Shown: positions 1-64,000 of the stretch, in pieces
How the letters are laid out: each line of letters opens with the position of its first letter
How positions within the stretch are numbered: the first letter of the stretch is position 1
From: Candidatus Omnitrophota bacterium
GTDB taxonomy: Bacteria; Omnitrophota; Gorgyraeia; Pluralincolimonadales; Pluralincolimonadaceae
Assembly (NCBI GenBank): GCA_041651455.1
Contig: JBAZJG010000003.1
Coordinates: 83,793 to 147,792 of the forward strand
Direction of reading: 5' to 3'
Length of the DNA: 64,000 nucleotides
Program-made: the position numbers and the translations under genes
The notes under the pieces: generated by a model
What the model was told of the DNA's origin: nothing
Database searches by the model: none
The model's input: the letters and a program-made list of their open reading frames with translations, nothing else

Positions 1-225
1 AGCGTCGCGGGCGACGTCTACCTGCAGGATTTCTCGAATACGAACTCGATCTTCGGTGTCAGGAGGGATGACCAGACATATACGCTGTCATCGATGCTCG
101 GGTATAACTTTTGGAAGGAAGCAGAGCTCCAATTCAGATATACATACGTAAAGGACCATTCAAATATAACGGTATACGATTATGACAGGAGCATTTACAG
201 CCTCGGCATCGAGTACAAATTTTAA
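1..225 (+). CDS. Outer-membrane beta-barrel protein, C-terminal fragment; the 5' end is outside the window.
   Basis: Open frame 1 runs to TAA at 223–225. The translation ends ...YSLGIEYKF, with alternating hydrophobic/aromatic residues and a terminal Phe typical of OMP beta-barrels. Confidence 0.45.
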   Translation, partial: SVAGDVYLQDFSNTNSIFGVRRDDQTYTLSSMLGYNFWKEAELQFRYTYVKDHSNITVYDYDRSIYSLGIEYKF

Positions 226-242
226 CAAAGGAGATACCTGAA

Positions 243-3200
243 ATGAAAGACCGCAACATCAAGATCATCGCACTGGCAGCCCTTATTATATTCGGGAGTT
301 CCGCGGCATTTGCTTCCGGTATAGGCACTATTACCTCTCTCGAAGGGAGCGTAGACCTTTTTAAGGCGGGATCGGAATCCCCGTCCGCAGCCGCGCTCGG
401 GTCCGAGATCGAGACGGGTGACTCTGTACGCACAAAGAGCGCCTCAAAGGCCGAGATAACCTTTGCGGACAAGTCGGTGGTCAGGCTTGCGGAAAAGACA
501 AAGCTTGATATTTCGGATTACAGGACAGGAGACGACGGTAAGAGGATAAACGCCGTCTTGAACGTCGAGCGCGGGAAGATAAGGGCCATCATATCGAAGT
601 CCGCGGCAAAGGACAGCTTTACCATAAATACGCCTAACGCTAAAGGCTCGGTAAAGGGAACGGACGTAGTTGTGGTGTTCCAGAAGTCTTCGACCGCGGT
701 AGCCGTGCTCAACGGCAGATACTCGTTGTCGAACCCTGCTTCGCCTGAAAAAAAGGTTGAGATAAAAGGCGGGGAGGTCTCCGTTGTTGCCGCAGATAAC
801 GAACCTTCTTCGCCCAGGCTGATGCTCGCTTCCGAAAAGAAGTCGCATGAGGCCGATACATCGGTCTCGAGAAGTGCGGTTGCCTCGTCTGACAACACGG
901 ATAATCTTCCCGTTGCCGAGGGATACAGCCAGGCCGGTGAAATGAAGGCCGTGATCATAAAATTGGCCGGAAATGTCAGGATAAAGAGCAAGGATTCGAA
1001 GACCTGGCATGACGCCAAACTAAACGAGACGGTAAGGACGGGCGATTCTATTGAGACGAAAGCGAACGGCAAGGCTGAATTTAAGATCGAGAACGGCAAT
1101 ATCATAACGCTGCAGCAGAATTCCAACGTCACGATCTCCAGGCTATCGAGGGATGGTAAGGGAGAATACGAGAACCTTTTCGAATCCACTGGCGGCAAGA
1201 TTAGGGCCCAGGTGGAGAAACTTAAGGGAAATTCGAAGTTCGAGGTCAAGACCCCCAACGCGGTGGCTTGCGTCCGCGGTACAGTCCTGTTCCTCAATAT
1301 ACTCCCGAACCTGACCAATGCATATTTCGAGGAAGGCAACGGCGTACTTAGAAGCATAATATCCGGGACCACCCAGAACGTACCCATGGGGACCGGCTCC
1401 ACGGTCGACGGGAACGGCAATATCAGCAATCCCTTACCGCCGTCAGACGACCAGAAGTCGGGCTGGCATGAGGGCTGGGAATTCGGGGGCGAGGCCGAGG
1501 GATACAGCGGGCCGGAGGGCTATACCGGAGGCGGCACCGGCGACAACGAGAATCCCGATAACGGCGCCAATAACGTATTTTCCGATAAACCTTTTACCGA
1601 CATAATAGGGCCCGGCGAGGGCGGCGATACAGGCGACGGCGGCGGGGACGGAACGGTTGTTGCTCCCGTCACGATGAACGGTACTATCGAAGGGGATTTT
1701 GGTTACGAAGGCGTCTCGGAGAATAATTTCTTCAGTTTAGCGCTTTCGAGCACTACGCCGCTGGGCGAACAGTGGTCCGGTACTATTTCAGTGAACGCGA
1801 CCGGTACATACGATAACCCTTATTATAGGGTATTTATCGGTAACGTCGAAGGCAAAGGCGTAAACGGCGGCGTGTTCTACGGCTGGAGCGGAGGCGTCAT
1901 GCACAGCTGGGACACCGTCGTATCTTCTATATATATCGACCCGTCCGGCATGGCCGGTAACCTCTTCGGAGTGCTGTCCGGTTCCAACACCGTCAACGAA
2001 ATGGACGGATATTACTGGGGCGACATGGCCGGGAACGGCGACCTTTACGTCATCCCTATGGCGCAGCTTGAGCCGGATGTCGAGTACGGTACGGTAGAAG
2101 GATGGGGCTACGGCAACCTAAACTTTGCCTTTGATAACGGCAACGGCTATGTCGAAACTGGATTTGACAGGCAAATGGCGAAGATCGAAGGCCAGGACTG
2201 GGGCATTTGGCGTGAGGCGCATTACGGCGGTTACAGCAACCCGAACGGACTTACAAACTGGAGCGCTGTCGCCGGAGGCGACTATAACGACGGGTATTTC
2301 TTCTCGCTGGCCGAGGGTACCGATAACCTTAACGGCGCCGTAAGATTCGATATCTCCGGTTCCTATCTCGACAGTTCCCATCTTGGCGCCTACTACGGCA
2401 CGATACTCGCACATGCCGGAGAAGGCATTGAAGGCACAGGCGCAGGCGGATTTGTGGAGCAGGAGCTTTCTTCCAGCACCGAACTGTTTAATTGCGCATA
2501 TTCCCCGTACCGGTATGAATACGAGTACGGTGATTATGATTACGATGGCTACGGCGGGTTCGATCATGCCGGCCACATCGGCGGCCTGGCAGGAACAGTC
2601 GGGGACCTGTGGGGAGAAGGCGGTTTCTATCTCGTATCGATAGGAGAGATGGAAGAGGACGAAGCCGGCTCTCTCAATGATTTTGTCTGGATGACCGATT
2701 TCTCAAGCGATGATAACGGAGATGAGGACATAAGGGAATACGACGGCGAGGGGCAGGAAGGTGCATATTACGGGCTGTCCTCGGTCACCGGTAAGGACGG
2801 CGTGATGAAGGGTTCCGCGCGCATCTTATATATCGATCCCGACGGCTATGCGGGCGTAAAATCCGGAAAGGTCGAAGGCGCATATTCTTCACTTGCGGGC
2901 GCGTATATGTTCGATGGGGATTTCGACAATGACCTTAATATAACGCCGGTCATAGCGGGCATAAGCGCCGAAGACCTTTCGGAATCCATATGGTCCGAAG
3001 AAAGTGACGGAAGGCTTGAAGGCGATTACTCCGGTGAAGGGTTCATCGGAGGCCAAGACGAGCTCTATACAGCCAGCATTGTGGACTATAAGAACCATAC
3101 GTCGTACGACTGGGGCATATACAGCCAAAGGCTTACTGGGGAGTATGAACTCCCGGCGGTAACGAACGGGATATTCTCCGCGAAGATGGGCGGCAACGAC

Positions 3201-6200
3201 TCGTTCGGCTGCTACAATCCCGGGCTCTCCGTCAACGGCCAGTACCAGCTCAATGACGGCGGATATTATTACTATCAATACAATGACAATAACAGCTATG
3301 GTTATACATCCGAGTACCATTATGTGGACAATACGCAGCAATATTCCAACACGAATTACTACGATGACGGGTCCACGCACACATACTCATATTCATACGA
3401 CAACAACGGGAATCTTCTTGGCGGTACTTCCGGGTACGGGACATGGGATACATCCGTGCCGCTGGCTGAGCTTATCGGGTCCGCGCCGGAGGACGCTTCC
3501 TACCTGTCATACGAGGACTCATACGTCACGGCAGAGAACGATTACGGCTACTGGATAGCGGACGTCAACGGGCAGGGAGAAGGGTGGTTCAACGGCTCGT
3601 TGAACGGCGTATTCCTGACCGGCACGAGGATGGGGACCATATCCGGCGACATAGACGGCACGTATTACGACGACGGGACCTGGATGGGTTCGGGCTCCGG
3701 CACATGGAACGGGAAGAGGCTGGCATTTAGCGGGTATTGGGGCGAAAATGAGAGCAGCCTTTATACCGACGATCCGGAAGGTTATATATCATGGGCCGGG
3801 GAGGAGCGTGGGTTAATGGGCTCCACGGAAGAGGATTGGTGGGATAACAAGTCGTTTACCGCGCGCGCAATAGGCGGATTCTGGTACGATTACGATGACG
3901 GCGTGCCGAAGCTCTGGAATACAGAGATCGAAAGCAATAACGTGGAGAAAAACAACAATACCACCCTTGACGGCGGTGCGTATTACGGCTTTACGACAGG
4001 CATCTGGAAGAACGGGCTCATGTCGGACGGCAGGGTGATAGCGATCTTCGCGGCCCCGGACGGCAGGGTCGGTATAATGAGGGGCGGCGCGGAAGGCGGA
4101 TACTACGAAGGGATAGACCTATGGCAGGCCTCTATGGACCTGTCGACTGAGATGGTCGAGGGCTATTCCTATACCCCTGAAGGCCTAAGAAACGACATCA
4201 ACGAGGAATATATCGGGGATATGGGAGTAGGCGGCTCATTCGCCGGGAACGGTACGATCTACGGCAATATTGACGAGGCATACAGCTATTCCTTGCCGGA
4301 CATGCCGTGGGGCATCTTCAACGTGAAGATGGGCGGTTGGTTCGAGAAGGATGACGGCAATATCGCCGAGAACGGCCTCGCGTTAGGTAAAAATGAAGAA
4401 GGTTACGGCGAACGCCTGCTTATCACGGCCAGGAACGTGGTCTACGATGACAACACGATCTCAGCTGACGTTGCCGGAGCGTTCATCGACCTGGAAGAAG
4501 GCATGATAGGCAGGATAAACGGCGACCTTCGCGGGACAGCGACCGACCAGTACTATTATGACGGCGGCGAATATTATAACTATACGTCATGGGCCGGCGC
4601 CGCTATCGGCGAATGGAAGAAAGAGCCGCTCGCGTATTCTGGCATAATGATGGACGGCGCGTTCGGTTATGTAGAGGATTATTACGGCGGTTTCGATGTC
4701 GATTACGGATATATGGACGGTGTATTCGGAGGGTCCGGCAACATCTGGCAGGGCCCCGCCGACCTTACCATTATCGGAGGGTTCTGGAACCCCGATTACA
4801 ATGAAGACAGGGTCCCGGACTACAAGCTATGGGCATCCGATTTCTACATAATAACGGATGACAATGCCGTCGCTTACGGTACCATGGGCGGCACCTCGCT
4901 CGACAACAGGCTTAAGGGCCTGCTTCTTTCCCTTTATATAAGGGAGACCGATGAGGGCAACCGCGCCGGTTATATCATGTCGGTAGACGATGCCGGAAAT
5001 TACGATTACTTTAACGGCGATTTCTATCCGTCGATCGGGATGTACGGAGCGGAGGGAAAACTCGCTTATTTCCTCGACATGCCGACGGATTACGATCCTA
5101 CGGTATTGCTGTCGGGCTCAGGCGAAGCGCTCGATTCGGATGATATTTACGGTGTTGTGGGCGGCGACATAGAGGGTACTCTCGACGGAGAGACGCTGGG
5201 CTTTGTGGACCAGGATTGGGGCATTTGGAGGGCGGCAAGCTCGGGCGTGTTCAACAATCCTCCGGAAAACACATGGTCAGCCGTCATGGGTGATGTAGAA
5301 GACGATTATGACGGTTTTTACTCGACATATACGCTCGCGTTCATCGACGGCACATCATGGGAAGACGGAGGTTTCAGCGCCGATATCGCCGGGCGGGTAT
5401 TGTCAAACAGGAGCCTTACTACCTTCAACGGAAAGATGCTGGGCGCGTATGATACCGAATATAACGAGTGGGAGGCACTTTCCCTCGGTGTCGCTCAGTC
5501 CGAGTATCTTACACTAAGCGGTTCATCGAGCGGAGGCATCGGCTATTACGGCGAAGGCTTCATAAACGACGGTATCACTTACGGCAACATGGGAAGCACC
5601 GTGCAGGAATGGTGGGCAAACGGGCCTTTCGATGTCGTCGCGATGGGAGAATACGAGGGATACCTCGACCGCGGTTCCTATATCGTGGGCTCAAAGGTCA
5701 ACAGCTTTAACGGTTACGACGGGTCAAACACTACTGATGACGGCGAAGGCGCGTTCTGGGGATGGACCGTAGGGACTTCCCGCAACGGGCGCCTGCCTAA
5801 CATGTATACGGCAGCGTTGTTCATTTCTCCCGGCGAAGACGGCAACCAGGCAGGCATACTGCGCGGAAGCATGAACGGGAACACCTTCGCGATGCCCAAT
5901 GAATACCTCGATTACGGCGATGACATGGAGGTCGGGCTGTGGCAGGCCGATGGTACTTTGACGCCGACCGTCATGATGAATTATATACCGATGGGAGCGG
6001 CTGACTTCGTAGACAGTATAGAGATAGACTCGGACGCCTTCACCGCGTGCGGTAAAGGCGTTATAAACGGCAATCCGCTTGAAGCGCAGATTTCACAGGC
6101 GTCTATAGCGAATATTGAGGCATATGATACATGGGGTATAGTCAACGGTATCATGTTCGCGCAATCGAATGCCGTCGTGACCGACGGCGTATGGCAGACG

Positions 6201-6926
6201 GCCTTAGGAGGCGTAGTGCCTGACGATACGTATGACGACAGCTACCTGCTGTTTTCCGCGAAAGGCACCAGCAGTATCTGGGATTTTAAGAACGGGGATG
6301 TCAGGGAAGGAGATGTCGACGGTTCGTTCAGGGGCGTATACCTTGCGCCGGAGCACTGGGACAGCGAGACGGAGCGCTACACGGCTATGAATATAGGCCG
6401 CGTCGAAGGCGATATCTCAGGCTTCTATGAAGCGGGCGTAGATACGACCATCCAGGCCGCGTTCGTCGGCGAATGGGTAGACCTCGCCGAGCTTGACACA
6501 AGCATGATCGGATTCGATAATGTCGTGCTTGCGGAGATGGTAAGCGTCCCGATCACCGAAACCTATTCGGCCCTGCTTCAGGGTAACGGAGCGTTCGGCG
6601 CCGCGGGCGCGATCACCGGTAATATGGACATAAGCTTCTACGCGCAGAACGCACTCGACCTGAACGGAATATGGGCGGCGCTCTTCAACGGAAGCTATTC
6701 AGGATACACCGGCGGAAACGACTGGAACATAAACTACAGCAACGATGCCGGCGTTAACGCGACGTTGACAGGAACGCAGTGGAGCGAAGGCCAGTGGATG
6801 GCCAACGTTTCAGGGACCGCTCCCGGTGACGTCAACTTCAACGGACAGGCCGGCGGCACCTACACGGGCACCGAAACGGGCACGTTCGAAGGCGCAGGCG
6901 CCGGAACCTGGAATACCGGAAATTGA
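243..6926 (+). CDS. Giant secreted protein (2227 aa) with an N-terminal signal peptide and two tandem FecR-like domains. A long acidic Gly/Tyr/Asp/Asn/Trp-rich body is made of degenerate ~300–400 aa repeat modules.
   Basis: AAGGAG RBS about 8 nt upstream of the ATG. Signal peptide MKDRNIKIIALAALIIFGSSAAFASG. FecR-like blocks (…TPNAKGSVKGTDVVVV…, …KTPNAVACVRGTVLF…). Recurring YIDP[SD]G.AG and [DY]WGI[WYF] motifs. Confidence 0.85.
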   Translation: MKDRNIKIIALAALIIFGSSAAFASGIGTITSLEGSVDLFKAGSESPSAAALGSEIETGDSVRTKSASKAEITFADKSVVRLAEKTKLDISDYRTGDDGKRINAVLNVERGKIRAIISKSAAKDSFTINTPNAKGSVKGTDVVVVFQKSSTAVAVLNGRYSLSNPASPEKKVEIKGGEVSVVAADNEPSSPRLMLASEKKSHEADTSVSRSAVASSDNTDNLPVAEGYSQAGEMKAVIIKLAGNVRIKSKDSKTWHDAKLNETVRTGDSIETKANGKAEFKIENGNIITLQQNSNVTISRLSRDGKGEYENLFESTGGKIRAQVEKLKGNSKFEVKTPNAVACVRGTVLFLNILPNLTNAYFEEGNGVLRSIISGTTQNVPMGTGSTVDGNGNISNPLPPSDDQKSGWHEGWEFGGEAEGYSGPEGYTGGGTGDNENPDNGANNVFSDKPFTDIIGPGEGGDTGDGGGDGTVVAPVTMNGTIEGDFGYEGVSENNFFSLALSSTTPLGEQWSGTISVNATGTYDNPYYRVFIGNVEGKGVNGGVFYGWSGGVMHSWDTVVSSIYIDPSGMAGNLFGVLSGSNTVNEMDGYYWGDMAGNGDLYVIPMAQLEPDVEYGTVEGWGYGNLNFAFDNGNGYVETGFDRQMAKIEGQDWGIWREAHYGGYSNPNGLTNWSAVAGGDYNDGYFFSLAEGTDNLNGAVRFDISGSYLDSSHLGAYYGTILAHAGEGIEGTGAGGFVEQELSSSTELFNCAYSPYRYEYEYGDYDYDGYGGFDHAGHIGGLAGTVGDLWGEGGFYLVSIGEMEEDEAGSLNDFVWMTDFSSDDNGDEDIREYDGEGQEGAYYGLSSVTGKDGVMKGSARILYIDPDGYAGVKSGKVEGAYSSLAGAYMFDGDFDNDLNITPVIAGISAEDLSESIWSEESDGRLEGDYSGEGFIGGQDELYTASIVDYKNHTSYDWGIYSQRLTGEYELPAVTNGIFSAKMGGNDSFGCYNPGLSVNGQYQLNDGGYYYYQYNDNNSYGYTSEYHYVDNTQQYSNTNYYDDGSTHTYSYSYDNNGNLLGGTSGYGTWDTSVPLAELIGSAPEDASYLSYEDSYVTAENDYGYWIADVNGQGEGWFNGSLNGVFLTGTRMGTISGDIDGTYYDDGTWMGSGSGTWNGKRLAFSGYWGENESSLYTDDPEGYISWAGEERGLMGSTEEDWWDNKSFTARAIGGFWYDYDDGVPKLWNTEIESNNVEKNNNTTLDGGAYYGFTTGIWKNGLMSDGRVIAIFAAPDGRVGIMRGGAEGGYYEGIDLWQASMDLSTEMVEGYSYTPEGLRNDINEEYIGDMGVGGSFAGNGTIYGNIDEAYSYSLPDMPWGIFNVKMGGWFEKDDGNIAENGLALGKNEEGYGERLLITARNVVYDDNTISADVAGAFIDLEEGMIGRINGDLRGTATDQYYYDGGEYYNYTSWAGAAIGEWKKEPLAYSGIMMDGAFGYVEDYYGGFDVDYGYMDGVFGGSGNIWQGPADLTIIGGFWNPDYNEDRVPDYKLWASDFYIITDDNAVAYGTMGGTSLDNRLKGLLLSLYIRETDEGNRAGYIMSVDDAGNYDYFNGDFYPSIGMYGAEGKLAYFLDMPTDYDPTVLLSGSGEALDSDDIYGVVGGDIEGTLDGETLGFVDQDWGIWRAASSGVFNNPPENTWSAVMGDVEDDYDGFYSTYTLAFIDGTSWEDGGFSADIAGRVLSNRSLTTFNGKMLGAYDTEYNEWEALSLGVAQSEYLTLSGSSSGGIGYYGEGFINDGITYGNMGSTVQEWWANGPFDVVAMGEYEGYLDRGSYIVGSKVNSFNGYDGSNTTDDGEGAFWGWTVGTSRNGRLPNMYTAALFISPGEDGNQAGILRGSMNGNTFAMPNEYLDYGDDMEVGLWQADGTLTPTVMMNYIPMGAADFVDSIEIDSDAFTACGKGVINGNPLEAQISQASIANIEAYDTWGIVNGIMFAQSNAVVTDGVWQTALGGVVPDDTYDDSYLLFSAKGTSSIWDFKNGDVREGDVDGSFRGVYLAPEHWDSETERYTAMNIGRVEGDISGFYEAGVDTTIQAAFVGEWVDLAELDTSMIGFDNVVLAEMVSVPITETYSALLQGNGAFGAAGAITGNMDISFYAQNALDLNGIWAALFNGSYSGYTGGNDWNINYSNDAGVNATLTGTQWSEGQWMANVSGTAPGDVNFNGQAGGTYTGTETGTFEGAGAGTWNTGN

Positions 6927-6928
6927 TC

Positions 6929-7213
6929 ATGCGATATGTATTCGCATTAGTATTAGCGCTGTTGATAACAGGATGCGGGAGGCCGGCTGAAAAGCCGGCT
7001 TCCGCAGTTTCGGAGGGAAGGATCATCGCCACAGTTAACGGAGAGCCGATATTCGACAAGGACCTGAAGCTCTCGCTCGCACTGAAGCTGAAGGATGACC
7101 CCTCGATGCAGATAAAGCCCTCTACCATGAGCGAACAGCTGCAGACGCTTATAGACGAACGCCTTAAGCTGCAAAGCAAGACACGCGAGAATTCCGAGAT
7201 AGTGATCAAATAA
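6929..7213 (+). CDS. Small lipoprotein with a SurA-N-domain-like segment; possibly a truncated chaperone remnant.
   Basis: MRYVFALVLALLITGCGR has a lipobox (LITGC). …RIIATVNGEPIFDKDL… resembles the SurA/PpiD N-terminus. The track ORF begins at a TTG at 6923, but an in-frame ATG at 6929 is more likely. It overlaps the stop of the giant gene. Confidence 0.45.
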   Translation: MRYVFALVLALLITGCGRPAEKPASAVSEGRIIATVNGEPIFDKDLKLSLALKLKDDPSMQIKPSTMSEQLQTLIDERLKLQSKTRENSEIVIK

Positions 7214-7313
7214 ATTTCTTTCCAGGATATTTCCCGCCAGTAATATGAATTGACTATGCTTCTACTCTGTGATAAACTCCTATTTTATTCAGCCAAAATA
7301 AAGGGGTTATGAC

Positions 7314-8492
7314 GTGAAACAGCCTGACATTAAGGGCCATTTTGGCGTCTTTGGAGGCAAATATGTACCAGAGACGCTGATGACTGCGCTCGAAGAGCTC
7401 GAGGGCGCCTATAAGGCCGCAAAAAAAGACAAAAAATTCTCCGAACAGTTCCGCTATTACCTTGAGGAGTACGCCGGAAGGCCGAGTAACCTTTATCGCG
7501 CCGGAAGGCTCAGCGATTTCCTGAAAGGCCCGAAGATCTACCTTAAAAGGGAAGACCTTCTTCATACGGGTTCCCATAAGATCAATAACACGCTGGGCCA
7601 GGGGCTGCTTACCGTAAGGATGGGCAAGAAGAGGATCATCGCCGAGACAGGTGCGGGACAGCACGGTGTTGCCACGGCGACAGTCGCGGCGCTTTTCGGC
7701 CTCGAATGCGAGGTCTTCATGGGCGAGGAGGATGTGCGCCGGCAATCATTGAACGTTTTCAGGATGAAATTGCTCGGCGCGAAGGTGACCCCGGTCACGA
7801 GCGGCAGCAAGACCCTTAAGGACGCCATGAACGAGACGATGAGGGACTGGGTCACGAACGTCCGCAACACACATTACTGCATAGGTTCGGTCGCGGGCCC
7901 GCACCCTTTTCCGATGATGGTAAGGGATTTCCAGTCCGTAATAGGTGCGGAGGCCAGGAAACAGATACTTAAGGCGGAACGCAGGCTGCCGGACTATCTT
8001 ATCGCCTGCGTCGGCGGCGGATCGAATTCCATGGGCCTGTTCTACAGGTTCCTCGACGATAAAAGCGTAAAGTTCATCGGCGTGGAAGCGGCGGGAAAGG
8101 GGCTTTCTACCGGGATGCACGCCGCGACGCTAGAAAAAGGCGATATAGGGGTCCTGCACGGGAGTAAGAGCTACCTGCTGCAGGATGAAGCGGGCCAGGT
8201 AAAGATTGCGCACTCCGTCTCCGCCGGGCTCGATTACCCGGGAGTAGGGCCTGAGCACGCTTATTTCAAGGAAACGGGCAGGGCGAGATACGTATCCGTG
8301 ACCGACAAGGAAGCATTGGGGGCCTTCCGTATGTTATCTGAGACCGAAGGTATAATACCCGCCCTCGAATCATCCCATGCGATCGCGTACCTTGCGAAGA
8401 TATCGAAGAAACTCAGGAAGAGCGATATCGTGGTCGTATGCCTTTCCGGAAGAGGCGACAAGGACGTGGACATGGTCTCGCGGATACTATAA
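7314..8492 (+). CDS. trpB: Tryptophan synthase beta chain.
   Basis: PLP-lysine motif …HTGSHKINN…, GGGSN motif and full-length homology pattern (392 aa). GTG start preceded by AAAGGGG. Confidence 0.95.
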
Positions 8493-8499
8493 GAATAAT

Positions 8500-9294
8500 A
8501 TGAACAGAATAGACAAAAAATTCAGGGAACTTAAAAAGCTAAAACAGAAGGCGCTGATAGCCTTCTTCACCGCAGGCGATTACGGCCTGGCGAACACAAA
8601 GAAACTCGTCCTCGAGTTCGCATCACGCGGTGTGGACATTATAGAGCTCGGTGTCCCATTCTCCGACCCCGTAGCGGACGGCCCGACAATACAGATATCG
8701 TCCGAAAGGGCCCTCAAGAGAGGCACCAAACTCAAGGATATAATCGCCGCCGTAAAGGAACTCAGGAAATATACCGAAGTACCGATAGTTCTCATGGGTT
8801 ATTATAACCCTATATTGAAATACGGAGTAAGCAGGTTTGTGTCCGATTGCTCTAAGAGCGGGATCGACGGCGTCATTATACCCGACCTGCCTCCGGAAGA
8901 GTCGGGCGAGCTCATCGGACCGTCGAGGGAGAAGGGGTTCGCAACCATATTCCTGCTGAGCCCGACAAGTACCGCAAAGAGGATAAAGCTCGTCTCGGGA
9001 AGATCGAGGGGATTCATCTATTATGTCTCTCTGACCGGGATAACCGGCGCCAGGTCGTCATTACCCGCGGAGCTTGCGCAAAGGGTAAATCTTATCAAGA
9101 GGCATTCTAAGCTGCCGGTATGCGTAGGTTTCGGTGTATCGAGCCCCGGACAGGTCAGGCAGGTATGCCGCGCGGCCGACGGGGTAATAGTCGGTTCTGC
9201 GATAGTCAAGGAGATTGAGAGGAATTCCGGGAAAAAGCAGTTCATACGCAAAGTAGGCGAATATGTGCAAAAACTGACGGAGGCGGCCCATTAA
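8500..9294 (+). CDS. trpA: Tryptophan synthase alpha chain.
   Basis: Starts at M42 of the track ORF (MNRIDKKFRELK…), 8 nt after the trpB stop. TIM-barrel TrpA pattern (…GVPFSDPVADGPTIQ…, …YVSLTGITG…). Confidence 0.9.
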   Translation: MNRIDKKFRELKKLKQKALIAFFTAGDYGLANTKKLVLEFASRGVDIIELGVPFSDPVADGPTIQISSERALKRGTKLKDIIAAVKELRKYTEVPIVLMGYYNPILKYGVSRFVSDCSKSGIDGVIIPDLPPEESGELIGPSREKGFATIFLLSPTSTAKRIKLVSGRSRGFIYYVSLTGITGARSSLPAELAQRVNLIKRHSKLPVCVGFGVSSPGQVRQVCRAADGVIVGSAIVKEIERNSGKKQFIRKVGEYVQKLTEAAH

Positions 9295-9313
9295 CAAGAA
9301 GAATATCTATGCC

Positions 9314-10387
9314 GTGATAATAGCCGGCGGCAGAGGCGAGAGGTTTTGGCCCAAGAGCAGGATAAAGACGCCGAAGCAGACGCTGAAGCTTATGGGCAGG
9401 CGTTCGCTGATACAGGAGACGGTGTCTCGGATAAACGCTATAGTGCCGAACGACCGGATATATGTCATCACGAACAAGGAGCAGTTGGGCTCGATAAAAG
9501 CCGACCTGCCCTCGATAAAGAATATCATAGCGGAGCCTGCCGCGAGAAACACCGCGGCGGCATGCGGCCTTGCGGCGATGCTCATCAAGAAACGCGATCC
9601 GCGCGCTGCGATGATAGTGCTGCCGTCCGACCATCTCATAAAGGAAAAGGACAAGTTCATCGACGCCCTGCTTACGGGCGTGCAGGTAGCAGAGGCCTCC
9701 AACGGACTCGTTACAATAGGGGTAAAACCCACGTTCCCGGCGACGGGATACGGGTACCTCAGGATAGACACGAGCGGCCAGTTCAGGATCAAGGGACCCG
9801 GGCTGAAGGCCGTAGTCCACAGGGTAATGGCTTTTGTCGAGAAACCCAGCCTGCCGAACGCGGTCAGATTCATCAAGGAGAAGGGGTATTACTGGAACAG
9901 CGGGATGTTCATCTGGAAAGCGACAAGCATACTCGACGCCATCAAGGAAAACCTCCCGAGGCTGTATCTCGGTTTGCAGCTGCTTGAGCCGAGCATCGGC
10001 CGGCTCAATTTCAACTACAAGCTCAACGAGGTCTACCCCAAGCTTGAGGAGATATCGATAGACTACGGCGTGCTCGAAAAAGAGAAACGCATATTCGCGG
10101 TGGAAGGGAAATTCTACTGGGATGACCTAGGTTCGTGGGATTCGCTCGCGCGGCACCTTTCGACCGACGCGGACGGGAATTTTTCGATAGGCCTGCACAA
10201 GTCCGTCGACACAAGGGATTCCGTCGTCGTCTCGTCGCAGGGCGTGATAGGCACCGTCGGGCTGGACAATGTCATAGTCGTCCGCGACGGGGACTGCGTG
10301 CTCGTTTGCCGCAGGGACATGGCACAGGACGTAAAGAAGCTTGTTTCGCTCATGAAGGACAAAAAGGAGCTGAAAAAATACCTCTGA
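9314..10387 (+). CDS. manC: Mannose-1-phosphate guanylyltransferase (GDP-mannose pyrophosphorylase, no C-terminal PMI domain).
   Basis: N-terminal nucleotidyltransferase motif IIAGGRGERFWP. Length (357 aa) and C-terminal left-handed beta-helix region fit the family. Confidence 0.75.
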   Translation: MIIAGGRGERFWPKSRIKTPKQTLKLMGRRSLIQETVSRINAIVPNDRIYVITNKEQLGSIKADLPSIKNIIAEPAARNTAAACGLAAMLIKKRDPRAAMIVLPSDHLIKEKDKFIDALLTGVQVAEASNGLVTIGVKPTFPATGYGYLRIDTSGQFRIKGPGLKAVVHRVMAFVEKPSLPNAVRFIKEKGYYWNSGMFIWKATSILDAIKENLPRLYLGLQLLEPSIGRLNFNYKLNEVYPKLEEISIDYGVLEKEKRIFAVEGKFYWDDLGSWDSLARHLSTDADGNFSIGLHKSVDTRDSVVVSSQGVIGTVGLDNVIVVRDGDCVLVCRRDMAQDVKKLVSLMKDKKELKKYL

Positions 10388-10812
10388 TGCGGATACTTGG
10401 CCTTGATGTCGGCGATAGGCGCATCGGCGTTGCGGTAAGCGACCCTCTCGGAATAATAGCGCAGGGTGTCACCGTTATCGAAAGGAAGACCCTCGATGAA
10501 GACCTTAAAGCCATTAAGGACATTATCGTTAAATACGGCGCCGAATCCATTGTAGTGGGCATGCCGATAAATATGGACGGCACGAAAGGAAAGAGCGCCG
10601 ATAAGGTTACGGAGTTCGTCGGAGTGCTCAGCTCATCCGCCGGGATACCGGTGGCCACATACGACGAGAGGTTATCCACGAAGGAAAGCGAGAAGTTCCT
10701 CATCTCCTCCGACGTATCACGCAAGAAAAGAAAGAGCGTAATAGATAAGATCGCCGCACAGCTGATACTTGAATCATACCTTGAGAGGATAAAGAATAAT
10801 GTACGAGCTTGA
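10387..10812 (+). CDS. ruvX: Putative pre-16S rRNA nuclease / Holliday-junction resolvase-like YqgF.
   Basis: MRILGLDVGDRRIGVAVSD… RNase H-like fold signature. ATGA overlap with the manC stop. The track ORF upstream extension is an Arg-rich artefact. Confidence 0.85.
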   Translation: MRILGLDVGDRRIGVAVSDPLGIIAQGVTVIERKTLDEDLKAIKDIIVKYGAESIVVGMPINMDGTKGKSADKVTEFVGVLSSSAGIPVATYDERLSTKESEKFLISSDVSRKKRKSVIDKIAAQLILESYLERIKNNVRA

Positions 10813-12070
10813 TACGCTTGATAACGGGACGCGCTGTTCCGCCAGGAGCCTGCCGGACAGGGATTCGCTTGCTATAGGCGTCTGGCTCGGTGTAGGCGGC
10901 CGTTACGAGCCGGGCAGGATATCCGGAGTGTCCCATTTCATTGAACACCTGCTCTTCAAGGGCACCAGGAAGCGTTCTGCGGAGGACATAAAACAGCAGA
11001 TCGAAGGCCGCGGCGGGGCGATGAACGGATTCACGTCCGAAGAGTTCACCTGCTACCTCGTAAAGGTCCTTAACAGGGACATGGATAACGCGCTCGATAT
11101 ACTTTCGGATATGGTTTTCAACGCTAGGTTATCAGCAGGCGACATATTTAAAGAACGGCATGTAATAAAAGAAGAGATAAAACTTTACGTCGACCTTCCT
11201 AACCACCATGTCCACGACCTGCTCATGGAACTGCTCTGGCCTGGACAGGCTCTCGGCAGGAACCTGGCGGGCACGCTCGATACCGTCTCGTCGATGACAA
11301 GGGCCGATATTACCGGATATAAGGAAAAATATTATAATTCGCGCAATATAGTCATATCCGCGTGCGGGAACCTTGATACACAGGAGTTCTTCTCGAGCTG
11401 CAGGAAGTATTTCGGTCACGCAAAAAAAGGAGACAAGTCCTACTACAGTAAGGCGGCCGAAGCGCAAAGGAAGCCGATGCTGAACGTCCTTTCCAAGAAG
11501 ACCGAACAGGCGCATATGGCCATCGGCATGCGGGCTTTCGGAAGGAATGACCCGGACAGGTACGCGCTGACGCTTTTACACATAATACTGGGCGGAAATA
11601 TGTCAAGCCGGCTGTTCCGCGAGGTCAGGGAGAAGAAGGGGCTTGCGTACGAAATAGGGACTTCCGTAAAAAAACTGCATGATACAGGCGCGTTCATCAT
11701 TTCAGCGGGGCTCGATAACAGGAATATAGCGAAGACGCTGGATATAATAATGAAGGAACTGCGCAGGATAAGGGCTGATTACGTCGGAAAAGGCGAGTTC
11801 GAGAGGGCGCGCGAGTTCTACAGGGGACAGATGCTCCTCGGCCTCGAGGACACGATAGACCAGATGCTCTGGATGGGCGAACATCTCTCCTCGAAAGGCG
11901 AGATTCCGACCCCGCAGGAGGTCGTCCGCAGGATCTCGAGCCTGACACCCGAGGACATAAAGCGTGTCGCGGGAAGGGTCCTTGAAAATTCACGTCTAAA
12001 CATGTCTTTGATAGGAACTATAGATAAGAAGCAGGAAAAGGAGATCTCTAAGGCGCTGGATATCGGGTGA
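10799..12070 (+). CDS. M16-family zinc peptidase (insulinase-like, single chain).
   Basis: Inverted zinc-binding motif HFIEHLLFKGT (HxxEH) plus downstream Glu. 423 aa. Confidence 0.8.
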   Translation: MYELDTLDNGTRCSARSLPDRDSLAIGVWLGVGGRYEPGRISGVSHFIEHLLFKGTRKRSAEDIKQQIEGRGGAMNGFTSEEFTCYLVKVLNRDMDNALDILSDMVFNARLSAGDIFKERHVIKEEIKLYVDLPNHHVHDLLMELLWPGQALGRNLAGTLDTVSSMTRADITGYKEKYYNSRNIVISACGNLDTQEFFSSCRKYFGHAKKGDKSYYSKAAEAQRKPMLNVLSKKTEQAHMAIGMRAFGRNDPDRYALTLLHIILGGNMSSRLFREVREKKGLAYEIGTSVKKLHDTGAFIISAGLDNRNIAKTLDIIMKELRRIRADYVGKGEFERAREFYRGQMLLGLEDTIDQMLWMGEHLSSKGEIPTPQEVVRRISSLTPEDIKRVAGRVLENSRLNMSLIGTIDKKQEKEISKALDIG

Positions 12071-12096
12071 GGGAGCGCATCCAAAGGAGACCTAAA

Positions 12097-13548
12097 ATGG
12101 CGGTAAAGGCAAAACGGCAGGAAAGAGCGATAAAGTTCGGAACAGACGGATGGAGGGGGCTGATCGCGGATGATTTCACGTTCGATAACCTCCGTATAGT
12201 CGCACAGGCGTGTGCGGAATATTTTAACAGCGAGTTCAAGGCGAGGCGCGGTATTATCGTCGGGTACGACACACGCTTCATTTCCGATAAGTTCGCCCAG
12301 GCGGTCGCGGAGGTACTTGCCGGCAACGGCATAAAGGTATACCTGTCCGACAGGCCCTCGCCGACTCCGACGACCAGCTTTAACATCCGGCATATGGGCC
12401 TCAACGGCGGCCTCATAATTACGGCAAGCCATAATCCCGGTCGTTTCAGCGGCCTCAAGATAAAAACACCGCAGGGTTCGCCCGCCGACCAGACCGTAAC
12501 GCATAAGGTCGAATCGTTCCTCTTCAGGAATAAGGTAAAAGCTGTCCCGCTCGCAGAGGCGATAAAGTCCGGCAGGATAGAGGTCATCAACCCGATGCCG
12601 AAATACATCGAGACCGTCAGAAAATACCTCGATCTCGACCTGCTGAGGAACTGCGGACTTAAGGTGTTAGCCGAGGCCATGCACGGGGCCGGTAACAGCT
12701 ACCATGCCGAAGTATTGAAGGGCACTAAAGTGGCAATAGATATCATCAACGCGGAGCCGAACCCGTCCTTCGAAGGATTGAAGCCGGAGCCGCTTCCGCA
12801 CAACATGCCGAAGTTCATGTCGATGATGAAGGAAGGCGAATACGATATCGGCATCGCCACCGACGGAGATGCCGACAGGGTCGGGGCGGCGGCGCCGGGC
12901 GGAAGGTTCATAAACCCCGGGGAGATCATGTGCCTGATAGCGCTGCACTTCATAGAGAACAGGCGCTGGAGGGGAGCCCTCGTAAAGAATATAGCCGGAC
13001 CGATGCTGATGAACAAGATAGCGAAGTATTATAACCTTAAGTTCTTCGAGACACCGGTCGGTTTCAAGCATATAGCCAAGCTGATGCAGACGGACAACGT
13101 GCTTGTCGGCGGAGAGGAGTCCGGCGGCATCGGAGTTAAGAATTATATCCCGGAGAGGGACGGCATCCTCACGGGCCTGCTGCTCGTAGAGATGATGCAA
13201 CAAGAGAAGAAGCCCATCCTCGCGCTTATCGATGACATGGAGAAAAAGTTCGGCAGGTTCAGGTACCACAGGCAGGATGTGGAGATACCGCTGAAGACAA
13301 GGGAGAAGGTCGTCAAAGGGTTATTCGACAGGCTCCAAGGAAAGGGCGCGAATAGTATTTTCAAGCGCAGGATCGTCGATACGAAAACCTACGACGGGCT
13401 GAAATTCATATTTGACGACGAGAGCTGGCTGCTCATCAGGCCGTCCGGCACCGAGCCGATACTGAGGGTATACAGCGAAGCCCATACCGACAAGGAAGCG
13501 AAGGACCTTATAGCTATAGTGGATAAATTGTCGAAAAGCATCAAATAG
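12097..13548 (+). CDS. Alpha-D-phosphohexomutase (phosphoglucomutase/phosphomannomutase family).
   Basis: Active-site Ser loop TASHNPGRFSGLKI and metal-binding DGDADR. The true start is M11 of the track ORF (MAVKAKRQ…), with AAAGGAGA RBS upstream. Confidence 0.85.
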   Translation: MAVKAKRQERAIKFGTDGWRGLIADDFTFDNLRIVAQACAEYFNSEFKARRGIIVGYDTRFISDKFAQAVAEVLAGNGIKVYLSDRPSPTPTTSFNIRHMGLNGGLIITASHNPGRFSGLKIKTPQGSPADQTVTHKVESFLFRNKVKAVPLAEAIKSGRIEVINPMPKYIETVRKYLDLDLLRNCGLKVLAEAMHGAGNSYHAEVLKGTKVAIDIINAEPNPSFEGLKPEPLPHNMPKFMSMMKEGEYDIGIATDGDADRVGAAAPGGRFINPGEIMCLIALHFIENRRWRGALVKNIAGPMLMNKIAKYYNLKFFETPVGFKHIAKLMQTDNVLVGGEESGGIGVKNYIPERDGILTGLLLVEMMQQEKKPILALIDDMEKKFGRFRYHRQDVEIPLKTREKVVKGLFDRLQGKGANSIFKRRIVDTKTYDGLKFIFDDESWLLIRPSGTEPILRVYSEAHTDKEAKDLIAIVDKLSKSIK

Positions 13549-13551
13549 ATA

Positions 13552-15345
13552 ATGGATAAATCCTTAATACGCAATTTTTGCATCATTGCGCATATTGACC
13601 ACGGGAAGTCGACCTTAGCCGACAGGCTGCTTTTGAAGACCGGCGCCATATCCCAGAGGGAGTTCCATGACCAGATGCTCGACGGTATGGACCTCGAGAG
13701 GGAACGCGGGATAACGATCAAGGCAAAAGCGGTTAGGCTTGTCCATAATGACGCTGACGGCAAGGAATATATACTCAACCTGATCGATACTCCCGGGCAC
13801 GTCGATTTTACCTATGAGGTCTCAAAAGCGCTCGCGGCCTGCGAAGGGGCGCTGCTCGTCGTCGATGCGGCGCAGGGCGTCGAAGCCCAGACCGTCGCGA
13901 ACCTCTACCTCGCCCGTGAACATAACCTCGCGATAATACCGATAATAAACAAGATAGACCTCCCCAGCGCCGAACCCGACAGGATAAAACAGCAGCTGAA
14001 AGAGACGCTGCATATAACCGACGCTGACCCTATAATGGCAAGCGCGAAGACGGGAATAGGCGTTGATGAGATCGTCGGCGCCATTATAAACCATATACCG
14101 GCCCCGAAAGGCGAGCCGGATAATCCGCTCCAGGCGCTCGTATTCGATTCCGCTTTCGATACGTTCAAGGGGGTCGTCATATTCATAAGGGTAAAGAACG
14201 GCACCATCCGAAAAGGGATGAAGATAAGGATGATGGGGACCGGCCGCGTATATGACGTTGAAGAAGTCGGCGTATTCAAGCCGTCCCCTGTAGCGGTAGA
14301 CGAGCTTACAAGCGGCGAAGTAGGATATATTACGTGCAATATAAAGGCCCCTAAAGAGATCAACGTAGGGGATACGGTCACTGATTTCAAAAGGCCCGCT
14401 TCGGATGCCCTGCCGGGGTACAAGAAGGTCAGGCCGCTCGTATTCTGCGGCCTTTATCCGGTAAACGCGAAGGATTTCCCGTTCCTCAGGGACGCGCTCG
14501 AGAAGCTTGAATTGAGCGACTCGTCTTTCATATACGAGGTCGAATCCTCGGTCTCCTTCGGGTTCGGCTTCAGGTGCGGGTTCCTCGGCCTGCTCCATAT
14601 GGAGATAGTCCAGGAAAGGCTTGAGAGGGAATACGACCTTAACCTTATAGCTACCACGCCAAGCGTTGTCTATAAGGTAAAAAAGCGGGGCGGAGATGTC
14701 GTCGAGATAGAGAACCCGAGCAAGCTTCCTCCGCCGCAGGAGATCGAGCATATAGAAGAGCCCTACATCCGGGGGTTCATAATAACACCGTCCGACGCGC
14801 TCGGCAACGTAATGCAGTTATGCCAGGAACGCAGGGGGATATACAAATCTACCGAATACCTCGACCCGACCAGGGCCATGCTCGTCTATGAATTCCCATT
14901 ATCCGAGATTATTGTGGATTTTTATGATAAAATAAAATCAATGACTCGCGGTTACGGGTCGCTCGATTACGAATTCAAGGAATACCTCGAGAGCGACCTC
15001 GTGAAACTGGATATACTCATCAACGGAAAACCGTGCGACGCTTTGTCTTTCATAGTCCATAAGGACAGCGCATATATGAAAGGCAACCAGCTCGTGACAA
15101 AGCTGAAAGAGCTCATACCGAGGCAGCTCTTCGAGGTCGCCCTGCAAGCCGCCATCGGGAGCAAGATCATCGCGCGCGAGACCGTCCGTCCTGTCGGAAA
15201 GAACGTCACCGCGAAATGCTACGGCGGTGACATATCCAGGAAGCGCAAATTGTGGGAAAAGCAAAAAGAAGGCAAGAAACGCATGAAGCAGTTCGGCAAG
15301 GTCGAGATACCCCAGGAGGCCTTCATGGCCGTACTGAAGCTCTAA
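13552..15345 (+). CDS. lepA: Elongation factor 4 (translational GTPase LepA).
   Basis: G1 [10 protein letters not shown]3 DTPGHVDF, G4 NKID, and the LepA-specific C-terminal domain. 597 aa. Confidence 0.95.
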
Positions 15346-15354
15346 GGAGATAAA

Positions 15355-15954
15355 ATGGCAAAGGACCAAAAGGTCAAGTCAAAAAAATCATGGGCAAGAG
15401 AACTCGCGGAAATAATAATCACCGCGTTACTGCTGGCATTCGTAATAAAGGTATTCGTTTTTGAGCTTTATAAGATACCGTCGGGCTCAATGATACCTAC
15501 GCTTCTCGTCGGGGACAGGATCGTCGTCGTAAAATACGTTTACGGCCCGAGGCTCCCGTTCGTCAGCATACGCCTTCCCGGCATAAGGGAGCCGAAGATA
15601 GGGGATATCGTCGTCTTCAAATCCCCGGACGACCCGAATAAGTCGTTCATAAAGAGGTACATCGCTGGCGGGGGGGACACGGTCGAGATAAAGAACGGAA
15701 AACTGCTTGTCAACGGCAAGGTAGTCGAAGACCCTCCGGCTTTCAGGCGCGTATACTACTACAACAGGGGAGACTACGGTATCGAGGGCAGGCCGATAAC
15801 CGTGCCTAAGGACAGCTATTTTGTACTCGGGGATAATTCCGCCTCGAGCAAGGACAGCAGGTATTGGGGTTTCGTCCCGAAGAATTACCTTATCGGGAAG
15901 GCCGTGCTGGTCATCATGCCGTTTAACAGGATGCAGCTAATAAACGACAGGTAG
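15355..15954 (+). CDS. lepB: Signal peptidase I.
   Basis: Catalytic Ser box IPSGSMIPTL, Lys box and GDNSASSKDSRYWG. Sits in the conserved lepA-lepB order. Confidence 0.9.
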   Translation: MAKDQKVKSKKSWARELAEIIITALLLAFVIKVFVFELYKIPSGSMIPTLLVGDRIVVVKYVYGPRLPFVSIRLPGIREPKIGDIVVFKSPDDPNKSFIKRYIAGGGDTVEIKNGKLLVNGKVVEDPPAFRRVYYYNRGDYGIEGRPITVPKDSYFVLGDNSASSKDSRYWGFVPKNYLIGKAVLVIMPFNRMQLINDR

Positions 15955-15955
15955 C

Positions 15956-16507
15956 ATGAACATAGCGAACAAGATCACCATACTGAGGGTCCTGCTGACG
16001 CCTTTTTTCGTTGGACTCGCGCTCTATTACCGCCCCGAGAAGGATTACCTGAGGTATATAGCGCTATGCGTCTTCAGCATCGCTGTCCTGACTGACGCGC
16101 TCGACGGATTCCTCGCGCGTTTCCTCAAGCAAAAGACGACGCTCGGTACGATCATGGACCCGATAGCGGACAAGCTGCTGCTCATTACCGCGTTCATCAG
16201 CCTTACCGTCTGGAACGCCAGCATCAAGCTTCCGTTATGGCTTCCCATTATAGTGGTCAGCCGTGATATAATAATCGTGATAGGGGTGCTCGTTATTTTC
16301 CTCGTGCACGGTGACGTCAAGATAGCGCCGAGCCCGCTCGGCAAGATCACGACTTTCCTGCAGATGGCGGCTATCATAAGCGTGCTGCTGCTTTACAGGC
16401 ATTCGGAATATATCTGGAACACCGCGGTCGTCTTTACGGCGCTGTCGGGGATCGACTACATCTTCCGCGGGGCGCGGCTCATGAACGGGGCCGCGGGAAA
16501 GAAATGA
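15956..16507 (+). CDS. pgsA: CDP-alcohol phosphatidyltransferase, likely CDP-diacylglycerol–glycerol-3-phosphate 3-phosphatidyltransferase.
   Basis: D-x2-D-G-x2-A-R…G-x3-D-x3-D motif (DALDGFLAR…DPIADKLL). Multi-pass membrane protein of 183 aa. Confidence 0.8.
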   Translation: MNIANKITILRVLLTPFFVGLALYYRPEKDYLRYIALCVFSIAVLTDALDGFLARFLKQKTTLGTIMDPIADKLLLITAFISLTVWNASIKLPLWLPIIVVSRDIIIVIGVLVIFLVHGDVKIAPSPLGKITTFLQMAAIISVLLLYRHSEYIWNTAVVFTALSGIDYIFRGARLMNGAAGKK

Positions 16508-16508
16508 C

Positions 16509-17126
16509 ATGCCACTCATAATATCGCTTTTCACATGCTACCTGATCGGCTCGATACCTACCAGTTTTCTAGTCGGTAAGTACCTTAAAGGTATCGATAT
16601 AAGGGAGCACGGAAGCGGCAATGTCGGAGCGACCAATACCGCGAGGATCGTAGGTAAAGGGTGGGGATTGCTCGTGCTCGCCGTGGATATCCTAAAGGGT
16701 CTCATATGCGTGACGCTTGTCGCGAAGCTTTTCATGAGGTGGGGCGTCCCGGTCGACGCTAATGTGTATCCGCTCATCCTCGGCTCACTCGCGATCACCG
16801 GCCATATCTGGCCCGTATTCCTGGGCTTTAAGGGCGGCAAGGGGATAGCGACCTCATCCGGAGTTTTTATCGGTGTAGCGCCGAAGGTACTGCTCATCGC
16901 GCTCATTATCTGGATAATAATTTTTATATGGAAGAGGTACGTATCCCTTGCATCCATAATCAGCGCCGTCTCGATACCCCTTATGGCTTCATTCATGGCG
17001 TATCCGTCTGCTTTCGTTATCATAAGTTCGGCTATCTGCGCAGTAACCGTATATAAGCATTACCCCAATATAAAGAGGCTCGTCCGCGGCGAAGAGCACG
17101 CGTTCGAGTTCAAAAAACATGGCTGA
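16509..17126 (+). CDS. plsY: Glycerol-3-phosphate acyltransferase PlsY.
   Basis: GSGNVGATN motif and HIWPVFLGFKGGKG. 205 aa membrane protein. Confidence 0.9.
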   Translation: MPLIISLFTCYLIGSIPTSFLVGKYLKGIDIREHGSGNVGATNTARIVGKGWGLLVLAVDILKGLICVTLVAKLFMRWGVPVDANVYPLILGSLAITGHIWPVFLGFKGGKGIATSSGVFIGVAPKVLLIALIIWIIIFIWKRYVSLASIISAVSIPLMASFMAYPSAFVIISSAICAVTVYKHYPNIKRLVRGEEHAFEFKKHG

Positions 17127-18123
17127 CAACAGGAAAATATCGGTAATAGGCGACGGAGGATGGGGCACTACCCTGGCCATCCTGCTCGGTTCCAAAGGAT
17201 ACAAGGTCGGCCTCTGGGGCGCGTTTCCCGATTATACGGAAAAGATGAGATCTTCCCGGGAGAACGCGAAATTCCTTCCCGGCATAAAGATACCTGATTC
17301 CGTTACGCTGACATCCGTTATCTCGGAAGCCGCGGATTCTGACGTCATAGTGATGGCAGTGCCTTCCCAATACATGCGCAGTGTTGCGGGCATGATGAAG
17401 GGGATACACCCGGGACGAAAGCTGTTCGTCAACGTATCGAAAGGGATAGAGAACGGCAGCCTCATGAGGATGTCCGAAGTCATAACGGACGTTCTCGGGA
17501 AGGTCCGCATCGGCGCGCTCTCCGGCCCGACGATATCTTACGAGGTCGCGAGAGGCCTCCCGACAACTGTTGTGGCTGCATCAGAGGACAGTTCCGCCGC
17601 TGAGGAGATACAGGACCTGTTCATGACCGATAATTTCAGGATATATACCAATACCGACATAACCGGGGTTGAGCTCGGCGGGTCCCTTAAGAACGTGATT
17701 GCGATCGCCGCGGGAATATCTGACGGGTTGGGTTTTGGGGTCAATACGAAGTCAGGCCTGCTCGTGAGGGGTATCGTAGAGATCGCACGCCTCGGTACGG
17801 CAATGGGAGCGAAGCAGGAGACCTTTTACGGCATCAGCGGCCTCGGCGATCTCGTCACGACCTGCGTAAGCAACCACGGCAGGAACAGGTGGTTCGGAGA
17901 AGAGATAGGCAAAGGAAAGACGCCCGGTTCGGTGCTAAAGAGCACCGAGATGGCGGTTGAAGGAGCCGGTACCGCAAGGTCTTGCCGGGAATTGTGCAAA
18001 AAACACGGCATCGAGATGCCGATCGCCGACGAAGTATATAATGTCATCTTTGAGGGAAAGGACCCGAAGACCGCCGTCCATGACCTCATGACCCGCAGGA
18101 AAAAGTCCGAAGACCGCAGGTAA
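17119..18123 (+). CDS. gpsA: NAD(P)H-dependent glycerol-3-phosphate dehydrogenase.
   Basis: Rossmann GDGGWGTTLA N-terminus and GpsA C-terminal domain. Conserved plsY-gpsA adjacency. Confidence 0.9.
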   Translation: MADNRKISVIGDGGWGTTLAILLGSKGYKVGLWGAFPDYTEKMRSSRENAKFLPGIKIPDSVTLTSVISEAADSDVIVMAVPSQYMRSVAGMMKGIHPGRKLFVNVSKGIENGSLMRMSEVITDVLGKVRIGALSGPTISYEVARGLPTTVVAASEDSSAAEEIQDLFMTDNFRIYTNTDITGVELGGSLKNVIAIAAGISDGLGFGVNTKSGLLVRGIVEIARLGTAMGAKQETFYGISGLGDLVTTCVSNHGRNRWFGEEIGKGKTPGSVLKSTEMAVEGAGTARSCRELCKKHGIEMPIADEVYNVIFEGKDPKTAVHDLMTRRKKSEDRR

Positions 18124-18160
18124 ATCTCCCTAATTCTTTCTATACTTTTTTGCCGTGATT

Positions 18161-18169
18161 TGTTATAAT
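18161..18169 (+). promoter_or_regulatory. Extended -10 element (TGtTATAAT), candidate promoter for tRNA-Pro.
   Basis: TGTTATAAT lies about 30 nt upstream of the mature tRNA 5' end. No good -35 is present, which is consistent with an extended -10 promoter. Confidence 0.3.
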
Positions 18170-18199
18170 TAATGCCTATTCGATCAAAAAGCCGGATAT

Positions 18200-18276
18200 C
18201 GGGGCGTGGCTCAGTTTGGTAGAGCACTTGTATGGGGTACAAGTGGTCAGCGGTTCGAGTCCGCTCGCCCCGACCA
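18200..18276 (+). tRNA. tRNA-Pro (anticodon GGG), with CCA encoded.
   Basis: Hand-folded cloverleaf. Acceptor CGGGGCG/CGCCCCG (C1:G72, typical of bacterial tRNA-Pro). D-stem GCTC/GAGC. Anticodon stem CTTGT/ACAAG with loop ATGGGGT (anticodon GGG). T-stem AGCGG/CCGCT with TTCGAGT loop. Discriminator A then CCA. Confidence 0.85.
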
Positions 18277-18300
18277 TCTTTTTTGCGGGAGATAAATGAA

Positions 18301-19593
18301 ATGGAAAAGATCAATGTGGGTATGATAGGCTTCGGCACCGTCGGAGTCGGCGTTGCGCGCGCACTCCTCGAGAAGTCCGCGCATATCGAACGGCTTGTCG
18401 GGGCGCGGGTGGTCCTCAAAGCCATTTGCGACAACGATTTAAGAAGGAAGAGGCCCATAAAGGTGAACCGTAAGATCCTGACCAGCGACATAAACAGGGT
18501 CCTCGGGAATCCCGACATAGACATCGTCGTGGAGCTTGTCGGCGGCATACATCCCGCCAAGGAATTCGTGCTGAAGGCAATAAAGAGCGGCCAGCATGTC
18601 GTGACCGCCAATAAGGCCCTCATAACCGAGCACGGCCAGGAGATATTCGATGCCGCGATGAAAGCCGGCGTGGAGGTCTTTTATGAGGCATCGGTGGGCG
18701 GAGGTATCCCGATAATCAAGGCGCTCAGGGAAGGTCTCGTAGCGAACGAGATCGATACTGTGCTCGGGATAGTCAACGGGACCTCGAATTATATACTCTC
18801 GTGCATGGCGGAGGACGAGCTCAGCTTTTCAGACGCTCTCGAACAGGCGAAGAAAAAAGGGTACGCCGAACGCAACCCTGCGCTTGATATCGAGGGATAC
18901 GACTCGGCGCACAAGCTCGCGATACTTACCCTGCTCGGGTTCGGCAAATTCGTGAGGCTTGAGGATATCTATGTGGAAGGCATCCTCGACATATCACAGA
19001 ACGACATAAGGTATGCCGACGAGTTCGGTTACGCGATCAAGCTTTTGGCGATCGCAAAAAGAAGCGATAACGACATAGAAGTAAGGGTGCACCCTACCCT
19101 TTTGTCGAAAGAGCACCTGCTGGCGAACGTCAACGGCGTCTACAACGCCATCTATGTCCACGGGGACATGGTTGGCGGTACCTTGTTCTACGGCAGGGGC
19201 GCGGGACAGAACCCCGCTGCAAGTTCTGTCGTAGGCGATGTAATCGACCTCGCCCGCAACCTCAGGTTCAACGCGGTCGGCAGGGTACCGATATACATGA
19301 AGAACAAATCGATCAAGAAGATCGTGAAGATAGACGATATCGAGGCGAGTTATTACATAAGGATCTCCTGCATAGATAAGCCGGGCGTCCTCGCAAAGGT
19401 CGCCGGAATACTCGGGCGCCACGGTATCTCGATAGCCAGCGTAGGGCAGAAAGAAAGGCGGAAGGCACGCATCGTGCCTGTCGTCATGATGACCCACGAG
19501 GCAAAAGAGAAGAACATGAGGCAGGCGCTCGAGGAGATCGACAGGATTTCCGCGATAAGGCGAAAGACCGTCGCGATAAGGGTGGAGAGATAA
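18301..19593 (+). CDS. hom: Homoserine dehydrogenase with C-terminal ACT domain.
   Basis: N-terminal Rossmann MIGFGTVGVG, central HSDH catalytic domain and ACT domain. The true start is M24 of the track ORF, whose upstream extension runs across the tRNA. Confidence 0.9.
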   Translation: MEKINVGMIGFGTVGVGVARALLEKSAHIERLVGARVVLKAICDNDLRRKRPIKVNRKILTSDINRVLGNPDIDIVVELVGGIHPAKEFVLKAIKSGQHVVTANKALITEHGQEIFDAAMKAGVEVFYEASVGGGIPIIKALREGLVANEIDTVLGIVNGTSNYILSCMAEDELSFSDALEQAKKKGYAERNPALDIEGYDSAHKLAILTLLGFGKFVRLEDIYVEGILDISQNDIRYADEFGYAIKLLAIAKRSDNDIEVRVHPTLLSKEHLLANVNGVYNAIYVHGDMVGGTLFYGRGAGQNPAASSVVGDVIDLARNLRFNAVGRVPIYMKNKSIKKIVKIDDIEASYYIRISCIDKPGVLAKVAGILGRHGISIASVGQKERRKARIVPVVMMTHEAKEKNMRQALEEIDRISAIRRKTVAIRVER

Positions 19594-19596
19594 AAC

Positions 19597-20661
19597 ATGT
19601 GGCGTGGCCTGATCCATAGGTACGGTAAGTATCTTCCGGTCTCATCCGAGACACCGGTCATCACACTCAACGAAGGCGATACCCCTTTGATATACTCCTG
19701 CCATCTCAGCGAGAAGCTCGGCAAGGGTTATGAGGTATACCTTAAGTTTGACGGCGCAAACCCTACCGGCTCGTTCAAGGACAGGGGCATGACCATGGCC
19801 GTTTCAAAGGCGGTGGAGGAGGGCTCGAAGGCGATAATGTGCGCCTCGACCGGGAACACTTCCGCGTCGGCCGCCGCATACGCCGCCCGCGCCGGCATAA
19901 AATGCATCGTCCTGATCCCCAACGGTAAGATCGCCATCGGAAAACTCGCCCAGGCGCTGATATACGGCGCCGAGGTCCTCGCGGTGGACGGCAACTTCGA
20001 CGAAGCGTTGAACCTCGTAAGGCAGATAACCAACGATTATCCCATAACTTTGGTCAATTCGCTTAACCCTTACAGGATCGAAGGGCAGAAGACCGCCGCG
20101 TTCGAGATATGCGAGGCGCTGGAGGATAACCCGGATTTCCATTTCATTCCGGTCGGAAACGCGGGAAACATAACCGCATACTGGAAGGGATACAAGGAGT
20201 ACAAGGAGTACGGGAAGATAAAAGAACTTCCGAAGATGATGGGATTCCAGGCTGAAGGCGCGGCGCCTATCGTAAGGGGGCATATCGTAGAAAACCCCGA
20301 GACCGTAGCGACCGCGATAAGGATAGGCAACCCCGCAAGCTGGGCGCAGGCTGAGGCCGCCCGCGATGAATCGCACGGGACTATAGATATGGTCTCGGAC
20401 AACGAGATACTCGAGGCCTACAGGCTGCTCGCGGCGAAGGACGGCGTGTTCGCCGAGCCGGCGTCAGCGGCATCGGTTGCAGGCCTGCTGAAGATGATAA
20501 ACAAGGGTTATTTCAGGAAGTCTCCGGACAAGAAGATAAAGATCGTCTGCGTGCTTACCGGCCACGGCCTGAAAGACCCCGACAGGGCCATATCGTTATT
20601 GAGCAAACCGAAGACCGTCAAGGCGGAGATGAAAGCGGTCCTGAAGGCGATCGGCATATGA
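19597..20661 (+). CDS. thrC: Threonine synthase.
   Basis: PLP-Lys motif [14 protein letters not shown]. 354 aa, short-form ThrC. Confidence 0.9.
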
Positions 20662-21860
20662 AATACGCCGTGCTCGTTGGGGACGGGATGGCGGATTACC
20701 CCGTACGGGAACTCGGGAACAAGACGCCTCTCGAGTCCGCAAAGACCCCGAATATGGATTTCGCGGCGAAGAACGGCAGGTCGGGCCTCGTAAAGACCGT
20801 CCCTGCAGGGTTCGCGCCGGCATCAGACGTGGCGAACCTGTCGATAATAGGGTATGACCCGAAAAAATATTATTCGGGAAGAGGGCCGCTTGAAGCGTCG
20901 AACATGGGCATCAAGCTTGGCCCGGACGATATAGCGTTCAGGTGCAACCTCGTCACTATAGACGACGGGCTCATGGCCGATTATTCGGCCGGCCATATCA
21001 CGACCGAAGAGGCCTCGACGCTCATCAAATTCCTGGATAAGGAGATGGGCTCGGATAAGATACGTTTCTATCCGGGCGTAAGCTACAGGCATCTGATGAT
21101 AGTGAAGGACGCTTCGTTAAAGGAAGTCCTTATGAAAGCGGAATGCGTCCCTCCGCATGATATCACCGGGTCGCCGGTCAAGGGATATCTTCCGAAGGGC
21201 CCCGGCGGCGAGTTCCTCGTCAAGATAATGGAGGATTCCAGGGCCCTGTTGGCGGGGCATGAGGTCAACCACGTTAGGATAGACCTCAAGGAGAACCCGG
21301 CGAACATGGTCTGGCTATGGGGACAGGGTATAGACGCGAATATGCCGAGGTTCAGGGACCTTTACGGGGCGGAGGGTTCGGTGATCTCGGCGGTAGACCT
21401 GATAAAAGGGATAGGCAAGACGATCGGCCTCGACGTGATAAACGTCCCCGGCGCGACCGGCTATTACGATACGAACTTCCAGGGAAAAGCGCAATACGCG
21501 CTCGATTCGCTTAAGCGCAAGGATTTCGTTTTTGTGCACGTGGAAGCGCCTGACGAGGCCGGCCATAACGGCGACCTGCGCGCGAAGATAGCCGCGATCG
21601 AGAATTTCGACAGGTTCGTGGTCGGCGCGTTCCTCGGCGGTCGCCAGGGCAGCAGGGAAGACCTCAGGGTCATGGTCCTGCCGGACCATTTTACTCCAGT
21701 CTCGCTTAAGACGCATACTGCCGAACCCGTACCTTTCGCTATGTACGGTAAAGGGATAGAACCGAACAAGGCCTCCGCCTTCAGCGAGGCCGCGGCAAAG
21801 GCCACCGGCCTTATGTATGGGCACGGCGAAGAGCTTATGCGTTATTTCATGAAATCATAA
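20658..21860 (+). CDS. Cofactor-independent phosphoglycerate mutase, archaeal-type (ApgM) family; probable non-orthologous homoserine kinase.
   Basis: [15 protein letters not shown]…KTPLE…TPNMD… matches the ApgM N-terminus and metalloenzyme domain. Translationally coupled (ATGA) to thrC inside the hom-thrC-lysC cluster. No canonical GHMP thrB is present. Confidence 0.8.
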
Positions 21861-21883
21861 AAGAGGAGGAAGGCGGAATAAAA

Positions 21884-23110
21884 GTGGGATCCTTAATAGT
21901 CCAGAAATACGGCGGGTCCTCGGTGGCAAATCCCGAGAGGATCAAGAAGGTCGCGCAAAGAGTGGTCAGGTACAAGAAGCGCGGCCATGATGTCGTTGTT
22001 GTCGTCTCCGCGCTGGGTGATACCACCGACGAACTCATTGAACTGGCATCGAAGGTCACCGATGATCCTTCCGAGCGCGAGATGGACATGCTGATATCAA
22101 CGGGCGAGCAGATATCCTGCGCGCTCCTCGCGATGGCGATACAGGAACTGAATGTCCCTTCTATATCTTTTACCGGCGCGCAGGTAGGCATAATCACCGA
22201 CACGACCCATACGAAAGCGCGCATACTGGACATATCCGCCTCCGACAGGATAAAGGAACAGCTTAAGGAAGGCAAGGTCGTCGTTGTTGCGGGTTTCCAG
22301 GGGATCAGTATCAAGAAGGAGATAACGACGCTCGGCCGCGGCGGAAGCGATCTCACTGCCGTAGCCCTCGCAAAAGCGCTCGGGGCAAGGATCTGCGAGA
22401 TATATACGGATGTCGACGGCGTATATACGGCGGACCCGAGGATAGTCAAGGACGCAAGGAAGCTCTCGAAGATAAGCTATGACGAGATGCTTGAGCTCGC
22501 TTCCCTCGGGGCGAAGGTCATGCAGGCAAGGTCCGTCGAATACGGGAAACGTTACGATATACCTATACATGTACGCTCGAGCTTTTCCAACAACGAAGGA
22601 ACAGTGATCTGCAAGGAGGCAAAATCAATGGAGAGGATAGACGTCAGCGGGGTAGCGCTGCAGAAGGATGAGGCGAAGATAACCATATGCGACGTGCCGG
22701 ACAAACCGGGTGTCGCGGCCGTGATATTCAAGGAATTAGGTTCGAACAACGTAGTCATAGATATGATCGTCCAGAACGTCGGAAGGACAGGGACGACCGA
22801 CGTCTCGTTCACAGTGCTGACCGAGGACCTCGACAAGACGATGAAGGTCGCCAAGAGGGTCGCTCGCGAGATAGGTGCGGGCGAGGTCATAAAGGACGAG
22901 AGCATCGCGAAGATATCGATAGTCGGTATCGGCATGAGGAGCCACGCCGGCATCGCCGCGAGGATGTTCAAGGCACTTGCGTCCAAAAAGATAAATATAG
23001 GCATGATATCTACCTCGGAGATCAAGATATCCTGCGTTATAGGGAAGAAATACGCGGAGCAGGCACTTAAGACCCTGCATGACGAATTTGAACTGAAGAA
23101 AGCAAAATAA
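21884..23110 (+). CDS. lysC: Aspartate kinase with two C-terminal ACT domains.
   Basis: VQKYGGSSV N-terminus, amino-acid kinase fold and tandem ACT (…ISIVGIGM…). GTG start. Confidence 0.9.
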   Translation: MGSLIVQKYGGSSVANPERIKKVAQRVVRYKKRGHDVVVVVSALGDTTDELIELASKVTDDPSEREMDMLISTGEQISCALLAMAIQELNVPSISFTGAQVGIITDTTHTKARILDISASDRIKEQLKEGKVVVVAGFQGISIKKEITTLGRGGSDLTAVALAKALGARICEIYTDVDGVYTADPRIVKDARKLSKISYDEMLELASLGAKVMQARSVEYGKRYDIPIHVRSSFSNNEGTVICKEAKSMERIDVSGVALQKDEAKITICDVPDKPGVAAVIFKELGSNNVVIDMIVQNVGRTGTTDVSFTVLTEDLDKTMKVAKRVAREIGAGEVIKDESIAKISIVGIGMRSHAGIAARMFKALASKKINIGMISTSEIKISCVIGKKYAEQALKTLHDEFELKKAK

Positions 23111-23122
23111 AGGCGGAAGACG

Positions 23123-24697
23123 ATGAAGCAGGTAACGCTCTACGATACGACGCTGCGCGACGGGGCACAGACCGAAGGTATCTCCTATTCGGTCAACGAC
23201 AAGCTGCGCATCGTCGGAAAGCTTGACCAGCTCGGTATCCATTTCATAGAGGGGGGATGGCCCGGGTCTAACCCGAAGGATATGGCTTTTTTTAAGGCCG
23301 CCGGCAAGCTGAAGCTCAAGAACGCGAAGATCGTAGCGTTCGGCTCTACACGCCGCGCAAATACTGATGTCAAGAAGGACGCTATCGTAAAAGGCCTCCT
23401 GGATTCGGGCACCCGTTATGTCACTATCTTCGGGAAATCATGGGACCTGCACGTCAGGGACGTGTTCAAAGTGCCGCTTGAAGAGAACGTGAAGATGGTC
23501 TCCGAGACGGTATCGTTCCTCAAGTCCAAGGGGAAGACCGTTTTCTACGACGCCGAGCATTTCTTCGACGGATACAAGAGCAACCCGGAATACGCGCTGA
23601 TGACCGTTTTCGCGGCGCGCGACGCCGGCGCCGAATGCGTAATCCTTTGCGACACGAACGGCGGGACGATCATGTCCGAGCTGACGGATATCGTGATGGA
23701 GGTGGTCGCGAAGCTCGATTGCCCTGTAGGGATCCACTGCCACAACGATTGCGATATGGCGGTAGCGAATTCTATCGCTGCCGTGCAGGCAGGATGCACC
23801 CAGGTGCAGGGAACATTCAACGGTTACGGGGAAAGGTGCGGGAACGCCAATCTCGTCTCCGTGATCGGGAACCTTAAGACTAAACTCGGTATCGACTGTA
23901 TCAGCGACACAAAACTTAAGGAGCTTACCGAGGCATCGAGGTTCGTGGCGGAGATCAGCAACGTAAAACAACAGGAGAACCAGCCGTTCGTAGGCAACAG
24001 TGCTTTCACGCATAAGGCCGGGGTGCATATCAACGCGATAATGAAGAACCCCGTCACTTATGAGCATGTCGACCCGCACACGGTCGGCAACAAGAGGCGT
24101 CTGCTCGTCTCCGAGCTTTCAGGAAAAAGCTCTATCCTGCTTAGGGCTGAGGCGCTCGAACTGGACCTGACAAAGGAAGCCCCGAAGACGAAGAAGATCC
24201 TCAAGCTCCTGCAGAAACTCGAGCACGAAGGTTATCATTTCGAGGCAGCAGAGGGGTCTCTGGAGCTTCTGCTCAAGCGCGCGTTCAAGAAATTCAAGAA
24301 ATTCTTCGAACTGGAAGGATTCAAGGTGGTCACGGAGCATAAGGGGAACAGGCTTCTTTCCGAGGCGACCATCAAGGTGAAAGTCAATAGAGTAGTCGAA
24401 CATACCGCCGCGGAAGGCGACGGCCCCATCAACGCCCTCGACAACGCGCTTCGCAAGGCGCTGCTTGAATTTTACCCGGCGCTCGCGCAGATGCACCTCT
24501 CGGATTTCAAGGTCCGGGTGCTTGACGAGAAAGCCGGCACGGCAGCGAAGGTTCGCGTTCTTATCCAATCTCAGGACGCGAAGGACTCTTGGTGGACCAT
24601 CGGCGTGTCCGAGAACATCATCGAGGCGTCCTGGAATGCGCTTGTCGACTCTATCGAGTACAAGCTCCTTAAGGACCATCAGGTCCAGAAACAATAG
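23123..24697 (+). CDS. cimA: (R)-citramalate synthase / 2-isopropylmalate synthase family (LeuA_dimer C-terminal domain), likely CimA.
   Basis: TLRDGAQ HMGL-like barrel, [13 protein letters not shown] motif and C-terminal regulatory domain. About 524 aa, and adjacency to lysC as in Geobacter-type cimA loci. Confidence 0.65.
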
Positions 24698-24699
24698 CC

Positions 24700-27375
24700 A
24701 TGCGAGAAATACCTTCTGCCTACGACCCCAAGGCCACGGAAGAGAAGTGGTATAAGCTCTGGGAATCCAGGAAATACTTCCACGCCCGGCCTGATGCCGG
24801 CAGGAAACCCTATACTATCGTCATCCCGCCGCCGAACGTCACAGGCATCCTCCATATGGGCCATGCGCTCAATAATACCGTCCAGGATATACTTATAAGA
24901 TGGAGGAGGATGCAGGGATGGAACGCCGAATGGCTTCCAGGCACCGACCACGCCGGTATTGCGACGCAAAACGTAGTCGAGAAGAAGCTCGCCAAGGAAG
25001 GCCTGAAACGCCAGGATATCGGCCGCGAGGAGTTCGTAAAACGCGTATGGCAATGGCGCGAGGAATACGGCTCGACCATCATATCCCAGCTTAAGCGCCT
25101 CGGGTGCTCCTGCGACTGGGACCGGACACGCTTCACTATGGATGAAGGCCTCTCCGACGCCGTTAACGAGGTATTCATACGCCTGTACGAAAAAGGGCTC
25201 ATATACCGCGGTAACTATATAATAAACTGGTGCCCGAGATGCCAGACCGCATTAAGCGACGAGGAGGCGCAGCACAAGGACCTCAACGGCACTCTCTATT
25301 ACATCAAATATCCGGTAAAAGGCGCGAACAGGCATATAACCGTCGCCACGACACGCCCGGAGACGATGCTCGGTGACGTAGCTGTGGCAGTCAACCCTTC
25401 CGACGCAAGGTTCAAGAACCTCGTAGGCGAGACCCTGATACTGCCGCTTACCGGCAGGGAGATAAAGGTCATAGCGGACGGATTTGTGGACATGGAGTTC
25501 GGCACGGGCGCGGTAAAGGTCACTCCGGCACACGACCCGAACGATTTCGAGATGGGCAGGCGGCATAATATTGAGCCGGTGGTCGTCATGAACCCGGACG
25601 GCACAATGAGCAAAAATACCGGGGATTATGCCGGCATGGATAGGTTCGAGGCGCGAGAGGCGATCCTCGAGGACCTGAAAGAGATGAAGCTGCTCGAGAA
25701 GACGGTGCCGCACGCTCATTCCGTCGGCCATTGCTACAGGTGCCATACGGTCGTGGAGCCGTACCTTTCCGAACAGTGGTTCGTAAAGATGAAACCGCTC
25801 GCGAAACCCGGCATCGAGGCGGTCAAGAACGGCAGGATCAAATTCCATCCCGAACGCTGGACGAAGGTCTACCTCGACTGGATGGAGAACATCCGCGACT
25901 GGTGCATATCGAGGCAGATCTGGTGGGGCCACCGGATACCCGTATATTACTGCAAGAAGTGCCTTAAGTCGTCCGAAGGGAAGAAGGGCATAATGGTATC
26001 GCGGATAAAGCCCGCGAAATGCCCCGACTGCGGAGCAGCAGATATCGTCCAGGACGAGGACGTCCTCGACACCTGGTTCTCGTCGTGGCTATGGCCTTTC
26101 TCGACGTTCGGCTGGCCGGCCAAGACGGAAGACCTTTCGTATTTTTACCCTACCTCGACGCTATCCACCGCCCAGGACATAATATTCTTTTGGGTCGCGA
26201 GGATGATAATGTCGGGATACGAGTTCATGGGCGACGCGCCTTTCAAGGATATCTATATACACGGCACGGTGCGCGACGAGACCGGAGCCAAGATGTCAAA
26301 ATCGCTCGGGAATATAATCGATCCCGTCGAAATAATAGGGGAATACGGCACGGACGCCCTGCGCTTCAGCCTCATATCGATAACCTCAAGCGGCCAGGAC
26401 GTTTTCCTGTCCAAGGAAAAGTTCGAGATCGGCCGCAATTTCGCGAACAAAATATGGAACGCGTCAAGGTTTATAATGATGAATCTCGACGAAGACGCGA
26501 CGGGCGCCCGCGGCTCTATAGGCAAGGGCAGCCTTTCATTCGCCGACAGGTGGATATTATCGCGGTTAAGCCGCGCGGTAGGATCCGTAGACACGTCACT
26601 GGAGAGCTTCAGGTTCAACGAGGCGGCAAGTACCGCTTACGAGTTCTTCTGGCATGAGTTCTGCGACTGGTATGTCGAGATGATCAAGCCGGAGATGACA
26701 AACAAAGGCCCCGAAGGCGCGCAGAGGAAGAAGGCGGTCCAGGCGATACTCGTGCACTGCATAGAGGATTCTCTTAAGATCCTGCACCCCTTCATGCCTT
26801 TCGTCACGGAGGAGATCTGGCAGAACCTCCCCCATAAGGGCGATTCGATAATGGTATCCCCGTGGCCTAAAGCCGATAAGGGCATGCTTGACGATGAGGC
26901 CGAACAGGATATGTCCGTCGCAATAGGCATAATCTCTTCCATACGTAATATACGCGCCGAGCTTAATATCCAGCCGCAGAAATTATGCAAGGCGATAATC
27001 ACGGCGGGCAGCGGGAAGAGCAGGCAGGCAATAGATAAGTCCATAGGGTATATTAAGGCACTCGCGCGGCTTGAATCGCTCGAGATCACTGATAAGATGT
27101 CCCGGCCAAAGGCGTCCTCCTTTGCCGTCTCCGGCGACTGCGAGATATGCGTGCCTCTTGAAGGCCTTGTCGACATCGAAGCCGAAAAGAAGAAGATGAT
27201 GTCAAAGATAGGAGAACTCGAAAAATATACCGGGTCGATCGAGGGCAAGCTCCGCAATAAGAATTTCACCGATAAAGCCCCAAAGGAGATAGTAGATGCG
27301 GAAAAGGCGAAACTCGCGGACGCGCGCATCTCGCTCGACAAATTAAAGGAGAACCTGGAACGATTAGAGAACTAG
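24700..27375 (+). CDS. valS: Valine–tRNA ligase.
   Basis: HIGH motif ([14 protein letters not shown]), KMSKS, and editing and coiled-coil C-terminal domains. 891 aa. Confidence 0.95.
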
Positions 27376-27377
27376 CG

Positions 27378-28217
27378 GACAAGGAGATACTCGAGATAAT
27401 CCGCCGCGCCCTGGACGAGGATATCGGCGCGTCGGATATCACGACAAAGGCGCTCTTCCCGAAGCCGAGGACCGCACAGGCCGTAATACTTTCCGGCGGC
27501 GAAGGCATACTTGCGGGCATTACGGTAGCGATGTCTGCTTTCGTGATGCGCGACTCTAAGGTGAAGTTCATGCCGCTTGAGATGGACGGCCGCAGGATAT
27601 ATCCGGAGCGGCAGGTCGCCTATATTGAGGGCGATATCGGAGCGATTCTCAGCGCCGAAAGGACGGCCCTTAACCTGATGAGCCGCCTTTCCGGCATAGC
27701 GACCCTGGCGTCAAGATTCGTCGAAGCGGTCAAACCCTATAAGACAAAGATATTGGACACGCGCAAGACGACCCCGGGACTGCGCACCCTGGAGAAATAC
27801 GCTGTCGCGACCGGCGGCGGCACGAACCACCGCATCGGCCTCTATGACCAGATGCTTATCAAGGACAACCACCTCGCGGCGCTCGGTTACGATTGGGGCA
27901 AGGTCGCCTCAGCGGTATCGTCCGCAAGGAAGAAGAGGATAAGGACCGAGATAGAGGTCCAGGACATCGCGCAGTTCAGGAAGGCCCTGGAGATATGCCC
28001 CGATGTCATAATGCTCGATAACATGGGAATCAGGCATGTAAAGGAGGCGGTCGCGCTCCGCGATAACGGCCACTTTGAGCTTCTGCTCGAGGTGTCCGGA
28101 GGAGTTAACCTCAGGAACGTAAGGAAGTACGCCGCGGCGGGGGTGGACATGATATCGATAGGCGCGCTGACGCATTCTGCGCAGGCGCTTGATTTTTCGC
28201 TGGAGATGGTCAGGTAA
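27378..28217 (+). CDS. nadC: Nicotinate-nucleotide pyrophosphorylase (quinolinate phosphoribosyltransferase). The start codon is unresolved.
   Basis: Clear NadC homology (…ALDEDIGASDITT… through …LLDNM…GGVN…) begins immediately after the valS stop. The first in-frame ATG/GTG/TTG is at 27531 (the track ORF), after about 51 conserved codons. The AAGGAG at ~27381 suggests a non-canonical start (ATA/ATT/CTG) or a frameshift. Confidence 0.75.
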   Translation, partial: DKEILEIIRRALDEDIGASDITTKALFPKPRTAQAVILSGGEGILAGITVAMSAFVMRDSKVKFMPLEMDGRRIYPERQVAYIEGDIGAILSAERTALNLMSRLSGIATLASRFVEAVKPYKTKILDTRKTTPGLRTLEKYAVATGGGTNHRIGLYDQMLIKDNHLAALGYDWGKVASAVSSARKKRIRTEIEVQDIAQFRKALEICPDVIMLDNMGIRHVKEAVALRDNGHFELLLEVSGGVNLRNVRKYAAAGVDMISIGALTHSAQALDFSLEMVR

Positions 28218-30999
28218 CGTGGGCCGGAATATTCATATCGCGGCGGCTTGCGTAACCGCCGTATTAGTATTACACGCCGGGCAGGGCACCGCATACGCGC
28301 AGGCATCCGTAACTGCGTCCTCGTCGGAAGGCCAGGCGACGAATCCTTCTAATGCCTTCGACAATAATATGCAGACACGCTGGTCCAGCGAGTTCTCGGA
28401 CCCGCAATGGATACAGATAGACCTCGGAAGACCCGAGATGATGGTCGGCCTCGTATTGAACTGGGAGGCGGCATACGGCAAAAGTTACGAGGTATCTGTT
28501 TCCGATGACGGCAAGGCCTGGAAGCGCGTCTACTCCGAGGCCGAAGGCGACGGACTGATAGATGACGTCTACTTCGGCAGGACAGAAGCCCGTTATATAA
28601 GGATAGATTTCAGGGAACGCGGGACCGGCTGGGGATATTCATTATGGGATATCCGGCTTAAGGGCCTTGATGAGGAAATACCGGTCGAGACGATCCGCGA
28701 GCGCGGAAGGACGGAGATACGGATAGAGCTCAAAAAACCCCGGAAACTCGGGGCAATATTCATAACATGGGGGGAGAGCTATCCGGGGTCATACAGCGTA
28801 AAGGTATCGAGCGACGGGAAGGACTGGAAGACGGTTGCCGTGAGAGAGGATTGCAGTGGCGGCCGCGATAAAATATATGCTAATATATTCGACAAACGCT
28901 ACATCGTGATCGCATGCAACGACAATAAAAGCAAGGAAAGCGTAATGAAAAAGATCGAACTCAAGGACTGGGAAGACATCGCAAAACACAAGGCCCTCGA
29001 CAAGGCGCGCGGCCTCGCGGGGTGGGAATCGAACCGCGACAAGACGTTCATCGGGAAGGACGGCTCGTTCGCCGCATACCCTTACCCGTTCAGGCTTAGT
29101 TTCTGGGTATACGACAAAGCCGGAGACAGGCTCTTCACGCCCGAGACGATGGATACGAAATGGCGCCTTATTGACGGGGGATACCCGGTTACAGTCGTCA
29201 GCTGGAAGGACGGGGATATCGAGGCCGAGACGACGGTTTTCTGCTGGTTGGATGAGAAGATCGGCAAGGTGCTGACATATGCCAGGGAATGCGTCAGGAA
29301 CACGGGAAAGAAAAGCAAGCAGGTTGCCATATACGCAGTGATAACGCCGAACCCGCTGTACGCTAAATGGAAAGTTGAAGGCATAAACAGGATAGAGTAC
29401 GATAACGACCATACCGTTTCCATTAACGGCTCTCCGCGCATATTCCTCGACGAAAGGGCGGACGGACCGCTCGGAAAAGACCAGAAGGACTCCCTGTCGT
29501 TCGAAAGGGAGATACCCGCCGGCGAGGCGGAGACGATCGATTTCATGGTCCCCTCCAGCGAGGGCAAGGATATAAGCTTCAACGAGATCAAGGACCTCAG
29601 CTTCGACGAAGCGCTCGACCTCACTATAGATTTCTGGAAAAGCCGCAAATCGCTGGAGCTCAACATCCCGGACAAAAGGTACAGCGATTGTTTCTATTCT
29701 TCGCTTTTCTATATCCTTATAATGAACGACCAGCATAAGCTCTTCCCGGGCCCGTATGAATACACTTCGTTCTTTTCGCATGACGCGGTCGATATGGATA
29801 ACGCGCTGGACAAGGCAGGGCTTACCGAGACCGCGCGCGACTCGACCGATTTTTTCAATTATGCGGAAGGCGGCGGATACGTTGATGAGCTCGGAGGAGG
29901 CATCTTCGCGCTTTACGAGCATTACCGGCTTAACAAGGATAAGGATTACCTTGAAGCCGTTTACCCGAGGATGAAGACGCTCTGCGAGCTCATAAAGAAG
30001 CTCCGCGGCCCTCAGCTTGCGCTCCCGAAGGAAAACCCGGCATACGGCCTTATCTGCAAAGGCGTAAGCCAGGACAATTTCAAGATACCGGCATACCTTT
30101 ACGTCGACAACTGGTGGACGATACTGGGCCTGAAAGCCGCGGCGGAGGCCGCGCAGGTGCTCGGTAAGGCGGAAGACGCGAAATGGCTTCATGCCGAATA
30201 CTTAGACCTGCATGCCGCGACGATCGCCAGCATAGAGAAGGTCATGAAAAAGGAAAACCTCTCATATATGCCCGCCTTTGCGGATTATTGGCCGAAAGAG
30301 ATGCGCATCGTAGACCAGGAGCACAGGATCCTCGGTGAAGCGCAGATGGCATGGGCGCACAGGCCCGCGTTGTTCCCGGGCCAGAACATGGGCGTCGCGA
30401 TTCCCGAAAAGCTCTTCAAGGACTCCTACAAGCAGTATTGGGCCAAAGCGGGCAAGTTCTCGAACTATGACGGCGGATGGTTCGTGGAGTATGAAAAGGT
30501 CTTCTGGGGATATAACTTCAAGCTCGCGCATCCGCTGATATACCTCGGCATGGAGGATGTCGCGCTGAAGAATATCGAGTGGGGCATCGAACACCAGTCA
30601 TGCCCTGGAGGATGGATGGAAGCGATGCCGAGCAAGATAAACGACAAGGGACTGCGCGAGATATCCGAGGGCATAGTCGGAGATGTCCCGCACGGCTGGT
30701 CCGCCGCGCATTACATGCTGCTGCTTCGCGACATGCTGCTGCGCGAGGACGGCAACAAACTGCTGCTTCTCTCATGCATACCCGAAGGATGGCTCGATGA
30801 CGGAAAGGTCATCGAAGTCAAAGACGCGCCTACGTATTTCGGGAAGGTCGGTTTCAAGGTCCAAAGTTTTCGCGGAAAAGGATTCCTGAAGCTTTCGATA
30901 GACGCGGAGACCCCGCCGCCCGATGGGTATGTCATAACTATAGGCAAGAAGAAGGTCCCGGTCCCCGCCGGCACCAAGGCGTTAGATATAGTATTCTGA
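28189..30999 (+). CDS. Secreted protein with two N-terminal F5/8-type-C (discoidin) domains and a large C-terminal six-hairpin-glycosidase-like domain.
   Basis: Signal peptide after an in-frame GTG at 28219 ([29 protein letters not shown]). Discoidin signature …[21 protein letters not shown]… occurs twice. The C-terminal ~600 aa contain DNWWTILG… and [13 protein letters not shown] motifs suggesting an (alpha/alpha)6 glycosidase. The family is not assigned. Confidence 0.7.
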
Positions 31000-31000
31000 T

Positions 31001-32968
31001 ATGCCGAAATTCAAGCTCGTCTCATCGTTCAAGCCGGAGGGTGACCAGCCCCGGGCCATAAAAGCGCTTGCCGAAGGCCTGCGTTCCGGTAAGGATTTCC
31101 AGACGCTCTTGGGCGTTACCGGGTCCGGCAAGACCTTCACGATGGCAAATGTCATAGAAGATATCGGCAAACCCACGCTCGTCATCTCGCATAACAAGAC
31201 CCTCGCGGCCCAGCTTTACAGCGAATTCAGGGAGTTCTTCCCGGAGAACGCCGTAGAATATTTCGTAAGCTACTATGACTATTACCAGCCCGAGGCCTAT
31301 ATACCCCAGACGGACACCTACATAGAAAAGGACTCCTCGGTAAACGACCGGCTCGACCGGCTGCGCTTGTCGGCGACTTCGTCGCTTATCTCGCGCGGCG
31401 ACGTAATAATAGTCGCGAGCGTATCCTGCATCTACAACCTCGGCTCTCCCGAGGATTACTCCAACATGATGGTCACGATAGAGAAGGGGCAGAAGCTCGA
31501 TCGCGACGAGGTCCTTCGCAGGCTCATAGGCATCCAGTATGAACGCAATGACATCGAGTTCGTCCGCGGAAAGATACGGGTGCGCGGGGACACGGTCGAC
31601 GTATTTCCCGCATATTCCGAAAAGGCGATACGGTTCTCCGTTTTCGGCAACGATGTTGAGAAGATAACCGAGTTCGACCCCGTCTCCCAAAAGACAGTGT
31701 CAGAACTCGACCGCGCCGCCATATACCCGGCAAAGCATTTCCTCACGTCGCCTCCGAAGATAGAGGAAGCCGTAAAGGTCATAAACCTGGAACTTGACGT
31801 ACGGCTCGAAACCTTGAGGTCGAAAGGGAAATTACTCGAAGCCCAGCGCCTGGAGCAGCGCACAAGATACGACATGGAGATGCTGCAGGAGATCGGCTAC
31901 TGTCACGGCGTCGAGAATTACTCGCGCCACCTCGGAGGCAGGCCTGCCGGCGCAAGGCCGTATTGCCTGATCGACTATTTCCCCAAAGATTTCCTCATGA
32001 TAGTGGACGAATCCCACGTGACGATCCCGCAAATAAGGGGGATGTACGAGGGCGACCGCGCGCGAAAGACGACTCTCGTGGATTTCGGTTTCCGCCTGCC
32101 TTCATGCCTCGATAACAGGCCCCTGTGTTTCGATGAGTTCGAGACATTGATGAAACAGGCAATATTCGCGTCCGCGACGCCGTCGGAATACGAGATCCGT
32201 AAATCCGGGGCGAGGATCATCGAGCAGGTAATAAGGCCTACGGGCCTCATAGATCCCGAGATAATCATAAAACCGACGGATAAGCAGGTTGATGACATAA
32301 TAGGGCAGGTCCGGGAACGCGCGAAGAAGAAAGAGCGCGTCCTCGTCACGACGTTGACCAAGCGCATGGCCGAGGACCTTTCCGCATACCTAAAGGAGCT
32401 CGACCTGCGCGTGAAATATATCCATTCCGACATCGACGCTATAGAAAGAGTAAAAATACTAAAGGAGCTGCGCCGCGGAGAGTTTGACTGCCTAGTCGGG
32501 GTCAACCTGCTGAGGGAGGGGCTCGACCTGCCCGAGGTATCGCTTGTCGCGGTCCTCGACGCAGACAAGGAAGGGTTCCTTCGTTCCGAGACATCGTTGA
32601 TACAGCTTGCGGGCCGCGCCGCACGCCATATTAACGGCCAGGTCATAATGTATGCGGACAATATAACCGGCTCGCTCAAACGCGCTATAGACGAAACAAA
32701 GCGTAGACGAACGCTGCAATTGGAGTATAATAAGGAGAATAATATCACCCCGAGATCCATCCAGAAGGCGATCCGCGAAGGCATCGAGATGCTGCAGGAT
32801 GCCGAAGAGGTGGAGATGGAGGCTGCCGGTATAAACGCCGGCGATTTCGAGATAGAAAAAGTAATAGAAGAACTGGAATACGAGATGGACCTCGCGGCGC
32901 GCAACCTGCAGTTCGAGAAAGCCGCTATAATACGCGACAGGATAGCATTGCTTAAAAATGGACGATAA
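31001..32968 (+). CDS. uvrB: Excinuclease ABC subunit B.
   Basis: Walker A GVTGSGKT, beta-hairpin region, helicase motifs and C-terminal UvrB/UvrC interaction coiled coil. 655 aa. Confidence 0.95.
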
Positions 32969-33917
32969 GATACTAAATATGTTCCGTTCCTCCAGCGGGG
33001 AGTTCATCTCCGGCGAGGAGATCAGCGAAAAGCTCGGTATCTCGCGCGCCGCAGTATGGAAGCATATTGAGCAGCTTCGCAAGGACGGCTATGAGATAAC
33101 CGGCGAGACGCATGTCGGCTACCGGTTGACCGGCACTCCGGATAAGCTTATCCCCGAAGAGATATCCCATAAACTCGGTACGAAGGTCATGGGCAGGAAG
33201 GTATACTCCTACGAGTCGACCGACTCGACAAACGACGTCGCGCACCGGCTTGCCCAGTCGGGTTCGCCCGAGGGCACGGTAGTATTCAGCGAGGGCCAGT
33301 CAAAAGGCCGCGGCAGGATGGGGCGGCACTGGGTATCGCCGAAGGGAAAAGGCATCTATTTTTCTTTTATCCTGAGGCCGGACGTATCACCGGCCGAGGC
33401 CCCTAAGATAACGCTTATGTCCGCGGTTGCGGTAGCACTCGCGATAAGGAAAGTGACTCACCTCGGCGCCCTCATTAAATGGCCGAATGACATCCTGATA
33501 AATAACCATAAGGCGGTAGGGATACTTACCGAGATGAGCGCGGAAGTAAATACGGTCAGTTACATAGTCCTCGGCATCGGCATAAACGTCAACACGCCAA
33601 GGAGCGAACTCCCGAAGGAAGCGACATCGCTCAAGGCCGAGGCAGGCGAGGAAGTCCCGCGCGTTGAGCTCGCACAGGAAGTCCTCAGGGAGCTCGACAG
33701 GCAGTACCGCATATTTAACGATAAGGGCTTCAAGAAGATAATAGACGCGTGGAAGGGGCTTTCGCACACATTAGGCGAAGAGGTCAAGATCGCCTGCCAC
33801 GGCAGGAAGATAGAGGGCACCGCGACCGACCTCGACTCGAGCGGCGCGCTGGTAGTCCGCCTCGATAATGGCTTCACGGAACACGTCACTGCGGGTGATG
33901 TGCTGATGGTGAGATAA
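32958..33917 (+). CDS. birA: Bifunctional biotin–[acetyl-CoA-carboxylase] ligase and biotin operon repressor.
   Basis: N-terminal wHTH (…[20 protein letters not shown]…), BirA catalytic GRGRxG-like loop [11 protein letters not shown], and C-terminal SH3-like domain. Confidence 0.9.
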
Positions 33918-33926
33918 GGAGGCGTC

Positions 33927-35318
33927 ATGAAGAAGTTTTTATTGGTAATAGGTTTGGTGATTGCAGCTATATGTATATATATCCTTAGCATCATATTCGC
34001 GCCGGTACCTTCACTCGATAGCTCTTTAAGTAAATTGAAGGCGCAAGGAATACCTACTACGCTTGAGGAATTAATACCTTTCGAACTTCCTGATTCCGAG
34101 AACGGCGCATTGATATACAAAGAAGCTTTTAGAATATTAGATACTTTTGAGCAAAAATACAGTGTTGGCGAAAAGCATTCCAGGAAATACAAGGATGACT
34201 GGAAATATCTGATAGGCAGAGAAGAATATTTGAATGCCCCTGCAGATAAGAAAAAGGAGATAGGTCAAATAGTTATGAACGATCCTGACCTTAATAAAAT
34301 ATATAGCCTTGTTAATAAAGCGAGCCGAATGAAATGCCAATTCCATAAGAGAGCCGAATATAAAAAAGGATTCGTAATGGAAACGGGGGAATTCGGCCAG
34401 GCCAGAAATTGCGCGAGATTATTGTCGGTGAAAGCCTGCATCGAATCTGAACTAAAATTACACGATGAAGCAGTGAATAGTTCTTCCCTGATATTGAGAA
34501 TTTCTTCTTCTTTTGAAAATGAACCCAGTATAATTGCTCAACTTGTAAGGGAAGCAATATGTCTTATTGGTTTAGATACATTAAGAAGTAATGATGCTGT
34601 TTTCGATGCAAAAGATGCTATCAACGAAAATTGTCTCGATGTATTATCAAAAACGAATAATAGAAGCGCCGTGGAAAACGGTTTTAAAGGTGAACCTATT
34701 TTGGCATATTATACATGCGCCGACCTTCTGAATAACAGCAAGGCTAATCAATTCGATTCGCTCAAGGCTATTGGAATTCTCGCGGAAAAGCCATCATTAT
34801 ACTCAATCCATTTTTATCTTTTGGGCTGTTTTAATCCTAGAAAGCTAATAAACGAACAAATGATATATTATTTTGACGAAATGTCTAAAGCATACGTTGT
34901 CCTGAAAATGCCTTATCATGAAGGTAGTATAATATTGAAGGACTTGATTGATAAAATGGCATCTGGGCGCGGCAAAGAAATGATTCTTGTAAATTTAATA
35001 TATCCTGGAGTCGATAGATACTATACAAGAAGTGAGGAAATAGGCGCCTATATCGATATTGCTTCCTTAGGCGTCGCTAATAGGTTGTATAAGTCAAAAC
35101 ACGGCAGATTTGCCGATTCTCTTGGCCAATTGTCGCCCGGAATATTACCATCGGTCCCTAAAGACCCGTTCTCGGGAAATGATTACGTATACAAAAAAGA
35201 AGGGGACGGTTTCATCATCTACAGCCTCGGAAAGAACATGAAGGATGATAACGGCAAATTCGAGAAAATGGGCACGAAAGGCGATTTTGATATTTCGTGG
35301 CGGGACTCAGGTAAATAA
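33927..35318 (+). CDS. Low-GC hypothetical membrane-anchored protein with a pseudopilin (GspG)-like C-terminal tail but no prepilin leader.
   Basis: Single N-terminal TM helix (MKKFLLVIGLVIAAICIYILSIIFA) without the G/F-T-L-x-E prepilin motif. C-terminus …PKDPFSGNDYVYKKEGDGFIIYSLGKNMKDDNGKFEKMGTKGDFDISW matches the T2SS major pseudopilin C-terminal pattern. GC is visibly lower than in the neighbours. Confidence 0.6.
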   Translation: MKKFLLVIGLVIAAICIYILSIIFAPVPSLDSSLSKLKAQGIPTTLEELIPFELPDSENGALIYKEAFRILDTFEQKYSVGEKHSRKYKDDWKYLIGREEYLNAPADKKKEIGQIVMNDPDLNKIYSLVNKASRMKCQFHKRAEYKKGFVMETGEFGQARNCARLLSVKACIESELKLHDEAVNSSSLILRISSSFENEPSIIAQLVREAICLIGLDTLRSNDAVFDAKDAINENCLDVLSKTNNRSAVENGFKGEPILAYYTCADLLNNSKANQFDSLKAIGILAEKPSLYSIHFYLLGCFNPRKLINEQMIYYFDEMSKAYVVLKMPYHEGSIILKDLIDKMASGRGKEMILVNLIYPGVDRYYTRSEEIGAYIDIASLGVANRLYKSKHGRFADSLGQLSPGILPSVPKDPFSGNDYVYKKEGDGFIIYSLGKNMKDDNGKFEKMGTKGDFDISWRDSGK

Positions 35319-35327
35319 AGGATATTT

Positions 35328-36038
35328 ATGACATCCTCAATAAATAATAGCGAAGGATTACGCAGTTTTTATAACGACGTCTATTCAAAGGGCGATATCC
35401 GCGACAACGAGAAGCTCTACAAGTGGATAGTCGGTCTTTGCGTGCCGCAGCCGGGCAAAAAGCTCCTTGATATCGCCTGCGGCATCGGGCTAGTACTCAA
35501 GGCAGGGCAGGAGGCGGGGCTTAAAACCTTCGGCCTCGATATCTCCGATGAAGCGATAAAACGCGCGAAGGCAATATCGCCGGAATCGGAATTAGTCGTC
35601 GGAGACGGCGAGAACCTCCCGTGGCCGGAGGGCTCTTTTGATTATGTTACTTCCCTCGGCAGCCTGGAGCATTACCTCGACCCGGAGAAGGGCGTCAGGG
35701 AGATTGCCAGGGTCATGTCAAATGACGGGACCGCGGTCATAATGCTGCCGAACAGTTATGCTTACGGCGAAATAATAAAAGCTTTGTTCACCGGCAGGAG
35801 CTCCGATGAATGGCAGGCGGTCGAACGCCACGCCACGGTAAACCAATGGAAAGAGATGCTCGGGAAGAACGGCCTGAAAATCGCCGGAATAAAAGGATAC
35901 AACAAATATCCCGAGTTCTTCAAGCCGGGGACGCGTAAGGTCAAATCGCTTAGGAAATTCTTTATCACCTGTTTCTTCAGGTACCTTACACCGTTCAATC
36001 TCGCGCAGCAGTTCGTATATATATGCAAGAAGGGATAA
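35328..36038 (+). CDS. Class I SAM-dependent methyltransferase (Methyltransf_11-like).
   Basis: Motif I LDIACGIGLV, motif post-I …FGLDISDEAI… and motif II/III region. 236 aa. Confidence 0.75.
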   Translation: MTSSINNSEGLRSFYNDVYSKGDIRDNEKLYKWIVGLCVPQPGKKLLDIACGIGLVLKAGQEAGLKTFGLDISDEAIKRAKAISPESELVVGDGENLPWPEGSFDYVTSLGSLEHYLDPEKGVREIARVMSNDGTAVIMLPNSYAYGEIIKALFTGRSSDEWQAVERHATVNQWKEMLGKNGLKIAGIKGYNKYPEFFKPGTRKVKSLRKFFITCFFRYLTPFNLAQQFVYICKKG

Positions 36039-36040
36039 GG

Positions 36041-36766
36041 ATGCTTTTAACCGCGGACATCGGAAACACGAGCACCGCTTTCGGGATATTTAAGGGCAAA
36101 AAACTCATCAGGTCATGGAAGGTCTCGACAGGCCATGTCGTATCCGGCAAGCCGATCAAATTGCCTGATGGTATCGGGCGAGTGATAATATCCAGCGTCG
36201 TCCCGAAAGCGACGCCTATCGTCAATAGGGCGATATCCCGAAAATACGGGACCAAACCTCTTATCCTCGGGAAGAATATCAAAGCGCCGATAAAAAATCT
36301 CTACAAGAAGCCGAAACAGGTGGGGCAGGACCGTCTCGTTGATGCATTCGCTGTAAAAGAGCTTTACGGTTATCCCGCGATAGTCGTAGATTTCGGGACC
36401 GCGATAACGTTCGACGTCATATCCAAAAAGGGCGAGTACCTCGGCGGACTGATATTCCCCGGGATAGAGACATCCCTTAACGCGCTTTCGGAAAAGGCCG
36501 CATTACTTCCTAAGATAACTGTCGTGCCGCCGAAGGGATTGATCGGACGCGACACCGCCGACAGCATGAGAAGCGGCGTCTTCCATGGCATCGGGGCCCT
36601 ATGCGACGGCGTCATCTCACGTTTAAGGGAGAAGCTCGGCCCAATGACCGTAATAGCAACAGGCGGCCACGCGAAGGTCATCTCGAAATTCACAGGTTCG
36701 ATCCGTAATGTCGATATCTGTTTGACATTGAAGGGGCTTAACCTGATCGCTGGGAGGTATAAATGA
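36041..36766 (+). CDS. coaX: Type III pantothenate kinase.
   Basis: MLLTADIGNTSTAFGIF (ASKHA phosphate-1 DxGNT), …VDFGTAIT… and …IATGG…. The true start is M7 of the track ORF, with a GAAGGGA RBS. Confidence 0.85.
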   Translation: MLLTADIGNTSTAFGIFKGKKLIRSWKVSTGHVVSGKPIKLPDGIGRVIISSVVPKATPIVNRAISRKYGTKPLILGKNIKAPIKNLYKKPKQVGQDRLVDAFAVKELYGYPAIVVDFGTAITFDVISKKGEYLGGLIFPGIETSLNALSEKAALLPKITVVPPKGLIGRDTADSMRSGVFHGIGALCDGVISRLREKLGPMTVIATGGHAKVISKFTGSIRNVDICLTLKGLNLIAGRYK

Positions 36767-37326
36767 ATTCCGGAAAGATGCCGGCATTGTTATTTATCTA
36801 TATGCTTATTATGTGGGCCGTAAGCATCAGTTTATTGCTTGTTTCGTTCTTAAACGGATTCAGGCCGGCGGATTTCAAGCCATTATCTTTTCTATTGATG
36901 CCCGTATTGGTATTAACCATACTCTTAGGGATAATCTATGATATCGCTGTGCTTATATTGCATCTGTTCAATAAGCGGACTCCGGAATATCCGCTTGCCG
37001 TGTTCTTCCCGTTTATCCTCATCATTCTAGTTTTCACCATGCCAATATTAAATTACTTCGGACAGGAGACAGCAATATCATTTGCGGGCAGGAAGGCGCT
37101 TATAAATGACGCCGATAAATTAATGTCAAATGCGGGTAGAGATATTGTAGAACTTCCGGAAAAAGAATACCCGGACAGCTTCAGGAGATTAGGTGCTTTT
37201 CGCGTCTTTTTCAACGATTCATCGGTCGAATTAACACTTGATGGGTGGGTATCAAAGAAGTACGGCATAACTATATCTTCGAGTAATAAAGGCCCCGAAC
37301 GTATATCCAGGTTCGAACGTAATTAA
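36763..37326 (+). CDS. Hypothetical small membrane protein (low GC).
   Basis: Three predicted TM segments in the first 100 aa and no recognisable domain. ATGA-coupled to the coaX stop. AT-rich codon usage. Confidence 0.5.
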   Translation: MNSGKMPALLFIYMLIMWAVSISLLLVSFLNGFRPADFKPLSFLLMPVLVLTILLGIIYDIAVLILHLFNKRTPEYPLAVFFPFILIILVFTMPILNYFGQETAISFAGRKALINDADKLMSNAGRDIVELPEKEYPDSFRRLGAFRVFFNDSSVELTLDGWVSKKYGITISSSNKGPERISRFERN

Positions 37327-37333
37327 ATATTTC

Positions 37334-37361
37334 TTGACAAAATCACTGTTATACGTATAAT
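37334..37361 (+). promoter_or_regulatory. Sigma-70-type promoter of the groES-groEL-groES operon.
   Basis: TTGACA (37334–39), a 16-nt spacer, then TATAAT (37356–61), immediately upstream of the CIRCE operator. Confidence 0.5.
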
Positions 37362-37372
37362 ATATGACAAAA

Positions 37373-37399
37373 TTAGCACTCAGTATACTTGAGTGCTAA
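37373..37399 (+). promoter_or_regulatory. CIRCE inverted repeat (HrcA operator).
   Basis: Perfect consensus TTAGCACTC-N9-GAGTGCTAA (N9 = agtatactt) between the promoter and the groES start. Confidence 0.85.
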
Positions 37400-37423
37400 T
37401 TTCCCACTTTAAGGAGGTGTTAA

Positions 37424-39366
<1,943 letters not shown>

Positions 39367-39390
39367 ACCCAAATCCAAGGAGGAAAATAA

Positions 39391-39678
39391 ATGAACCTTA
39401 AGCCATTAGGCGACAAAGTGATCGTGGAAGTATTGAGCGCCGAAGAGAAGACAAAGGGCGGCATCATACTCCCGGACACCGCGAAGGAGAAACCGCAGGA
39501 AGCGAAGGTCATAGCCGTCGGATCGGGCAAGGTGCTCGATAACGGCAAGACGGTCGCTCCCGATGTGAAGGCCGGAGACATAGTCATTTTCGGGAAATAT
39601 TCCGGAAGCGAGGTCAAGGTCGAAGAAAAAGAGTACTTAATTATAGACTCGGATGACATCTTGGCAATAGTTAAATAA
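39391..39678 (+). CDS. groES: Co-chaperonin GroES (copy 2, divergent paralogue downstream of groEL).
   Basis: 95 aa, about 60 % identical to copy 1 ([13 protein letters not shown]…[25 protein letters not shown]…). AAGGAGG RBS. Confidence 0.9.
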
Positions 39679-39689
39679 TAAGTACTTTT

Positions 39690-39741
39690 AACACAATAGT
39701 GCCCCTTGGCTCCGCGGTCAGGGGGCATTTTACTTTGTGTT
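39690..39741 (+). terminator. Imperfect GC-cored hairpin followed by a T-rich tract; candidate intrinsic terminator of the groESL-groES operon.
   Basis: Arms aacacaa…gtgcccc and gggggca…ttgtgtt enclose a 15-nt loop, then ttttactttgtgtt. It marks the boundary to the low-GC island. Confidence 0.35.
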
Positions 39742-39856
39742 AATCAAAGTGAATAGTGGCATAAATTTCGTTAAGGATGTGTAGATAACTAAGAGCATGA
39801 ATCTGCATATTATATGTTGCGATGAAAGAAAAACCAAGCAATAACCTGGAGTACTC

Positions 39857-41887
39857 GTGAATAAGATAGACCTACATATACACACAATTCCTACAGTGAG
39901 CGACTCCCCCTTCAGCTTCAAACTCGCCACATTACGGAGATACGTCGTTGAAGCAGCTTTGGATGCCATTGCCATAACGAACCACAATGTATTTGACCGC
40001 AGTCAGTTCACAGCAATTGACAACGAACTGGATGTTGTTGTCTTCCCCGGGATAGAAGTTACCCTCGACTGCGGGCACATTCTCATAATCAGTGACATAG
40101 CCAAGCTGAACCAGTTCGAGAAACAGGCTCAGCAACTTCACAGCCGCATTACCCAAGCTCATGACAGCATCACTATTGATGAGCTTACAAAAATCTTCCA
40201 TAATTTAGAGGAGTACCTGGTCATTCCACATTATGATAAGAAACCAGCAATCAAAGACGATGCTCTGAAACGCATGGCGAAATACGTATCGGCTGGTGAG
40301 GTGGATAGCGCCAAGAAATTCATCCGTGCAATCAAGGACGACGCAAAAGTTACACCGGTCCTTTTCAGCGACATTCGAATCGGCGATACACTCGATAACA
40401 TTCCTACTAGACAGACCTTTGTTGACTGCGGCGAGGTTACGTTGGCTGCCCTCAAGAAATGCCTGCAAGACAAAGGGAAGGTTGCCCTGTCTGAAGCCCA
40501 TGGGAATAGCCTTTTCCAGATTTTTGACGACGGCCAGAAGTTATCTACAGGACTCAACATCCTTCTAGGTGAGAGATCGTCAGGGAAAACATACACCCTA
40601 GATAAAATCAATGCATCGCATGACCAAGTAAAATACATCAAACAGTTCTCGTTGGTGCAACAAGATGAAGTCGCGTGTGAACGCGAATTCAGCCGAGATC
40701 TCCAGAGAACCAGGAGCCAATTTATCGAAGAATACCTATCAAGGTTCAAGATTGTTCTAAATGATGTTATGAATGTCGACCTGTATTCTGATGATCGAGA
40801 AGTTGACAATTACATCCTTAATCTTCATGAGGCTGCGGAGGAAGCAGACAGGAGAGACGCCTTCTCAAATTGCGCACTATTTGATGAATCGGAGTTTTCG
40901 ATTAGCGATGATAAGGTACTGATTGAGTTGATAGCATCAATTAGGCAGATAATACAGAATGTTGAATACCAACCAATCATTAATAAATATGTGGACCGTC
41001 AGTCGCTCAAGCAGCTTGCAGTAGAACTAATTGAATTGCTCTGGGCAAGAGGACGTGAATGGAAGAAGAAGACTATAGTAAACGAGATGGTACTTGAGAT
41101 TCGGCAGGCGCTGAAGAGACGCACGTCTACGGTTCAGGTTCCCGACGTAAATCTCTACCGCGTGAGCTTAAACAAAAAAAAGGTTGAAACATTCTCCGAG
41201 ATTGTAAAATGTCTCCAAGAACATGCAGTAATCTCAGAGGAACCTATCCAGAGGTTCCGGGTTATTGCGACAAAGGATCCCTTCGCGGGAGCAGGCGAGA
41301 TTAAATCTATAAGTGGGGTAAAGACGACATTCCGTGAATCGTTTGCGGAATACGCACACCCCTATAAGTATCTACAGGCGTTGCTATCCAATGATGATTT
41401 GACTCGCTCAGAAATATACAAGTATTTTGTGAAGATAACCTACAGTATTCTAAACCCGGATGGATTCGAAGTATCTGGTGGTGAGCGATCAGAGTTTAGG
41501 CTACTTCAAGCGATCAAGGATGCACAAAACTATGACATTCTACTGGTCGATGAACCAGAGTCCTCCTTCGACAACCTATTTCTCCGGAGCGATGTCAACA
41601 AAATCATCAAAGAGATTTCGGAGACGATGCCAGTAGTTGTGGTTACTCACAACAGCACTGTGGGTGCGTCGGTTGGTGCCGATTATCTCCTGTATGCAAG
41701 GAAGGAGATAGAGGAAGGCAAAGTAGTCTACAGATTGTACTCTGGCTATCCAACGGACCTAACTCTTCACTCCCTCGACGGCAAAGCGATCAGCAACTAT
41801 CAGATCACAATGAATTCACTTGAGGCGGGCTGCGAAGCCTACGATAACAGGAGGAATGGATATGAAGCTATTAGAGATAAGGGATAA
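39857..41887 (+). CDS. Fusion protein with an N-terminal PHP-family phosphoesterase domain and a C-terminal ABC/SMC-type (OLD/AAA_15-21-like) ATPase; candidate defence nuclease-ATPase.
   Basis: PHP His motifs (IDLHIHT, AITNHN, IPHYD) in the first ~200 aa. Walker A LLGERSSGKTY, ABC signature-like SGGERSE, Walker B ILLVDEPESSFD, and H-loop VVVTHN. GTG start. Markedly lower GC and AT-rich third codon positions. Confidence 0.8.
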   Translation: MNKIDLHIHTIPTVSDSPFSFKLATLRRYVVEAALDAIAITNHNVFDRSQFTAIDNELDVVVFPGIEVTLDCGHILIISDIAKLNQFEKQAQQLHSRITQAHDSITIDELTKIFHNLEEYLVIPHYDKKPAIKDDALKRMAKYVSAGEVDSAKKFIRAIKDDAKVTPVLFSDIRIGDTLDNIPTRQTFVDCGEVTLAALKKCLQDKGKVALSEAHGNSLFQIFDDGQKLSTGLNILLGERSSGKTYTLDKINASHDQVKYIKQFSLVQQDEVACEREFSRDLQRTRSQFIEEYLSRFKIVLNDVMNVDLYSDDREVDNYILNLHEAAEEADRRDAFSNCALFDESEFSISDDKVLIELIASIRQIIQNVEYQPIINKYVDRQSLKQLAVELIELLWARGREWKKKTIVNEMVLEIRQALKRRTSTVQVPDVNLYRVSLNKKKVETFSEIVKCLQEHAVISEEPIQRFRVIATKDPFAGAGEIKSISGVKTTFRESFAEYAHPYKYLQALLSNDDLTRSEIYKYFVKITYSILNPDGFEVSGGERSEFRLLQAIKDAQNYDILLVDEPESSFDNLFLRSDVNKIIKEISETMPVVVVTHNSTVGASVGADYLLYARKEIEEGKVVYRLYSGYPTDLTLHSLDGKAISNYQITMNSLEAGCEAYDNRRNGYEAIRDKG

Positions 41888-42155
41888 TCTTGGATATTAT
41901 CTTGATGCCAACAACGCATTCGTTCTAATTGACAAGATCACCAAGGAAGATCTTCTCAGGCTGGTAGACCAGACGCTTAACAAAGATGTTGAGTTTGACG
42001 AGTACAACGATGAGGCCGTCAAGAATCAAGCTCATCAGATTCTCTATAAAAGTATATTTGAGAAGTTACAGGACTTGAAAGTGCGCAGAAAAGAGTTCAC
42101 TGATGAGTCCAAACGACTATATTTGCAGGAGCACGAGTGGTATCGAAAGAAATAG
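41862..42155 (+). CDS. Small acidic helical protein (~97 aa) translationally coupled to the PHP-ATPase gene. Function unknown.
   Basis: AGGAGG RBS lies inside the 3' end of the upstream gene, 7 nt before the ATG at 41862. It overlaps the upstream stop by about 26 nt. The track ORF starts at an upstream TTG at 41820. No recognisable domain. Same low-GC composition. Confidence 0.55.
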   Translation: MKLLEIRDNLGYYLDANNAFVLIDKITKEDLLRLVDQTLNKDVEFDEYNDEAVKNQAHQILYKSIFEKLQDLKVRRKEFTDESKRLYLQEHEWYRKK

Positions 42156-42238
42156 TCACAGAAAGGAACGGAAGGCGATGCGATAAGCTACGCGCCTTAG
42201 CACCTGCGTTGGCGACCCTTCTAAATATGGGGATTTCC

Positions 42239-42267
42239 TTGACTTTTTAACCCGGTTTTTGTATCAT
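42239..42267 (+). promoter_or_regulatory. Sigma-70-type promoter upstream of the IMPDH-like/guaA pair.
   Basis: TTGACT, a 17-nt spacer, then TATCAT, about 30 nt upstream of the AAGGAGG RBS of the 42299 gene. Confidence 0.4.
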
Positions 42268-42298
42268 AATTGTCTAAATTCAAGGAGGTTCCGGAAAC

Positions 42299-43459
42299 AT
42301 GGGTGAATATATAGGTATCGGAAGGAAGGCCCGCCGTTGCTACGGTTTTGATGAGATCGCGCTTGCCCCGGGAAGAGTCACGATAAACCCCGCAGAAGTA
42401 GATACAAGCTGGAAAATAGACGGAAAGAAATTCAATGTGCCCATACTTGCCGCCGCCATGGACGGCGTCGTTGACGTCAAGTTCGCGATAGCGATGGGAA
42501 AGGTCGGAGGCGTGGCGGTGCTCAACCTCGAAGGCGTCCAGACCAGATATGAGGACCCGGACGAGGTCCTCGAGCAGCTTGTCAGGGCCGACCCCGAGAA
42601 GGCCACCGAGATAATCCAGTCGATATACACGAAACCCATACAGGAAAAGCTCGTAGAGAAGAGGATCCGCCAGATAAAAGATGCCGACGTACCCGCGGTA
42701 GTCAGCGCGATACCGCAGCGCGCGGAGAGGTTCGGCAAGATAGCGCAGGACGCAGGCGCGGACATCTTCGTCATACAATCCACGGTCAGCACCGTTAAGC
42801 ATCTTTCTAAGGAATACAAGGCCCTCGACATAAAGAAATTCTGCAAGTCGGTCAAGATACCCGTCATCGTAGGCAATTGCGTCGGATATGATGTCGCGAT
42901 GGACCTCATGAACAGCGGAGCGTCCGCGATACTCGTAGGCATCGGCCCCGGCGCCGCATGTACGACAAGAGGCGTACTCGGCATCGGCGTACCGCAGGTC
43001 ACCGCGACGGTCGACTGCGCGGCAGCACGCGACGTGTTCTTCAAGAAGACAAAGAAATATATCCCTATCATAACGGACGGCGGAATGAGGGCCGGCGGCG
43101 ACATCTGCAAGGCGTTCGCCTGCGGCTCGGATGCCGTAATGGTAGGTTCGGCATTCGCGAGGGCGGTGGAAGCGCCCGGCCGCGGTTACCACTGGGGGAT
43201 GGCCACGCCCCATGCGAACCTCCCGCGCGGTACAAGGATACATGTAGGCACTACCGGGACGCTCGAGGAGATACTCTTCGGGCCCGCCAGGTTCGACGAC
43301 GGCTCGCAGAACCTCATGGGCGCGCTGCAGACATCTATGGGTTCGGTCGGCGCAAAGGACATCAAGGAATTCCAGAAGACAGAGATCATAATAGCTCCGT
43401 CCATAAGGACCGAGGGAAAGATATTCCAGCAGGTCCAAAGAGTGGGAATGGGCAAATAA
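42299..43459 (+). CDS. guaB: IMP dehydrogenase family protein lacking the CBS/Bateman subdomain (GuaB3-like short form).
   Basis: Catalytic Cys loop [11 protein letters not shown], phosphate-binding …[25 protein letters not shown]…, and N-terminal …[11 protein letters not shown]…. Only a ~60 aa linker where the CBS pair would be. Immediately upstream of guaA. Confidence 0.7.
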
Positions 43460-43463
43460 AATA

Positions 43464-45008
43464 ATGTTGCAGCAAGAAGTTGTGCTTGTCCTGGACTTCG
43501 GCTCGCAGTATAACCAGCTGATAGCTCGCCGTGTTAGGGAGAACAGGGTGTTCTCAAAGATCGTCCCTCACAATATCACGGCGGCTGAGATACGCAGGCT
43601 GGCGCCTAAAGGCATCATACTTTCGGGCGGGCCGGCCTCGATCTACGGAAGCAAATCGCCAAAACCAAAGAAAGAGATCTTCGAGCTCGGTATACCTGTG
43701 CTCGGAATATGTTACGGCATGCAGGCTATGTCGTATATGCTCGGCGGCAAGGTGACCAGGGCTAATAAGCGCGAATACGGCCACGCCGAACTGCTTATAG
43801 ACGATTCCTCGGGCCTCTTTTCCGATGTTGAAGATAAGTCCATCTGCTGGATGAGCCACGGCGATTACGTATCGCAGCTGCCTCCCGGTTTCAAAAAGAT
43901 AGCGCACACATCAAATACAGAATTCGCCTCCATCGCCGATACCGAGCGCGGGCTATACGGGGTCCAATTCCATCCGGAGGTCGCCCACACGCCTAAAGGC
44001 GGCAAGATGATATCAAATTTTCTTTTCAAGATATGCCGTTGTGAAGGCAAATGGACCGCGCAATCATTCATCGAGGACACGGTCCGCGCCATAAGGGACA
44101 CTGTAGGAAAAGAAAGGGTCGTATGCGGCCTCTCGGGCGGGGTGGACTCATCCGTGGCAGCCGTATTGCTCCACAAGGCAATAGGCAAACAGCTCATATG
44201 CATATTCATAAATAACGGCGTGCTGAGGAAAGGCGAGGCGGAACGCGTAATCAAGACGTTCAAGAAGCATTTCCACATGAACCTCAGGTACGTAAACGCC
44301 GAAGCAAGGTTCCTCAGGAAGCTCAAAGGTGTCGCCGACCCGGAGAAGAAGCGAAAGATAATAGGGCATGAGTTCATACGCGTCTTCGAAGAGGAAGCAA
44401 AAAAACTCGGAAAGATAGCGTTCCTTGCGCAAGGGACGCTTTATCCGGATGTAATAGAATCGAAGTCCGCGTTCGGCGGGCCGTCCGCGACCATAAAATC
44501 GCACCATAATGTGGGCGGATTACCGCTGAAGATGAAGCTCAAGTTGGTCGAACCGCTGCGCGAGCTTTTCAAAGATGAAGTCAGGATAGTGGGCAAGGCG
44601 ATGGGTCTCTCTGACGAGATAACCCTGCGCCAGCCGTTCCCCGGGCCGGGGCTCGCGATAAGGGTCATCGGCGACATAACCAAGGAACGTCTCGACATAT
44701 TAAGGGAGTCGGACGTTGCGGTTATAGAAGAGATCAAGAAGGCCGGATTTTACAGGGAGGTCTGGCAATCGTTCGCGGTGCTGCTGCCGATAAAGACCGT
44801 CGGCGTCATGGGCGACGAAAGGACATATGAGAACGTCATAGCGCTGCGCGCAGTCACGAGCGCGGACGGCATGACGGCCGACTGGGCGAAGCTTCCATAC
44901 GACCTTTTGGGCAAGATCTCTAACAGGATAATCAACGAGGTTAGGGGCGTCAACAGGGTAGTATACGACATAAGCTCCAAACCTCCTTCCACCATAGAGT
45001 GGGAATAG
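43464..45008 (+). CDS. guaA: GMP synthase (glutamine-hydrolysing).
   Basis: Class-I GATase (…GICYGMQ… Cys, His…Glu), the ATP-PPase P-loop SGGVDSSV, and C-terminal dimerisation domain. 514 aa. Confidence 0.95.
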
Positions 45009-45044
45009 ATCTAGTTACGGGTTTCAGGTTGGGGGATATTAATT

Positions 45045-48000
45045 ATGCAGCATTCGCATTTTGTCCACCTGCATGTCCATACGCAATTCAGCCTTCTTGA
45101 CGGTGCCTGCAAGATACCGGAAGTCATAGCGCTCGCGAAAGAATACAGGATGCCTGCGGTAGCACTTACCGACCACGGCAACATGTTCGGCGCGATAGAA
45201 TTCTATATCGAGGCGATGAAGAACGGCATAAAGCCGATCATCGGATGCGAGATATACGTCGCCCCGGGCTCCCGGCTGGACAAGTCCGCCTCCGTAAACG
45301 AGGAATCAGCATACCACCTTATCCTGCTGTCGAAGGACGAGGAGGGTTACAGGAACCTGATGAAGCTCGTCTCCGCCGGATACCTTGAAGGATTCTATTA
45401 CAAGCCGCGCGTTGACAAGGAACTCCTGGCCAGGTATTCAAAAGGACTGATCGCGCAGTCGGCGTGCCTGCAGGGAGAGATACCATACCTTATCGTTAAA
45501 GGAAAATACGAAGAGGCAAAGGTCGTCGCGGGCCAATATAAGGACATATTCGGGCCGGGCAATTTCTATCTCGAGCTCCAGAAAAACCTCATACCGGAGC
45601 AGGAAACGGCGAACGCCGGACTGCTGAAGATCTCAAAGGAGCTCGACATACCGCTTGTTGCCACCGGCGACGTGCATTACCTGCGCAAGAGGTCCTCGCG
45701 CGCCCACGAAGGCCTGCTCTGCATACAGACCCAGACGACACTGAGCGACCCGGACCATATGAGGTTCTCTACCGATGAGTTCTATTTCAAGTCGTCGGAG
45801 GAGTTCAAGGAGCTCTTTTCGGACGTCCCGCAGGCGATATCCAATACAATAGAGATCGCTGAGAAATGCAACCTGGAGCTTGATTTCAACAAGACGCACC
45901 TGCCGCAGTTCACCCCGCCAGAAGGCAAATCCCGCGAGGAGTACCTTAAGGACCTTGTAGAAGAAGGGATGAAGAAACGTTACGCGCAGGTCGACAAAAT
46001 CATACGCGACAGGGTGGACCACGAGCTGAATATCATCAGGAAGACCGGGTTCACGAGCTATTTCCTTATCGCGTGGGATTTCATCAATTACGCCAAGTCC
46101 AAAGGAATACCCGTCGGCCCCGGAAGGGGATCCGCCGCAGGCAGCGTAGTCAGCTACTCGCTCGGCATTACCGACCTCGATCCGATAAAGTATGACCTGA
46201 TATTCGAGCGGTTCCTTAATCCCGACCGCGTAAGCCTTCCCGATATCGACATAGATTTCTGTTACGAGAGAAGGGGCGAGGTCATAGATTATGTGACCCA
46301 GAAATATTCCAAGGAGAACGTCGCCCAGGTCATTACGTTCGGCACCATGAAAGCGCGCGCGGTCATTAGGGACGTCGGTCGCGTCATGGGCATAAGCTAC
46401 GGCGATGTCGACCGCATCGCGAAGCTCGTGCCCGAAGAGCTCGGCATCACCCTCGAAAAAGCGCTGAAGGTGGAGCCGGAGCTCCGCAACATGTACAAGA
46501 GCGACCCCCAGATGAGGCAGCTCATTGACATCTCTACCGAACTCGAGGGCCTTAACCGCCACGCATCGACCCATGCGGCCGGCGTCGTAATATCCGACCT
46601 TCCGCTCACCGACTATGTCCCTCTGTTCAAAACGAGCGAGGGCCAGCTTTCAACCGGCTACGAAATGAAGTCGCTCGAGAAGATCGGCCTGCTGAAGATG
46701 GACTTTCTCGGCCTCAGAACCCTCACAGTCATCGATGAGACCGTCAAGATCATAAAAAGGACGAAGGGCCTTGCGCTGGACATAAACAATATACCGCTCG
46801 ATGACAAGAAAACCTACGACCTGCTGTCCAACTCGGAATCCCTCGGTATATTCCAGCTTGAAAGTTCGGGCATGCGCGACATACTCCGCAAACTTAAGCC
46901 GACGACGTTCGAGGATATCATAGCCATATTGGCACTTTACCGCCCGGGCCCGATAGGCAGCGGCATGGTCGAGGACTTCATCAAGAGGAAGCACGGCGAG
47001 ATACCCATCAAGTACGACCACAGGATGCTCGAGCCGATACTGAAGGAAACCTACGGGACCATAATCTACCAGGAGCAGGTCATGCGCATCGCCTCGTCGC
47101 TTGCGGGGTTCTCGATGTCACAGGCCGATTCGCTCAGGCGCGCTATGGGAAAGAAGATCCCGGAGGAGATGGAGCAGGCGCGCTCGAACTTCCTGAACGG
47201 CGCTTCCAAGAACGGGATAGACAAGCGCACGGCCGAGAAGATATTCAATCTCATAGAATATTTCGCCGGATACGGTTTCAACAAATCACACTCGACCGCA
47301 TACGCGCTCATATCATACAGGACGGCTTACCTGAAAGCGAATTATCCCGTAGAGTTCATGAGCGCACTGATGACGTCTGAGCGCGATAATATAGATAAAG
47401 TCGCGTTCTATATAGAAGAATCCCAGAGGATGTCGATCCAGATACTGCCGCCGAGCATAAACGAAAGCTTCTCGAAGTTCACGGTAGTTGGCAATTCGAT
47501 CAGGTTCGGGCTCAGCGCGGTCAAGAACGTCGGCCAGGGCGCGATAGATTCGATCGTCAACGCGAGGGGCGCGTCCGGCAAGTTCAAGAATCTTTATGAC
47601 TTCTGCGAACGCGTAGACCTCAGGCTCGCGAACAGGAAGGTGCTGGAAAGCCTGATAAAGTGCGGCGCATTCGACGAATTCGCCCTGCACAGGTCGCAGC
47701 TTACGGTCATGCTGGACGACTGCCTTGAGTGCGGCGCGAACTCGCACAGGGAGCGCGCAAGCGGTCAATCGACGTTCTTCGAGGAGTTCGGCACGCATTC
47801 TAAGGCTCATGCTTCGCACAGGCACGAGACCCCCAAGATACCGGAATGGCCAGAAAGCCAGCTGCTCGCCTATGAAAAGGAGATGCTCGGTTTCTATGTG
47901 ACCGGCCATCCGCTGGCGAGATACGAGAAGCTTATTCGCTCTTATTCCACATGTTCGGTCAAGGACCTCGCCAAGAGAAGGTCGGATGAAGAGATCAATC

Positions 48001-48488
48001 TCGGCGGCATCATCTCGAAGCTGAAATTCACGATCACGAAAGCCAAAAGCGAGAAGATGGCGATCATGAGCATAGAGGATCTTACAGGCGAGGTGGAAGT
48101 CCTTGTATTCCCGAAGGCGTTCGCGAATACCGAGAGATACATAAAGAAAGACGCCATCGTATGCGTTAAGGGCAAGATCAACCTCAGGGAGGACAGGCCT
48201 AAGATAATGGCCAACGACATAATCCCCCTCGACGAGATACAGAAGAAATATACCCAGGCGATAATCATCAGCCTCGACGCGGGCATAGGGGAGGATTCCA
48301 TGAACAGGCTCAAGTCGGTCCTTGAATCCCATCCGGGGACTGCTCCGGTGTACCTGCATTTCAAGATGGCCGACGGGAAGAGGTTCGAGATATCAGTCGA
48401 AGACAAATTGAAGGTTGAACCCTCCGACAGCCTGACATCCGATATAGAGAAGCTTCTGGGCGACGGCGTGGTAACATTCAAGACTTGA
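45045..48488 (+). CDS. dnaE: DNA polymerase III alpha subunit.
   Basis: N-terminal PHP domain (HLHVHTQFSLLDGA), palm/fingers motifs, OB fold and C-terminal domain. 1147 aa. Confidence 0.95.
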   Translation: MQHSHFVHLHVHTQFSLLDGACKIPEVIALAKEYRMPAVALTDHGNMFGAIEFYIEAMKNGIKPIIGCEIYVAPGSRLDKSASVNEESAYHLILLSKDEEGYRNLMKLVSAGYLEGFYYKPRVDKELLARYSKGLIAQSACLQGEIPYLIVKGKYEEAKVVAGQYKDIFGPGNFYLELQKNLIPEQETANAGLLKISKELDIPLVATGDVHYLRKRSSRAHEGLLCIQTQTTLSDPDHMRFSTDEFYFKSSEEFKELFSDVPQAISNTIEIAEKCNLELDFNKTHLPQFTPPEGKSREEYLKDLVEEGMKKRYAQVDKIIRDRVDHELNIIRKTGFTSYFLIAWDFINYAKSKGIPVGPGRGSAAGSVVSYSLGITDLDPIKYDLIFERFLNPDRVSLPDIDIDFCYERRGEVIDYVTQKYSKENVAQVITFGTMKARAVIRDVGRVMGISYGDVDRIAKLVPEELGITLEKALKVEPELRNMYKSDPQMRQLIDISTELEGLNRHASTHAAGVVISDLPLTDYVPLFKTSEGQLSTGYEMKSLEKIGLLKMDFLGLRTLTVIDETVKIIKRTKGLALDINNIPLDDKKTYDLLSNSESLGIFQLESSGMRDILRKLKPTTFEDIIAILALYRPGPIGSGMVEDFIKRKHGEIPIKYDHRMLEPILKETYGTIIYQEQVMRIASSLAGFSMSQADSLRRAMGKKIPEEMEQARSNFLNGASKNGIDKRTAEKIFNLIEYFAGYGFNKSHSTAYALISYRTAYLKANYPVEFMSALMTSERDNIDKVAFYIEESQRMSIQILPPSINESFSKFTVVGNSIRFGLSAVKNVGQGAIDSIVNARGASGKFKNLYDFCERVDLRLANRKVLESLIKCGAFDEFALHRSQLTVMLDDCLECGANSHRERASGQSTFFEEFGTHSKAHASHRHETPKIPEWPESQLLAYEKEMLGFYVTGHPLARYEKLIRSYSTCSVKDLAKRRSDEEINLGGIISKLKFTITKAKSEKMAIMSIEDLTGEVEVLVFPKAFANTERYIKKDAIVCVKGKINLREDRPKIMANDIIPLDEIQKKYTQAIIISLDAGIGEDSMNRLKSVLESHPGTAPVYLHFKMADGKRFEISVEDKLKVEPSDSLTSDIEKLLGDGVVTFKT

Positions 48489-48514
48489 CAAAGTGCCGTA
48501 TTACTAACTATAAT
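48485..48514 (+). promoter_or_regulatory. Near-consensus sigma-70 promoter for the HU gene.
   Basis: TTGACA (overlapping the dnaE stop), an 18-nt spacer, then TATAAT. A second TATAAT lies at ~48543. AAGGAGG RBS before the ATG at 48564. Confidence 0.45.
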
Positions 48515-48563
48515 AGTAATAACAATTTACGGATACTAAGCTATAATTCCAAGGAGGCCGTAT

Positions 48564-48836
48564 ATGACAAAGAAAGAGATCGTCCTGCAGATAGCCAATG
48601 AGACCGGCTTGAAACAGGTGGACGTTAAGCTGATCGTGCAGCGCACGCTCGACATGATCGTCGAGGCGCTCGCGAACAACGAGACGGTGGAACTGAGGAA
48701 TTTCGGGATTTTTAAGGTCAAATCGAGGCGAGGCCGCACCGGAAGGAACCCGCGTACCGGCGTCACCGTCCCCGTCCCGCCGAAGAAGGTGGCGGTATTC
48801 AAGCCGGGGCTTATCATGAAACAGAAAGTAAGATAG
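48564..48836 (+). CDS. hup: HU/IHF-family nucleoid-associated DNA-binding protein.
   Basis: 90 aa. MTKKEIV…, DNA-binding arm RNFGIFKVKSRRGRTGRNPRTG. Confidence 0.8.
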   Translation: MTKKEIVLQIANETGLKQVDVKLIVQRTLDMIVEALANNETVELRNFGIFKVKSRRGRTGRNPRTGVTVPVPPKKVAVFKPGLIMKQKVR

Positions 48837-48864
48837 CCGGCCTCAACCCGCCGAATATCCCATT

Positions 48865-50133
48865 ATGAGAGAACAAGTTAAGGCATTGCGGGGGACGAAA
48901 GACCTCCTGCTTACGGAAGCAAAATTATGGACGACCCTTGAGGCAAAAGCCAGGGCCGTCTTAAATGCTTTTTGCTATAGGGAAATACGCACGCCCGTTA
49001 TCGAGGAATCCTCGCTTTTCGTGCGGTCGCTTGGCGCGGGAACGGATATAGTCGAAAAACAGATGTTCACGTTTATAGACCGCGGTGAAAGGTCCATCAC
49101 CCTTCGCCCGGAAGCGACCGCCTCGGTCGTCAGGGCTTACCTCGAGAACAACCTCGTCAACGAATACGGGTTCATAAAATTATTTTATATGGGCCCGATG
49201 TTCCGGGCGGAAAGGCCTCAGGCCGGCAGGATGAGGCAGTTCCACCAGATAGGGGTCGAAGCGCTCGGTTCCTACAGCCCGCAGCTGGATGCCGAGGTTA
49301 TTGCGCTGATGTCCGCGCTGCTGGAATCGCTCGGGGTGCACGGATCCACAATCAAGATAAACTCCCTCGGGTGCCCCAAGGACAAGATAGCCCTAGCCGA
49401 CGGGTTGCGTAATACGCTCTCCGGAGGCCAGGACAGGCTCTGCGAGGATTGCAAGGTCCGTTATGAAAAGAATATCCTGCGCATCCTCGACTGCAAGAAC
49501 GAATCATGCAGGAAATTGGTCAGAATGATATTCAAGGGGACGCCGGAGTGCCTCTGCCCCGACTGCAAATCGCATTTTGACAGCGTAAAGAGCTCGCTGG
49601 ACGGCCTTAAGGTCAACTACACAGTCGACCCTTACCTTGTGAGGGGCCTCGACTATTATACAAAGACCACCTTCGAGGTTACGCACAAGAAACTCGGCGC
49701 GCAGGATGCGATAGGCGCCGGAGGCAGGTATGACAACCTTGTCGAGGAGCTTGGAGGCCCCGCAAAGGGAGCCTGCGGTTTCGCTATCGGCATGGAAAGG
49801 ACGGTCATGGCTATGGACGATGCCCCCGGGACCCCGGACGGCATTTGCCTGTATTTCGCCACGATGGGTGAGGAGGAATACCGCGTCGCGTTCAATTTCG
49901 CGAACGAATTGAGGACAACGGGCGGTATCTCCTGCGAACTCGATTACGAAGGAAGGTCCCTTAAAGCCCAGATGCGCTCGGCCGACAGGCTCGGCGCCAA
50001 GTATGTGGCGATAATAGGCGAGGAAGAACTGAAGAACCGCACGCTTACATTACGTAACATGACGACGAAGGAGCAGAAGGTGCTGCCGGAGCGCGAATTC
50101 ATACCGGAAATAGAAAGGATCTTCGTAAAATAG
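48865..50133 (+). CDS. hisS: Histidine–tRNA ligase.
   Basis: Class II motifs (…FRAERPQAGRMRQFHQ…, …GGGRYD…) and C-terminal anticodon-binding domain. 422 aa. Confidence 0.9.
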   Translation: MREQVKALRGTKDLLLTEAKLWTTLEAKARAVLNAFCYREIRTPVIEESSLFVRSLGAGTDIVEKQMFTFIDRGERSITLRPEATASVVRAYLENNLVNEYGFIKLFYMGPMFRAERPQAGRMRQFHQIGVEALGSYSPQLDAEVIALMSALLESLGVHGSTIKINSLGCPKDKIALADGLRNTLSGGQDRLCEDCKVRYEKNILRILDCKNESCRKLVRMIFKGTPECLCPDCKSHFDSVKSSLDGLKVNYTVDPYLVRGLDYYTKTTFEVTHKKLGAQDAIGAGGRYDNLVEELGGPAKGACGFAIGMERTVMAMDDAPGTPDGICLYFATMGEEEYRVAFNFANELRTTGGISCELDYEGRSLKAQMRSADRLGAKYVAIIGEEELKNRTLTLRNMTTKEQKVLPEREFIPEIERIFVK

Positions 50134-51906
<1,773 letters not shown>

Positions 51907-51915
51907 GAGGGGAGC

Positions 51916-52464
51916 ATGAAGAAGTTTGCGGTGCTATTTGCATTGGCTGCAGCCTCGGCTGCAATGGTCATATCCCTGGCGGGATGCTCGGTAAACACCA
52001 AGATGGTAACAAGGGAAAGGGTCGACCAGGACCTCAGCAGTTCGTCCGGCAACCGCGGATACCTGATGGGAACAGCCCCCGCGGCAGGCGACAGGAAGAC
52101 CACGAGGGAATACATCGAAGTCCAGGTGGAAGTCCCGTCCATAGAGAAGGAGAACAGGGTACCGAAGAAATCCTCGGATACAACGGCTCCTGCCACGAAT
52201 TACGGGGCATCTTCCGCGACCGAAACGGTAATTGAAGATATAGATGTTGTTGCGGAAGAGGAGTTCGTAGACTACAAGGTCCAGAAGAACGACACGCTGC
52301 AGAAGATATCGATGAAGTACTTCGGGACCACGAAGAAATGGAAGAAGATATTCAACGCCAATACGGATATCCTGAAATCGCCGGATAAGCTCCGCCCCGG
52401 AATGACGATAAGGATACCCAAGGAAGGCGCTGCCGACATAACGATAAACGAATACATCAAATAA
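51916..52464 (+). CDS. LysM-domain lipoprotein.
   Basis: Lipobox LAGC signal, Ser/Thr-rich linker and C-terminal LysM (YKVQKNDTLQKISMKYFGTTKKWKKIFNAN…IRIP). Confidence 0.7.
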   Translation: MKKFAVLFALAAASAAMVISLAGCSVNTKMVTRERVDQDLSSSSGNRGYLMGTAPAAGDRKTTREYIEVQVEVPSIEKENRVPKKSSDTTAPATNYGASSATETVIEDIDVVAEEEFVDYKVQKNDTLQKISMKYFGTTKKWKKIFNANTDILKSPDKLRPGMTIRIPKEGAADITINEYIK

Positions 52465-52470
52465 CGGATC

Positions 52471-53421
52471 ATGGACAAGAACTTCAAGCTTTCAGGCGAC
52501 GATGAGGCGCGTATCCTGTTCGGCCGGCATGACGAGAACCTTAAGGCCATAGAACGGGAATTCGACGTGAAGGTCACCGCCCGCGGAGAGAACCTTACGA
52601 TAGGCGGCGACGCGAAAAATGTCGAAAAAGCGTCCAGGTTATTCGAGCAGCTTCTTGATATCATAAGAATGGGCCGCGCCGTCCACCAGCATGAGATCCT
52701 GTACGCCATAAAGGCGCTGCACGGCAGCCCAGACATCGACTTGCATTCTATCTATCTCGACAAGATAGACATAATGTCCAAGAAACTGTTCGTAACGCCT
52801 AAGACCGCCGGCCAGAAGGCGTACGTAGACGCGATAAGGCAGTTCGATATCGTATTCGGCATAGGCCCCGCGGGTACCGGAAAAACGTACCTTGCGATGG
52901 CTATGGCGATAAACGCACTTAAGCTCGGGCATGTCAGCCGGATCGTGCTGACGAGGCCTGCTGTTGAAGCTGGAGAGAGCCTCGGGTTCCTCCCGGGGGA
53001 CCTCGAGGAGAAAGTATCGCCGTATTTGAGGCCTTTGTATGACGCGCTCTATGAGATGATGGACCTCGACAAGGTCGAGAGGTTCCTCAGCAGGGGCGTC
53101 ATAGAAGTTGCGCCGCTTGCGTTCATGAGGGGAAGGACCCTGAACGATTCGTTCATAATCCTCGACGAGGCCCAGAACGCCACCGCTGAACAGATGAAGA
53201 TGTTCCTTACGAGGCTCGGTTTCGATTCCAAGACCGTAATAACCGGGGACCTTACGCAGAGCGACCTTCCGGGAGGCAGGGCTGTCGGGCTCATACAGTC
53301 CCAGGAGGTCCTTAAGGACATAGAAGGCATCAAGTTCACTTATTTTACGGGTGACGACGTCGTCAGGCATGAGCTGGTCCAGGAGATAATAAGAGCGTAC
53401 GAAAGGTATAACGGAAAATAA
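52471..53421 (+). CDS. phoH: PhoH-like ATPase (PhoH/YbeZ).
   Basis: Walker A GPAGTGKTYLAMA, Walker B …FIILDEAQN…, and N-terminal KH-like region. 316 aa. Confidence 0.9.
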   Translation: MDKNFKLSGDDEARILFGRHDENLKAIEREFDVKVTARGENLTIGGDAKNVEKASRLFEQLLDIIRMGRAVHQHEILYAIKALHGSPDIDLHSIYLDKIDIMSKKLFVTPKTAGQKAYVDAIRQFDIVFGIGPAGTGKTYLAMAMAINALKLGHVSRIVLTRPAVEAGESLGFLPGDLEEKVSPYLRPLYDALYEMMDLDKVERFLSRGVIEVAPLAFMRGRTLNDSFIILDEAQNATAEQMKMFLTRLGFDSKTVITGDLTQSDLPGGRAVGLIQSQEVLKDIEGIKFTYFTGDDVVRHELVQEIIRAYERYNGK

Positions 53422-53422
53422 A

Positions 53423-55609
53423 ATGTTATACAAAGAGATGTTCAAAAAACCGAAATACATTCCGGTGGACATATCCTTAAGGTCTATTATTGCCGCCGCC
53501 GCGTGTATCGCCCTTATATCGGTCATATATATAGGCAAGACGCCTTACGGCGGGCAGCCGCAGGCGGGAAAGGTCGCCGACAGGGATATCTACGCCCCGA
53601 TGGACTTCTCCTTCAACGCCGGAGTGGACGAGGAAAAAACGGCCGAAATGAAGAACAAAGCGGCCATGTCCGTCAAGGACGTCTACGATATAGACCCGTC
53701 GGTCAACGAGAATGCCGCGCAGGACATAAAGACCCTTTTCTCCGCGGCTAACGAATTGAAGCCTGCGGAGAATATAAGCGCCGACGAAAAACTCTCCCGC
53801 GCAAGGTCCGCCAATAAGTTCGGACTTTCGGACGGCGACCTCAGGGTCCTGCTGCAATCCCAGGATACCGCCAAGTCAGAGCCGATGTTACTGAAGCAGG
53901 CCGACGGCATCCTGTCGCAGGCGATAATATCCCCCGAAGAAAAGGAAAGCCTGAAAAAGCAAGGCAAGAGTTCAGTAAGGATAAGGGACCTCTCAGGTAA
54001 GACGGAAGCGGACGCCGAGGTAAAATCGCTGAAAACGCCCCAGGATATAACGGTACCGCAGTTCAATGATCCCGAGATAACCGATAACAAGCTGAGGGCT
54101 GTCCTCAGGACAATCGCCGCCGGTATGGTCTCGCCGAACCTCAAGCCGAACCTGGTTGAGACATCGACTAGAAGGGAAAAGGCAATATCCTCGATCCCGC
54201 CCCAGGAGAAGATGATAGACGTGCTACAGGGCGAGATCATAGTAAAGAGGGGCGAGAAGGTCACGCCTTTCCATATAGCGAAGTTCGAGACGATAAGGGC
54301 CTTATCGGTATCCGAGAAGAAATTCGCGCTCTCGATACTCGGCATATGCCTTGTGGTCATCGTGCTCGTAATGATGCCGGGGATGTACTTCAAGTACTAT
54401 GAACCCGCTATATGGTCCAATAACAGGCATCTCGCGCTTATCGCGCTGATAGTCGTCGTTATAACTGCCATAGGTAAGGCGATATCGCTCTCCGAGGCGC
54501 CGCCATACTTGGTCCCGGTCTCGATAGCCCCGATCCTCGTAGGCCTGCTGCTCGGGGTCAGGCCCGCCATACTTGTCGCGCTCGTTACGTGCTTCCTTGC
54601 CGGCCTCGTGGTCGGAGAACGCTTTGATTCGTCGCTGATATTCCTTTCCGGAAGCGTTATCGGCATATATATGGTAAGGTCCGTCCGTAACAGGTCCGAG
54701 CTCTTCAAGGCGGGTGTTGTTGTCGGTGTCGTGAACGCCTTCTGCGCAATAGGCCTCGGCATATTGAACAACCTCGAAAGCGACGTGATATTCAAGGATG
54801 CCGCGATGTACCTTATGAACGGCCTTGCAGTAGGCATAATAATAGTCGGAACGCTTCACCTGTTCGAGTCGATGTTCCATATCACTACGAACATATCCCT
54901 GCTTGAGCTCGCTGATCCGAACAAACCCTTGCTGAAAGAACTGATATTGAAGGCGCCGGGGACATACCACCACAGCCTTATCGTCGGAAACCTTGCCGAG
55001 TCCGCCTGTGACGCTATAGGCGCGAACGGCCTGCTCGCAAGGGTCGGCTCGTATTACCATGACATAGGAAAGGTGGAAAAGTCCGAGTACTTTGCCGAGA
55101 ACCAGATGGTCTCGGAGAGCCAGCACGATAAGCTCGCGCCGACGATGTCGAGCCTTATAATCATAAACCACGTGAAGGACGGCCTCGAGAAGGCAAAGAA
55201 GGCGGGGTTGAACAGCTCTCTGATGGACTTCATCGAACAGCATCATGGGACCGGGCTCATATATTATTTCTACCAGCGGGCGCTCGAATCGGTCGAGGAC
55301 CTCGCCAAGCTGGAAGAGGAAGGGTTCAGGTATCCAGGCCCGAAACCGCAGACAAAGGAGACCGCTATAGTGCATCTCGCGGATTCGGTCGAAGCCGCGT
55401 CGCGCACATTGCAGAACCCGACGCCTTCCAACCTCGAGGAACTCGTCAGGAGGATAATAAACAACAAATTTATCGACGGGCAACTCGACGAATGCGACCT
55501 GACACTCAAGGACCTTAATATCATCGCGGCGACATTCACCAAGGTCCTGACCGGCGTCTACCACACAAGAGTCCAGTATCCGAATGGCAAGGACAAGAAC
55601 GACGCGTAA
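53423..55609 (+). CDS. pgpH: 7TM-receptor HD-domain protein (PgpH/YqfF-like, candidate cyclic-di-AMP phosphodiesterase).
   Basis: Extracellular N-terminal domain, 7 TM helices, and cytoplasmic HD domain (HHSLIVGNL…YYHDIGK…). 728 aa. Confidence 0.75.
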   Translation: MLYKEMFKKPKYIPVDISLRSIIAAAACIALISVIYIGKTPYGGQPQAGKVADRDIYAPMDFSFNAGVDEEKTAEMKNKAAMSVKDVYDIDPSVNENAAQDIKTLFSAANELKPAENISADEKLSRARSANKFGLSDGDLRVLLQSQDTAKSEPMLLKQADGILSQAIISPEEKESLKKQGKSSVRIRDLSGKTEADAEVKSLKTPQDITVPQFNDPEITDNKLRAVLRTIAAGMVSPNLKPNLVETSTRREKAISSIPPQEKMIDVLQGEIIVKRGEKVTPFHIAKFETIRALSVSEKKFALSILGICLVVIVLVMMPGMYFKYYEPAIWSNNRHLALIALIVVVITAIGKAISLSEAPPYLVPVSIAPILVGLLLGVRPAILVALVTCFLAGLVVGERFDSSLIFLSGSVIGIYMVRSVRNRSELFKAGVVVGVVNAFCAIGLGILNNLESDVIFKDAAMYLMNGLAVGIIIVGTLHLFESMFHITTNISLLELADPNKPLLKELILKAPGTYHHSLIVGNLAESACDAIGANGLLARVGSYYHDIGKVEKSEYFAENQMVSESQHDKLAPTMSSLIIINHVKDGLEKAKKAGLNSSLMDFIEQHHGTGLIYYFYQRALESVEDLAKLEEEGFRYPGPKPQTKETAIVHLADSVEAASRTLQNPTPSNLEELVRRIINNKFIDGQLDECDLTLKDLNIIAATFTKVLTGVYHTRVQYPNGKDKNDA

Positions 55610-56009
55610 AGCATATGCTCGCGCAGCCGCGGTCCTCACCGAGGATACGGCCATCCCGTTCCCGAAAGACACGGCCGCATCATTCGCATCAAAAGCCCTT
55701 TCGGCTCTCGGATGGAAAGGCGGCGGCATAAATATATTGTTCACGGACGATAACGGCATAAGGCGGCTCAACTCCAGGTTTAAGGGCAGGAAGAGCGCGA
55801 CGGACGTACTCGCGTTCGACACCGGCGACATCGCGATATCCGTCGACACGGCAAAAAGGAACGCGCGCCGTTTCGGGAATACGCTTTCGGGCGAATTGAA
55901 GTTGTGCATGGTCCACGGCATACTGCACCTCTGCGGCTATGACGATACGTCGGCGCCGGAAAGAAAAGTTATGAGGGCCATGGAAAAAAGGATGCTGGAC
56001 ACACTATGA
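55584..56009 (+). CDS. ybeY: Endoribonuclease YbeY (rRNA maturation factor).
   Basis: Zinc motif HGILHLCGYDD. 141 aa. Overlaps the upstream gene by 26 nt. Confidence 0.85.
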   Translation: MARTRTTRKAYARAAAVLTEDTAIPFPKDTAASFASKALSALGWKGGGINILFTDDNGIRRLNSRFKGRKSATDVLAFDTGDIAISVDTAKRNARRFGNTLSGELKLCMVHGILHLCGYDDTSAPERKVMRAMEKRMLDTL

Positions 56010-56713
56010 AGAAGCGCGGGCTGACGGATTCTTTCAACTATGCTATAGAAGGGCTCAAGCATACTCTTAAGACCCAGAGGAACATGCGCATTCATTTTTT
56101 TGTCGGCGCTGCGGTGCTGTTCCTAGGGATCGTACTGAACTTGACCACCGTTGAATTCATCCTGTTACTTAGCGCCGTCACTATGGTCATCGTGGCGGAG
56201 ATGTTCAATACCGCGCTCGAAATTACGGTCGACATATTCACGAAGGAATTCCACCATATGGCAAAGATGGCTAAAGACATCGCGGCCGGATGCGTATTCG
56301 TAGCGTCGATCTATGCGATAATAGTAGGATATCTTGTCTTCTTTAAGAGCTTGAAGATACTAAACCTGTCGGACGCGATGCTGAGGATAAGGCAATCGCC
56401 GTGGCATGTCACATTTATCGCGCTGACGATCCTGATGTCACTGGTCGTTATCCTGAAGCTCATCCTGCATAGAGGTACCCCTTTCAGGGGGGGATGGCCC
56501 AGCGGGCACTCGGCTTTCGCTTTTTCCGTGTTCACGATAACTTCATTCCTAGCCGACAATGTCATAATCGTATCTCTCGTATTCCTGATGGCGGTACTCC
56601 TCGCCGTATCGAGGGTAAAGAAGGGGATACACACGACGTGGGAAGCCATAGCGGGTTCGATGCTGGGCATACTCGTGACGCTATGCGTATTCCAGCTTTT
56701 GTACAGGAGCTGA
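56006..56713 (+). CDS. dgkA: Fusion of diacylglycerol/undecaprenol kinase (DgkA-like N-terminal half) with a PAP2-family lipid phosphatase (C-terminal half).
   Basis: DgkA motifs (…VAEMFNTALE…, …AKDIAAGCV…) in residues ~10–120. PAP2 motifs K-x6-R/TP-like (KLILHRGTPF), PSGH (WPSGHS) and SR-x5-H-x3-D/E (SRVKKGIHTTWE) in residues ~130–235. Confidence 0.75.
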   Translation: MKKRGLTDSFNYAIEGLKHTLKTQRNMRIHFFVGAAVLFLGIVLNLTTVEFILLLSAVTMVIVAEMFNTALEITVDIFTKEFHHMAKMAKDIAAGCVFVASIYAIIVGYLVFFKSLKILNLSDAMLRIRQSPWHVTFIALTILMSLVVILKLILHRGTPFRGGWPSGHSAFAFSVFTITSFLADNVIIVSLVFLMAVLLAVSRVKKGIHTTWEAIAGSMLGILVTLCVFQLLYRS

Positions 56714-56714
56714 C

Positions 56715-57371
56715 ATGTTAAAATCAATGAGAAGGAATTTCCTTGCGGGAGTCGTGGTCATAATCCCGGCGCTCGTTACATACTGGCTGATCGTGTTCGT
56801 GCTGACACCATTCGACGCTCTTTTCATCAGGCGCATAATGGTGAAGCTCGAGCCGTACTACAGCGGTGTCGTCAACGCCCATATAGTAAAGGTGGGGCTT
56901 TATGCCGCAGTCATCGCGTTGATTATATTCATAGGTTTTGGGACCAGGGTGCTTGTCCTGAAAAAACTCTTCTCATATTTCGAAAGGAAGTTCTCCCAGG
57001 TGCCGATGCTCGGTAAGGTGTATTCTGCAACGAGGGAGATCAGCCAGGCCTTCCTCGGCCAGTCGAAAGGGATCTTCACGAGGGTCGTTTTGGTGCAGTT
57101 CCCCCACAAGGGGATTTATGCGGTGGGATTCGTGACATCAGAAGGCAAGGGAGAGGTGCAGGATAAGACGCTTGAAAGGGTAATTAACGTCTTCGTCCCC
57201 ACAACCCCGAACCCGACCTCAGGATTCCTGCTTCTCGTGCCGGAAAAAGAGATGATAAGTTTGGATATGAGCATCGATGAAGGACTGAAACTCGTGATAT
57301 CCGGCGGCATAGTCCCGCTGCCCGACAGCGTCGCAATAAAAAAGAAGACGAATGGCGATACAGACGACTGA
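56715..57371 (+). CDS. DUF502-family membrane protein.
   Basis: Two N-terminal TM helices followed by a conserved soluble domain (…QFPHKGIYAVGFVT…NVFVPTTPNPTSGF…). 218 aa. Confidence 0.6.
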   Translation: MLKSMRRNFLAGVVVIIPALVTYWLIVFVLTPFDALFIRRIMVKLEPYYSGVVNAHIVKVGLYAAVIALIIFIGFGTRVLVLKKLFSYFERKFSQVPMLGKVYSATREISQAFLGQSKGIFTRVVLVQFPHKGIYAVGFVTSEGKGEVQDKTLERVINVFVPTTPNPTSGFLLLVPEKEMISLDMSIDEGLKLVISGGIVPLPDSVAIKKKTNGDTDD

Positions 57372-58026
57372 GGCGATCGTCCTTAACAGGCGCGACCTCA
57401 GGGAGACAAGCATCATCGCGACCTTCTATTCGAAGGACTTCGGGAAGATAAAGGGCGTCCTGAAGGGGATACGAGGCGACCGTTCGAAATACGGAAGCCA
57501 GGCCGAGCTGTTCGGGCTTAACAAGATAGTGTTCTATGAAAAATCAAAGAGCGACTTCCAGAATATAACGCAATGCGACCTTCTGGACGGTTGCTTCGGC
57601 ATACGCAAAGACCTTTACGCGATAGCTTATGCATCTTACCTCGCGGAACTCGTGGATGAGCTTACCGAGCCCGCCGAGAGGAACGAGGAGATATTCGGCC
57701 TGCTGCTCGGATGCCTCAGGATGCTTGCGAAAAGTATGGAGCCGGTGAAGATCGTGCGCATCTTCGAGATAAGGTTCCTGACGCTGCTCGGGTTCGGGCC
57801 GTCCGCGGAGGGATCATCGGTAGGCCATGTAAAGGTGTCGATGGGCACCGCGCAGACGTTCAACCGGCTAAAGAGCGCGGATTGGGACTCGCTGTTGAAA
57901 TTCAGGATATCGAAGCCGGTGTCGGACGAACTTGGCCCGTTGGTCGACAGGATGGTCGCGTCGCACCTCGAGAGGCCGCTGAAAACAAAAAAATTCATAA
58001 GGGAGCTGCAAAGGTTAAAGAGATGA
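57352..58026 (+). CDS. recO: DNA repair protein RecO.
   Basis: N-terminal OB fold (…[34 protein letters not shown]…) and C-terminal helical domain. 224 aa. Confidence 0.85.
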
Positions 58027-58886
58027 AGAAAAAGACGATGACTTTCCAGGAACTTATAATGGGCCTTGAGAGGTTCTGGGCAGGCAAGGGATGCCTTCTT
58101 GCTCAGCCCTGCGATACCGAGGTGGGGGCCGGGACGTTCCACCCGCTGACTTTCCTGCGCAGTTTGGACAAGGACCCGTGGAACGTGGCTTTCGTCCAGC
58201 CGTCTAGGCGTCCGACGGACGGCAGGTACGCCGATAACCCTCTGAGGGCGCAGCATTACTACCAATACCAGGTCATACTCAAACCGGCCCCGGCAAATGT
58301 CCAGGCGCTGTATCTCGAGAGCCTGGAGAGCCTCGGCATAGACCTGAAGAAACATGATTTCAGGTTCGTCGAAGATGATTGGGAATCGCCGACGCTCGGC
58401 GCATCCGGGCTCGGATGGGAAGTGTGGCTCGACAGCCTCGAGGTCACGCAGTTCACATATTTCCAGCAGGTCGGCGGCATCGAGCTCGACGTCATACCCT
58501 GCGAAATAACATACGGCCTCGAAAGGATAGCTATGTTCATCCAGGGGCAATACGATTTCTATAAGCTTAAATGGGACGATAAGCATACTTATGGCGATAT
58601 ACACAGGAAAGACGAGATGGAGTGTTCGAAATACAACTTCGAAGTAAGCGACCCGAAGATGTACATGGAGCTGTTCAATACCTATGAAAGGGAATCGAAG
58701 AGGCTGCTCGCGGAGAAACTTCTGACCCCCGCATACGAGTTCATGCTGAAGACATCGCATGCGTTCAATATGATGGACGCGCGCGGTGCGGTCAGTACGA
58801 CAGAGCGCCCGACATATATCGCGAGGGTAAGGAACCTTGCTAAATCCTGCGCGATGCTATACCTGGAGAATACGGACAACAAATGA
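58023..58886 (+). CDS. glyQ: Glycine–tRNA ligase alpha subunit.
   Basis: …[19 protein letters not shown]…, highly conserved GlyQ core. The start is M105 of the track ORF, overlapping the recO stop (ATGA). Confidence 0.9.
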
Positions 58887-61003
58887 AAAAAAAGAACGTA
58901 ACGCAAACGGACCTGCTTCTTGAAATCGGGTGCGAAGAGCTCCCGGCGGGCTATATACCTCCGGCAACGGAACAGCTCCGTTCATCCATTGAGGCCGGCC
59001 TTAAGGACGCGCGCATCGGTTTCGGAAAGATTGTATCCTACGCCACGCCGGTAAGGTTGATCGTGCTTGCGGAAGGGATCTCTGCCCGCCAGGAATCCCA
59101 AAGGGAAAAGATCAGCGGCCCGTCCAAAGCGGCGGCATTTGACAAAGACGGCAGGCCTACACAGGTATGCCTAGGGTTCCTGAGATCCAAGGATGCGCGC
59201 ATAGAGGATATTAAAATAGAGGATACACCAAAGGGTGAGTACCTTTTTATAGAGCGCGCAATGGAATCGCTTCCCGCAAAGAAAGTGCTGGCTGATATGC
59301 TCCCGAAACTTATCGGCTCGCTTCGGTTCCCGAAGGTAATGAAATGGGAATCCGGGGGAGTAAGGTTTGCCAGGCCCGTAAGGTCTATCGTTGCGCTGCT
59401 CGGGAGCGAGGTCATACCGTTCAGGTTCGGAACCCTGCAATCGTCTAACCTGTCCCGCCTGCCCAGGTATGAGAGCGCCGGGATGGGGCCGGTTAAAATC
59501 AATTCCGCGAACGATTATTTCCTTAAGATGAAGAAATACGGAGTGGAGGCCGACGGAGACAAAAGAAGGGCCTCGATAGAAACTATGCTCAAGAACGCTG
59601 CCAAGGCGGAAGGGGCCTCGGAGGACTTTAACGCGGCGCTATTGGAGACGGTCTCGTACCTGTCCGAGTCGCCTTCGGGATTCACGGGGAGATTCTCCAA
59701 GGACTACCTCGACCTGCCGGTCGAGGTTCTTGAGAGCTCCATGGCAAAGAACCAGAAGATATTCCTGCTTAAGGACAACAAGGGAAAAGCCCTTCCTGTC
59801 TTTGCGGGCGTCCTGAACGGCAAGCGCAAGGATATATCCGGTATACGCGGGACATTCGAGGCGATCCTCAACGCCAAGCTCAAGGACAGCATGTTCTTCC
59901 TGAAGGAGGACCTGAAGACAAAGCTCGAGGACAGGATAGACCTGCTGAAAGGCGTGGTATTCCAGGCGAAGCTCGGGACTATGCATGACCGCGTCGGCAG
60001 GATACGCGAGTTATCGCGCTTTATCGCGGATACGCTGAAGGTCCCCGATGATGAAAAGAAGAAGATAGAGATGGCGGCGCTGCTCTGCAAGGCCGACCTC
60101 GTCACCTTGATGGTAAAGGAGTTCCCGGACCTGCAGGGTATCGTAGGAAGGGAATACGCGAGGAGGACGGGCGAGGACAAGGAAGTCGCGAAAGCGATAT
60201 ACGAGCATTACCTGCCGAAAGGGCCGAACGACCCGCTCCCTTCGGGAAATATACCGTGTATACTCGCTATAGCCGACAAGGTGGATGCGATAGCGGGGTT
60301 CTATTCCATCGGCATGCTTCCGACCGGAAGCGAGGACCCTTACGGGATACGCAGGGCATCCCTCGGATTGCTTAAGATACTGTCCGAGAAGAAATACCCG
60401 TTGTCGCTTGACGCCCTTCTGGACAAGGCGGCCGATCTTTACGGCGATAAGGTGGCCTGCGACAGGAAGCTCGTAAAGTCGCAGATACTGGCGTTCATGA
60501 GGGAAAGGTTGAAGAATATTTTACTGGACAAAAAGTATAAAGATGATATCATAGACTCTGTTTTGTCGCCGGGAATCGGGAGCTTTGACCGGCTCGGCAA
60601 GAAACTCGAAGACCTTTCCTCGATATCCCAAGCCAAGTATTTCCTGGAGGCCGCGAAAGTCGTTGAGCGGATCTCCAACATACTGAAGGGCGCCAAGGAC
60701 TTCAGGCGTGAAGACGCCAAGGTCAGGGCCGAGCTGTTCAGGGAACAGCTGGAGAACGAGCTCTGGGATATCTACGGGAAGCAGAAAGAGAAGATAGAGG
60801 ACAGGATAGAGGCGGGAGATTATGCCGGCGCGACAAAGTTGTACGCGGAGGCCTTCTCCGGGCCGATACACCTGTTCTTCGAGAAGGTCACCGTAAATGC
60901 CGATGACCAGGCCCTGAGGCTGAACAGGCTTTCGCTTCTCAGGGCGATACAGGCCGTATACGCAGACAAAGCGGCCGATCTTTCAAAAATAAGACTGCTG
61001 TAA
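58883..61003 (+). CDS. glyS: Glycine–tRNA ligase beta subunit.
   Basis: [18 protein letters not shown]… N-terminus, HD-like and anticodon-binding regions. 706 aa. ATGA overlap with glyQ. Confidence 0.9.
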
Positions 61004-61037
61004 AACCAACATATAACGAAAGGAGCAATTCGCGAAG

Positions 61038-63806
61038 ATGGGGAGTAAAAAGACTGCGGCGAAGGCATCAAAAGGAATGAGAAAATACGTTTATTCTTTC
61101 GGCGGCGGCAAGGCCGACGGAAATGAAAGCATGAAGAACCTGCTGGGCGGCAAAGGCGCCAACCTGGCTGAGATGGCGGGGCATAAGGACCTGAAGCTTC
61201 CGGTCCCTCCCGGATTCACTTTGTCCACCGAGGTCTGCACATACTATTACGCGAACAAGAAAAAATATCCTGTTGTGCTGGACAGCCAGGTAAGGAAAGC
61301 GCTCGCGCAGGTCGAGAAACTCATGGGCAGAAAGTTCGGAGACCCGTCGAGCCCCCTTTTGGTGTCGGTCCGTTCGGGCGCGCGTAAATCCATGCCGGGC
61401 ATGATGGAGACGGTCCTGAACGTCGGGACCACCGAGAAGACGATCCCGGGCCTCATCAAGCAGAGCGGCGGGAACACACGGTTCGTCTATGACGCTTATC
61501 GCCGTTTAATAATGATGTATTCCGACGTAGTCATGGAAAAGGCCGCAGGTATAGAGCCCGCCGACGATATGGGCATCCGCAAGCAGCTCGAGCGCATAAT
61601 GGACAAGCTCAAGAAGGAGAAGGGCTATACTAGCGACACCGACATGACCGCGGACGACCTGAAGGTCCTCTGCAGCCAGTTCAAGTCGAAGATAAAGGAA
61701 GTGCTGAAGAGCGAGTTCCCGGACGACCCGATGGAACAGCTCTGGGGAGGCATAGGGGCCGTATTCGCGTCATGGAACGGCAAGAGGGCCATCAGCTACC
61801 GCCGCATAGAAGGCATCCCGGATGAATGGGGAACGGCCGTAAACGTCCAGACGATGGTATTCGGAAACATGGGCGAGGATTCCGCCACAGGCGTTGCTTT
61901 CACGCGCAACCCGGGCAACGGAGAGAACGGGTTCTACGGCGAGTTCCTGATAAACGCGCAGGGCGAGGATGTCGTCGCGGGTATCCGGACCCCTGCACCG
62001 GTCAACACCTACTCGAAATCCGAACACAACAAGTCGCTTAAGACGCTCGAAGAGGTCATGCCGAAGATCTACAGGGACCTGGTCGATATCCGCCGGCGCC
62101 TCGAGAAGCATTACCGCGATATGCAGGACATAGAGTTCACGATAGAAAAGGGCAAGCTTTTCATGCTCCAGTGCCGTTCCGGAAAACGCAACGGGCCGGC
62201 CGCGGTGCGCATGGCGGTGGATATGCTTAAGGAAAAGCTCATCTCGAAAGAGATAGCCGTAACTCGCGTTACGCCTTCCCAGCTCGATGAGCTGCTCCAT
62301 CCGGTCATCGACCCGAAGGTCGAGGTCGCGCACAAGCCGATGGCAAAAGGCCTTCCGGCAGGGCCGGGCGGCGCGTGCGGACAGATAGTCTTCTCTGCCA
62401 ACGATGCCGTTGAATGGAAGAAGCAGGGCAAGAAGGTCATACTCGTCCGCGAGGAGACCAATCCCGAGGATGTCGAGGGCATGAGGGCGGCCGAGGCAAT
62501 ATTGACTGCGAGGGGCGGCATGACCTCCCACGCGGCGCTCGTAGCCCGCGGCTGGGGCAAATGCTGCATAGTCGGCTGCGGCGGACTCCATGTAGATTAC
62601 CAGAAGAAAGAGGTCAGGTCGGAAGGCAAGACTCTTAAGGAAGGTGACTGGCTGACCCTTAACGGCACGAAGGGAAACGTCTATGAAGGCAAGCTGCCGA
62701 TGATGGACGCTTCCGAAGAGAACCAGCTTCTCGATTCGTTCCTGAAGGTATGCGATTCGATAAAGAAACTCGGTGTCAGGACAAATGCCGATACACCCGA
62801 AGATGCGAGGAGAGCGCGCCTTTTCGGCGCGGAAGGCATAGGCCTCTTCAGGACCGAGCATATGTTCTACGGCAAGGGTTCCGATGAACCGCTGTTCATA
62901 TTGAGGAAGATGATAGTCTCCAGCACCCTTGACGAGAGGAAGAAAGCGATAAACGAGCTCTTCCCGTTCGTCAAGAAGGACATCAAGGGAACTATCGAGG
63001 CGATGGACGGGTATCCGGTCGTCATAAGGCTGCTCGACCCGCCGCTGCACGAGTTCGTGCCGCGCGAGCAGGACAAGCTCGAACAGCTCGCCAAGGACCT
63101 CAACATATCCATGGAAGAGCTTTCAAAGCGCGCGGAAGGATTGCATGAGTCGAACCCGATGATGGGACACCGCGGCGTACGCCTCGGCGTGACCTATCCG
63201 GAAGTAAGCGAGATGCAGATACGCGCCATACTCGAATCGGCGGCCGAATTGGTAAAGGAAGGCAAGAAGCCTTACCCGGAGATCATGATCCCGGTCGTCT
63301 GCGACGTAAAGGAGCTTGAGGACCAGCTGGTAATAGCCAAGAGGGTATATGCCGAGGTTCTCGAGAAATACAACCTGAAATCGCTGAAGCATATGTTCGG
63401 GACGATGATAGAGATCCCGAGGGCCGCGATAGTCGCGGACAAGCTCGCGACGGTCGCGCAGTTCTTCTCGTTCGGTACCAACGATATGACCCAGATGGGA
63501 TTCGGCTTCTCCCGCGACGATATCGGCGGGTTCCTGCCGGATTACCTGAAGAAGGGCATCCTGCCGGACGACCCGTTCCAGACGATAGACCAGCAGGGTA
63601 TCGGCGAGATCATCAAGATAGGCATAGAACGCGGAAGAAAGGGCCGTAAGGACCTGGAAGTAGGCATCTGCGGAGAGCACGGCGGAGACCCGCGCTCGGT
63701 GGAATTCTGCCACAGGGCAGGGATGGATTACGTCAGCTGCTCGCCGTTCAGGGTCCCGATAGCCAGGCTTGCGGCGGCACAGGCAGTACTGACAAACAAA
63801 AAATAA
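61038..63806 (+). CDS. ppdK: Pyruvate, phosphate dikinase.
   Basis: ATP-grasp N-terminal domain, phospho-His domain (…GGMTSHAALVARGWGKCCIVGCGG…) and PEP-utilising TIM barrel (…GICGEHGGDP…). 922 aa. Confidence 0.95.
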   Translation: MGSKKTAAKASKGMRKYVYSFGGGKADGNESMKNLLGGKGANLAEMAGHKDLKLPVPPGFTLSTEVCTYYYANKKKYPVVLDSQVRKALAQVEKLMGRKFGDPSSPLLVSVRSGARKSMPGMMETVLNVGTTEKTIPGLIKQSGGNTRFVYDAYRRLIMMYSDVVMEKAAGIEPADDMGIRKQLERIMDKLKKEKGYTSDTDMTADDLKVLCSQFKSKIKEVLKSEFPDDPMEQLWGGIGAVFASWNGKRAISYRRIEGIPDEWGTAVNVQTMVFGNMGEDSATGVAFTRNPGNGENGFYGEFLINAQGEDVVAGIRTPAPVNTYSKSEHNKSLKTLEEVMPKIYRDLVDIRRRLEKHYRDMQDIEFTIEKGKLFMLQCRSGKRNGPAAVRMAVDMLKEKLISKEIAVTRVTPSQLDELLHPVIDPKVEVAHKPMAKGLPAGPGGACGQIVFSANDAVEWKKQGKKVILVREETNPEDVEGMRAAEAILTARGGMTSHAALVARGWGKCCIVGCGGLHVDYQKKEVRSEGKTLKEGDWLTLNGTKGNVYEGKLPMMDASEENQLLDSFLKVCDSIKKLGVRTNADTPEDARRARLFGAEGIGLFRTEHMFYGKGSDEPLFILRKMIVSSTLDERKKAINELFPFVKKDIKGTIEAMDGYPVVIRLLDPPLHEFVPREQDKLEQLAKDLNISMEELSKRAEGLHESNPMMGHRGVRLGVTYPEVSEMQIRAILESAAELVKEGKKPYPEIMIPVVCDVKELEDQLVIAKRVYAEVLEKYNLKSLKHMFGTMIEIPRAAIVADKLATVAQFFSFGTNDMTQMGFGFSRDDIGGFLPDYLKKGILPDDPFQTIDQQGIGEIIKIGIERGRKGRKDLEVGICGEHGGDPRSVEFCHRAGMDYVSCSPFRVPIARLAAAQAVLTNKK

Positions 63807-63818
63807 CAACGAGGGAAA

Positions 63819-64000
63819 ATGGAGCCGATCAAAGCGTATCTAAAAGAGATAGAGAAGATACCGCTTTTGACCGCCGAAGAAGAGATCGAGTTGGCTAAGC
63901 TGGCCAAAAAAGGCGATGTCAAGGCGGAGAAGAGGATGATACAATCGAACCTCCGTCTTGTAGTCAGTATCGCGAAGAAATACAGCTACTTCGGCGTGCC
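63819..64000 (+). CDS. rpoD: RNA polymerase sigma-70 family primary sigma factor, N-terminal fragment; the 3' end is outside the window.
   Basis: Region 1.2/2.1 signature …[21 protein letters not shown]…[16 protein letters not shown]…. It lies downstream of glyQS, as the dnaG-sigA region does in Firmicute-like arrangements. Confidence 0.85.

What the first reader, a model, noticed from the sequence alone, without database searches (positions are those of the whole stretch)
243..6926. Giant 2227-aa secreted protein with tandem FecR domains and degenerate ~300–400 aa repeat modules marked by YIDP[SD]G-AG and [DY]WGI[WYF] motifs.
After a signal peptide come two FecR-like domains (aa ~30–190 and ~230–350). 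The remaining ~1850 aa are strongly acidic and enriched in G, Y, D, N, T, S and W, with almost no Cys. Reading the translation shows at least four recurring modules. Each has a motif such as SIYIDPSGMAG, ILYIDPDGYAG, IFAAPDGRVG or LFISPGEDGNQAG. About 80–85 residues later each has a DWGIW, YDWGIY, MPWGIF or DTWGIV motif. A fifth, more degenerate module carries QDWGIWR and AYFLDMPTD. This modularity suggests a huge beta-rich surface fibre, S-layer-like shield or adhesin. An outer-membrane beta-barrel gene ends 18 nt upstream, which may be a secretion or anchoring partner. I know of no characterised family with this motif pair.
Basis: seen in the sequence. Interest (0 to 1): 0.7.

Follow-up and report, generated by a model that had tools for sequence, protein, structure and literature searches.

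The report
Giant FecR beta-barrel-bead envelope protein
A 2227-residue secreted protein of an uncultured Omnitrophota bacterium is built from two FecR domains followed by about eleven copies of an undescribed small beta-barrel-like domain, and it always sits next to a dedicated outer-membrane pore and usually next to a CHASE2 sensor phosphatase, so it is probably the exported "antenna" of an envelope-spanning sensing or adhesion device rather than a plain fibre.

Summary
Window 243..6926 (+) is one uninterrupted 2227-aa ORF with a Sec signal peptide, two FecR domains and an acidic G/Y/D/N/W-rich tail.

The internal repeats are real but only 17-23% identical, so self-BLASTP sees nothing. A family profile finds 4 full and 3 partial copies of a ~316-aa module and gives no hits in shuffled controls. 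Each module models (pLDDT 85) as two ~8-stranded meander beta-domains that are distantly related to each other. It has no Pfam match and no close solved fold.

The module family has 549 cluster representatives. All complete members carry an N-terminal FecR domain.

In 14 of 14 loci, spanning Omnitrophota and Desulfobacterota, the gene directly follows a TPR + 14-strand beta-barrel OMP. That OMP family borders DUF2860 and SlipAM (type XI secretion). In 11 of 13 informative loci a CHASE2-PP2C (SpoIIE) phosphatase is adjacent, and a SurA-like lipoprotein usually follows.

Best reading: a Slam-like OMP exports the barrel modules, while the FecR domains couple to the CHASE2 sensor. Export and signalling are inferred, not shown.

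The parts
1..225 (+). 3' end (last 74 codons plus stop) of the partner outer-membrane protein, a 502-aa TPR + 14-strand beta-barrel. It ends ...GIEYKF, a classical OMP C-terminal signal.
228..233 (+). Shine-Dalgarno-like AAGGAG, 9 nt before the ATG. The intergenic gap is 17 nt, which suggests co-transcription with the OMP gene.
   Evidence: Read from the sequence.
243..6926 (+). Giant gene: a 2227-aa secreted FecR-domain protein with repeated beta-domain modules.
   Evidence: P0001 is identical and is named by NCBI 'FecR family protein [Candidatus Omnitrophota bacterium]'.
243..314 (+). Signal peptide, aa 1-24, with the cleavage motif AFA|S. It contains no Cys, so the product is not a lipoprotein.
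   Evidence: Read from the translation. This is an inference from the sequence pattern.
420..719 (+). FecR domain 1 (Pfam best stretch, aa 60-159).
930..1292 (+). FecR domain 2 (aa ~230-350). The same stretch gives sub-threshold hits to DUF7354, to the LapA retention module, and to LipL45/Lsa33.
1413..1682 (+). Gly/Glu/Pro-rich linker, aa 391-480 (26% Gly, D+E 16 against K+R 2). It begins with the conserved W-x-EGW...GAEGY-x-P-x-G junction.
   Evidence: The same junction is present in the short paralogue of L012.
1683..2144 (+). Leading half-module (B-type beta-domain), aa 481-634, containing SIYIDPSGMAG.
2145..3119 (+). Module 1 (A+B), aa 635-959, with WGIW at 652 and YIDPDG at 861.
   Evidence: iE 1.2e-66. 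(leave-out profile, 5.6e-53).
3120..3482 (+). Tyr/Asn-rich variable loop insertion, aa 960-1080, inside the first beta-domain of module 2. It accounts for the single ~400-aa period.
   Evidence: This is the least conserved region of the protein (identity 0.17).
3483..4250 (+). Module 2, aa 1081-1336. Its WGIY motif lies at aa 956, before the insertion.
4251..5162 (+). Module 3, aa 1337-1640, with PWGIF at 1355 and LYIRETDEGNRAGY at 1563.
5163..6140 (+). Module 4, aa 1641-1966. This is the module that was modelled. It forms two consecutive ~8-strand antiparallel meander beta-domains.
6093..6605 (+). Half-module 5 (A-type), aa 1951-2121.
6606..6923 (+). C-terminal half-module 6 (A-type), aa 2122-2227. 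It is the best-conserved part of the tail and is a candidate export or docking domain.
   Evidence: (58% identity to P0008 over aa 2018-2226).
6929..7213 (+). Small lipoprotein of 94 aa (lipobox LITGC) with a SurA-N-like 'VNGEPI' segment. It is a candidate periplasmic chaperone of the cassette.
   Evidence: Homologues lie downstream of the giant gene in L001-L005, L007, L009, L010 and L019. The Pfam SurA_N_3 match is only faint in L003 and L004.

Best explanation
The gene encodes the extracytoplasmic component of a conserved envelope cassette. The gene order is CHASE2-PP2C phosphatase, then a TPR + 14-strand beta-barrel OMP, then the giant FecR protein, then a small SurA-like lipoprotein.

Proposed mechanism:
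1. The protein is exported by Sec.
2. The small lipoprotein and the periplasmic TPR domain of the OMP keep it competent for export.
3. The OMP, a distant relative of Slam / type XI secretion barrels, passes the acidic string of about eleven small beta-domains to the cell surface. The conserved C-terminal domain probably acts as the targeting element.
4. The two neutral-to-basic FecR domains stay in the periplasm behind the Gly-rich linker. There they contact the periplasmic CHASE2 domain of the membrane PP2C phosphatase.
5. Events at the surface, such as contact or binding by the variable middle modules, change the activity of the phosphatase. The phosphatase then acts through a STAS / anti-sigma partner switch.

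Shown here:
- the modules and their predicted fold;
- the domain composition;
- the gene linkage and its breadth.

Inferred:
- export through the OMP;
- the topology, with FecR inside and the modules outside;
- the FecR-CHASE2 contact;
- the downstream pathway.
For: Modules:
- A 316-position profile finds 7 copies, shuffled controls give none, and a leave-out profile still finds all seven.
- The AF2 model of module 4 has pLDDT 85 and pTM 0.83 and is an all-beta meander of about 8 + 8 strands.
- The two halves of the module are related (hhalign probability 87%, E 4e-6).

Family:
- 549 representatives reach E<=1e-3 and 310 reach E<=1e-30.
- 118 of 158 carry the N-terminal FecR region. The three members with a signal peptide that the family profile missed also have FecR by Pfam, together with Big_13/PKD Ig-like domains. 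The remainder start inside a module and appear to be fragments.

OMP link:
- The OMP lies immediately upstream in 14 of 14 loci, including OMP homologues only 30-37% identical and a Desulfobacteraceae MAG.
- The gap in the window is 17 nt with an RBS.

OMP anatomy and relatives:
- The model shows periplasmic TPR plus 14 strands, and its best structural matches are the 14-stranded CymA and OmpG.
- This is the architecture that the literature describes for type XI secretion OMPs, whose cargo share an eight-stranded beta-barrel (PMC8406197).
- Family members reach Pfam SlipAM: P0072 scores 27.4 bits against a cut-off of 22.
- 13 of the 120 listed homologues carry precomputed PF04575, and one homologue is named 'Surface lipoprotein assembly m...' by UniRef.

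CHASE2 link:
- A CHASE2-SpoIIE gene lies within 10 kb in 11 of 13 informative loci, in differing outer contexts and once in permuted order.
- Elsewhere, FecR proteins sit next to CHASE2-cyclases in L015 and L016.
- They also sit next to CHASE2 histidine kinases in Burkholderia and Pseudomonas (PMC5192318).
- S. meliloti CyaD1 (SMc02176) has the locus tag consecutive with that of the FecR protein SMc02177 (PMC5498481).
- S. meliloti CHASE2 cyclases sense a host protein through an OM beta-barrel, NsrA (PMC13001267).
- STAS, and a HATPase_c_2 kinase, lie near the cassette in L003 and L004.

Polarity of the protein:
- The FecR part has K+R 52 against D+E 45, while the rest has D+E 283 against K+R 64.
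- Conservation is highest at the FecR domains (0.49-0.55), the linker (0.42) and the C-terminal domain (0.43). It is lowest in the middle modules (0.17-0.33).
Against: - There is no direct evidence for surface exposure or for any protein-protein contact.
- The window's own OMP does not reach Pfam SlipAM. Its best hit is a marginal DUF2860 match at 24.2 bits against a cut-off of 22.9.
- Two loci with the OMP-giant pair (L021, L022) have no CHASE2 gene within 9-10 kb, so signalling may be an add-on rather than the core function.
- A 14-strand pore is narrow for folded domains, so export would need unfolded or stepwise passage.
Confidence: 0.45

Rival explanations
1. The protein is a purely structural surface adhesin or fibre, essentially the first reader's view. 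The OMP exports or anchors a long string of beta-domains that bind prey, host or substrate. The FecR domains serve only as a periplasmic plug or anchor, in the manner of the LapA retention module. The CHASE2 phosphatase is a neighbour with no direct functional link.
For: - The OMP-giant pair is kept without any CHASE2 gene in L021 and L022.
- Some family members insert Ig-like Big_13/PKD domains that are typical of adhesins.
- The middle modules are variable.
- FecR domain 2 gives a weak match to the LapA retention module (30 bits against a cut-off of 50) and to the Leptospira adhesins Lsa33 and Lsa19.
Against: - CHASE2-PP2C accompanies the pair in 11 of 13 loci, across different outer contexts and in a permuted order.
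- FecR-CHASE2 adjacency recurs with three different output domains in unrelated phyla (PMC5192318; PMC5498481). That is hard to explain if FecR is only an anchor.
- The retention-module and Lsa matches are well below their cut-offs.
Confidence: 0.27
2. The protein is an entirely periplasmic sensor or scaffold. The whole protein stays in the periplasm, attached to the periplasmic TPR domain of the OMP. The barrel serves as an anchor or as an entry pore for a ligand, in the way NsrA does for the S. meliloti CHASE2 cyclases. The FecR domains relay to CHASE2.
For: - The precedent of CHASE2 cyclases that need an OM beta-barrel to perceive an external protein (PMC13001267).
- The LysM-FecR partners of CHASE2 kinases are periplasmic (PMC5192318).
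- The giant protein has no recognisable secretion motif.
- The best structural matches of the OMP barrel are substrate channels, CymA and OmpG.
Against: - About 1,800 residues carrying roughly 220 net negative charges is a very large periplasmic load for an ultra-small cell.
- The pattern of a variable middle with conserved ends, and the Ig-like inserts in relatives, fit an exposed protein better.
- The tight 1:1 OMP-cargo synteny, the TPR + 14-strand architecture and the SlipAM-bordering homology fit a translocon.
Confidence: 0.2
3. The modules are membrane-embedded 8-stranded barrels, so the protein is a poly-barrel outer-membrane protein.
Against: - The tail is extremely acidic and hydrophilic (D+E 283 against K+R 64).
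- The protein ends ...GAGTWNTGN and has no C-terminal aromatic OMP signal, whereas the neighbouring OMP ends ...EYKF.
Confidence: 0.03
4. The protein is a canonical FecR anti-sigma factor of a FecI/FecR/FecA iron-signalling system, as the database name 'FecR family protein' suggests.
For: A Pfam FecR match.
Against: - The N-terminus is a cleavable signal peptide, not a cytoplasmic anti-sigma domain followed by a transmembrane helix.
- No ECF sigma factor or TonB-dependent transducer gene lies within 10 kb on either side.
- The domain is duplicated and is followed by about 1,800 aa of unrelated modules.
Confidence: 0.01

Closest known systems
Type XI secretion / Slam systems (DUF560/SlipAM OMP plus cargo such as TbpB, HpuA, hemophilin, NilC)
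   Same: - The OMP has an N-terminal periplasmic TPR domain and a 14-strand barrel (architecture as described in PMC8406197).
- The cargo gene is directly adjacent.
- The cargo is built of small ~8-stranded beta-domains and has a conserved C-terminal one.
- The OMP family contains members that pass the SlipAM threshold.
   Different: - The window's OMP itself does not reach SlipAM. Its closest family is DUF2860, and only marginally.
- The hosts are Omnitrophota and Desulfobacterota, whereas the cited papers describe T11SS in Proteobacteria.
- The cargo is 1.2-7 kaa long with up to 24 profile matches, rather than one handle plus one barrel.
- The cargo is not a lipoprotein.
- It carries FecR domains and is linked to a CHASE2 phosphatase.
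- No TbpB-type barrel is detectable by sequence.
FecR-domain protein plus CHASE2 sensor gene pairs (the LysM-FecR COG4254 / PA4035-type proteins with a CHASE2 histidine kinase in the 'BiofilmReg' operon, and S. meliloti SMc02177 next to CyaD1)
   Same: A signal-peptide-bearing FecR-domain protein is encoded next to a membrane sensor with an extracytoplasmic CHASE2 domain (PMC5192318; PMC5498481).
   Different: - The output here is a PP2C/SpoIIE phosphatase rather than a kinase or cyclase.
- There is no LysM domain.
- The FecR domain is duplicated.
- It is fused to about 1,800 aa of novel modules.
- A dedicated OMP is part of the cassette.
S. meliloti NsrA-CHASE2 cyclase pathway
   Same: CHASE2 receptors perceive an external protein signal with the help of an outer-membrane beta-barrel (PMC13001267).
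   Different: Relatedness of NsrA to this OMP was not tested. That system contains no giant modular protein.
LapA/MpIBP-type giant adhesins with an N-terminal retention module
   Same: The layout is conceptually similar: a folded N-terminal periplasmic domain, then a linker that could thread an OM pore, then a long string of repeated beta-domains outside. FecR domain 2 gives a weak hit to NF033682.
   Different: - The score of 30 bits is below the cut-off of 50.
- The protein has a Sec signal peptide, not a C-terminal T1SS signal.
- There are no RTX repeats.
- No ABC/MFP/TolC genes are nearby.
Leptospira FecR-domain lipoproteins LipL45 / Lsa33 / Lsa19
   Same: These are the best NCBIfam matches of the FecR region (108, 92 and 37 bits).
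   Different: All three scores are far below the cut-offs (350, 420 and 250). The protein has no lipobox. Those proteins lack the modules.

Membership tests
Pfam FecR domain (PF04773) | Match above the gathering score | tested here: met
   88.8 bits against a cut-off of 24, in two stretches (aa 60-159 and ~230-350)..
Canonical FecR anti-sigma factor (FecI-FecR-FecA cell-surface signalling) | An N-terminal cytoplasmic anti-sigma domain followed by a single transmembrane helix | tested here: not met
   The N-terminus is a cleavable signal peptide, and FecR begins about 30 aa after it.
Canonical FecR anti-sigma factor (FecI-FecR-FecA cell-surface signalling) | Adjacent ECF sigma factor and TonB-dependent transducer genes | tested here: not met
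   Neither is among the called genes within 10 kb on either side in L001 or L002.
Type XI secretion system (Slam/DUF560) | The OMP matches SlipAM/DUF560 (PF04575) above threshold | tested here: not met
   - There is no PF04575 hit at E<=5 for the barrel of this OMP or of five orthologues. The best hits are DUF2860 at 24.2 bits against 22.9, and BBP2_2 below its cut-off.
- Family member P0072 does pass, at 27.4 bits against 22.
- 13 of the 120 listed homologues carry precomputed PF04575.
- Homology to the superfamily is therefore likely, but membership is not shown.
Type XI secretion system (Slam/DUF560) | A periplasmic TPR domain plus a 14-stranded barrel | tested here: met
Type XI secretion system (Slam/DUF560) | The cargo is encoded next to the OMP | tested here: met
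   14 of 14 loci.
Type XI secretion system (Slam/DUF560) | The cargo ends in an eight-stranded TbpB-type beta-barrel | tested here: inconclusive
Type XI secretion system (Slam/DUF560) | OMP-dependent surface exposure or secretion of the cargo | not testable with these tools
   This needs an experiment.
FecR-CHASE2 sensor pair (COG4254 / BiofilmReg type) | A secreted FecR-domain protein encoded next to a CHASE2 transmembrane sensor | tested here: met
   CHASE2 scores 199.7 bits and SpoIIE 170.8 bits in L001 5862-7757. The gene is present in 11 of 13 informative loci.
FecR-CHASE2 sensor pair (COG4254 / BiofilmReg type) | A LysM domain in the FecR protein, with a histidine kinase and response regulator as output | tested here: not met
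   No LysM domain was found. The output is PP2C/SpoIIE.
LapA-type retention-module adhesins (T1SS) | A retention-module match above the cut-off, plus T1SS genes and RTX repeats | tested here: not met
   NF033682 scores 30.1 bits against a cut-off of 50. No ABC, MFP or TolC genes lie in the locus. Pfam finds no RTX hit.
Synthase-dependent exopolysaccharide porins (PgaA, BcsC) | TPR plus a 16-strand barrel, with synthase genes adjacent | tested here: not met
   The model has 14 strands. PgaA scores 15 bits against 367 and BcsC 13 bits against 858. No synthase genes lie nearby.

The most novel reading that the evidence does not exclude
This would be a previously undescribed trans-envelope contact-sensing machine. 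A Slam-like TPR-barrel pore holds a giant protein across the outer membrane. The variable acidic beta-barrel 'beads' probe the outside, for example the surface of a host or prey cell of these ultra-small bacteria. The periplasmic FecR domains switch a CHASE2-PP2C phosphatase, which drives a partner-switching response. If true, it would give CHASE2 domains their first defined protein partner. It would also extend type-XI-like secretion beyond the Proteobacteria, to giant non-lipoprotein cargo.
Probability: 0.3. Interest if true: 0.8.

Novelty: new variant of a known kind. Interest (0 to 1): 0.6.

Why it matters
- CHASE2 is a widespread extracytoplasmic sensor domain. Its signals are essentially unknown, apart from the S. 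meliloti case. A conserved cassette that ties a FecR-domain protein and an OMP to a CHASE2 phosphatase gives a concrete and testable partner.
- The ~316-aa double beta-domain module is a sizeable undescribed domain family: 549 representatives at 50% identity, in proteins of up to about 7,000 aa.
- The OMP-cargo pair looks like a distant, non-proteobacterial cousin of type XI secretion carrying giant cargo. That bears on how large proteins reach the surface of diderm bacteria.
- For Omnitrophota, which are uncultured, ultra-small and probably host-dependent, it identifies a candidate surface-contact and signalling device that is distinct from the far larger "giant genes" already discussed in the literature.

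Tried and rejected
1. Self-BLASTP of the protein gave no off-diagonal hit at E<=10. It is a sensitivity problem, because the copies are only 17-23% identical. Profile searches with controls settle the question.
2. Pfam on each module, on the insertion and on the C-terminal 277 aa found nothing at E<=5. For the whole protein, NCBIfam gave only sub-threshold FecR-type hits.
5. The search for related loci with the 21-sequence alignment failed because no stretch was conserved enough. The 9-sequence alignment worked.
6. The context look-up of the Desulfonema ishimotonii OMP homologue (P0225) found no record.
7. The two bioRxiv preprints on Omnitrophota giant proteins (10.1101/2023.11.21.568195 and 10.64898/2026.06.07.730766) mention neither FecR nor CHASE2.
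8. These secretion and sorting routes were considered and rejected:
- Autotransporter: there is no C-terminal 12-strand barrel.
- Two-partner secretion: the OMP has TPR rather than POTRA domains, and 14 rather than 16 strands.
- T1SS RTX adhesin: rejected for the reasons given under the LapA comparison.
- PEP-CTERM sorting: only the small minus-strand neighbour has that tag.

Full report
**The observation**

Window 243..6926 (+) is a single open frame of 2227 codons. It starts 17 nt after the TAA of a truncated upstream ORF whose last 74 residues end ...GIEYKF. That ORF gives weak outer-membrane-barrel Pfam hits. An AAGGAG lies 9 nt before the ATG.

The product begins with a Sec-type signal peptide (…SSAAFA|SG) and has no lipobox.

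Pfam finds FecR twice, at 88.8 bits against a cut-off of 24. The hits lie at aa 60-159 and at about aa 230-350.

Downstream of aa 400 the protein is strongly acidic, with D+E 283 against K+R 64. It is rich in G, Y, D, N, T, S and W, and the whole protein has 4 Cys.

The WGI-type motifs recur every 303-305 residues, except for one interval of 399.

**Are the repeats more than composition?**

Self-BLASTP finds no off-diagonal match, even at E<=10. However, BLASTP of the protein against its homologues gives many out-of-register matches. For example, aa 1641-1966 matches P0007 616-936 at 1.8e-19, while aa 3-894 matches P0007 2-868.

I seeded a profile with one module of P0007 and iterated it on the 22 family proteins. 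It converged to 316 positions and 135 domain hits. In this protein it hits these segments:

| Segment (aa) | Coverage | Domain E-value |
|---|---|---|
| 389-628 | partial | 1.2e-34 |
| 635-959 | full | 1.2e-66 |
| 1081-1340 | near-full | 3.3e-67 |
| 1337-1641 | full | 3.8e-56 |
| 1641-1966 | full | 4e-69 |
| 1951-2111 | half | 1.7e-15 |
| 2122-2225 | half | 2.5e-16 |

The same profile gives no hit at E<=10 on the reversed sequences, or on five locally shuffled versions of every family protein. A profile built without this protein and its two close relatives still finds all seven segments.

Within this protein the copies share only 17-23% identity over matched columns. That explains the BLASTP failure.

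The 399-residue interval is caused by a Tyr/Asn-rich insertion (aa 960-1080) inside module 2.

**What a module is**

I modelled module 4 (aa 1641-1966) with an alignment of 30 modules. The result has pLDDT 85 and pTM 0.83. It is an all-beta meander of about eight long strands (residues 1-129) followed by about eight more (133-290).

The two halves are distantly homologous (hhalign probability 87%, E 4e-6). The half-modules at the C-terminus correspond to the first half.

Counting halves, the tail holds about eleven beta-domains, six of type A and five of type B.

- NspA;
- DUF3224;
- the barrels of LbpB, TbpB, HpuA and hemophilin;
- dirigent proteins.

Foldseek finds nothing significant. Pfam finds nothing on any module at E<=5. 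I could not inspect coordinates, so "barrel" rests on these matches and on the strand pattern.

**The family**

The module profile finds 549 proteins at E<=1e-3 among 1.84 billion representatives, and 310 at E<=1e-30. Some reach 6,991 aa with 24 matched stretches.

Named members are all "FecR family protein" or "hypothetical protein" from Candidatus Omnitrophota/Omnitrophica. The species-representative genome scan returned Omnitrophota MAGs, some of them labelled Planctomycetia.

Of 158 sequences examined, 118 carry the N-terminal FecR region. The remainder start inside a module and so appear to be fragments. The three exceptions have signal peptides, and Pfam shows that they too carry FecR, followed by Ig-like Big_13/PKD domains.

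**Gene context**

The contig that carries the identical protein shows what lies upstream of the window. The order is:
- trpG-D-C-F;
- a PilZ protein;
- an M48 peptidase;
- a DinG-like helicase;
- a 631-aa CHASE2 + SpoIIE/PP2C protein (199.7 and 170.8 bits);
- a minus-strand PEP-CTERM protein;
- the 502-aa TPR + barrel OMP;
- the giant gene;
- a 94-aa lipoprotein;
- trpB-trpA.

I scanned all fetched loci with local profiles. The OMP lies immediately upstream of a module-bearing FecR protein in 14 of 14 loci. These include loci reached through OMP homologues only 30-37% identical, and a Desulfobacteraceae MAG in which an IS200-type transposase has been inserted between the two genes.

A CHASE2-PP2C gene lies within 10 kb in 11 of 13 informative loci. 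In one of them it lies downstream, in permuted order. It is absent from L021 and L022.

A homologue of the small lipoprotein follows the giant gene in at least nine loci. This lipoprotein has the lipobox LITGC and a SurA-N-like "VNGEPI" segment.

STAS, and an RsbW-like HATPase_c_2 gene, lie near the cassette in L003 and L004.

**The OMP**

By sequence, the barrel of the window's OMP reaches only DUF2860 (24.2 bits against 22.9) and a sub-threshold BBP2_2 hit. It does not reach SlipAM/DUF560.

The family does straddle that boundary:
- P0072 passes SlipAM at 27.4 bits against a cut-off of 22.
- 13 of the 120 listed profile hits carry precomputed PF04575.
- One Desulfonema homologue is named "Surface lipoprotein assembly m…" by UniRef.
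- Another homologue is named "DUF2860 family protein".

The literature describes type XI secretion OMPs as a periplasmic TPR domain plus a 14-stranded DUF560 barrel. Their adjacent cargo share an eight-stranded beta-barrel (PMC8406197).

The anatomy here is therefore the same. Sequence membership is not met for this protein, and the structural similarity of the cargo is non-specific.

**The CHASE2 link**

FecR-domain proteins next to CHASE2 sensors are a recurrent pattern:
- CHASE2-cyclases in L015 and L016.
- A short FecR paralogue directly after a CHASE2-PP2C gene in L012. It has the same post-FecR junction motif but no modules and no OMP.
- LysM-FecR proteins next to CHASE2 histidine kinases in Burkholderiales and Pseudomonas (PMC5192318).
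- S. meliloti CyaD1 (SMc02176), whose locus tag is consecutive with that of the FecR-domain protein SMc02177 (PMC5498481).

In S. meliloti the CHASE2 cyclases respond to a host protein through an outer-membrane beta-barrel, NsrA (PMC13001267). That is an experimental precedent for an OMP-assisted CHASE2 pathway. The same group found that SMc02177 itself is not required for signal perception.

**Polarity of the protein**

The FecR part is neutral to basic (K+R 52, D+E 45). Everything after it is highly acidic.

Across eight relatives, identity to this protein varies by region (invariant columns show the same pattern):

| Region | Identity |
|---|---|
| FecR domains | 0.49-0.55 |
| Gly-rich linker | 0.42 |
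| Last half-module | 0.43 |
| Middle modules | 0.17-0.33 |

Conserved ends around a variable middle fit a protein that is anchored or recognised at both ends and exposed in between.

**Interpretation**

The best-supported reading is an envelope device:
1. The protein is exported by Sec.
2. The lipoprotein and the TPR domain chaperone it.
3. The Slam-like barrel translocates the acidic beta-domain string.
4. The FecR domains remain periplasmic behind the linker.
5. The FecR domains couple to CHASE2-PP2C, and through it to a partner switch.

The modules, the fold class, the domain make-up and the linkage statistics are shown. Export, topology, the FecR-CHASE2 contact and the output pathway are inferred. 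I put 0.45 on the full model.

Rivals:
- A purely structural adhesin or fibre with FecR as a plug (0.27). The two loci without CHASE2 and the Ig-like inserts in relatives favour it.
- A wholly periplasmic sensor or scaffold that uses the OMP as anchor or ligand gate (0.2).
- A membrane-embedded poly-barrel (0.03).
- A canonical FecR anti-sigma factor (0.01). The architecture and the context exclude it.

**Novelty**

The database name, "FecR family protein", describes under a fifth of the protein.

The module is an undescribed domain family. The four-gene cassette is not mentioned in the two preprints on Omnitrophota giant proteins that I checked. Its parts each resemble known kinds: a T11SS-like OMP and cargo, and a FecR-CHASE2 pair.

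I therefore rate it a new variant of known kinds rather than categorically new.

Noticed in passing
window 7314-9294 (trpB, trpA), with L001 1-2514 and L002 1-455: The cassette sits inside the tryptophan operon, together with a PilZ protein, an M48 peptidase and a DinG-like helicase. It lies between trpF and trpB in this genome and in a relative whose giant protein is 45-48% identical. In other relatives the cassette has quite different neighbours, such as MlaEFD and STAS/RsbW-like genes.
   Followed up: partly
L001 7770-8294 (-), about 2 kb upstream of window position 1: A 174-aa gene lies on the opposite strand between the CHASE2-PP2C gene and the OMP gene. It ends in a PEP-CTERM sorting tag (20.2 bits against a cut-off of 16). 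A 171-aa gene with no Pfam hit lies in the same place in L002.
   Followed up: no
window 33927-35318 and 39857-41887: Two ORFs of 463 and 676 aa lie in stretches of clearly lower G+C (0.43-0.45 against ~0.54) and have no Pfam match at 1e-5. The surrounding genes are housekeeping genes: pantothenate kinase, GroEL, IMPDH, GMP synthase and DnaE.
   Followed up: no
L012 1547-5553: This is a 'minimal' paralogous arrangement. A CHASE2-PP2C gene is followed directly by a 689-aa protein. That protein has one FecR domain, the same W-x-EGW…GAEGY junction, an acidic thrombospondin-like D-rich stretch and an unrelated C-terminal part. It has no modules, and there is no OMP gene. The OMP therefore travels with the modules rather than with FecR.
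   Followed up: partly
L015 1780-8219 and L016 6409-13967: In MAGs of other phyla, large FecR-domain proteins (726-1231 aa) are followed by CHASE2-adenylate/guanylate cyclases. This is the same pairing with a different output domain.
   Followed up: partly
L022 11740-12282: In a Desulfobacteraceae MAG an IS200/Y1-type transposase gene is inserted between the OMP homologue and its 2495-aa module-bearing FecR protein. The region also encodes several other very large Ig-like/invasin-type proteins and a SurA-like rotamase.
   Followed up: no
L003 14042-15662 and L019 15234-17078: In two distant loci the giant gene is followed by the same trio: a SurA-like protein, a ~180-aa HAMP-containing protein and a ~160-aa protein with no known domain. 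These may be further cassette members that this window's lineage has lost or moved.
   Followed up: no
window 18200-18273: One tRNA gene. It is the only Rfam match at gathering score in the 64-kb window.
   Followed up: no
window 930-1140 (aa 230-300 of the giant protein): FecR domain 2 also gives sub-threshold matches to Pfam DUF7354 (26 bits against 31.4) and to the LapA 'retention module' (30 bits against 50). This hints that the FecR-like fold and the periplasmic plug domains of giant adhesins may be related.
   Followed up: no

Follow-up and report, generated by a model that had tools for sequence, protein, structure and literature searches.

Between the groES1-groEL-groES2 genes and the cluster that starts with an IMPDH-like gene, the window (the whole stretch of 64,000 nucleotides that was analysed) carries an insertion of two genes, A and B, in which the following features are recognised:

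37424-39678, left flank, groES1-groEL-groES2
39698-39729, + strand, terminator-like hairpin with a 14-bp stem after groES2, left insertion boundary (consensus match only)
39742-39856, + strand, AT-rich leader of gene A, with GGAG 5 nt before the GTG
39857-41887, + strand, gene A, 676 aa, GTG start, GGAG at 39848-39851, 5 nt upstream
39857-40501, + strand, PHP domain of A, about aa 1-215 (CehA/McbA match, Foldseek and conservation)
40568-40591, + strand, Walker A motif (P-loop) of A, G238-x-R-S-x-G-K-T245
40667-41221, + strand, helical insertion of A, about aa 271-455, ~185 residues between the ATPase lobes
41474-41554, + strand, ABC signature S540-G-G-E-R544 and Walker B D565-E566 of A (invariant columns, PstB alignment, hhalign to TrlF)
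41570-41572, + strand, D-loop D572 of A (invariant column)
41648-41650, + strand, H-loop H598 of A (invariant column)
41862-42155, + strand, gene B, 97 aa, ATG start, GGAGG at 41850-41854, 7 nt upstream
42239-42267, + strand, sigma70-like promoter TTGACT-17-TATCAT before the IMPDH-like gene, right insertion boundary (consensus match only)
42299-48488, right flank, IMPDH-like-guaA-dnaE

The start of gene B lies inside the 3′ end of gene A, and the two reading frames overlap by 26 nt. The hairpin and the sigma70-like element, between which the sequence-only reading (an earlier note made from this DNA) had correctly placed the block, are both kept in the nearest relative (L003), where the spacer from B to the sigma70-like element is ~220 bp longer. 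A scan of the + strand of the leader yielded no sigma70-like match. No integrase or transposase accompanies the block, as had been noted before, and neither a target-site duplication nor a terminal repeat was found in it; its flanks display no direct or inverted repeats of note. An Rfam scan of 39300-42600 returned nothing real (the sole match is mir-769, E 0.38), and the window contains no other defence genes, nor does it have a mobility gene or the structure of an island.

The composition of the block is foreign. Windowed GC drops to 0.40-0.47 within the block from 0.53-0.61 on either side of it, and the GC content of third codon positions (GC3) is 0.498 in A and 0.510 in B, compared to a mean of 0.694 (sd 0.036, minimum 0.621) for the remaining 40 genes in the window, which gives z values of -5.4 and -5.0. 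The synonymous-codon log-likelihood deviates in both genes (z = -4.7 for A and -3.3 for B). The low GC and AT-rich third positions reported from the letters alone are therefore real. They are not unique to A-B in the window, because the ORFs at 33927-35318 and 36763-37326 deviate even further.

The product of gene A joins a PHP phosphoesterase at its N-terminus to an SMC/Rad50-like ABC ATPase. An identical protein in NCBI (P0001, Candidatus Omnitrophota) is annotated as 'phosphotransferase'. Residues 4-103 match the NCBIfam CehA/McbA metallohydrolase model, and the PHP metal ligands, which comprise the HxH motif, a downstream His, Glu and Asp (H7, H9, H43, E67, H74, H125 and D172), are invariant or nearly so. 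The last canonical PHP His appears to be replaced by an invariant arginine, R174, as read from its position in the motif only. In Foldseek searches, the domain matches TM0559 (PDB id: 2anu, E 1e-6), RNase AM (7ug9) and the PHP domains of PolC/PolIII-alpha, with a probability of 1.00 for 2anu, 7ug9 and 3f2c. PHP domains can act as phosphatases as well as nucleases.

The ATPase part of A possesses the complete ABC motif set from Walker A to the H-loop, and these motifs align with the nucleotide-binding domain of PstB. The P-loop columns G238, R240, S241, G243, K244 and T245 are invariant in the A family, as are Q263/Q268 of the Q-loop. Across the 51 sequences used for motif conservation, every PHP and ABC motif is invariant, and the mean column identity across phyla is 72 %. 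The two ATPase lobes are separated by the helical insertion, in which helices are predicted with mixed confidence at residues 271-293, 295-305, 309-336, 353-419 and 433-453, and which is presumed to form a short coiled-coil arm. There is no CxxC (zinc hook) anywhere in A, the insertion included. Foldseek relates the ATPase head to RecN, JetC, MukB, SMC1A and Rad50, and the best Pfam match of A is SMC_N (RecF/RecN/SMC), which is sub-threshold. The AlphaFold2 model of A has a mean pLDDT of 65.8, with values of 82-94 for residues 1-120 and below 50 in several segments of the ATPase core. The SMC-like assignment is thus weakly based, because the ATPase model is of low confidence, the structural matches are weak and SMC_N is below threshold.

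Gene B is an obligate, translationally coupled partner of A. All 15 loci compared have it directly after A, with order, strand and overlap kept, and it has 328 homologues. Its AlphaFold2 model (pLDDT 91) combines a sheet of three strands with a helix and a C-terminal helix of 40 residues. This fold has no convincing counterpart in Foldseek (best E 0.68), a PDB profile search gives chance matches only, Pfam Tad5 matches below threshold (E 0.018), and no antitoxin or DNA-binding fold is recognisable. Profiles, motifs, Foldseek and the 26-nt overlap all bear out the earlier description of the block as a PHP::ABC-ATPase fusion followed by a small coupled ORF.

Both proteins match models of one catalogued system over practically their entire length. 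Residues 1-673 of A align to positions 1-673 of 674 of the PADLOC PDC-M49A model PDLC04680 (E 1.9e-292, 969.9 bits), with further matches to PDLC04678 (E 5e-100) and PDLC04679. B aligns to positions 1-95 of 97 of the PDC-M49B model PDLC04682 (E 2.1e-32, 110 bits) and also matches PDLC04683 (E 4.6e-16). By these profile matches, A-B is an ordinary copy of PDC-M49, the multi-gene phage defence candidate no. 49 of PADLOC-DB v2, with no structural difference in either model, gene order, strand or overlap. PDC-M49 was defined as the cassettes FAM_00021>>FAM_01695 and FAM_00021>>FAM_02682 and was first found embedded in R-M, BREX or DISARM operons; it is one of 145 PDC systems, all listed as candidates without experimental test (Payne et al. 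2024, bioRxiv 10.1101/2024.01.29.577857). The present copy, from an uncultivated Omnitrophota bacterium, differs in that it stands alone between housekeeping operons and not inside an R-M, BREX or DISARM operon. A search of a library of papers retrieved none whose text mentions PDC-M49, no later assay of it, and no paper that joins a PHP domain, an ABC ATPase and anti-phage activity. 'Candidate defence module', the label given by the sequence-only reading, is fair in that PADLOC lists exactly this pair; its belief that the two-gene form is undescribed was wrong, the pair being already present in PADLOC-DB v2 and in the work of Payne et al. Any PADLOC run on the genome would flag A-B, and it is no new kind of system.

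The insertion can be read from related genomes. In 12 Omnitrophota (L010, L015, L016, L017, L023, L026, L030, L035, L037, L042, L070 and L086), groES/groEL is followed directly by the IMPDH-like gene, with 100-350 bp in between, which is the empty site that had been suggested as a check. A-B occupies this junction only in the closest relatives, L003 and L004 (flanking proteins 91-97 % identical), and the next closest relative, L019, carries other cargo there. Homologues of A number more than 1,900 and are spread over TA06, Waddliaceae and other lineages with identities of 63-86 % (63-75 % in unrelated phyla), while plasmid homologues are ~40 % identical; at E<=1e-30, the family comprises 278 clusters (50 % identity). 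Because of its foreign composition, the 12 empty sites and the homologues in unrelated phyla and on plasmids, A-B is a horizontally acquired insertion, as proposed before. It is kept under purifying selection: in comparison with L003, A has a dN/dS of 0.16 and B one of 0.13, 3-8 times the values of the flanking housekeeping genes. The dS of A-B (0.42-0.59) is lower than the comparison values of 0.72-1.1, a difference that might stem from later transfer.

Two further ideas about the block were considered and set aside. A phage origin found no tblastn match in 50,697 phage records and no meaningful PHROG match. The notion that the groESL|IMPDH junction is a defence hotspot was rejected, as it holds ordinary cargo in 13 other Omnitrophota, such as a MoxR-DUF58 operon, TPR or glycosyltransferase-like membrane proteins, response regulators and a pilin-like protein. 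With this cargo at the junction and no other defence gene nearby, the term 'defence island' used in the sequence-only reading is not supported.

Elsewhere, A-family genes are often found on mobile DNA. They occur on 56 plasmids, of which 48 are conjugative or mobilizable. A Rhizobium plasmid carries IS3, A-B, DUF5677, DUF4238 and AbiH, and an E. faecalis plasmid carries A-B with resolvases, DUF4062, RelE/ParE and Abi nearby. An integrative conjugative element (ICE) with A-B also encodes a ThsB-like TIR protein and an integrase, and in other loci PDC-S68 and a MmeI-type R-M system adjoin A-B. Plain housekeeping surroundings make up about half of the homologue contexts that were sampled (L005, L006, L008, L090 and L093). 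Effector-domain swapping within the A family was also considered and rejected: the odd N-termini of P0297, P0373, P0382 and P0388, where a ParA domain, an ABC-2 membrane piece or no domain replaces PHP, seem to stem from fusion or fragmentation and give no sign of modularity.

Among the closest known systems are Ppl and TrlF, which display the same order as A: an N-terminal PHP domain, an ABC-type ATPase and the tail motif LEAG/MEGG..Y/F..RR..Y. Ppl is reportedly a single-gene PHP-plus-ATPase anti-phage system from Gao et al. in 2020. A is about 200-270 aa shorter than Ppl/TrlF. It matches the TrlF model NCBIfam NF045780 with 68.5 bits (E 5e-19, model positions 6-489 of 944), which does not reach the cutoff of 350 bits, and hhalign aligns A with TrlF at 92 % probability (E 5.6e-7), the shared C-terminal tail included. 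For TrlF proteins, the Ppl model is the best match (E 2.5e-35) and PDC-M49A is second (E 6e-17 to 2e-20). The Ppl model does not match A at E<=1, nor seven other members of the family at E<=1e-3. By sequence, PDC-M49A is a shorter sister family of Ppl/TrlF and not a member. The description of A-B as a variant of Ppl accordingly does not hold, since A gives no Ppl model match, is ~200 aa shorter and always comes with B. Ppl is a single gene, and ppl impairs T7 plaquing (PMC11482910), whereas A is paired with B in all 15 loci. TrlF has an overlapping downstream partner like A, but this is TrlG (AlbA_2 + HATPase_c_4) and not B; TrlG occurs only in L096 and L097 and at none of the A-B loci.

Other systems share the general design at a greater distance. 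Gabija (GajA), PARIS (AriA/AriB), Septu (PtuA/PtuB) and HEC-01/02 likewise combine an ABC-type ATPase with a nuclease-type effector. Their effector is Toprim or HNH, whereas A has a PHP domain fused N-terminally, and their partner is a helicase or nuclease, whereas that of A is the small protein B without a recognised fold. Neither Toprim, HNH, GajB, AriB nor PtuB is present at A-B. The weaker PADLOC matches of the A family (AriA, GajA, PtuA, HEC and mad3, E 1e-3 to 1e-8) are far below family level, and those of A itself (AriA, E 0.024; AbiLi, E 8e-4) are marginal. As in Mre11-Rad50/SbcCD, RecN and Wadjet JetC, the ATPase head of A is split by a helical insertion and is combined with a metal-dependent phosphoesterase. 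In Mre11-Rad50/SbcCD, however, the nuclease is calcineurin-like, while the PHP fold of A is fused in cis; and the long antiparallel coiled coil with a CxxC hook contrasts with an arm of ~185 residues in the low-confidence ATPase model and with the lack of a CxxC in the sequence of A.

Phage defence is the likeliest role of this candidate system; to the whole explanation, that of a horizontally acquired PDC-M49 cassette acting as an ATPase-gated PHP defence module, we assign a probability of roughly 60 %. The analysis establishes what the pair is, its architecture, its conservation and its acquisition, the cassette having entered the junction of groES2 and the IMPDH-like gene in a recent ancestor of the lineage. 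Its function in defence, its substrate and what B does are inferred, as follows. Dimerisation with ATP sandwiched between the ABC heads is common to all SMC/Rad50/ABC ATPases, and A would dimerise in this manner. B may dock via its long C-terminal helix on the helical arm or neck of A and gate the ATPase cycle. Recognition of an invading nucleic acid or a phage protein would then license the PHP domain to hydrolyse phosphodiester bonds, either in phage DNA or, in an abortive-infection mode, in host nucleic acid. The logic would resemble that of a single-chain Mre11-Rad50 or of a Gabija/PARIS-type ATPase-nuclease.

In weighing this role, we counted homology to Ppl, which restricts phage, carriage on plasmids and an ICE, and AbiH, TIR and PDC-S68 neighbours in its favour, and housekeeping contexts, ordinary cargo at the junction, lone placement without an island, the low-confidence ATPase model and the ability of PHP domains to act as phosphatases against it. 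The 72 % conservation of A, which is unusually high for a defence gene, also speaks against it.

Among the other explanations, A-B might be a selfish addiction or toxin-antitoxin-like cassette, in which A is a toxic ATP-dependent phosphoesterase neutralised by B and which persists because its loss is costly, with no protection from phage. We consider this unlikely. The tight coupling of a large enzyme to a small overlapping B in all 15 loci would fit such a cassette, as would its frequency on conjugative or mobilizable plasmids beside resolvases and transposases, its presence here as a lone inserted pair without further defence genes in the window, and the purifying selection that acts on A and B alike. 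However, B has no recognisable antitoxin or DNA-binding fold and lies downstream of the putative toxin, while in most type II systems the antitoxin gene comes first. A, with its ABC ATPase and arm, also greatly exceeds typical toxins in size and complexity, the family was first discovered within R-M, BREX or DISARM operons, and its relative Ppl restricts phage. A toxin-antitoxin-like mode of action partly overlaps abortive-infection defence.

It is improbable that A-B is an accessory machine for DNA repair or end processing, i.e. a compact analogue of Mre11-Rad50/SbcCD or RecN that serves genome maintenance with PHP replacing Mre11. The sub-threshold SMC_N match, the resemblance to RecN, Rad50, MukB and cohesin heads in Foldseek, the proofreading role of PHP domains in PolX, PolC and DnaE, the high sequence conservation and the several housekeeping contexts, two of them near dnaE (the window and L006), are in line with such a function. 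A maintenance role is difficult to reconcile with a sporadic distribution in which A-B is absent from most Omnitrophota with the same synteny, with foreign composition, with plasmid and ICE carriage beside Abi, TIR and PDC-S68, with a helical insertion that has no CxxC zinc hook, and with a dN/dS elevated over that of the flanking housekeeping genes.

The distant homology of A to TrlF (NCBIfam E 5e-19, hhalign E 5.6e-7) raises the very improbable alternative of a conditional growth-control or stress locus limiting host growth, like the Photorhabdus temperature-restriction locus that contains TrlF. The TRL operon limits growth at 36 C, but all mutations recovered in that study are in trlG and none in trlF (10.1101/2020.06.02.129163), and A-B loci have no TrlG. 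Moreover, with 68 bits, A falls far short of the 350-bit TrlF cutoff. TrlF-TrlG itself lies within a type I R-M operon and matches Ppl, so the TRL phenotype may represent defence autoimmunity.

Finally, that the block is not foreign at all, being a lineage-specific pair with low GC due to amino-acid composition or expression level, is close to untenable: the pair does occupy the same site in L003/L004 at comparable nucleotide divergence, lacks mobility genes or repeats and shares the window with further low-GC ORFs, but GC3, on which amino-acid composition has no bearing, lies 5 sd below that of the other genes and equally low in L003, 12 sites are empty, L019 has different cargo, and close homologues exist in other phyla and on plasmids.

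A tentative and rather unlikely reading is that PDC-M49 would be an immune or anti-plasmid machine with a mechanism of its own, in which one chain unites a PHP nuclease with an SMC-like head in analogy to Mre11-Rad50 and B, of a previously unseen fold, acts as the gate by clamping the coiled-coil neck like a mini-kleisin. If so, the high conservation across phyla would mean that the machine recognises an invariant feature of invading DNA and not a fast-evolving phage protein.

The analysis also places PDC-M49 as the sister family of Ppl/TrlF. The Omnitrophota copy is a clean natural example of a catalogued candidate, with a datable insertion, empty sites, purifying selection and an obligate partner. 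Given the clean insertion, the selection, the obligate partner and the sister placement to Ppl/TrlF, A-B is a reasonable target for experimental validation.

A and B lie on the same strand between the genes named by the sequence-only reading, groES1–groEL–groES2 upstream and the IMPDH-like gene, guaA and dnaE downstream. The start of B overlaps the 3′ end of A by 26 nt, as read from the sequence, an arrangement classic for translational coupling. The block and its borders are laid out as follows:

37424–37711, groES1, upstream of A–B
37735–39366, groEL, upstream of A–B
39391–39678, groES2, upstream of A–B
39698–39729, left of the block, terminator-like hairpin (consensus match only)
39857–41887, + strand, A, 676 aa, GTG start, GGAG 5 nt upstream
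41862–42155, + strand, B, 97 aa, ATG start, GGAGG upstream at 41850–41854
42239–42267, right of the block, sigma70-like promoter match (consensus match only)
42299–43459, downstream of A–B, CBS-less IMPDH-like gene, followed by guaA and dnaE

The hairpin and the sigma70-like match bracket A–B, and both are kept in the nearest relative (locus L003). No integrase, transposase or flanking repeats were seen at the block. The chaperonin operon (37424–39678) carries two Cpn10 genes, an arrangement also present in L015, L017, L019 and L037, i.e. in several, not all, Omnitrophota.

The low GC content attributed to this block is real. Windowed GC is 0.40–0.47 in A–B versus 0.53–0.61 outside, and GC3 is 0.498 in A (z = −5.4) and 0.510 in B (z = −5.0), clearly different from that of the 40 other genes of the window (mean 0.694, sd 0.036, minimum 0.621). 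Synonymous-codon likelihood deviates too (z = −4.7 for A and −3.3 for B). Low GC is not unique to A–B, because two other ORFs deviate even more. The first (33927–35318, + strand, 463 aa) is the most extreme ORF of the window in composition (GC 0.38, GC3 0.375, z = −8.8) and is probably another foreign gene. The second (36763–37326, + strand, 187 aa, GC3 0.473, z = −6.1) is hydrophobic and sits in the coaX–groES1 interval, which is just ~170–220 bp long in related Omnitrophota. Neither ORF has a Pfam or PADLOC match.

Mapping of the window proteins onto 80 loci in which the IMPDH-like protein has a relative shows that the coaX–groES–groEL(–groES2)–IMPDH–guaA–dnaE synteny is widespread in Omnitrophota. 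Conservation of A–B at this position is not of the housekeeping kind: among these loci the pair is found at the junction only in L003 and L004, the closest relatives of the window, and 12 genomes have an empty site, in which groES2 or groEL is followed by 100–350 bp and then the IMPDH-like gene (L010, L015, L016, L017, L023, L026, L030, L035, L037, L042, L070 and L086). Protein identity between the window and L003/L004 is 91–97% for the flanks, 86% for A and 82% for B. The next relative, L019 (flanks 75–89%), has an unrelated membrane protein at the A–B site. Elsewhere in Omnitrophota the junction holds a MoxR–DUF58–membrane operon (L013, L021, L034), TPR or glycosyltransferase-like membrane proteins, response regulators or a pilin-like protein (non-defence cargo in L012, L013, L019, L021, L022, L028, L032, L034, L039, L061, L080 and L088). 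With such ordinary cargo at the same site, the junction is variable rather than a defence hotspot.

Relative to L003, dN/dS is 0.16 for A and 0.13 for B versus 0.02–0.06 for the flanks; both genes are therefore under purifying selection, less tight than that on housekeeping genes. GC3 of A–B is equally low in L003, so the composition has not ameliorated. In the same comparison (window 39857–42155 with L003 1833–4131), dS is 0.42 for A, 0.59 for B, 0.49 for groES2 and 0.72–1.11 for IMPDH, guaA and dnaE. That A–B stays near groES2 and below the latter three could come from differences in codon bias, or the two lineages could have exchanged the cassette later.

A second contig, L001 (1–9100; ENA ERZ27247363 k141_2956219), was compared with window positions 37718–39117. 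It is ~100% identical to the window from ~38.92 kb, within groEL, to dnaE; the 5′ two-thirds of groEL show 68–76% identity, and the DNA upstream is unrelated. This upstream part (7.8 kb, 40% GC) is phage-like and carries its own chaperonin genes, for a double-Cpn10 of 235 aa and a GroEL, along with a PDDEXK gene and a gene for a 987-aa protein in which Metallophos and AAA_23/SMC are fused. The assembly may have joined unrelated DNA at conserved groEL sequence to give a chimera; otherwise L001 is a genuine recombinant or a virus-borne chaperonin.

The PADLOC models settle the identity of A–B, at the level of sequence, as PDC-M49. For A the match to PDC-M49A is full-length (E 1.9e-292, 970 bits, residues 1–673 on model positions 1–673 of 674), and B matches PDC-M49B over positions 1–95 of 97 (E 2.1e-32). 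The two-gene form, taken earlier to be undescribed, is thus already catalogued. PDC stands for "phage defence candidate", a set from Payne et al. 2024 (bioRxiv 10.1101/2024.01.29.577857), who gathered genes lying within BREX, DISARM and type I R-M operons and defined 145 curated systems, presented as candidates without experimental test; their supplement lists FAM_00021>>FAM_01695 and FAM_00021>>FAM_02682 as "Assign as candidate PDC-M49". In the literature after that work, no paper naming or testing PDC-M49 was found. Other resources say less: Pfam matches of A (SMC_N, AAA_21, ABC_tran) are all sub-threshold, NCBIfam TrlF is far below its cutoff (68 bits, cutoff 350), residues 4–103 match NCBIfam CehA/McbA (PHP), and a protein identical to A, from a Candidatus Omnitrophota MAG, is named "phosphotransferase" at NCBI.

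The Ppl system named in the sequence-only reading proved a good lead. Ppl is a one-gene system that combines an ATPase and a PHP domain and impairs T7 by an uncharacterised mechanism (PMC11482910). A has no match to the PADLOC Ppl model, and A–B is not a Ppl variant. Bona fide TrlF-annotated genes for comparison came from two plasmids, an IncC plasmid of E. coli and one of Yersinia. Their proteins match Ppl best (E ~3e-35) and PDC-M49A second (E 6e-17 to 2e-20), and hhalign aligns A residues 489–673 with TrlF residues 692–877 (probability 92%, E 5.6e-7), taking in a common C-terminal tail that lies outside the generic ABC core. These matches make PDC-M49A a sister family of Ppl/TrlF, shorter and with B in place of TrlG as its obligate partner. 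The TrlF–TrlG pair (L096 2727–6514, E. coli IncC plasmid pNDM-EcoGN568; L097 2922–6676, Yersinia ruckeri plasmid) takes its name from the Photorhabdus "temperature restriction locus"; TrlG matches pAgo-associated models. On the IncC plasmid the pair lies inside a type I R-M operon (hsdR/TrlF/TrlG/hsdS/AAA/hsdM). Given this embedding and the Ppl match of TrlF, the temperature-restriction phenotype may be autoimmunity of a Ppl-type defence system. A TRL-like growth control is a rival role for A–B itself.

In an alignment of 51 A sequences, the PHP ligands (H7, H9, H43, E67, H74, H125, D172) are invariant or near-invariant, as is the complete ABC set: Walker A G238–T245, Q263/Q268, signature S540-GGER, Walker B D565-E566, D-loop D572 and H-loop H598. 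A helical insertion of ~185 residues, with no CxxC hook, separates the two ATPase lobes. The AF2 model of A is confident for the PHP domain only (overall pLDDT 65.8). Foldseek relates this part to TM0559, RNase AM, PsfC and PolC/PolIII-alpha PHP domains, and the remainder, a low-confidence region of the model, to SMC-type heads of RecN, JetC, MukB, SMC1A and Rad50. Another rival reading would make A–B an accessory DNA-repair machine. The model of B is confident (pLDDT 91) and shows a three-stranded sheet and a helix, followed by a C-terminal helix of 40 residues; structural and sequence searches with B returned no informative relative.

The A family is broad. A 90%-clustered database holds >1,900 homologues, the best 120 of which are full-length, 63–86% identical and from widely separated lineages, TA06 and Waddliaceae among them. 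An exhaustive profile search gives 278 clusters (50% identity) at E≤1e-30, nearly all of 670–690 aa. B has 328 homologues, and one directly follows and overlaps A in 15/15 fetched A-family loci. Genes of the A family (~40% identity) occur on 56 plasmids, mainly of Enterococcus and Staphylococcus, 48 of them conjugative or mobilizable; none was found in 50,697 phage records. The neighbours of A–B are IS3, DUF5677, DUF4238 and AbiH on a Rhizobium plasmid; resolvases, DUF4062, RelE/ParE and Abi on an E. faecalis plasmid; TraG, a relaxase, a ThsB-like TIR protein and an integrase in an integrative conjugative element; DUF4062 in L094; and HicA, PDC-S68, T5orf172 and an MmeI-type R-M in L095. Housekeeping genes surround the pair in the window, L003, L005, L006, L008, L090 and L093. 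In this sample of about a dozen loci the distribution is patchy, mobile and often beside defence genes, as is typical for defence genes; an addiction or toxin-antitoxin-like cassette is a further rival role. A small ORF (66–120 aa) lies close upstream of several distant A–B loci (L005 7733–7933, L008 7739–7942, L092 7039–7401) and may have a regulatory role; in L008 and L092 it contains HTH_17. No counterpart of it lies in the window.

The best-supported mechanism would make A–B an ATP-gated phosphodiesterase. ABC heads of this superfamily dimerise around ATP, and those of A would do the same. B would dock on the arm or neck of A via its long helix. On the model of Gabija, PARIS, Septu and Mre11–Rad50, an invader-derived trigger would license nucleic-acid cleavage by the PHP domain. 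Defence is the most likely function, with a probability of about 0.6. Of the earlier proposal of an acquired defence module, the foreign block and the candidate defence module (PADLOC PDC-M49) stand, but the new variant does not: A–B is an unremarkable representative of an already catalogued candidate family. Its value lies in a clean, datable insertion which, together with the family placement, could motivate validation of PDC-M49.

Follow-up and report, generated by a model that had tools for sequence, protein, structure and literature searches.

A PDC-M49 candidate defence operon, encoding a predicted PHP-ABC ATPase fusion and a small partner, inserted downstream of groESL in an Omnitrophota genome

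The window analysed here, 64,000 nucleotides of a Candidatus Omnitrophota genome, carries at positions 39857-42155 what is probably a horizontally acquired candidate defence operon of the PDC-M49 type, in which the first gene (A) would encode an ATP-gated PHP nuclease and the second (B) its partner. This reading draws on family membership, domain folds, catalytic motifs, the linkage of A to B, the insertion itself and the defence-type neighbours of the pair elsewhere, and from these we infer the defence function, the nuclease substrate, the ATP gating and the role of B. The design of an ABC ATPase preceded by a PHP domain is already catalogued as PDC-M49 in PADLOC, and the exact protein is already deposited in NCBI.

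Results

Gene A encodes a full-length PDC-M49A protein

The features of gene A are as follows.

39848..39851, plus strand: Shine-Dalgarno sequence GGAG, 5 nt 5' of the GTG start of gene A, read off the sequence
39857..41887, plus strand: gene A (PDC-M49A), PHP-ABC ATPase fusion of 676 aa (77 kDa, pI 5.4)
39857..40501, plus strand: PHP metal-dependent phosphoesterase domain and linker, residues 1 to about 215
40502..40651, plus strand: N-terminal lobe of the ABC ATPase head, residues about 216-265, with Walker A (G238-ERSSGK244-T) and Q-loop (Q263)
40652..41221, plus strand: helical, coiled-coil-like insertion, residues about 266-455 (~190 residues)
41222..41806, plus strand: C-terminal lobe of the ABC ATPase head, residues about 456-650, with signature (S540-G-G), Walker B (D565-E566), D-loop (D572) and H-loop (H598)
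41807..41884, plus strand: C-terminal tail, residues about 651-676 (LEAGCEAYDNRRNGYEA), common to TrlF (MEGGAEAFEKRKQVYEA), with E656 and Y669 invariant

Gene A matches the PADLOC PDC-M49A model (PDLC04680) with E=1.9e-292 and 969.9 bits, residues 1-673 corresponding to positions 1-673 of the 674 in the model, and its product is 100% identical to an NCBI entry named 'MAG: phosphotransferase [Candidatus Omnitrophota bacterium]'. The product names used by NCBI and RefSeq for PDC-M49A proteins are 'phosphotransferase' and 'histidinol-phosphatase'; they were transferred generically on the strength of PHP-domain homology and are misleading. PDC-M49 (multi-gene no. 49 of PADLOC-DB v2) is one of 145 systems of the 'phage defence candidate' (PDC) class, a status given to genes that lie inside BREX, DISARM or type I RM loci (Payne et al., bioRxiv 10.1101/2024.01.29.577857). 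Literature searches retrieved nothing under the name 'PDC-M49', only the Photorhabdus temperature-restriction paper under 'TrlF', and no paper devoted to the mechanism of Ppl; the PDC-M49 family is also absent from the DefensePredictor, lactococcal and S. thermophilus papers.

Protein A scores 68.5 bits (E=5e-19) against the NCBIfam model of the Ppl/TrlF family, NF045780 (TrlF_fam_ATP), short of its cut-off of 350 bits, and has no match to the PADLOC Ppl model at E<=1; for these reasons we regard PDC-M49A as a relative within the Ppl/TrlF superfamily and not as a member of the family. True TrlF proteins match the PADLOC Ppl model, at 4e-35 (3.8e-35), 4e-29 and 7e-18, and TrlF also matches the PDC-M49A model (1.7e-20). 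An hhalign comparison of the PDC-M49A and TrlF alignments gave 99.8% and E=2.4e-27 over 639 columns (5-682 against 10-881), and BLASTP aligned N- and C-terminal segments of protein A with TrlF. Judged by these alignments, PDC-M49A is homologous to TrlF and collinear with it over the full length. The preliminary description of this DNA had implied that a PHP-first ABC ATPase was new among defence proteins, which does not hold for a full-length PDC-M49A member and homologue of TrlF, itself a match to the Ppl model. Other matches include the NCBIfam Spaf_1101 family, which spans residues 550-671, and weak PADLOC cross-matches of protein A to AriA and of its homologues to GajA.

An N-terminal PHP domain and its putative metal ligands

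The same description had placed at the N-terminus of the open reading frame (39857-41887) a domain of the PHP (polymerase/histidinol-phosphatase) superfamily, and invariant ligands, NCBIfam and the fold all bear this out. The putative ligand set in protein A comprises H7, H9, D16, H43, E67, H74, H125 and D172; H7, H9, D16, H43, E67, H74 and D172 are invariant, also in subfamilies that are only 25% identical. Positions 125/174 are His/Arg in the clade of the window and E125/H174 in the Firmicutes clade, and each clade keeps about 8 of the 9 canonical PHP ligands, as mapped by motif order and not by superposed coordinates. In the clade of the window, Arg (R174) takes the place of the final His expected in the D-x-H motif, so that the metal site there may differ from that of classical PHP enzymes.

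The Pfam PHP model gives no match to protein A at E<=1, and we have therefore drawn the PHP identity from NCBIfam, family conservation and structure; a precomputed PF02811 match is present in some members of the PDC-M49A family. The predicted N-terminus folds as a PHP barrel, with EndoQ (PDB 5zb8) as the best neighbour in the structure search and the PsfC-type small-molecule phosphatase 7rty as another good match. PHP enzymes comprise phosphatases and RNases besides DNases, so that DNA, though the likeliest substrate of protein A, would be one of several candidates.

An SMC/Rad50-like ATPase head split by a helical insertion

Behind the PHP domain lies, according to motifs and structural model, an SMC/Rad50-like ABC ATPase head split by a coiled-coil. 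All six ABC motifs (G238/K244, Q263, S540-G541-G542, D565-E566, D572 and H598) occur in canonical order and are invariant across PDC-M49A subfamilies only 25% identical, and the catalytic motifs of both the PHP and the ABC domains appear intact. The N-terminal lobe, for which strands 219-238 and a helix at 244-254 are predicted, matches the profile of the Rad50 ATPase N-lobe (profile positions 237-313); the C-terminal lobe matches profiles of ABC nucleotide-binding domains and ABCE1 (profile positions 536-608) as well as NCBIfam models of ABC transporter ATPases. In Pfam, SMC_N reaches E=7e-5, below the gathering threshold, and the other matches of protein A are likewise sub-threshold SMC_N/AAA. 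UvrA also appears among the ATPase matches.

In the predicted structure, insertion helices 271-333 and 353-453 sit between Walker A and the signature motif, at moderate confidence (pLDDT 49-90), the apex (334-343) being of low confidence. Inspection of residues 266-455 revealed isolated Cys only and no CxxC zinc hook. Protein A has no TOPRIM match in Pfam, PADLOC or NCBIfam, and no match in Pfam to a calcineurin-like (Metallophos) nuclease. Invariant motifs, profile matches and predicted structure thus agree with the SMC/RecF/OLD-like ABC head with a long helical insertion that had been read from the sequence alone. The Foldseek comparison proposed at that stage, run on the predicted structure, returned JetC, RecN, SMC and cohesin heads, Rad50 and the retron-IA ATPase as neighbours of the head, with coiled-coil stubs in JetC, RecN and SMC, alongside EndoQ and 7rty for the PHP domain.

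A small overlapping gene accompanies gene A

Two further features lie at the 3' end of gene A.

41849..41854, plus strand: Shine-Dalgarno sequence AGGAGG of gene B, within the 3' end of gene A and 7 nt before the ATG, read off the sequence
41862..42155, plus strand: gene B (PDC-M49B), 97 aa (11.9 kDa, pI 5.7), overlapping gene A by 26 nt

Gene B matches PADLOC model PDLC04682 (E=2.1e-32, model positions 1-95 of 97). The alignment begins at residue 15 of a longer open reading frame, which supports the 97-aa start, as do gene calls of 97 aa at four other loci (L006-L009), and an NCBI hypothetical protein is 100% identical to the product. The predicted structure of B (pLDDT 90) consists of three short strands, one helix and a C-terminal helix of 40 residues, and a fold search with this model found no significant neighbour. 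Across deep divergence only M1 and L4 are conserved, so that B is probably not an enzyme.

A small overlapping gene was found downstream of A in 13 of the 13 loci examined (the window, L002, L003, L005-L013 and L096). The HMM subtypes of A and B co-vary, and the identity of B tracks that of A, being 34% where A is at about 40% and 22% where A is at 25%. These patterns indicate that A and B form a conserved two-gene operon, in which B appears to be a co-evolving partner with no catalytic signature. The partner gene, the horizontal insertion described below and the identical NCBI protein had gone unmentioned in the preliminary description.

The two genes form a horizontally acquired cassette

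The insertion and its edges are as follows.

39698..39729, plus strand: intrinsic terminator hairpin of the groES-groEL-groES2 unit (14-bp stem followed by a T-rich tail), found by terminator scan, with an equivalent hairpin in the empty site of L014
39740..42230, plus strand: inserted cassette of ~2.5 kb, boundaries approximate, holding genes A and B only
42239..42267, plus strand: promoter-like site TTGACT-17-TATCAT of the IMPDH-like gene, found by promoter scan (10/12 matches), aligned to the L014 empty site and conserved

The cassette lies in the chromosome between groES2 and an IMPDH-like gene. In the closest relative (L014), 171 bp separate groES2 from the IMPDH-like gene downstream and both A and B are absent, which makes this an empty site. 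The intergenic region of L014 aligns to the left flank in the window, with the terminator hairpin, and to the right flank, with the promoter and ribosome-binding site, and blastn homology resumes at window position 42231. GC content is 0.41-0.48 within the cassette compared with 0.53-0.59 outside, and GC3 is 0.50-0.51 in the cassette genes (0.498 in gene A) compared with 0.65-0.73 in their neighbours. The cassette was found in none of 80 related loci. The pair is therefore a foreign insertion, acquired horizontally.

In other relatives the same slot holds AbiEii with an HTH protein, or PDC-S05 with a dGTPase, and the site downstream of groESL in Omnitrophota is thus a variable slot for accessory genes and a defence hotspot. 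We ruled out groES2 as part of the insertion, given its native-like GC3 (0.65) and its presence in L014, and also a functional tie to nucleotide metabolism through the IMPDH-like gene and guaA, both of which abut groESL directly in relatives. The neighbours of the cassette in the window are housekeeping genes, with dnaE nearby.

PDC-M49 is patchy, conserved and often plasmid-borne

PDC-M49A is patchily distributed across several phyla, with 227 representatives at E<=1e-30, almost all of 665-692 aa. Identity is 63-86% over >120 clusters, unusually high conservation for a defence gene. Homologues occur in 81 plasmid records, often of conjugative or mobilizable plasmids: on a Rhizobium plasmid the A-B pair adjoins IS3, DUF4238 and AbiH, and its copies on E. 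faecalis plasmids have recombinases on either side and Abi, RelE/ParE and DUF4062 genes close by. Fst toxin-antitoxin genes are also among the neighbours of the pair. In the window, as at L010, L011 and L013, the neighbours are housekeeping genes and not a defence island; L013 also has a small HTH gene upstream. A tblastn search of 50,697 phage records found no homologue, a result with no bearing on targets. A peptide-pattern search of genome contigs with protein A returned one weak ABC segment, 32% identical, from a Bacilli MAG; the method missed the family.

Discussion

Proposed defence by an ATP-gated PHP nuclease

The likeliest function of A and B is anti-phage or anti-plasmid defence by an ATP-gated PHP nuclease. 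Protein A would dimerise through ATP sandwiched between two heads, one contributing its Walker A and the other its signature motif, a mode of dimerisation common to all ABC ATPases. Foreign DNA or a phage product would trigger its cycle of ATP binding and hydrolysis, and the cycle would license nucleic-acid cleavage at the PHP active site, with DNA as the likeliest target. Cutting would halt the propagation of phage or plasmid and might sacrifice the host cell. The partner B would most likely attach to A, plausibly with its long helix along the coiled-coil or head, and act as regulator or adaptor.

A bolder version of this scheme, which we offer tentatively as a possibility short of a probability, is that PDC-M49 is a minimal, convergent machine resembling Mre11-Rad50. 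A homodimeric SMC-like ATPase carrying its own PHP nuclease would clamp and cut foreign DNA in an ATP-dependent manner, and B, similar in role to a kleisin or to the HLH of Mre11, would gate DNA entry with its 40-residue helix bound to the neck of the coiled-coil or to the head. The clamped DNA might be ends or a particular topology. If true, this would be the smallest known SMC-type DNA-sensing nuclease, and its defence mechanism would be distinct from those of the TOPRIM- and HNH-based ABC systems.

Other explanations of the A-B pair

The pair could also be an addiction module akin to toxin-antitoxin systems, where A is a nuclease toxin restrained by B and the cassette mainly stabilises the plasmids and islands carrying it, phage defence being incidental and resembling abortive infection. 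Its frequency on conjugative and mobilizable plasmids (the 81 records above), the compact operon of two overlapping, translationally coupled genes, the probably non-enzymatic nature of B, with only M1 and L4 conserved, and the RelE/ParE and Fst genes among its neighbours would all fit. We nevertheless consider this unlikely. The small gene lies 3' of its large neighbour, the reverse of most type II modules, in which the antitoxin gene comes first; a coiled-coil ABC ATPase of 77 kDa is far more elaborate than the usual toxin; and the relative Ppl acts from one gene and has no B-like partner. Moreover, the cassette has been kept in the chromosome with no obvious mobile element, and has diverged much like its flanks (87.7% nucleotide identity to L008, compared with 84.6% for the flanks).

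More improbable still is a housekeeping machine for DNA repair or end processing, a PHP analogue of SbcCD/Mre11-Rad50 acting on hairpins, breaks or damaged bases of host DNA with no role in conflict. The layout does parallel that of Rad50 with a metallo-phosphoesterase nuclease; EndoQ, the best neighbour by fold, serves in repair as an endonuclease; the ATPase matches include Rad50, RecN and UvrA; and the gene sits in the window amid housekeeping genes and near dnaE. Against this, the cassette is dispensable, since it is absent from the closest relative, where the site is empty, and from 80 of 80 related loci. It is also foreign in composition and, elsewhere, plasmid-borne beside Abi and toxin-antitoxin genes; the family was catalogued through embedding in RM, BREX and DISARM loci; the relative Ppl is a defence protein; and protein A has neither a CxxC zinc hook nor a calcineurin-like nuclease.

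A metabolic enzyme acting on a small-molecule phosphate ester is scarcely credible despite the database names 'phosphotransferase' and 'histidinol-phosphatase', the histidinol phosphatases and PsfC-type phosphatases among PHP enzymes (7rty being a good match) and the adjoining purine-nucleotide genes (IMPDH-like and guaA), given that the empty site shows the latter to be normally contiguous with groESL, which makes the guaA adjacency an accident of insertion, that no histidine-biosynthesis genes lie nearby in any locus examined, and that we know of no precedent in small-molecule metabolism for fusion to an SMC/Rad50-like coiled-coil ATPase.

We thus favour a defence operon. The value of this locus for cataloguing is small, with the architecture in PADLOC, the larger relative Ppl validated and the exact protein in NCBI. 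It does tie proteins now called 'phosphotransferase' or 'histidinol-phosphatase' to the Ppl/TrlF superfamily, and the empty-site comparison, with the differing defence cargo in the slot, points to a hotspot of defence genes downstream of groESL in Omnitrophota, a phylum that has been little studied. Being the most compact version (676 aa, with a short coiled-coil) and having a tiny partner, PDC-M49A is attractive for biochemistry and cryo-EM on the control of a PHP nuclease by an ABC ATPase.

Comparison with known systems

Both genes of the window match the PDC-M49 family HMMs end to end, and their order, strand and short overlap are those of plasmid-borne members. The window copy differs only in being chromosomal and alone amid housekeeping genes, not embedded in RM, BREX or DISARM; there is no structural difference.

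Ppl reportedly was validated experimentally by Gao et al. in 2020 as a single-gene defence system combining PHP and ATPase. Ppl and TrlF share with protein A a collinear arrangement of PHP domain, Walker A, coiled-coil, signature/Walker B/H-loop and conserved C-terminal tail, and the PHP motifs D-x-H-x-H, T-N-H and G-I-E. They are larger, at about 850-950 aa compared with 676 aa, and the coiled-coil of protein A is much shorter. The partners differ too: Ppl is a single gene, TrlF goes with TrlG (AlbA_2 and HATPase_c_4) and the small regulator TrlR, and PDC-M49A with the 97-aa B. TrlF lies with TrlG and TrlR in the TRL operon of Photorhabdus (PMC7554251). The PHP-ATPase protein Ppl (Gao_Ppl, PplA), a validated anti-phage protein, restricts T7 and is countered by gp130 of Bas63 (PMC11482910; bioRxiv 10.1101/2024.10.26.620412), and ATP-gated PHP action has already been proposed for it (PMC11482910).

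OLD, Gabija GajA and PARIS AriA/AriB resemble PDC-M49 in pairing an ABC ATPase with a metal-dependent nuclease, likewise in a defence setting, but there the ATPase comes first and the nuclease, fused or separate, is a TOPRIM, whereas the nuclease-type domain of protein A is N-terminal and of the PHP fold. The contrast that the preliminary description drew with these proteins stands as to the reversed order and the missing TOPRIM; a PHP-first design, on the other hand, has precedents in Ppl/TrlF and PDC-M49. EndoQ, a lesion-specific DNA endonuclease of the PHP fold, shares only 14% sequence identity with protein A and is a repair enzyme without an ATPase, and protein A has no sign of damaged-base recognition.

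Mre11-Rad50/SbcCD, in which an SMC-like ABC head with a coiled-coil works with a metallo-phosphoesterase nuclease, offers the best mechanistic analogy for ATP-gated access to a nuclease. The nuclease is there separate and calcineurin-like, while protein A has a fused PHP domain, and its coiled-coil of ~190 residues lacks the CxxC zinc hook. Mre11-Rad50/SbcCD is universal, whereas PDC-M49 is patchy and mobile.

Domain architecture of protein A

The PHP-ABC ATPase gene of the window (gene A) and the small gene overlapping its end (gene B) lie between the second groES gene of a chaperonin operon (groES2) and an IMPDH-like gene, in the following arrangement:

39698-39729, + strand: strong terminator hairpin, after groES2
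39857-41887, + strand: gene A, open reading frame with GTG start, 676 aa
41862-42155, + strand: gene B, overlapping gene A by 26 nt; start set from PADLOC, AGGAGG and sister gene calls
42239-42267, + strand: promoter-like site, ahead of the IMPDH-like gene

The preliminary description had read protein A as a PHP phosphoesterase followed by an ABC ATPase head, and every motif that it quoted is present in the frame. Both domain calls are borne out by an alignment of 99 sequences (protein A, 50 relatives from its clade at 63-86% identity and 48 from a Firmicutes clade at ~25%). Across these 25%-identical clades, D5, H7, H9, T10, D16, T41-N42-H43, G65, E67, H74, K128 and S171-D172 are invariant in the PHP region, as are all the ATPase motifs: Walker A (G238, R240, G243, K244), the Q-loop (Q263), the signature (S540-G541-G542), Walker B (D565-E566), the D-loop (S570/D572) and the H-loop (T597-H598-N599). 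One PHP pair covaries, being H125/R174 in the window clade and E125/H174 in the Firmicutes clade, so that ~8 of the 9 classical PHP ligand positions are kept in each. Profile searches against PDB sequences matched the Walker A lobe to Rad50 and the signature-to-H-loop lobe to ABC nucleotide-binding domains and ABCE1. Both the PHP and the ABC assignment are correct, well beyond chance. Protein A carries a PHP phosphoesterase whose metal-site residues are largely conserved and a complete ABC ATPase with its signature motif intact. An AlphaFold2 model built from the alignment (mean pLDDT 82.3, pTM 0.65; residues 1-230 mostly >90), the check proposed earlier for the domains, locates an insertion between the head halves, formed by helices 271-333 and 353-453. 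This insertion is a coiled-coil of the SMC/Rad50 type; no CxxC hook is found in its sequence.

Family identity and the partner gene

The evidence that we take as decisive on what protein A is comes from a sequence-profile scan with PADLOC, where it matches PDC-M49A (PDLC04680) with E=1.9e-292, its residues 1-673 covering positions 1-673 of the 674 in the model. For the frame that overlaps it downstream, the match is PDC-M49B (PDLC04682) with E=2.1e-32, and we have hardly any doubt that the cassette belongs to PDC-M49. The PDC ('phage defence candidate') set comprises 145 candidate cassettes that Payne et al. discovered within loci of BREX, DISARM or type I RM systems and entered in PADLOC (bioRxiv 10.1101/2024.01.29.577857); a literature search found no paper mentioning the name PDC-M49. 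The identical NCBI entry for protein A is titled 'MAG: phosphotransferase [Candidatus Omnitrophota bacterium]', and that for protein B, from the same MAG, is a hypothetical protein. Public annotations of PDC-M49A proteins are misleading.

The PDC-M49B alignment begins at residue 15 of the mechanically called frame, an AGGAGG stands 7 nt ahead of the ATG at this residue, and gene callers give homologues of 97 aa on sister contigs, which together place gene B at 41862-42155. Its divergence tracks that of protein A; 12 positions are invariant within the window clade and, across deep divergence, only M1 and L4, with no polar residue. Protein B looks like a co-evolving, non-enzymatic partner of A.

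Relation to Ppl and TrlF

In NCBIfam, protein A has sub-threshold matches to two models: 'TrlF family AAA-like ATPase' (68.5 bits where the cut-off is 350; E=5e-19) and, over residues 4-103, PHP-type CehA/McbA metallohydrolase (1.3e-8). Three genuine TrlF proteins, from Yersinia ruckeri pYR3 and Pantoea and Lactococcus plasmids, match the PADLOC model of the PHP-plus-ATPase defence protein Ppl (3.8e-35, 4.1e-29, 6.5e-18) and also the PDC-M49A models. By BLASTP, protein A aligns with the Yersinia TrlF from the PHP domain to Walker A (3-251 vs 14-308) and from the signature to the C-terminus (494-675 vs 694-873), including a common C-terminal tail, LEAGCEAYDNRRNGYEA vs MEGGAEAFEKRKQVYEA. Profile-profile comparison of the 99-sequence alignment with that of the three TrlFs gave 99.8% probability (E=2.4e-27) over 639 columns, 5-682 vs 10-881. 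On these cross-matches and the full-length alignment, PDC-M49A forms a compact, paralogous branch of a Ppl/TrlF-like superfamily, with domains and motifs in the same order and a shorter coiled-coil. Membership in Ppl/TrlF itself was set aside, as protein A has no match to the Ppl model at E<=1, and it is filed as a relative.

Experiments have validated Ppl as a defence system of one gene, whose product is described as having both ATPase and PHP domains (PMC11482910; bioRxiv 10.1101/2024.10.26.620412). In the Photorhabdus TRL operon TrlF stands with TrlG (AlbA_2 + HATPase_c_4) and a small regulator, TrlR (PMC7554251). The placement of PHP ahead of the ATPase, described earlier as inverted relative to OLD and Gabija, is correct as a description, but it is not the surprise it seemed: the arrangement is known from Ppl/TrlF and catalogued as PDC-M49.

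A foreign cassette after the chaperonin operon

GC is uniform in the window (~0.54) except at 34-36 kb and in the cassette. Gene A has GC 0.449 and GC3 0.498, gene B GC 0.398 and GC3 0.510; GC3 is 0.65-0.73 in groEL, groES2, the IMPDH-like gene, guaA and dnaE. None of 80 related metagenome loci, fetched by the IMPDH-like protein, encodes A or B. The closest of them (L014; groEL 86%, groES2 83% and IMPDH-like protein 83% identical) has the order groES1-groEL-groES2, 171 bp, IMPDH-like gene, and this intergenic region aligns on its left to the window terminator and on its right to the window promoter and RBS, homology resuming at 42231 by blastn. The insertion therefore spans ~39740-42230, with A and B its only genes. 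In a contig still closer to the window (L008; 86% identity in protein A) the cassette occupies the corresponding position, with nucleotide identity of 87.7% in the cassette and 84.6% in the flanks, a similarity of divergence that indicates vertical inheritance for some time. The cassette is a foreign insertion. Elsewhere among the relatives, this slot is occupied by other low-GC genes:

L037, 2319-3563: AbiEii (Pfam 1.9e-15) and HTH_3 protein, GC 0.37
L048, 3094-4882: ORF6N/PDC-S05 (1.4e-62) and defence-type dGTPase (2.5e-52)
L028, 5089-6393, and L054, 5467-6759: ~430-aa proteins, GAF/HD-GYP-like by eye alone

This suggests that the slot is an integration, defence or accessory hotspot in this Omnitrophota group, for which the empty-site and hotspot evidence is clean.

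The surroundings have features of their own. The chaperonin operon (37424-39678) is ordered groES-groEL-groES; groES2 (39391-39678) encodes a 95-aa paralogue 55% identical to the first, with native-like GC3 (0.65), kept at the same place in L008, L014, L016 and L017 and missing from many more distant relatives. The 386-aa IMPDH/GMP-reductase-domain protein (42299-43459, 'guaB-like') is below typical IMPDH length and may lack the CBS subdomain, and guaA adjoins its gene in the window and in many related loci reaching far enough downstream. A 463-aa frame at 33927-35318 (GC 0.38 vs a background of 0.54, hydrophobic N-terminus) is a second compositional island, probably of horizontal origin; neither it nor a 187-aa predicted membrane protein directly upstream of groES1 (36763-37326, GC 0.41) has a Pfam or PADLOC match. 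A 2227-aa frame opens the window (243-6926, +). The L006 contig is 97.6% identical to window 37718-51887, and synteny stops exactly at the groES1/groEL boundary. Upstream of the break (1-7865) it encodes KTSC, dGTP_diPhyd_N and DZR proteins, PDDEXK_15, a 235-aa Cpn10-containing frame and a 987-aa Metallophos+SMC_N/AAA_23 fusion (SbcCD-like); the block may be phage-like or defence-like and have recombined at groES, or the assembly may be chimeric.

Distribution and linkage of A and B

An exhaustive search of 1.84 billion representatives found 764 homologues of protein A at E<=1e-3, of which 227 pass E<=1e-30; the full-length ones, with few exceptions, have 665-692 aa. Named sources are Omnitrophota, candidate division TA06, Waddliaceae, Rhizobium and Phaeobacter (Oceanidesulfovibrio for B), together with Enterococcus, Staphylococcus, Streptococcus, Lactococcus, Vagococcus and Aerococcus. 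Matches occur in 81 plasmid records; none to a cassette protein was found in phage records. On a Rhizobium plasmid the cassette adjoins IS3, DUF5677, DUF4238 and AbiH, and on E. faecalis plasmids it lies between recombinases, with an Abi protein, RelE/ParE and DUF4062 nearby. The cassette is horizontally mobile and occurs in defence-type neighbourhoods.

The small partner is obligate: a same-strand gene of 94-112 aa overlaps the 3' end of A in 13 of 13 loci inspected (the window, L006-L013, Rhizobium L002, E. faecalis L003, S. cohnii L005 and Clostridium L096), and the HMM subtypes pair, 04680 with 04682 and 04678 with 04681. In L096 (Clostridium sp. CF011 plasmid pCF011-89, 3995-6422) a more distant 706-aa PDC-M49A-like protein (E=2.5e-37 along its whole length) is encoded just ahead of an overlapping 107-aa gene whose product no PDC-M49B HMM recognises, so the architecture reaches past current PADLOC models. 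Two distant members have a 66-67-aa gene directly upstream of A (L013 7739-7942, HTH_17/excisionase-like; L010 7733-7933), recalling TrlR; the 178 bp upstream of A in the window contain no such gene.

Possible function

We consider it probable that the cassette serves in conflict or defence. Our proposal that A is an ATP-regulated nuclease is more tentative, at a little under even confidence. To our knowledge, an intact ABC signature motif means ATP-dependent head-to-head dimerisation in all characterised ABC ATPases, and A may form an ATP-engaged dimer. Contact with foreign nucleic acid or with a phage factor would set the nucleotide state, which would control whether substrate reaches the PHP site. 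That domain would then cut nucleic acid, with DNA favoured by the precedents of EndoQ and Pol III/PolX, and RNA possible, as in RNase AM. Protein B may bind A as a regulator or adaptor.

A toxin-antitoxin-like addiction module is unlikely; such a reading overlaps abortive-infection defence. A housekeeping repair machine is more improbable still: the site is empty in the closest relative, the composition is foreign and plasmids carry the cassette, all of which speak against it. The metabolic phosphatase or phosphotransferase of the database annotation is very improbable; the apparent link to guaA was created by the insertion.

For the candidate defence function, the compact, two-protein PDC-M49 offers a good entry point for experiments. 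The nearest mechanistic analogy to A is Mre11-Rad50/SbcCD, and the nearest defence systems are the ABC-plus-nuclease pairs OLD, Gabija, PARIS, Septu, Wadjet and Lamassu; in A, the PHP domain stands where these analogues have a TOPRIM, HNH or calcineurin-like nuclease.

Follow-up and report, generated by a model that had tools for sequence, protein, structure and literature searches.

The PHP-NTPase Ppl of E. coli is, according to two reports that describe it, a 3'-5' ssDNA exonuclease and a validated anti-phage nuclease encoded by a single gene, and it is reportedly kept off by bound NTPs (PMC12904381, PMC11482910). PDC-M49 is among the 145 phage-defense candidates listed by Payne et al. 2024 (bioRxiv 10.1101/2024.01.29.577857). 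RefSeq cassettes lying inside BREX, DISARM or type I RM loci served to define it, and its HMMs derive from the cassettes FAM_00021>>FAM_01695 and FAM_00021>>FAM_02682 (bioRxiv 10.1101/2024.01.29.577857). When we searched the literature, no paper carried "PDC-M49" in its searchable main text, and "TrlF" returned no relevant paper.

Here we characterize a pair of overlapping genes in a 64,000-nt stretch of DNA from a Candidatus Omnitrophota bacterium, which we call the window. By profile match, the pair is a member of PDC-M49, and thus of a candidate phage-defense system that is already catalogued. The large protein, PDC-M49A, matches the HMM PDLC04680 of PADLOC-DB v2.0.0 with an E value of 1.9e-292, its residues 1-673 aligning to profile positions 1-673 of 674. 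The small protein, PDC-M49B, matches PDLC04682 over positions 1-95 of 97 (E = 1.3e-32) and also PDLC04683 (E = 2.9e-16). Gene order and strand are those of the PDC-M49 two-gene cassette (Table 1), and we see no structural difference between this pair and PDC-M49. What differs is the setting: in place of the BREX, DISARM or type I RM surroundings from which PDC-M49 was defined, this copy, in an Omnitrophota MAG, has groES on one side and a guaB-like gene on the other. The initial annotation ranked the small gene first among the components that might be undescribed, but PADLOC-DB v2 already provides dedicated HMMs for both genes. Our reading of the pair, to which we assign a probability of about 55%, is that PDC-M49B serves a mobile two-gene module as its obligate, co-translated second subunit, binding to the ATPase and gating the nuclease.

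Table 1. Features of the PDC-M49 locus, given as positions in the window.
Feature	Position	Strand	Details
Terminator-like hairpin	39698..39729	+	3' of second groES; upstream edge of the low-GC two-gene insert, where G+C drops
PDC-M49A	39857..41887	+	676 aa, GTG start at 39857; PHP metal-dependent phosphoesterase/nuclease plus ABC/SMC-type ATPase
SD motif AGGAGG for PDC-M49B	41849..41854	+	Two Arg codons (AGG AGG) encoding the PDC-M49A C-terminal "RR"
PDC-M49B, small partner gene	41862..42155	+	97 aa, 11.9 kDa, pI 5.7
Dual-coding overlap, 26 nt	41862..41887	+	PDC-M49A ends Y E A I R D K G stop; the other frame reads PDC-M49B M K L L E I R D
Promoter-like site TTGACT-17-TATCAT for the guaB-like gene	42239..42267	+	Downstream edge of the insert, where G+C rises

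The small gene runs from its ATG at 41862 to a TAG stop that ends at 42155, and its product is MKLLEIRDNLGYYLD...EHEWYRKK. An AGGAGG ribosome-binding site 7 nt before this ATG, both lying inside the end of the PHP-ATPase gene, and a product of about 97 aa had been proposed. The sequence agrees on each point: the spacer is AATGGAT, the product is exactly 97 aa, and the same layout recurs across phyla. The position 41820 given earlier for the gene is merely the first in-frame TTG of a mechanically called ORF. An in-frame ATG at 41856 was rejected as the start; its distance to the Shine-Dalgarno (SD) motif is just 1 nt, and both the homologs and the PADLOC profile start at MKLL.

PDC-M49B has 328 close homologs, with E values down to 1e-55 and 63-82% identity among the best homologs listed. 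At 50% identity the family falls into 401 clusters, with lengths of 96-120 aa in nearly all, and the MKLL start and the length of about 97 aa are kept across homologs. Identity by codon position is 0.63/0.72/0.36, so that the third position varies far more than the first and second. A core SD motif lies within -17 to -5 in 93 of 118 homologous loci, compared with 10.6% of background windows. Arginine codons just 5' of the PDC-M49B ATG are AGR in 88% of cases, compared with 49% elsewhere in PDC-M49A (Fisher P = 6.6e-36). This bias indicates that the ribosome-binding site is itself under selection. The opposing reading, a spurious and untranslated overlapping frame, draws on the small size of the ORF and its lack of a recognizable domain, and on nothing more. 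More than 130 loci conserve not only the start and the length but also the sequence, the codon-position pattern and the SD motif, and we find the spurious reading hardly credible. Lack of conservation beside PHP-ATPase homologs had been named as the result that would count against the gene, and the opposite was clearly found. Judged from these sequence patterns, the small ORF is almost certainly a genuine gene and an obligate genetic partner of PDC-M49A.

Because PDC-M49A stops at 41887 and the PDC-M49B ATG lies at 41862, the two genes share a 26-nt out-of-frame overlap. Among 134 loci, the overlap measures 20 nt in 91, 23 nt in 16, 26 nt in 13 and 29-122 nt in 14. It is at least 20 nt long and 2 mod 3 in all 134, which fixes a single relative frame. 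With the ribosome-binding site and start lying within PDC-M49A and the PDC-M49A stop 20-26 nt inside PDC-M49B, PDC-M49B would be made from the same mRNA, and its ratio to PDC-M49A would therefore be tied to PDC-M49A synthesis. A scan for RNA structure that would mask the PDC-M49B start gave no signal (z = 0.22) and no hint of structure-dependent coupling.

If the two proteins are partners, their genes should co-occur, and a search for this had been suggested along with the idea of a stoichiometric partner. When loci are anchored on PDC-M49B, 55 of 57 carry PDC-M49A directly upstream, the exceptions being a contig end and an IS6 replacement of PDC-M49A. When they are anchored on PDC-M49A, PDC-M49B follows downstream in 80 of 82, and the remaining two contigs end within 70 nt. 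The genes are thus linked in every informative locus with either anchor, and a stoichiometric partner should show just such two-way linkage. The order PDC-M49A then PDC-M49B on one strand is common to 135 related loci, and loci of the pair span more than ten bacterial phyla as well as Enterococcus plasmids. No third conserved gene was found within ±6 kb of the pair. The two evolve equally slowly: mean distance is 0.46 for PDC-M49B and 0.34-0.48 for PDC-M49A. PDC-M49B distances follow those of PDC-M49A (r = 0.745), with a weak hint that they track the ATPase half (partial r = 0.2). MI-APC covariation between the two proteins, computed on 118 pairs (Neff 68), was uninformative: high-entropy columns made up most of the signal, and there was no clustering.

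Some of these loci are also what a toxin-antitoxin (TA) or addiction module would leave behind, with PDC-M49B as an antitoxin-like neutralizer of an intrinsically toxic nuclease, PDC-M49A, that is activated when PDC-M49B is lost or degraded. Two decayed lineages retain PDC-M49B after the destruction of PDC-M49A: in L025 an IS6 element replaces PDC-M49A, and in L058-L063 an IS truncates it to residues 337-673. Among the PDC-M49A-anchored loci, none has an intact PDC-M49A without PDC-M49B. Some copies of the pair are plasmid-borne and adjoin recombinases and TA genes. The pair thus shares with type II and type IV TA systems a small protein co-encoded with a potentially toxic nuclease or ATPase, carriage on mobile elements, and decayed loci that keep the small gene. 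However, the PDC-M49A-anchored loci were chosen by their best PDC-M49A matches and are therefore biased towards intact loci, and the independent decayed lineages number only two. Type II antitoxins have a DNA-binding fold (RHH, HTH or AbrB) and are usually encoded upstream, and antitoxins usually evolve fast. PDC-M49B, in contrast, is encoded downstream and overlapped, has no match in the PDB and no Pfam domain in any of 71 family members that would supply a DNA-binding fold, and is as conserved as PDC-M49A. We consider the antitoxin reading unlikely.

The AlphaFold2 model of PDC-M49B (pLDDT 89) predicts a three-stranded N-terminal sheet (residues 2-7, 10-14 and 20-22) and two helices, one at 28-40 and a long C-terminal one at 56-96. 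The initial annotation called the protein helical and acidic, and each description stands in part. The helix at 28-40 and the 40-residue C-terminal helix agree with the first, but the N-terminal sheet does not. The second holds weakly: the pI of 5.7 and an acidic middle fit, but there are 20 D+E to 18 K+R, and the C-terminal helix is basic (11 K+R vs 7 D+E). The annotation also saw no recognizable domain, and we agree, having found no relative of PDC-M49B in Pfam, NCBIfam, PHROG, the PDB or viral folds. Foldseek with the model against the PDB gave no match at E ≤ 0.001 (best E 0.29, TM 0.14), and sequence and profile searches of the PDB returned noise only. No homologs were found in phage genomes, and within the family PDC-M49B was never seen as a domain of another protein.

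Three apparent leads were rejected. The NCBIfam match to IF-6 reached 14 bits where the cut-off is 320 (E = 0.02) and is a chance match. The Thoeris inhibitor Tad5 (PF25190) scored 15.3 bits against a Pfam gathering cut-off of 27 and in one of 71 members, so we attribute it to chance as well. The only candidate for a natural PDC-M49A-PDC-M49B fusion, P0256, is a frameshifted fragment and an artifact.

Could PDC-M49B instead be a sensor or specificity subunit, which recognizes a phage protein or nucleic-acid end and signals to the ATPase, or targets the complex to DNA, rather than an inhibitor? A small, separately encoded subunit would be an easy seat for specificity, and the basic C-terminal helix could touch nucleic acid. 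Within a defense system, the component that senses phage proteins usually varies most, but PDC-M49B is highly conserved, with only two described subfamilies, and lacks a known nucleic-acid-binding fold. We regard the sensor reading as quite unlikely. Conservation is concentrated in two helical blocks that hardly vary, NQAHQI.YK (55-63) and F.DES.RL.L..YE.Y (79-94). The conserved residues of the second encircle the helix completely, and conservation all round is as expected of a buried helix.

PDC-M49A combines an N-terminal PHP domain (approximately residues 1-200) with an ATPase that carries Walker A GERSSGKT (238-245), signature SGGERSE (540-546), Walker B D565-E566 and H-loop H598, and that has a helical insertion at about 271-455. 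The motif residues, including Walker A, Walker B and the signature, are invariant in 27 homologs; at the sequence level, the PHP and ABC motifs are intact. NCBIfam matches fell below threshold (CehA/McbA metallohydrolase at residues 4-103; TrlF-family ATPase), and some homologs carry PF02811. Foldseek with the N-terminal part, where the model is confident, recovered the PHP structures 2anu, 3f2c and 7ug9 with probability 1.0, and the fold matches of this part take in PolC, Pol III alpha and RNase AM. The ATPase gives weak matches to SMC-type heads by fold and, in PADLOC, to AriA, AbiLi, HEC-02A, mad3 and mad8. The monomer model is poor outside the PHP domain (pLDDT 64, pTM 0.39) and does not place the ATPase precisely. 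A profile search of PDB sequences with PDC-M49A returned nothing but ABC transporter motifs.

The pair lies in a dip of G+C content (0.41-0.48 over 39750-42300, compared with 0.53-0.63 in the flanks), which confirms that the small ORF shares the low-GC composition first attributed to it. We found no direct repeats or att-like sites flanking the insert. In the window its neighbors are the housekeeping genes groESL, guaB-like, guaA and dnaE, and there is no defense island. At other loci the neighbors include Wadjet, Hma, Thoeris ThsB, methyltransferases, AbiL, AbiE, Mrr, integrases and transposases. The housekeeping surroundings are what would be seen if the pair were a DNA-repair or processing complex, or served mobile-element maintenance, with PDC-M49B in a structural role. 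PHP domains do serve in proofreading and in RNA/DNA end processing, as the matches to PolC, Pol III alpha and RNase AM recall, and an anti-phage role of PDC-M49 has candidate status only. Against this stand the patchy, cross-phylum distribution, the G+C content below that of the host, and variable neighbors with many defense and mobile-element genes, all of which are typical of horizontally moving conflict systems and not of core repair genes. A role outside immunity thus seems highly improbable, and on balance we favor the view that the PDC-M49 module is a defense system against phages or mobile elements.

We return to PDC-M49B as an obligate second subunit, which would form a mobile two-gene module with the PHP-nuclease/ABC-ATPase PDC-M49A. 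The two proteins probably form a physical complex. PDC-M49B would bind PDC-M49A directly through the blocks at 55-63 and 79-94, and the docking site may be the ATPase half and not the PHP domain. Once docked, it could act as a latch or adaptor, with the nuclease kept inactive until a phage-derived cue alters the state of the ATPase. This latch is modeled by analogy on defense complexes of ABC-ATPases with nucleases and on the single-gene exonuclease Ppl. The roles first listed for the small protein (regulator, sensor, antitoxin-like inhibitor or adaptor) look alike in sequence data, and an inhibitory or gating role for PDC-M49B specifically is a tentative proposal. We are more doubtful of a further step, that PDC-M49B founds a new fold of "gatekeeper" subunits that clamp the ATPase arm or head, that a co-translated latch replaces nucleotide-pool sensing of the Ppl type, and that a phage cue activates the system by releasing or rearranging PDC-M49B. 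With two-way linkage, an overlap conserved across phyla, a selected SD motif, intact PHP and ABC motifs and a small protein whose structure is predicted confidently and which has no relative in the libraries covered, PDC-M49 moves from a bare database entry to a defined two-subunit system that is open to test. If PDC-M49B does gate the nuclease, this would be a new mode of control for ABC-ATPase immune nucleases and would help to account for related PHP-NTPases that act as single genes. Genetics and biochemistry of the pair are feasible, since organisms that can be cultured carry it: Pseudomonas sp. H1h, Marinobacter, Alteromonas and, on pTEF2-type plasmids, Enterococcus faecalis (pTEF2 pair WP_002367824/WP_002367825).

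Several known systems resemble PDC-M49 in part. Kleisins, LmuC of Lamassu and the Rad50-binding helices of Mre11 are, like PDC-M49B, small and largely helical partners of SMC/Rad50-type ATPases, and the proposed docking through the long helix may be likened to theirs. The likeness is one of role alone: neither sequence nor fold showed similarity to these partners, and Foldseek against the PDB gave PDC-M49B neither the winged-helix domain nor the helical head-binding domain of an SMC kleisin. An ATPase controls a nuclease, as proposed for PDC-M49, in PARIS AriA-AriB, Septu PtuA-PtuB, Gabija GajA-GajB, AbiL, HEC-01 to HEC-03 and MADS mad3/mad8. In those two-gene systems the partner is large and is the nuclease or a helicase, whereas in PDC-M49 a single polypeptide holds both nuclease and ATPase, and the partner, of 97 aa, lacks a catalytic motif. 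Ppl, said to be a single-gene system of Gao et al. 2020, shares with PDC-M49A a PHP phosphoesterase and an NTPase in one polypeptide, although the ppl model is not among the eight PADLOC families matched by PDC-M49A at E ≤ 0.1. Ppl lacks a small partner, whereas PDC-M49B is present in 80 of 80 informative PDC-M49A loci; and where the off-state of Ppl is attributed to NTPs, PDC-M49A has a dedicated, co-evolving protein as its probable subunit.

The 97-aa small partner gene (B) overlaps the 3' end of the 676-aa PHP-ABC-ATPase gene (A) by 26 nt, in a different frame. As the initial annotation had claimed, the window sequence carries AGGAGG 7 nt ahead of an ATG at 41862 and encodes a product of 97 aa (MKLLEIRDNLGYYLD...EHEWYRKK). 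The start coordinate of 41820 that it also gave is merely the first in-frame TTG of a mechanical ORF. The MKLL start of B is kept among homologues, and longer database entries are gene-caller extensions running into the upstream A. We rejected an in-frame ATG at 41856: no homologue uses it, and a single nt separates it from the Shine-Dalgarno (SD) motif.

A and B make up an operon of two genes whose out-of-frame overlap is conserved and whose SD motif is under selection. The overlap measured 20 nt in 91 of 134 loci; the others had 23 nt (16 loci), 26 nt (13) or 29-122 nt (14), and the length was 2 mod 3 in every one. A core SD motif stands 5-17 nt ahead of the B ATG in 93 of 118 non-redundant loci, compared with 10.6% of background windows. 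AGR accounted for 88% of the arginine codons in the pre-ATG stretch and 49% of those in the rest of A (odds ratio 7.9, P = 6.6e-36), indicating selection on the ribosome-binding site at the nucleotide level, beyond that on A's C-terminal peptide alone. The A/B junction showed no unusual RNA structure (z = 0.22), so any coupling would occur through ribosome proximity and re-initiation, or simple co-transcription, rather than hairpin unmasking. In the window (41849-41887) and at homologous loci, the conserved C-terminal peptide of A, ..RR.GYEAIKD, is dual-coding with B's SD and first seven codons, and A residues Y669-E670 supply B's ATG. Therefore, the start signals of B may impose part of the conservation that A's tail appears to show.

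Coordinates and conserved positions of the A+B pair and its borders
Feature	Position	Strand	Remark
Terminator of second groES copy	39698-39729		upstream border of A+B insert
A ORF, 676 aa	GTG 39857 to 41887	+	sequence
A, PHP ligand candidates	H7, H9, D16, H43, E67, H74, H125		invariant
A, Walker A core	G238, R240, S241, G243, K244, T245		invariant
A, signature motif SGGERSE			invariant in 27 homologues
A, Walker B	D565-E566		invariant
A, H-loop	H598		invariant
B ribosome-binding site AGGAGG (SD)	41849-41854	+	sequence
B ORF	ATG 41862, stop codon ending 42155	+	sequence
B, conserved N-terminal strand			MK.LKI
B, conserved first helix			D.I.K..LL.L
B, conserved site	residues 55-63		NQAHQI.YK
B, conserved site	residues 79-94		F.DES.RL.L..YE.Y
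Promoter-like site of guaB-like gene	42239-42267		downstream border of A+B insert

A search of 5.8 billion proteins returned 328 homologues of B, the best 120 of which are 63-82% identical to it; the exact sequence is present in a Candidatus Omnitrophota MAG, annotated as hypothetical. When 1.84 billion cluster representatives were searched with a profile, 401 clusters (50% identity) emerged, almost all made up of stand-alone proteins 96-120 aa long. Among 55 sequences compared outside the overlap, pairwise nucleotide identity is 0.63, 0.72 and 0.36 at codon positions 1, 2 and 3, a pattern that indicates selection on the B protein. Judged from these comparisons, a spurious frame is excluded.

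Across the libraries searched, B has no credible relative. Pfam returned only a sub-threshold match to Tad5, which was present in 1 of 71 family members and was dismissed as chance. NCBIfam gave a single chance match (IF-6, E = 0.02), PHROGs gave no match and PDB sequences and profiles gave noise only. Foldseek found nothing at E <= 0.001 in the PDB or among viral predicted structures, and B was not found in 50,697 phage genomes.

Among 57 B-anchored loci (one genome per species), drawn from Desulfobacterota, Planctomycetota, Fibrobacterota, Omnitrophota, Verrucomicrobiota, Bdellovibrionota, Spirochaetota, Elusimicrobiota, Bacteroidota, Firmicutes and several Proteobacteria classes, A lies directly upstream of B in 55. 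One of the other two is at a contig end, and the second, L025, has IS6-family transposases in A's place. Conversely, B follows A in 80 of 82 A-anchored loci (80 metagenome and 2 viral-collection loci); the remaining two contigs stop less than 70 nt past A. In this set, picked for good A matches, we saw no informative locus lacking a downstream B. No third conserved gene was found within 6 kb of the pair. B also evolves as slowly as A (mean distance 0.46, versus 0.34-0.48 for segments of A), and pairwise distances of the two track each other (r = 0.745). Linkage is thus strict in both directions and evolutionary rates are equal. Partial correlation with B is about 0.2 for the helical insert and ATPase C-lobe of A versus 0.04 for the PHP domain, at best a weak hint that B follows the ATPase half. 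Column covariation between A and B over 118 pairs (Neff 68) came mainly from high-entropy columns and did not cluster.

In two decayed lineages, B is kept and A has been destroyed or truncated by insertion sequences. At L025 (5008-6815 of Gammaproteobacteria MAG contig CBDCJB010000002.1), B is intact, and IS6-family transposase genes on both sides replace A, which is reduced to its last few codons in front of B (..PYEAIKD). In L058-L063 (21 metagenome contigs with P0077), A is cut to residues 337-673 beside an intact B. These contigs all break off about 115 nt upstream, at an apparent IS5/DUF772-type transposase N-terminus on the opposite strand, and carry AbiEi/AbiEii 3.5 kb downstream.

In A, the nuclease-type domain and the ABC ATPase are both intact. 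Pfam gave only weak ABC/SMC matches, and NCBIfam matched a metallohydrolase (residues 4-103) and the TrlF and Spaf_1101 ATPase families, all below threshold; PF02811 (PHP domain) is present in some close homologues. Although of low quality as a whole (pLDDT 64, pTM 0.39), the AlphaFold2 model is confident at residues 1-125, which match, with probability 1.0, PHP phosphoesterase TM0559, RNase AM and the PHP domains of PolC and Pol III alpha. For the ATPase part, the only fold matches are weak ones to SMC-type heads. Because of this PHP fold match and the PHP and ABC motifs, whose invariance was scored over 27 homologues, the name 'PHP-ATPase' is fair. The ATPase carries an insertion of about 185 helical residues (271-455), an arrangement reminiscent of OLD, PARIS, Septu and Rad50-like enzymes.

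B had been described as acidic and helical. It is mildly acidic (pI 5.7), with 20 D+E near balance against 18 K+R. The AlphaFold2 model (pLDDT 89, pTM 0.72) has a helix at 28-40 and a single long helix at 56-96, but also strands at 2-7, 10-14 and 20-22, so the fold is not all-helical. Conservation is concentrated at four sites. At 79-94, conserved residues spread round the whole helix with no single face, suggesting that this segment is buried in a protein interface.

The linkage, conserved overlap and selected SD support well the reading of B as a coupled stoichiometric partner. B would be made together with A and bind it, probably docking on A's ATPase half, and would control the PHP nuclease in the manner of a latch or adaptor. 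Rival explanations cast B as an antitoxin-like neutraliser or as a sensor or specificity subunit.

The latch or adaptor reading places the pair in what would be a mobile defence-type module. In the window it is a low-GC insert (0.41-0.48, versus 0.53-0.63 in the flanks), confirming the low GC attributed to B. It starts immediately past the terminator of a second groES: groEL (37735-39366) is flanked by two full-length groES (Cpn10) genes (37424-37711 and 39391-39678), whose roughly 72% identity over 109 nt points to an old duplication. Neighbours vary between loci and mix defence genes (JetA/JetB, HmaC, ThsB, type II and III methyltransferases, AbiLi, AbiEi/AbiEii, Mrr, PDC-S11, PDC-M12), mobile-element genes (integrases, transposases, resolvases) and ordinary metabolic genes; the rival to an immune module is a non-immune role in DNA or RNA processing. 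The pair, with a 20-nt overlap, is on 30 Enterococcus plasmids, between recombinase genes and adjoining a RelE/ParE toxin and an 'abortive infection family protein'. Among them, E. faecalis pTEF2 (NZ_CP046110.1, 27573-29898; WP_002367824, 'histidinol-phosphatase', and WP_002367825, hypothetical), with Tn genes nearby, offers a tractable copy.

Pseudomonas sp. H1h has two copies on separate contigs with homologous downstream neighbours, which suggests that a mobile element was duplicated or integrated twice. Two IMG/VR contigs carry A+B (A identity 53% and 42%), and INPHARED phage genomes have no pair; this may reflect prophage or misclassified mobile-element carriage. The pair is also present on a 4.4-kb contig (CAYVFQ010000065.1) binned to an archaeal MAG and labelled 'uncultured archaeon', which could reflect genuine transfer between domains or a mistake in binning.

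By architecture, the nearest characterised system to A is Ppl. PMC12904381 and PMC11482910 describe a single-gene PHP-NTPase acting as a 3'-5' ssDNA exonuclease, held off by bound NTPs and activated by 3'-OH ends from phage homing endonucleases. None of A's PADLOC matches at E <= 0.1 is to a ppl model; therefore, A is like Ppl in design, yet outside its family. Both proteins match PADLOC-DB v2 over their full length, A as PDC-M49A (E = 1.9e-292) and B as PDC-M49B (E = 1.3e-32). PDC systems were predicted on the grounds that their genes lie within BREX, DISARM or type I RM loci (bioRxiv 10.1101/2024.01.29.577857), and PDC-M49 comprises the cassettes FAM_00021>>FAM_01695 and FAM_00021>>FAM_02682; it is not named in the text of any paper in the literature searched. 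The suggestion that B is probably undescribed is half correct: its family is catalogued, but it has no assigned domain or fold match in the libraries searched. The window pair is a further member of a known candidate system, not a new kind of system, and PDC-M49 is well defined and experimentally accessible.
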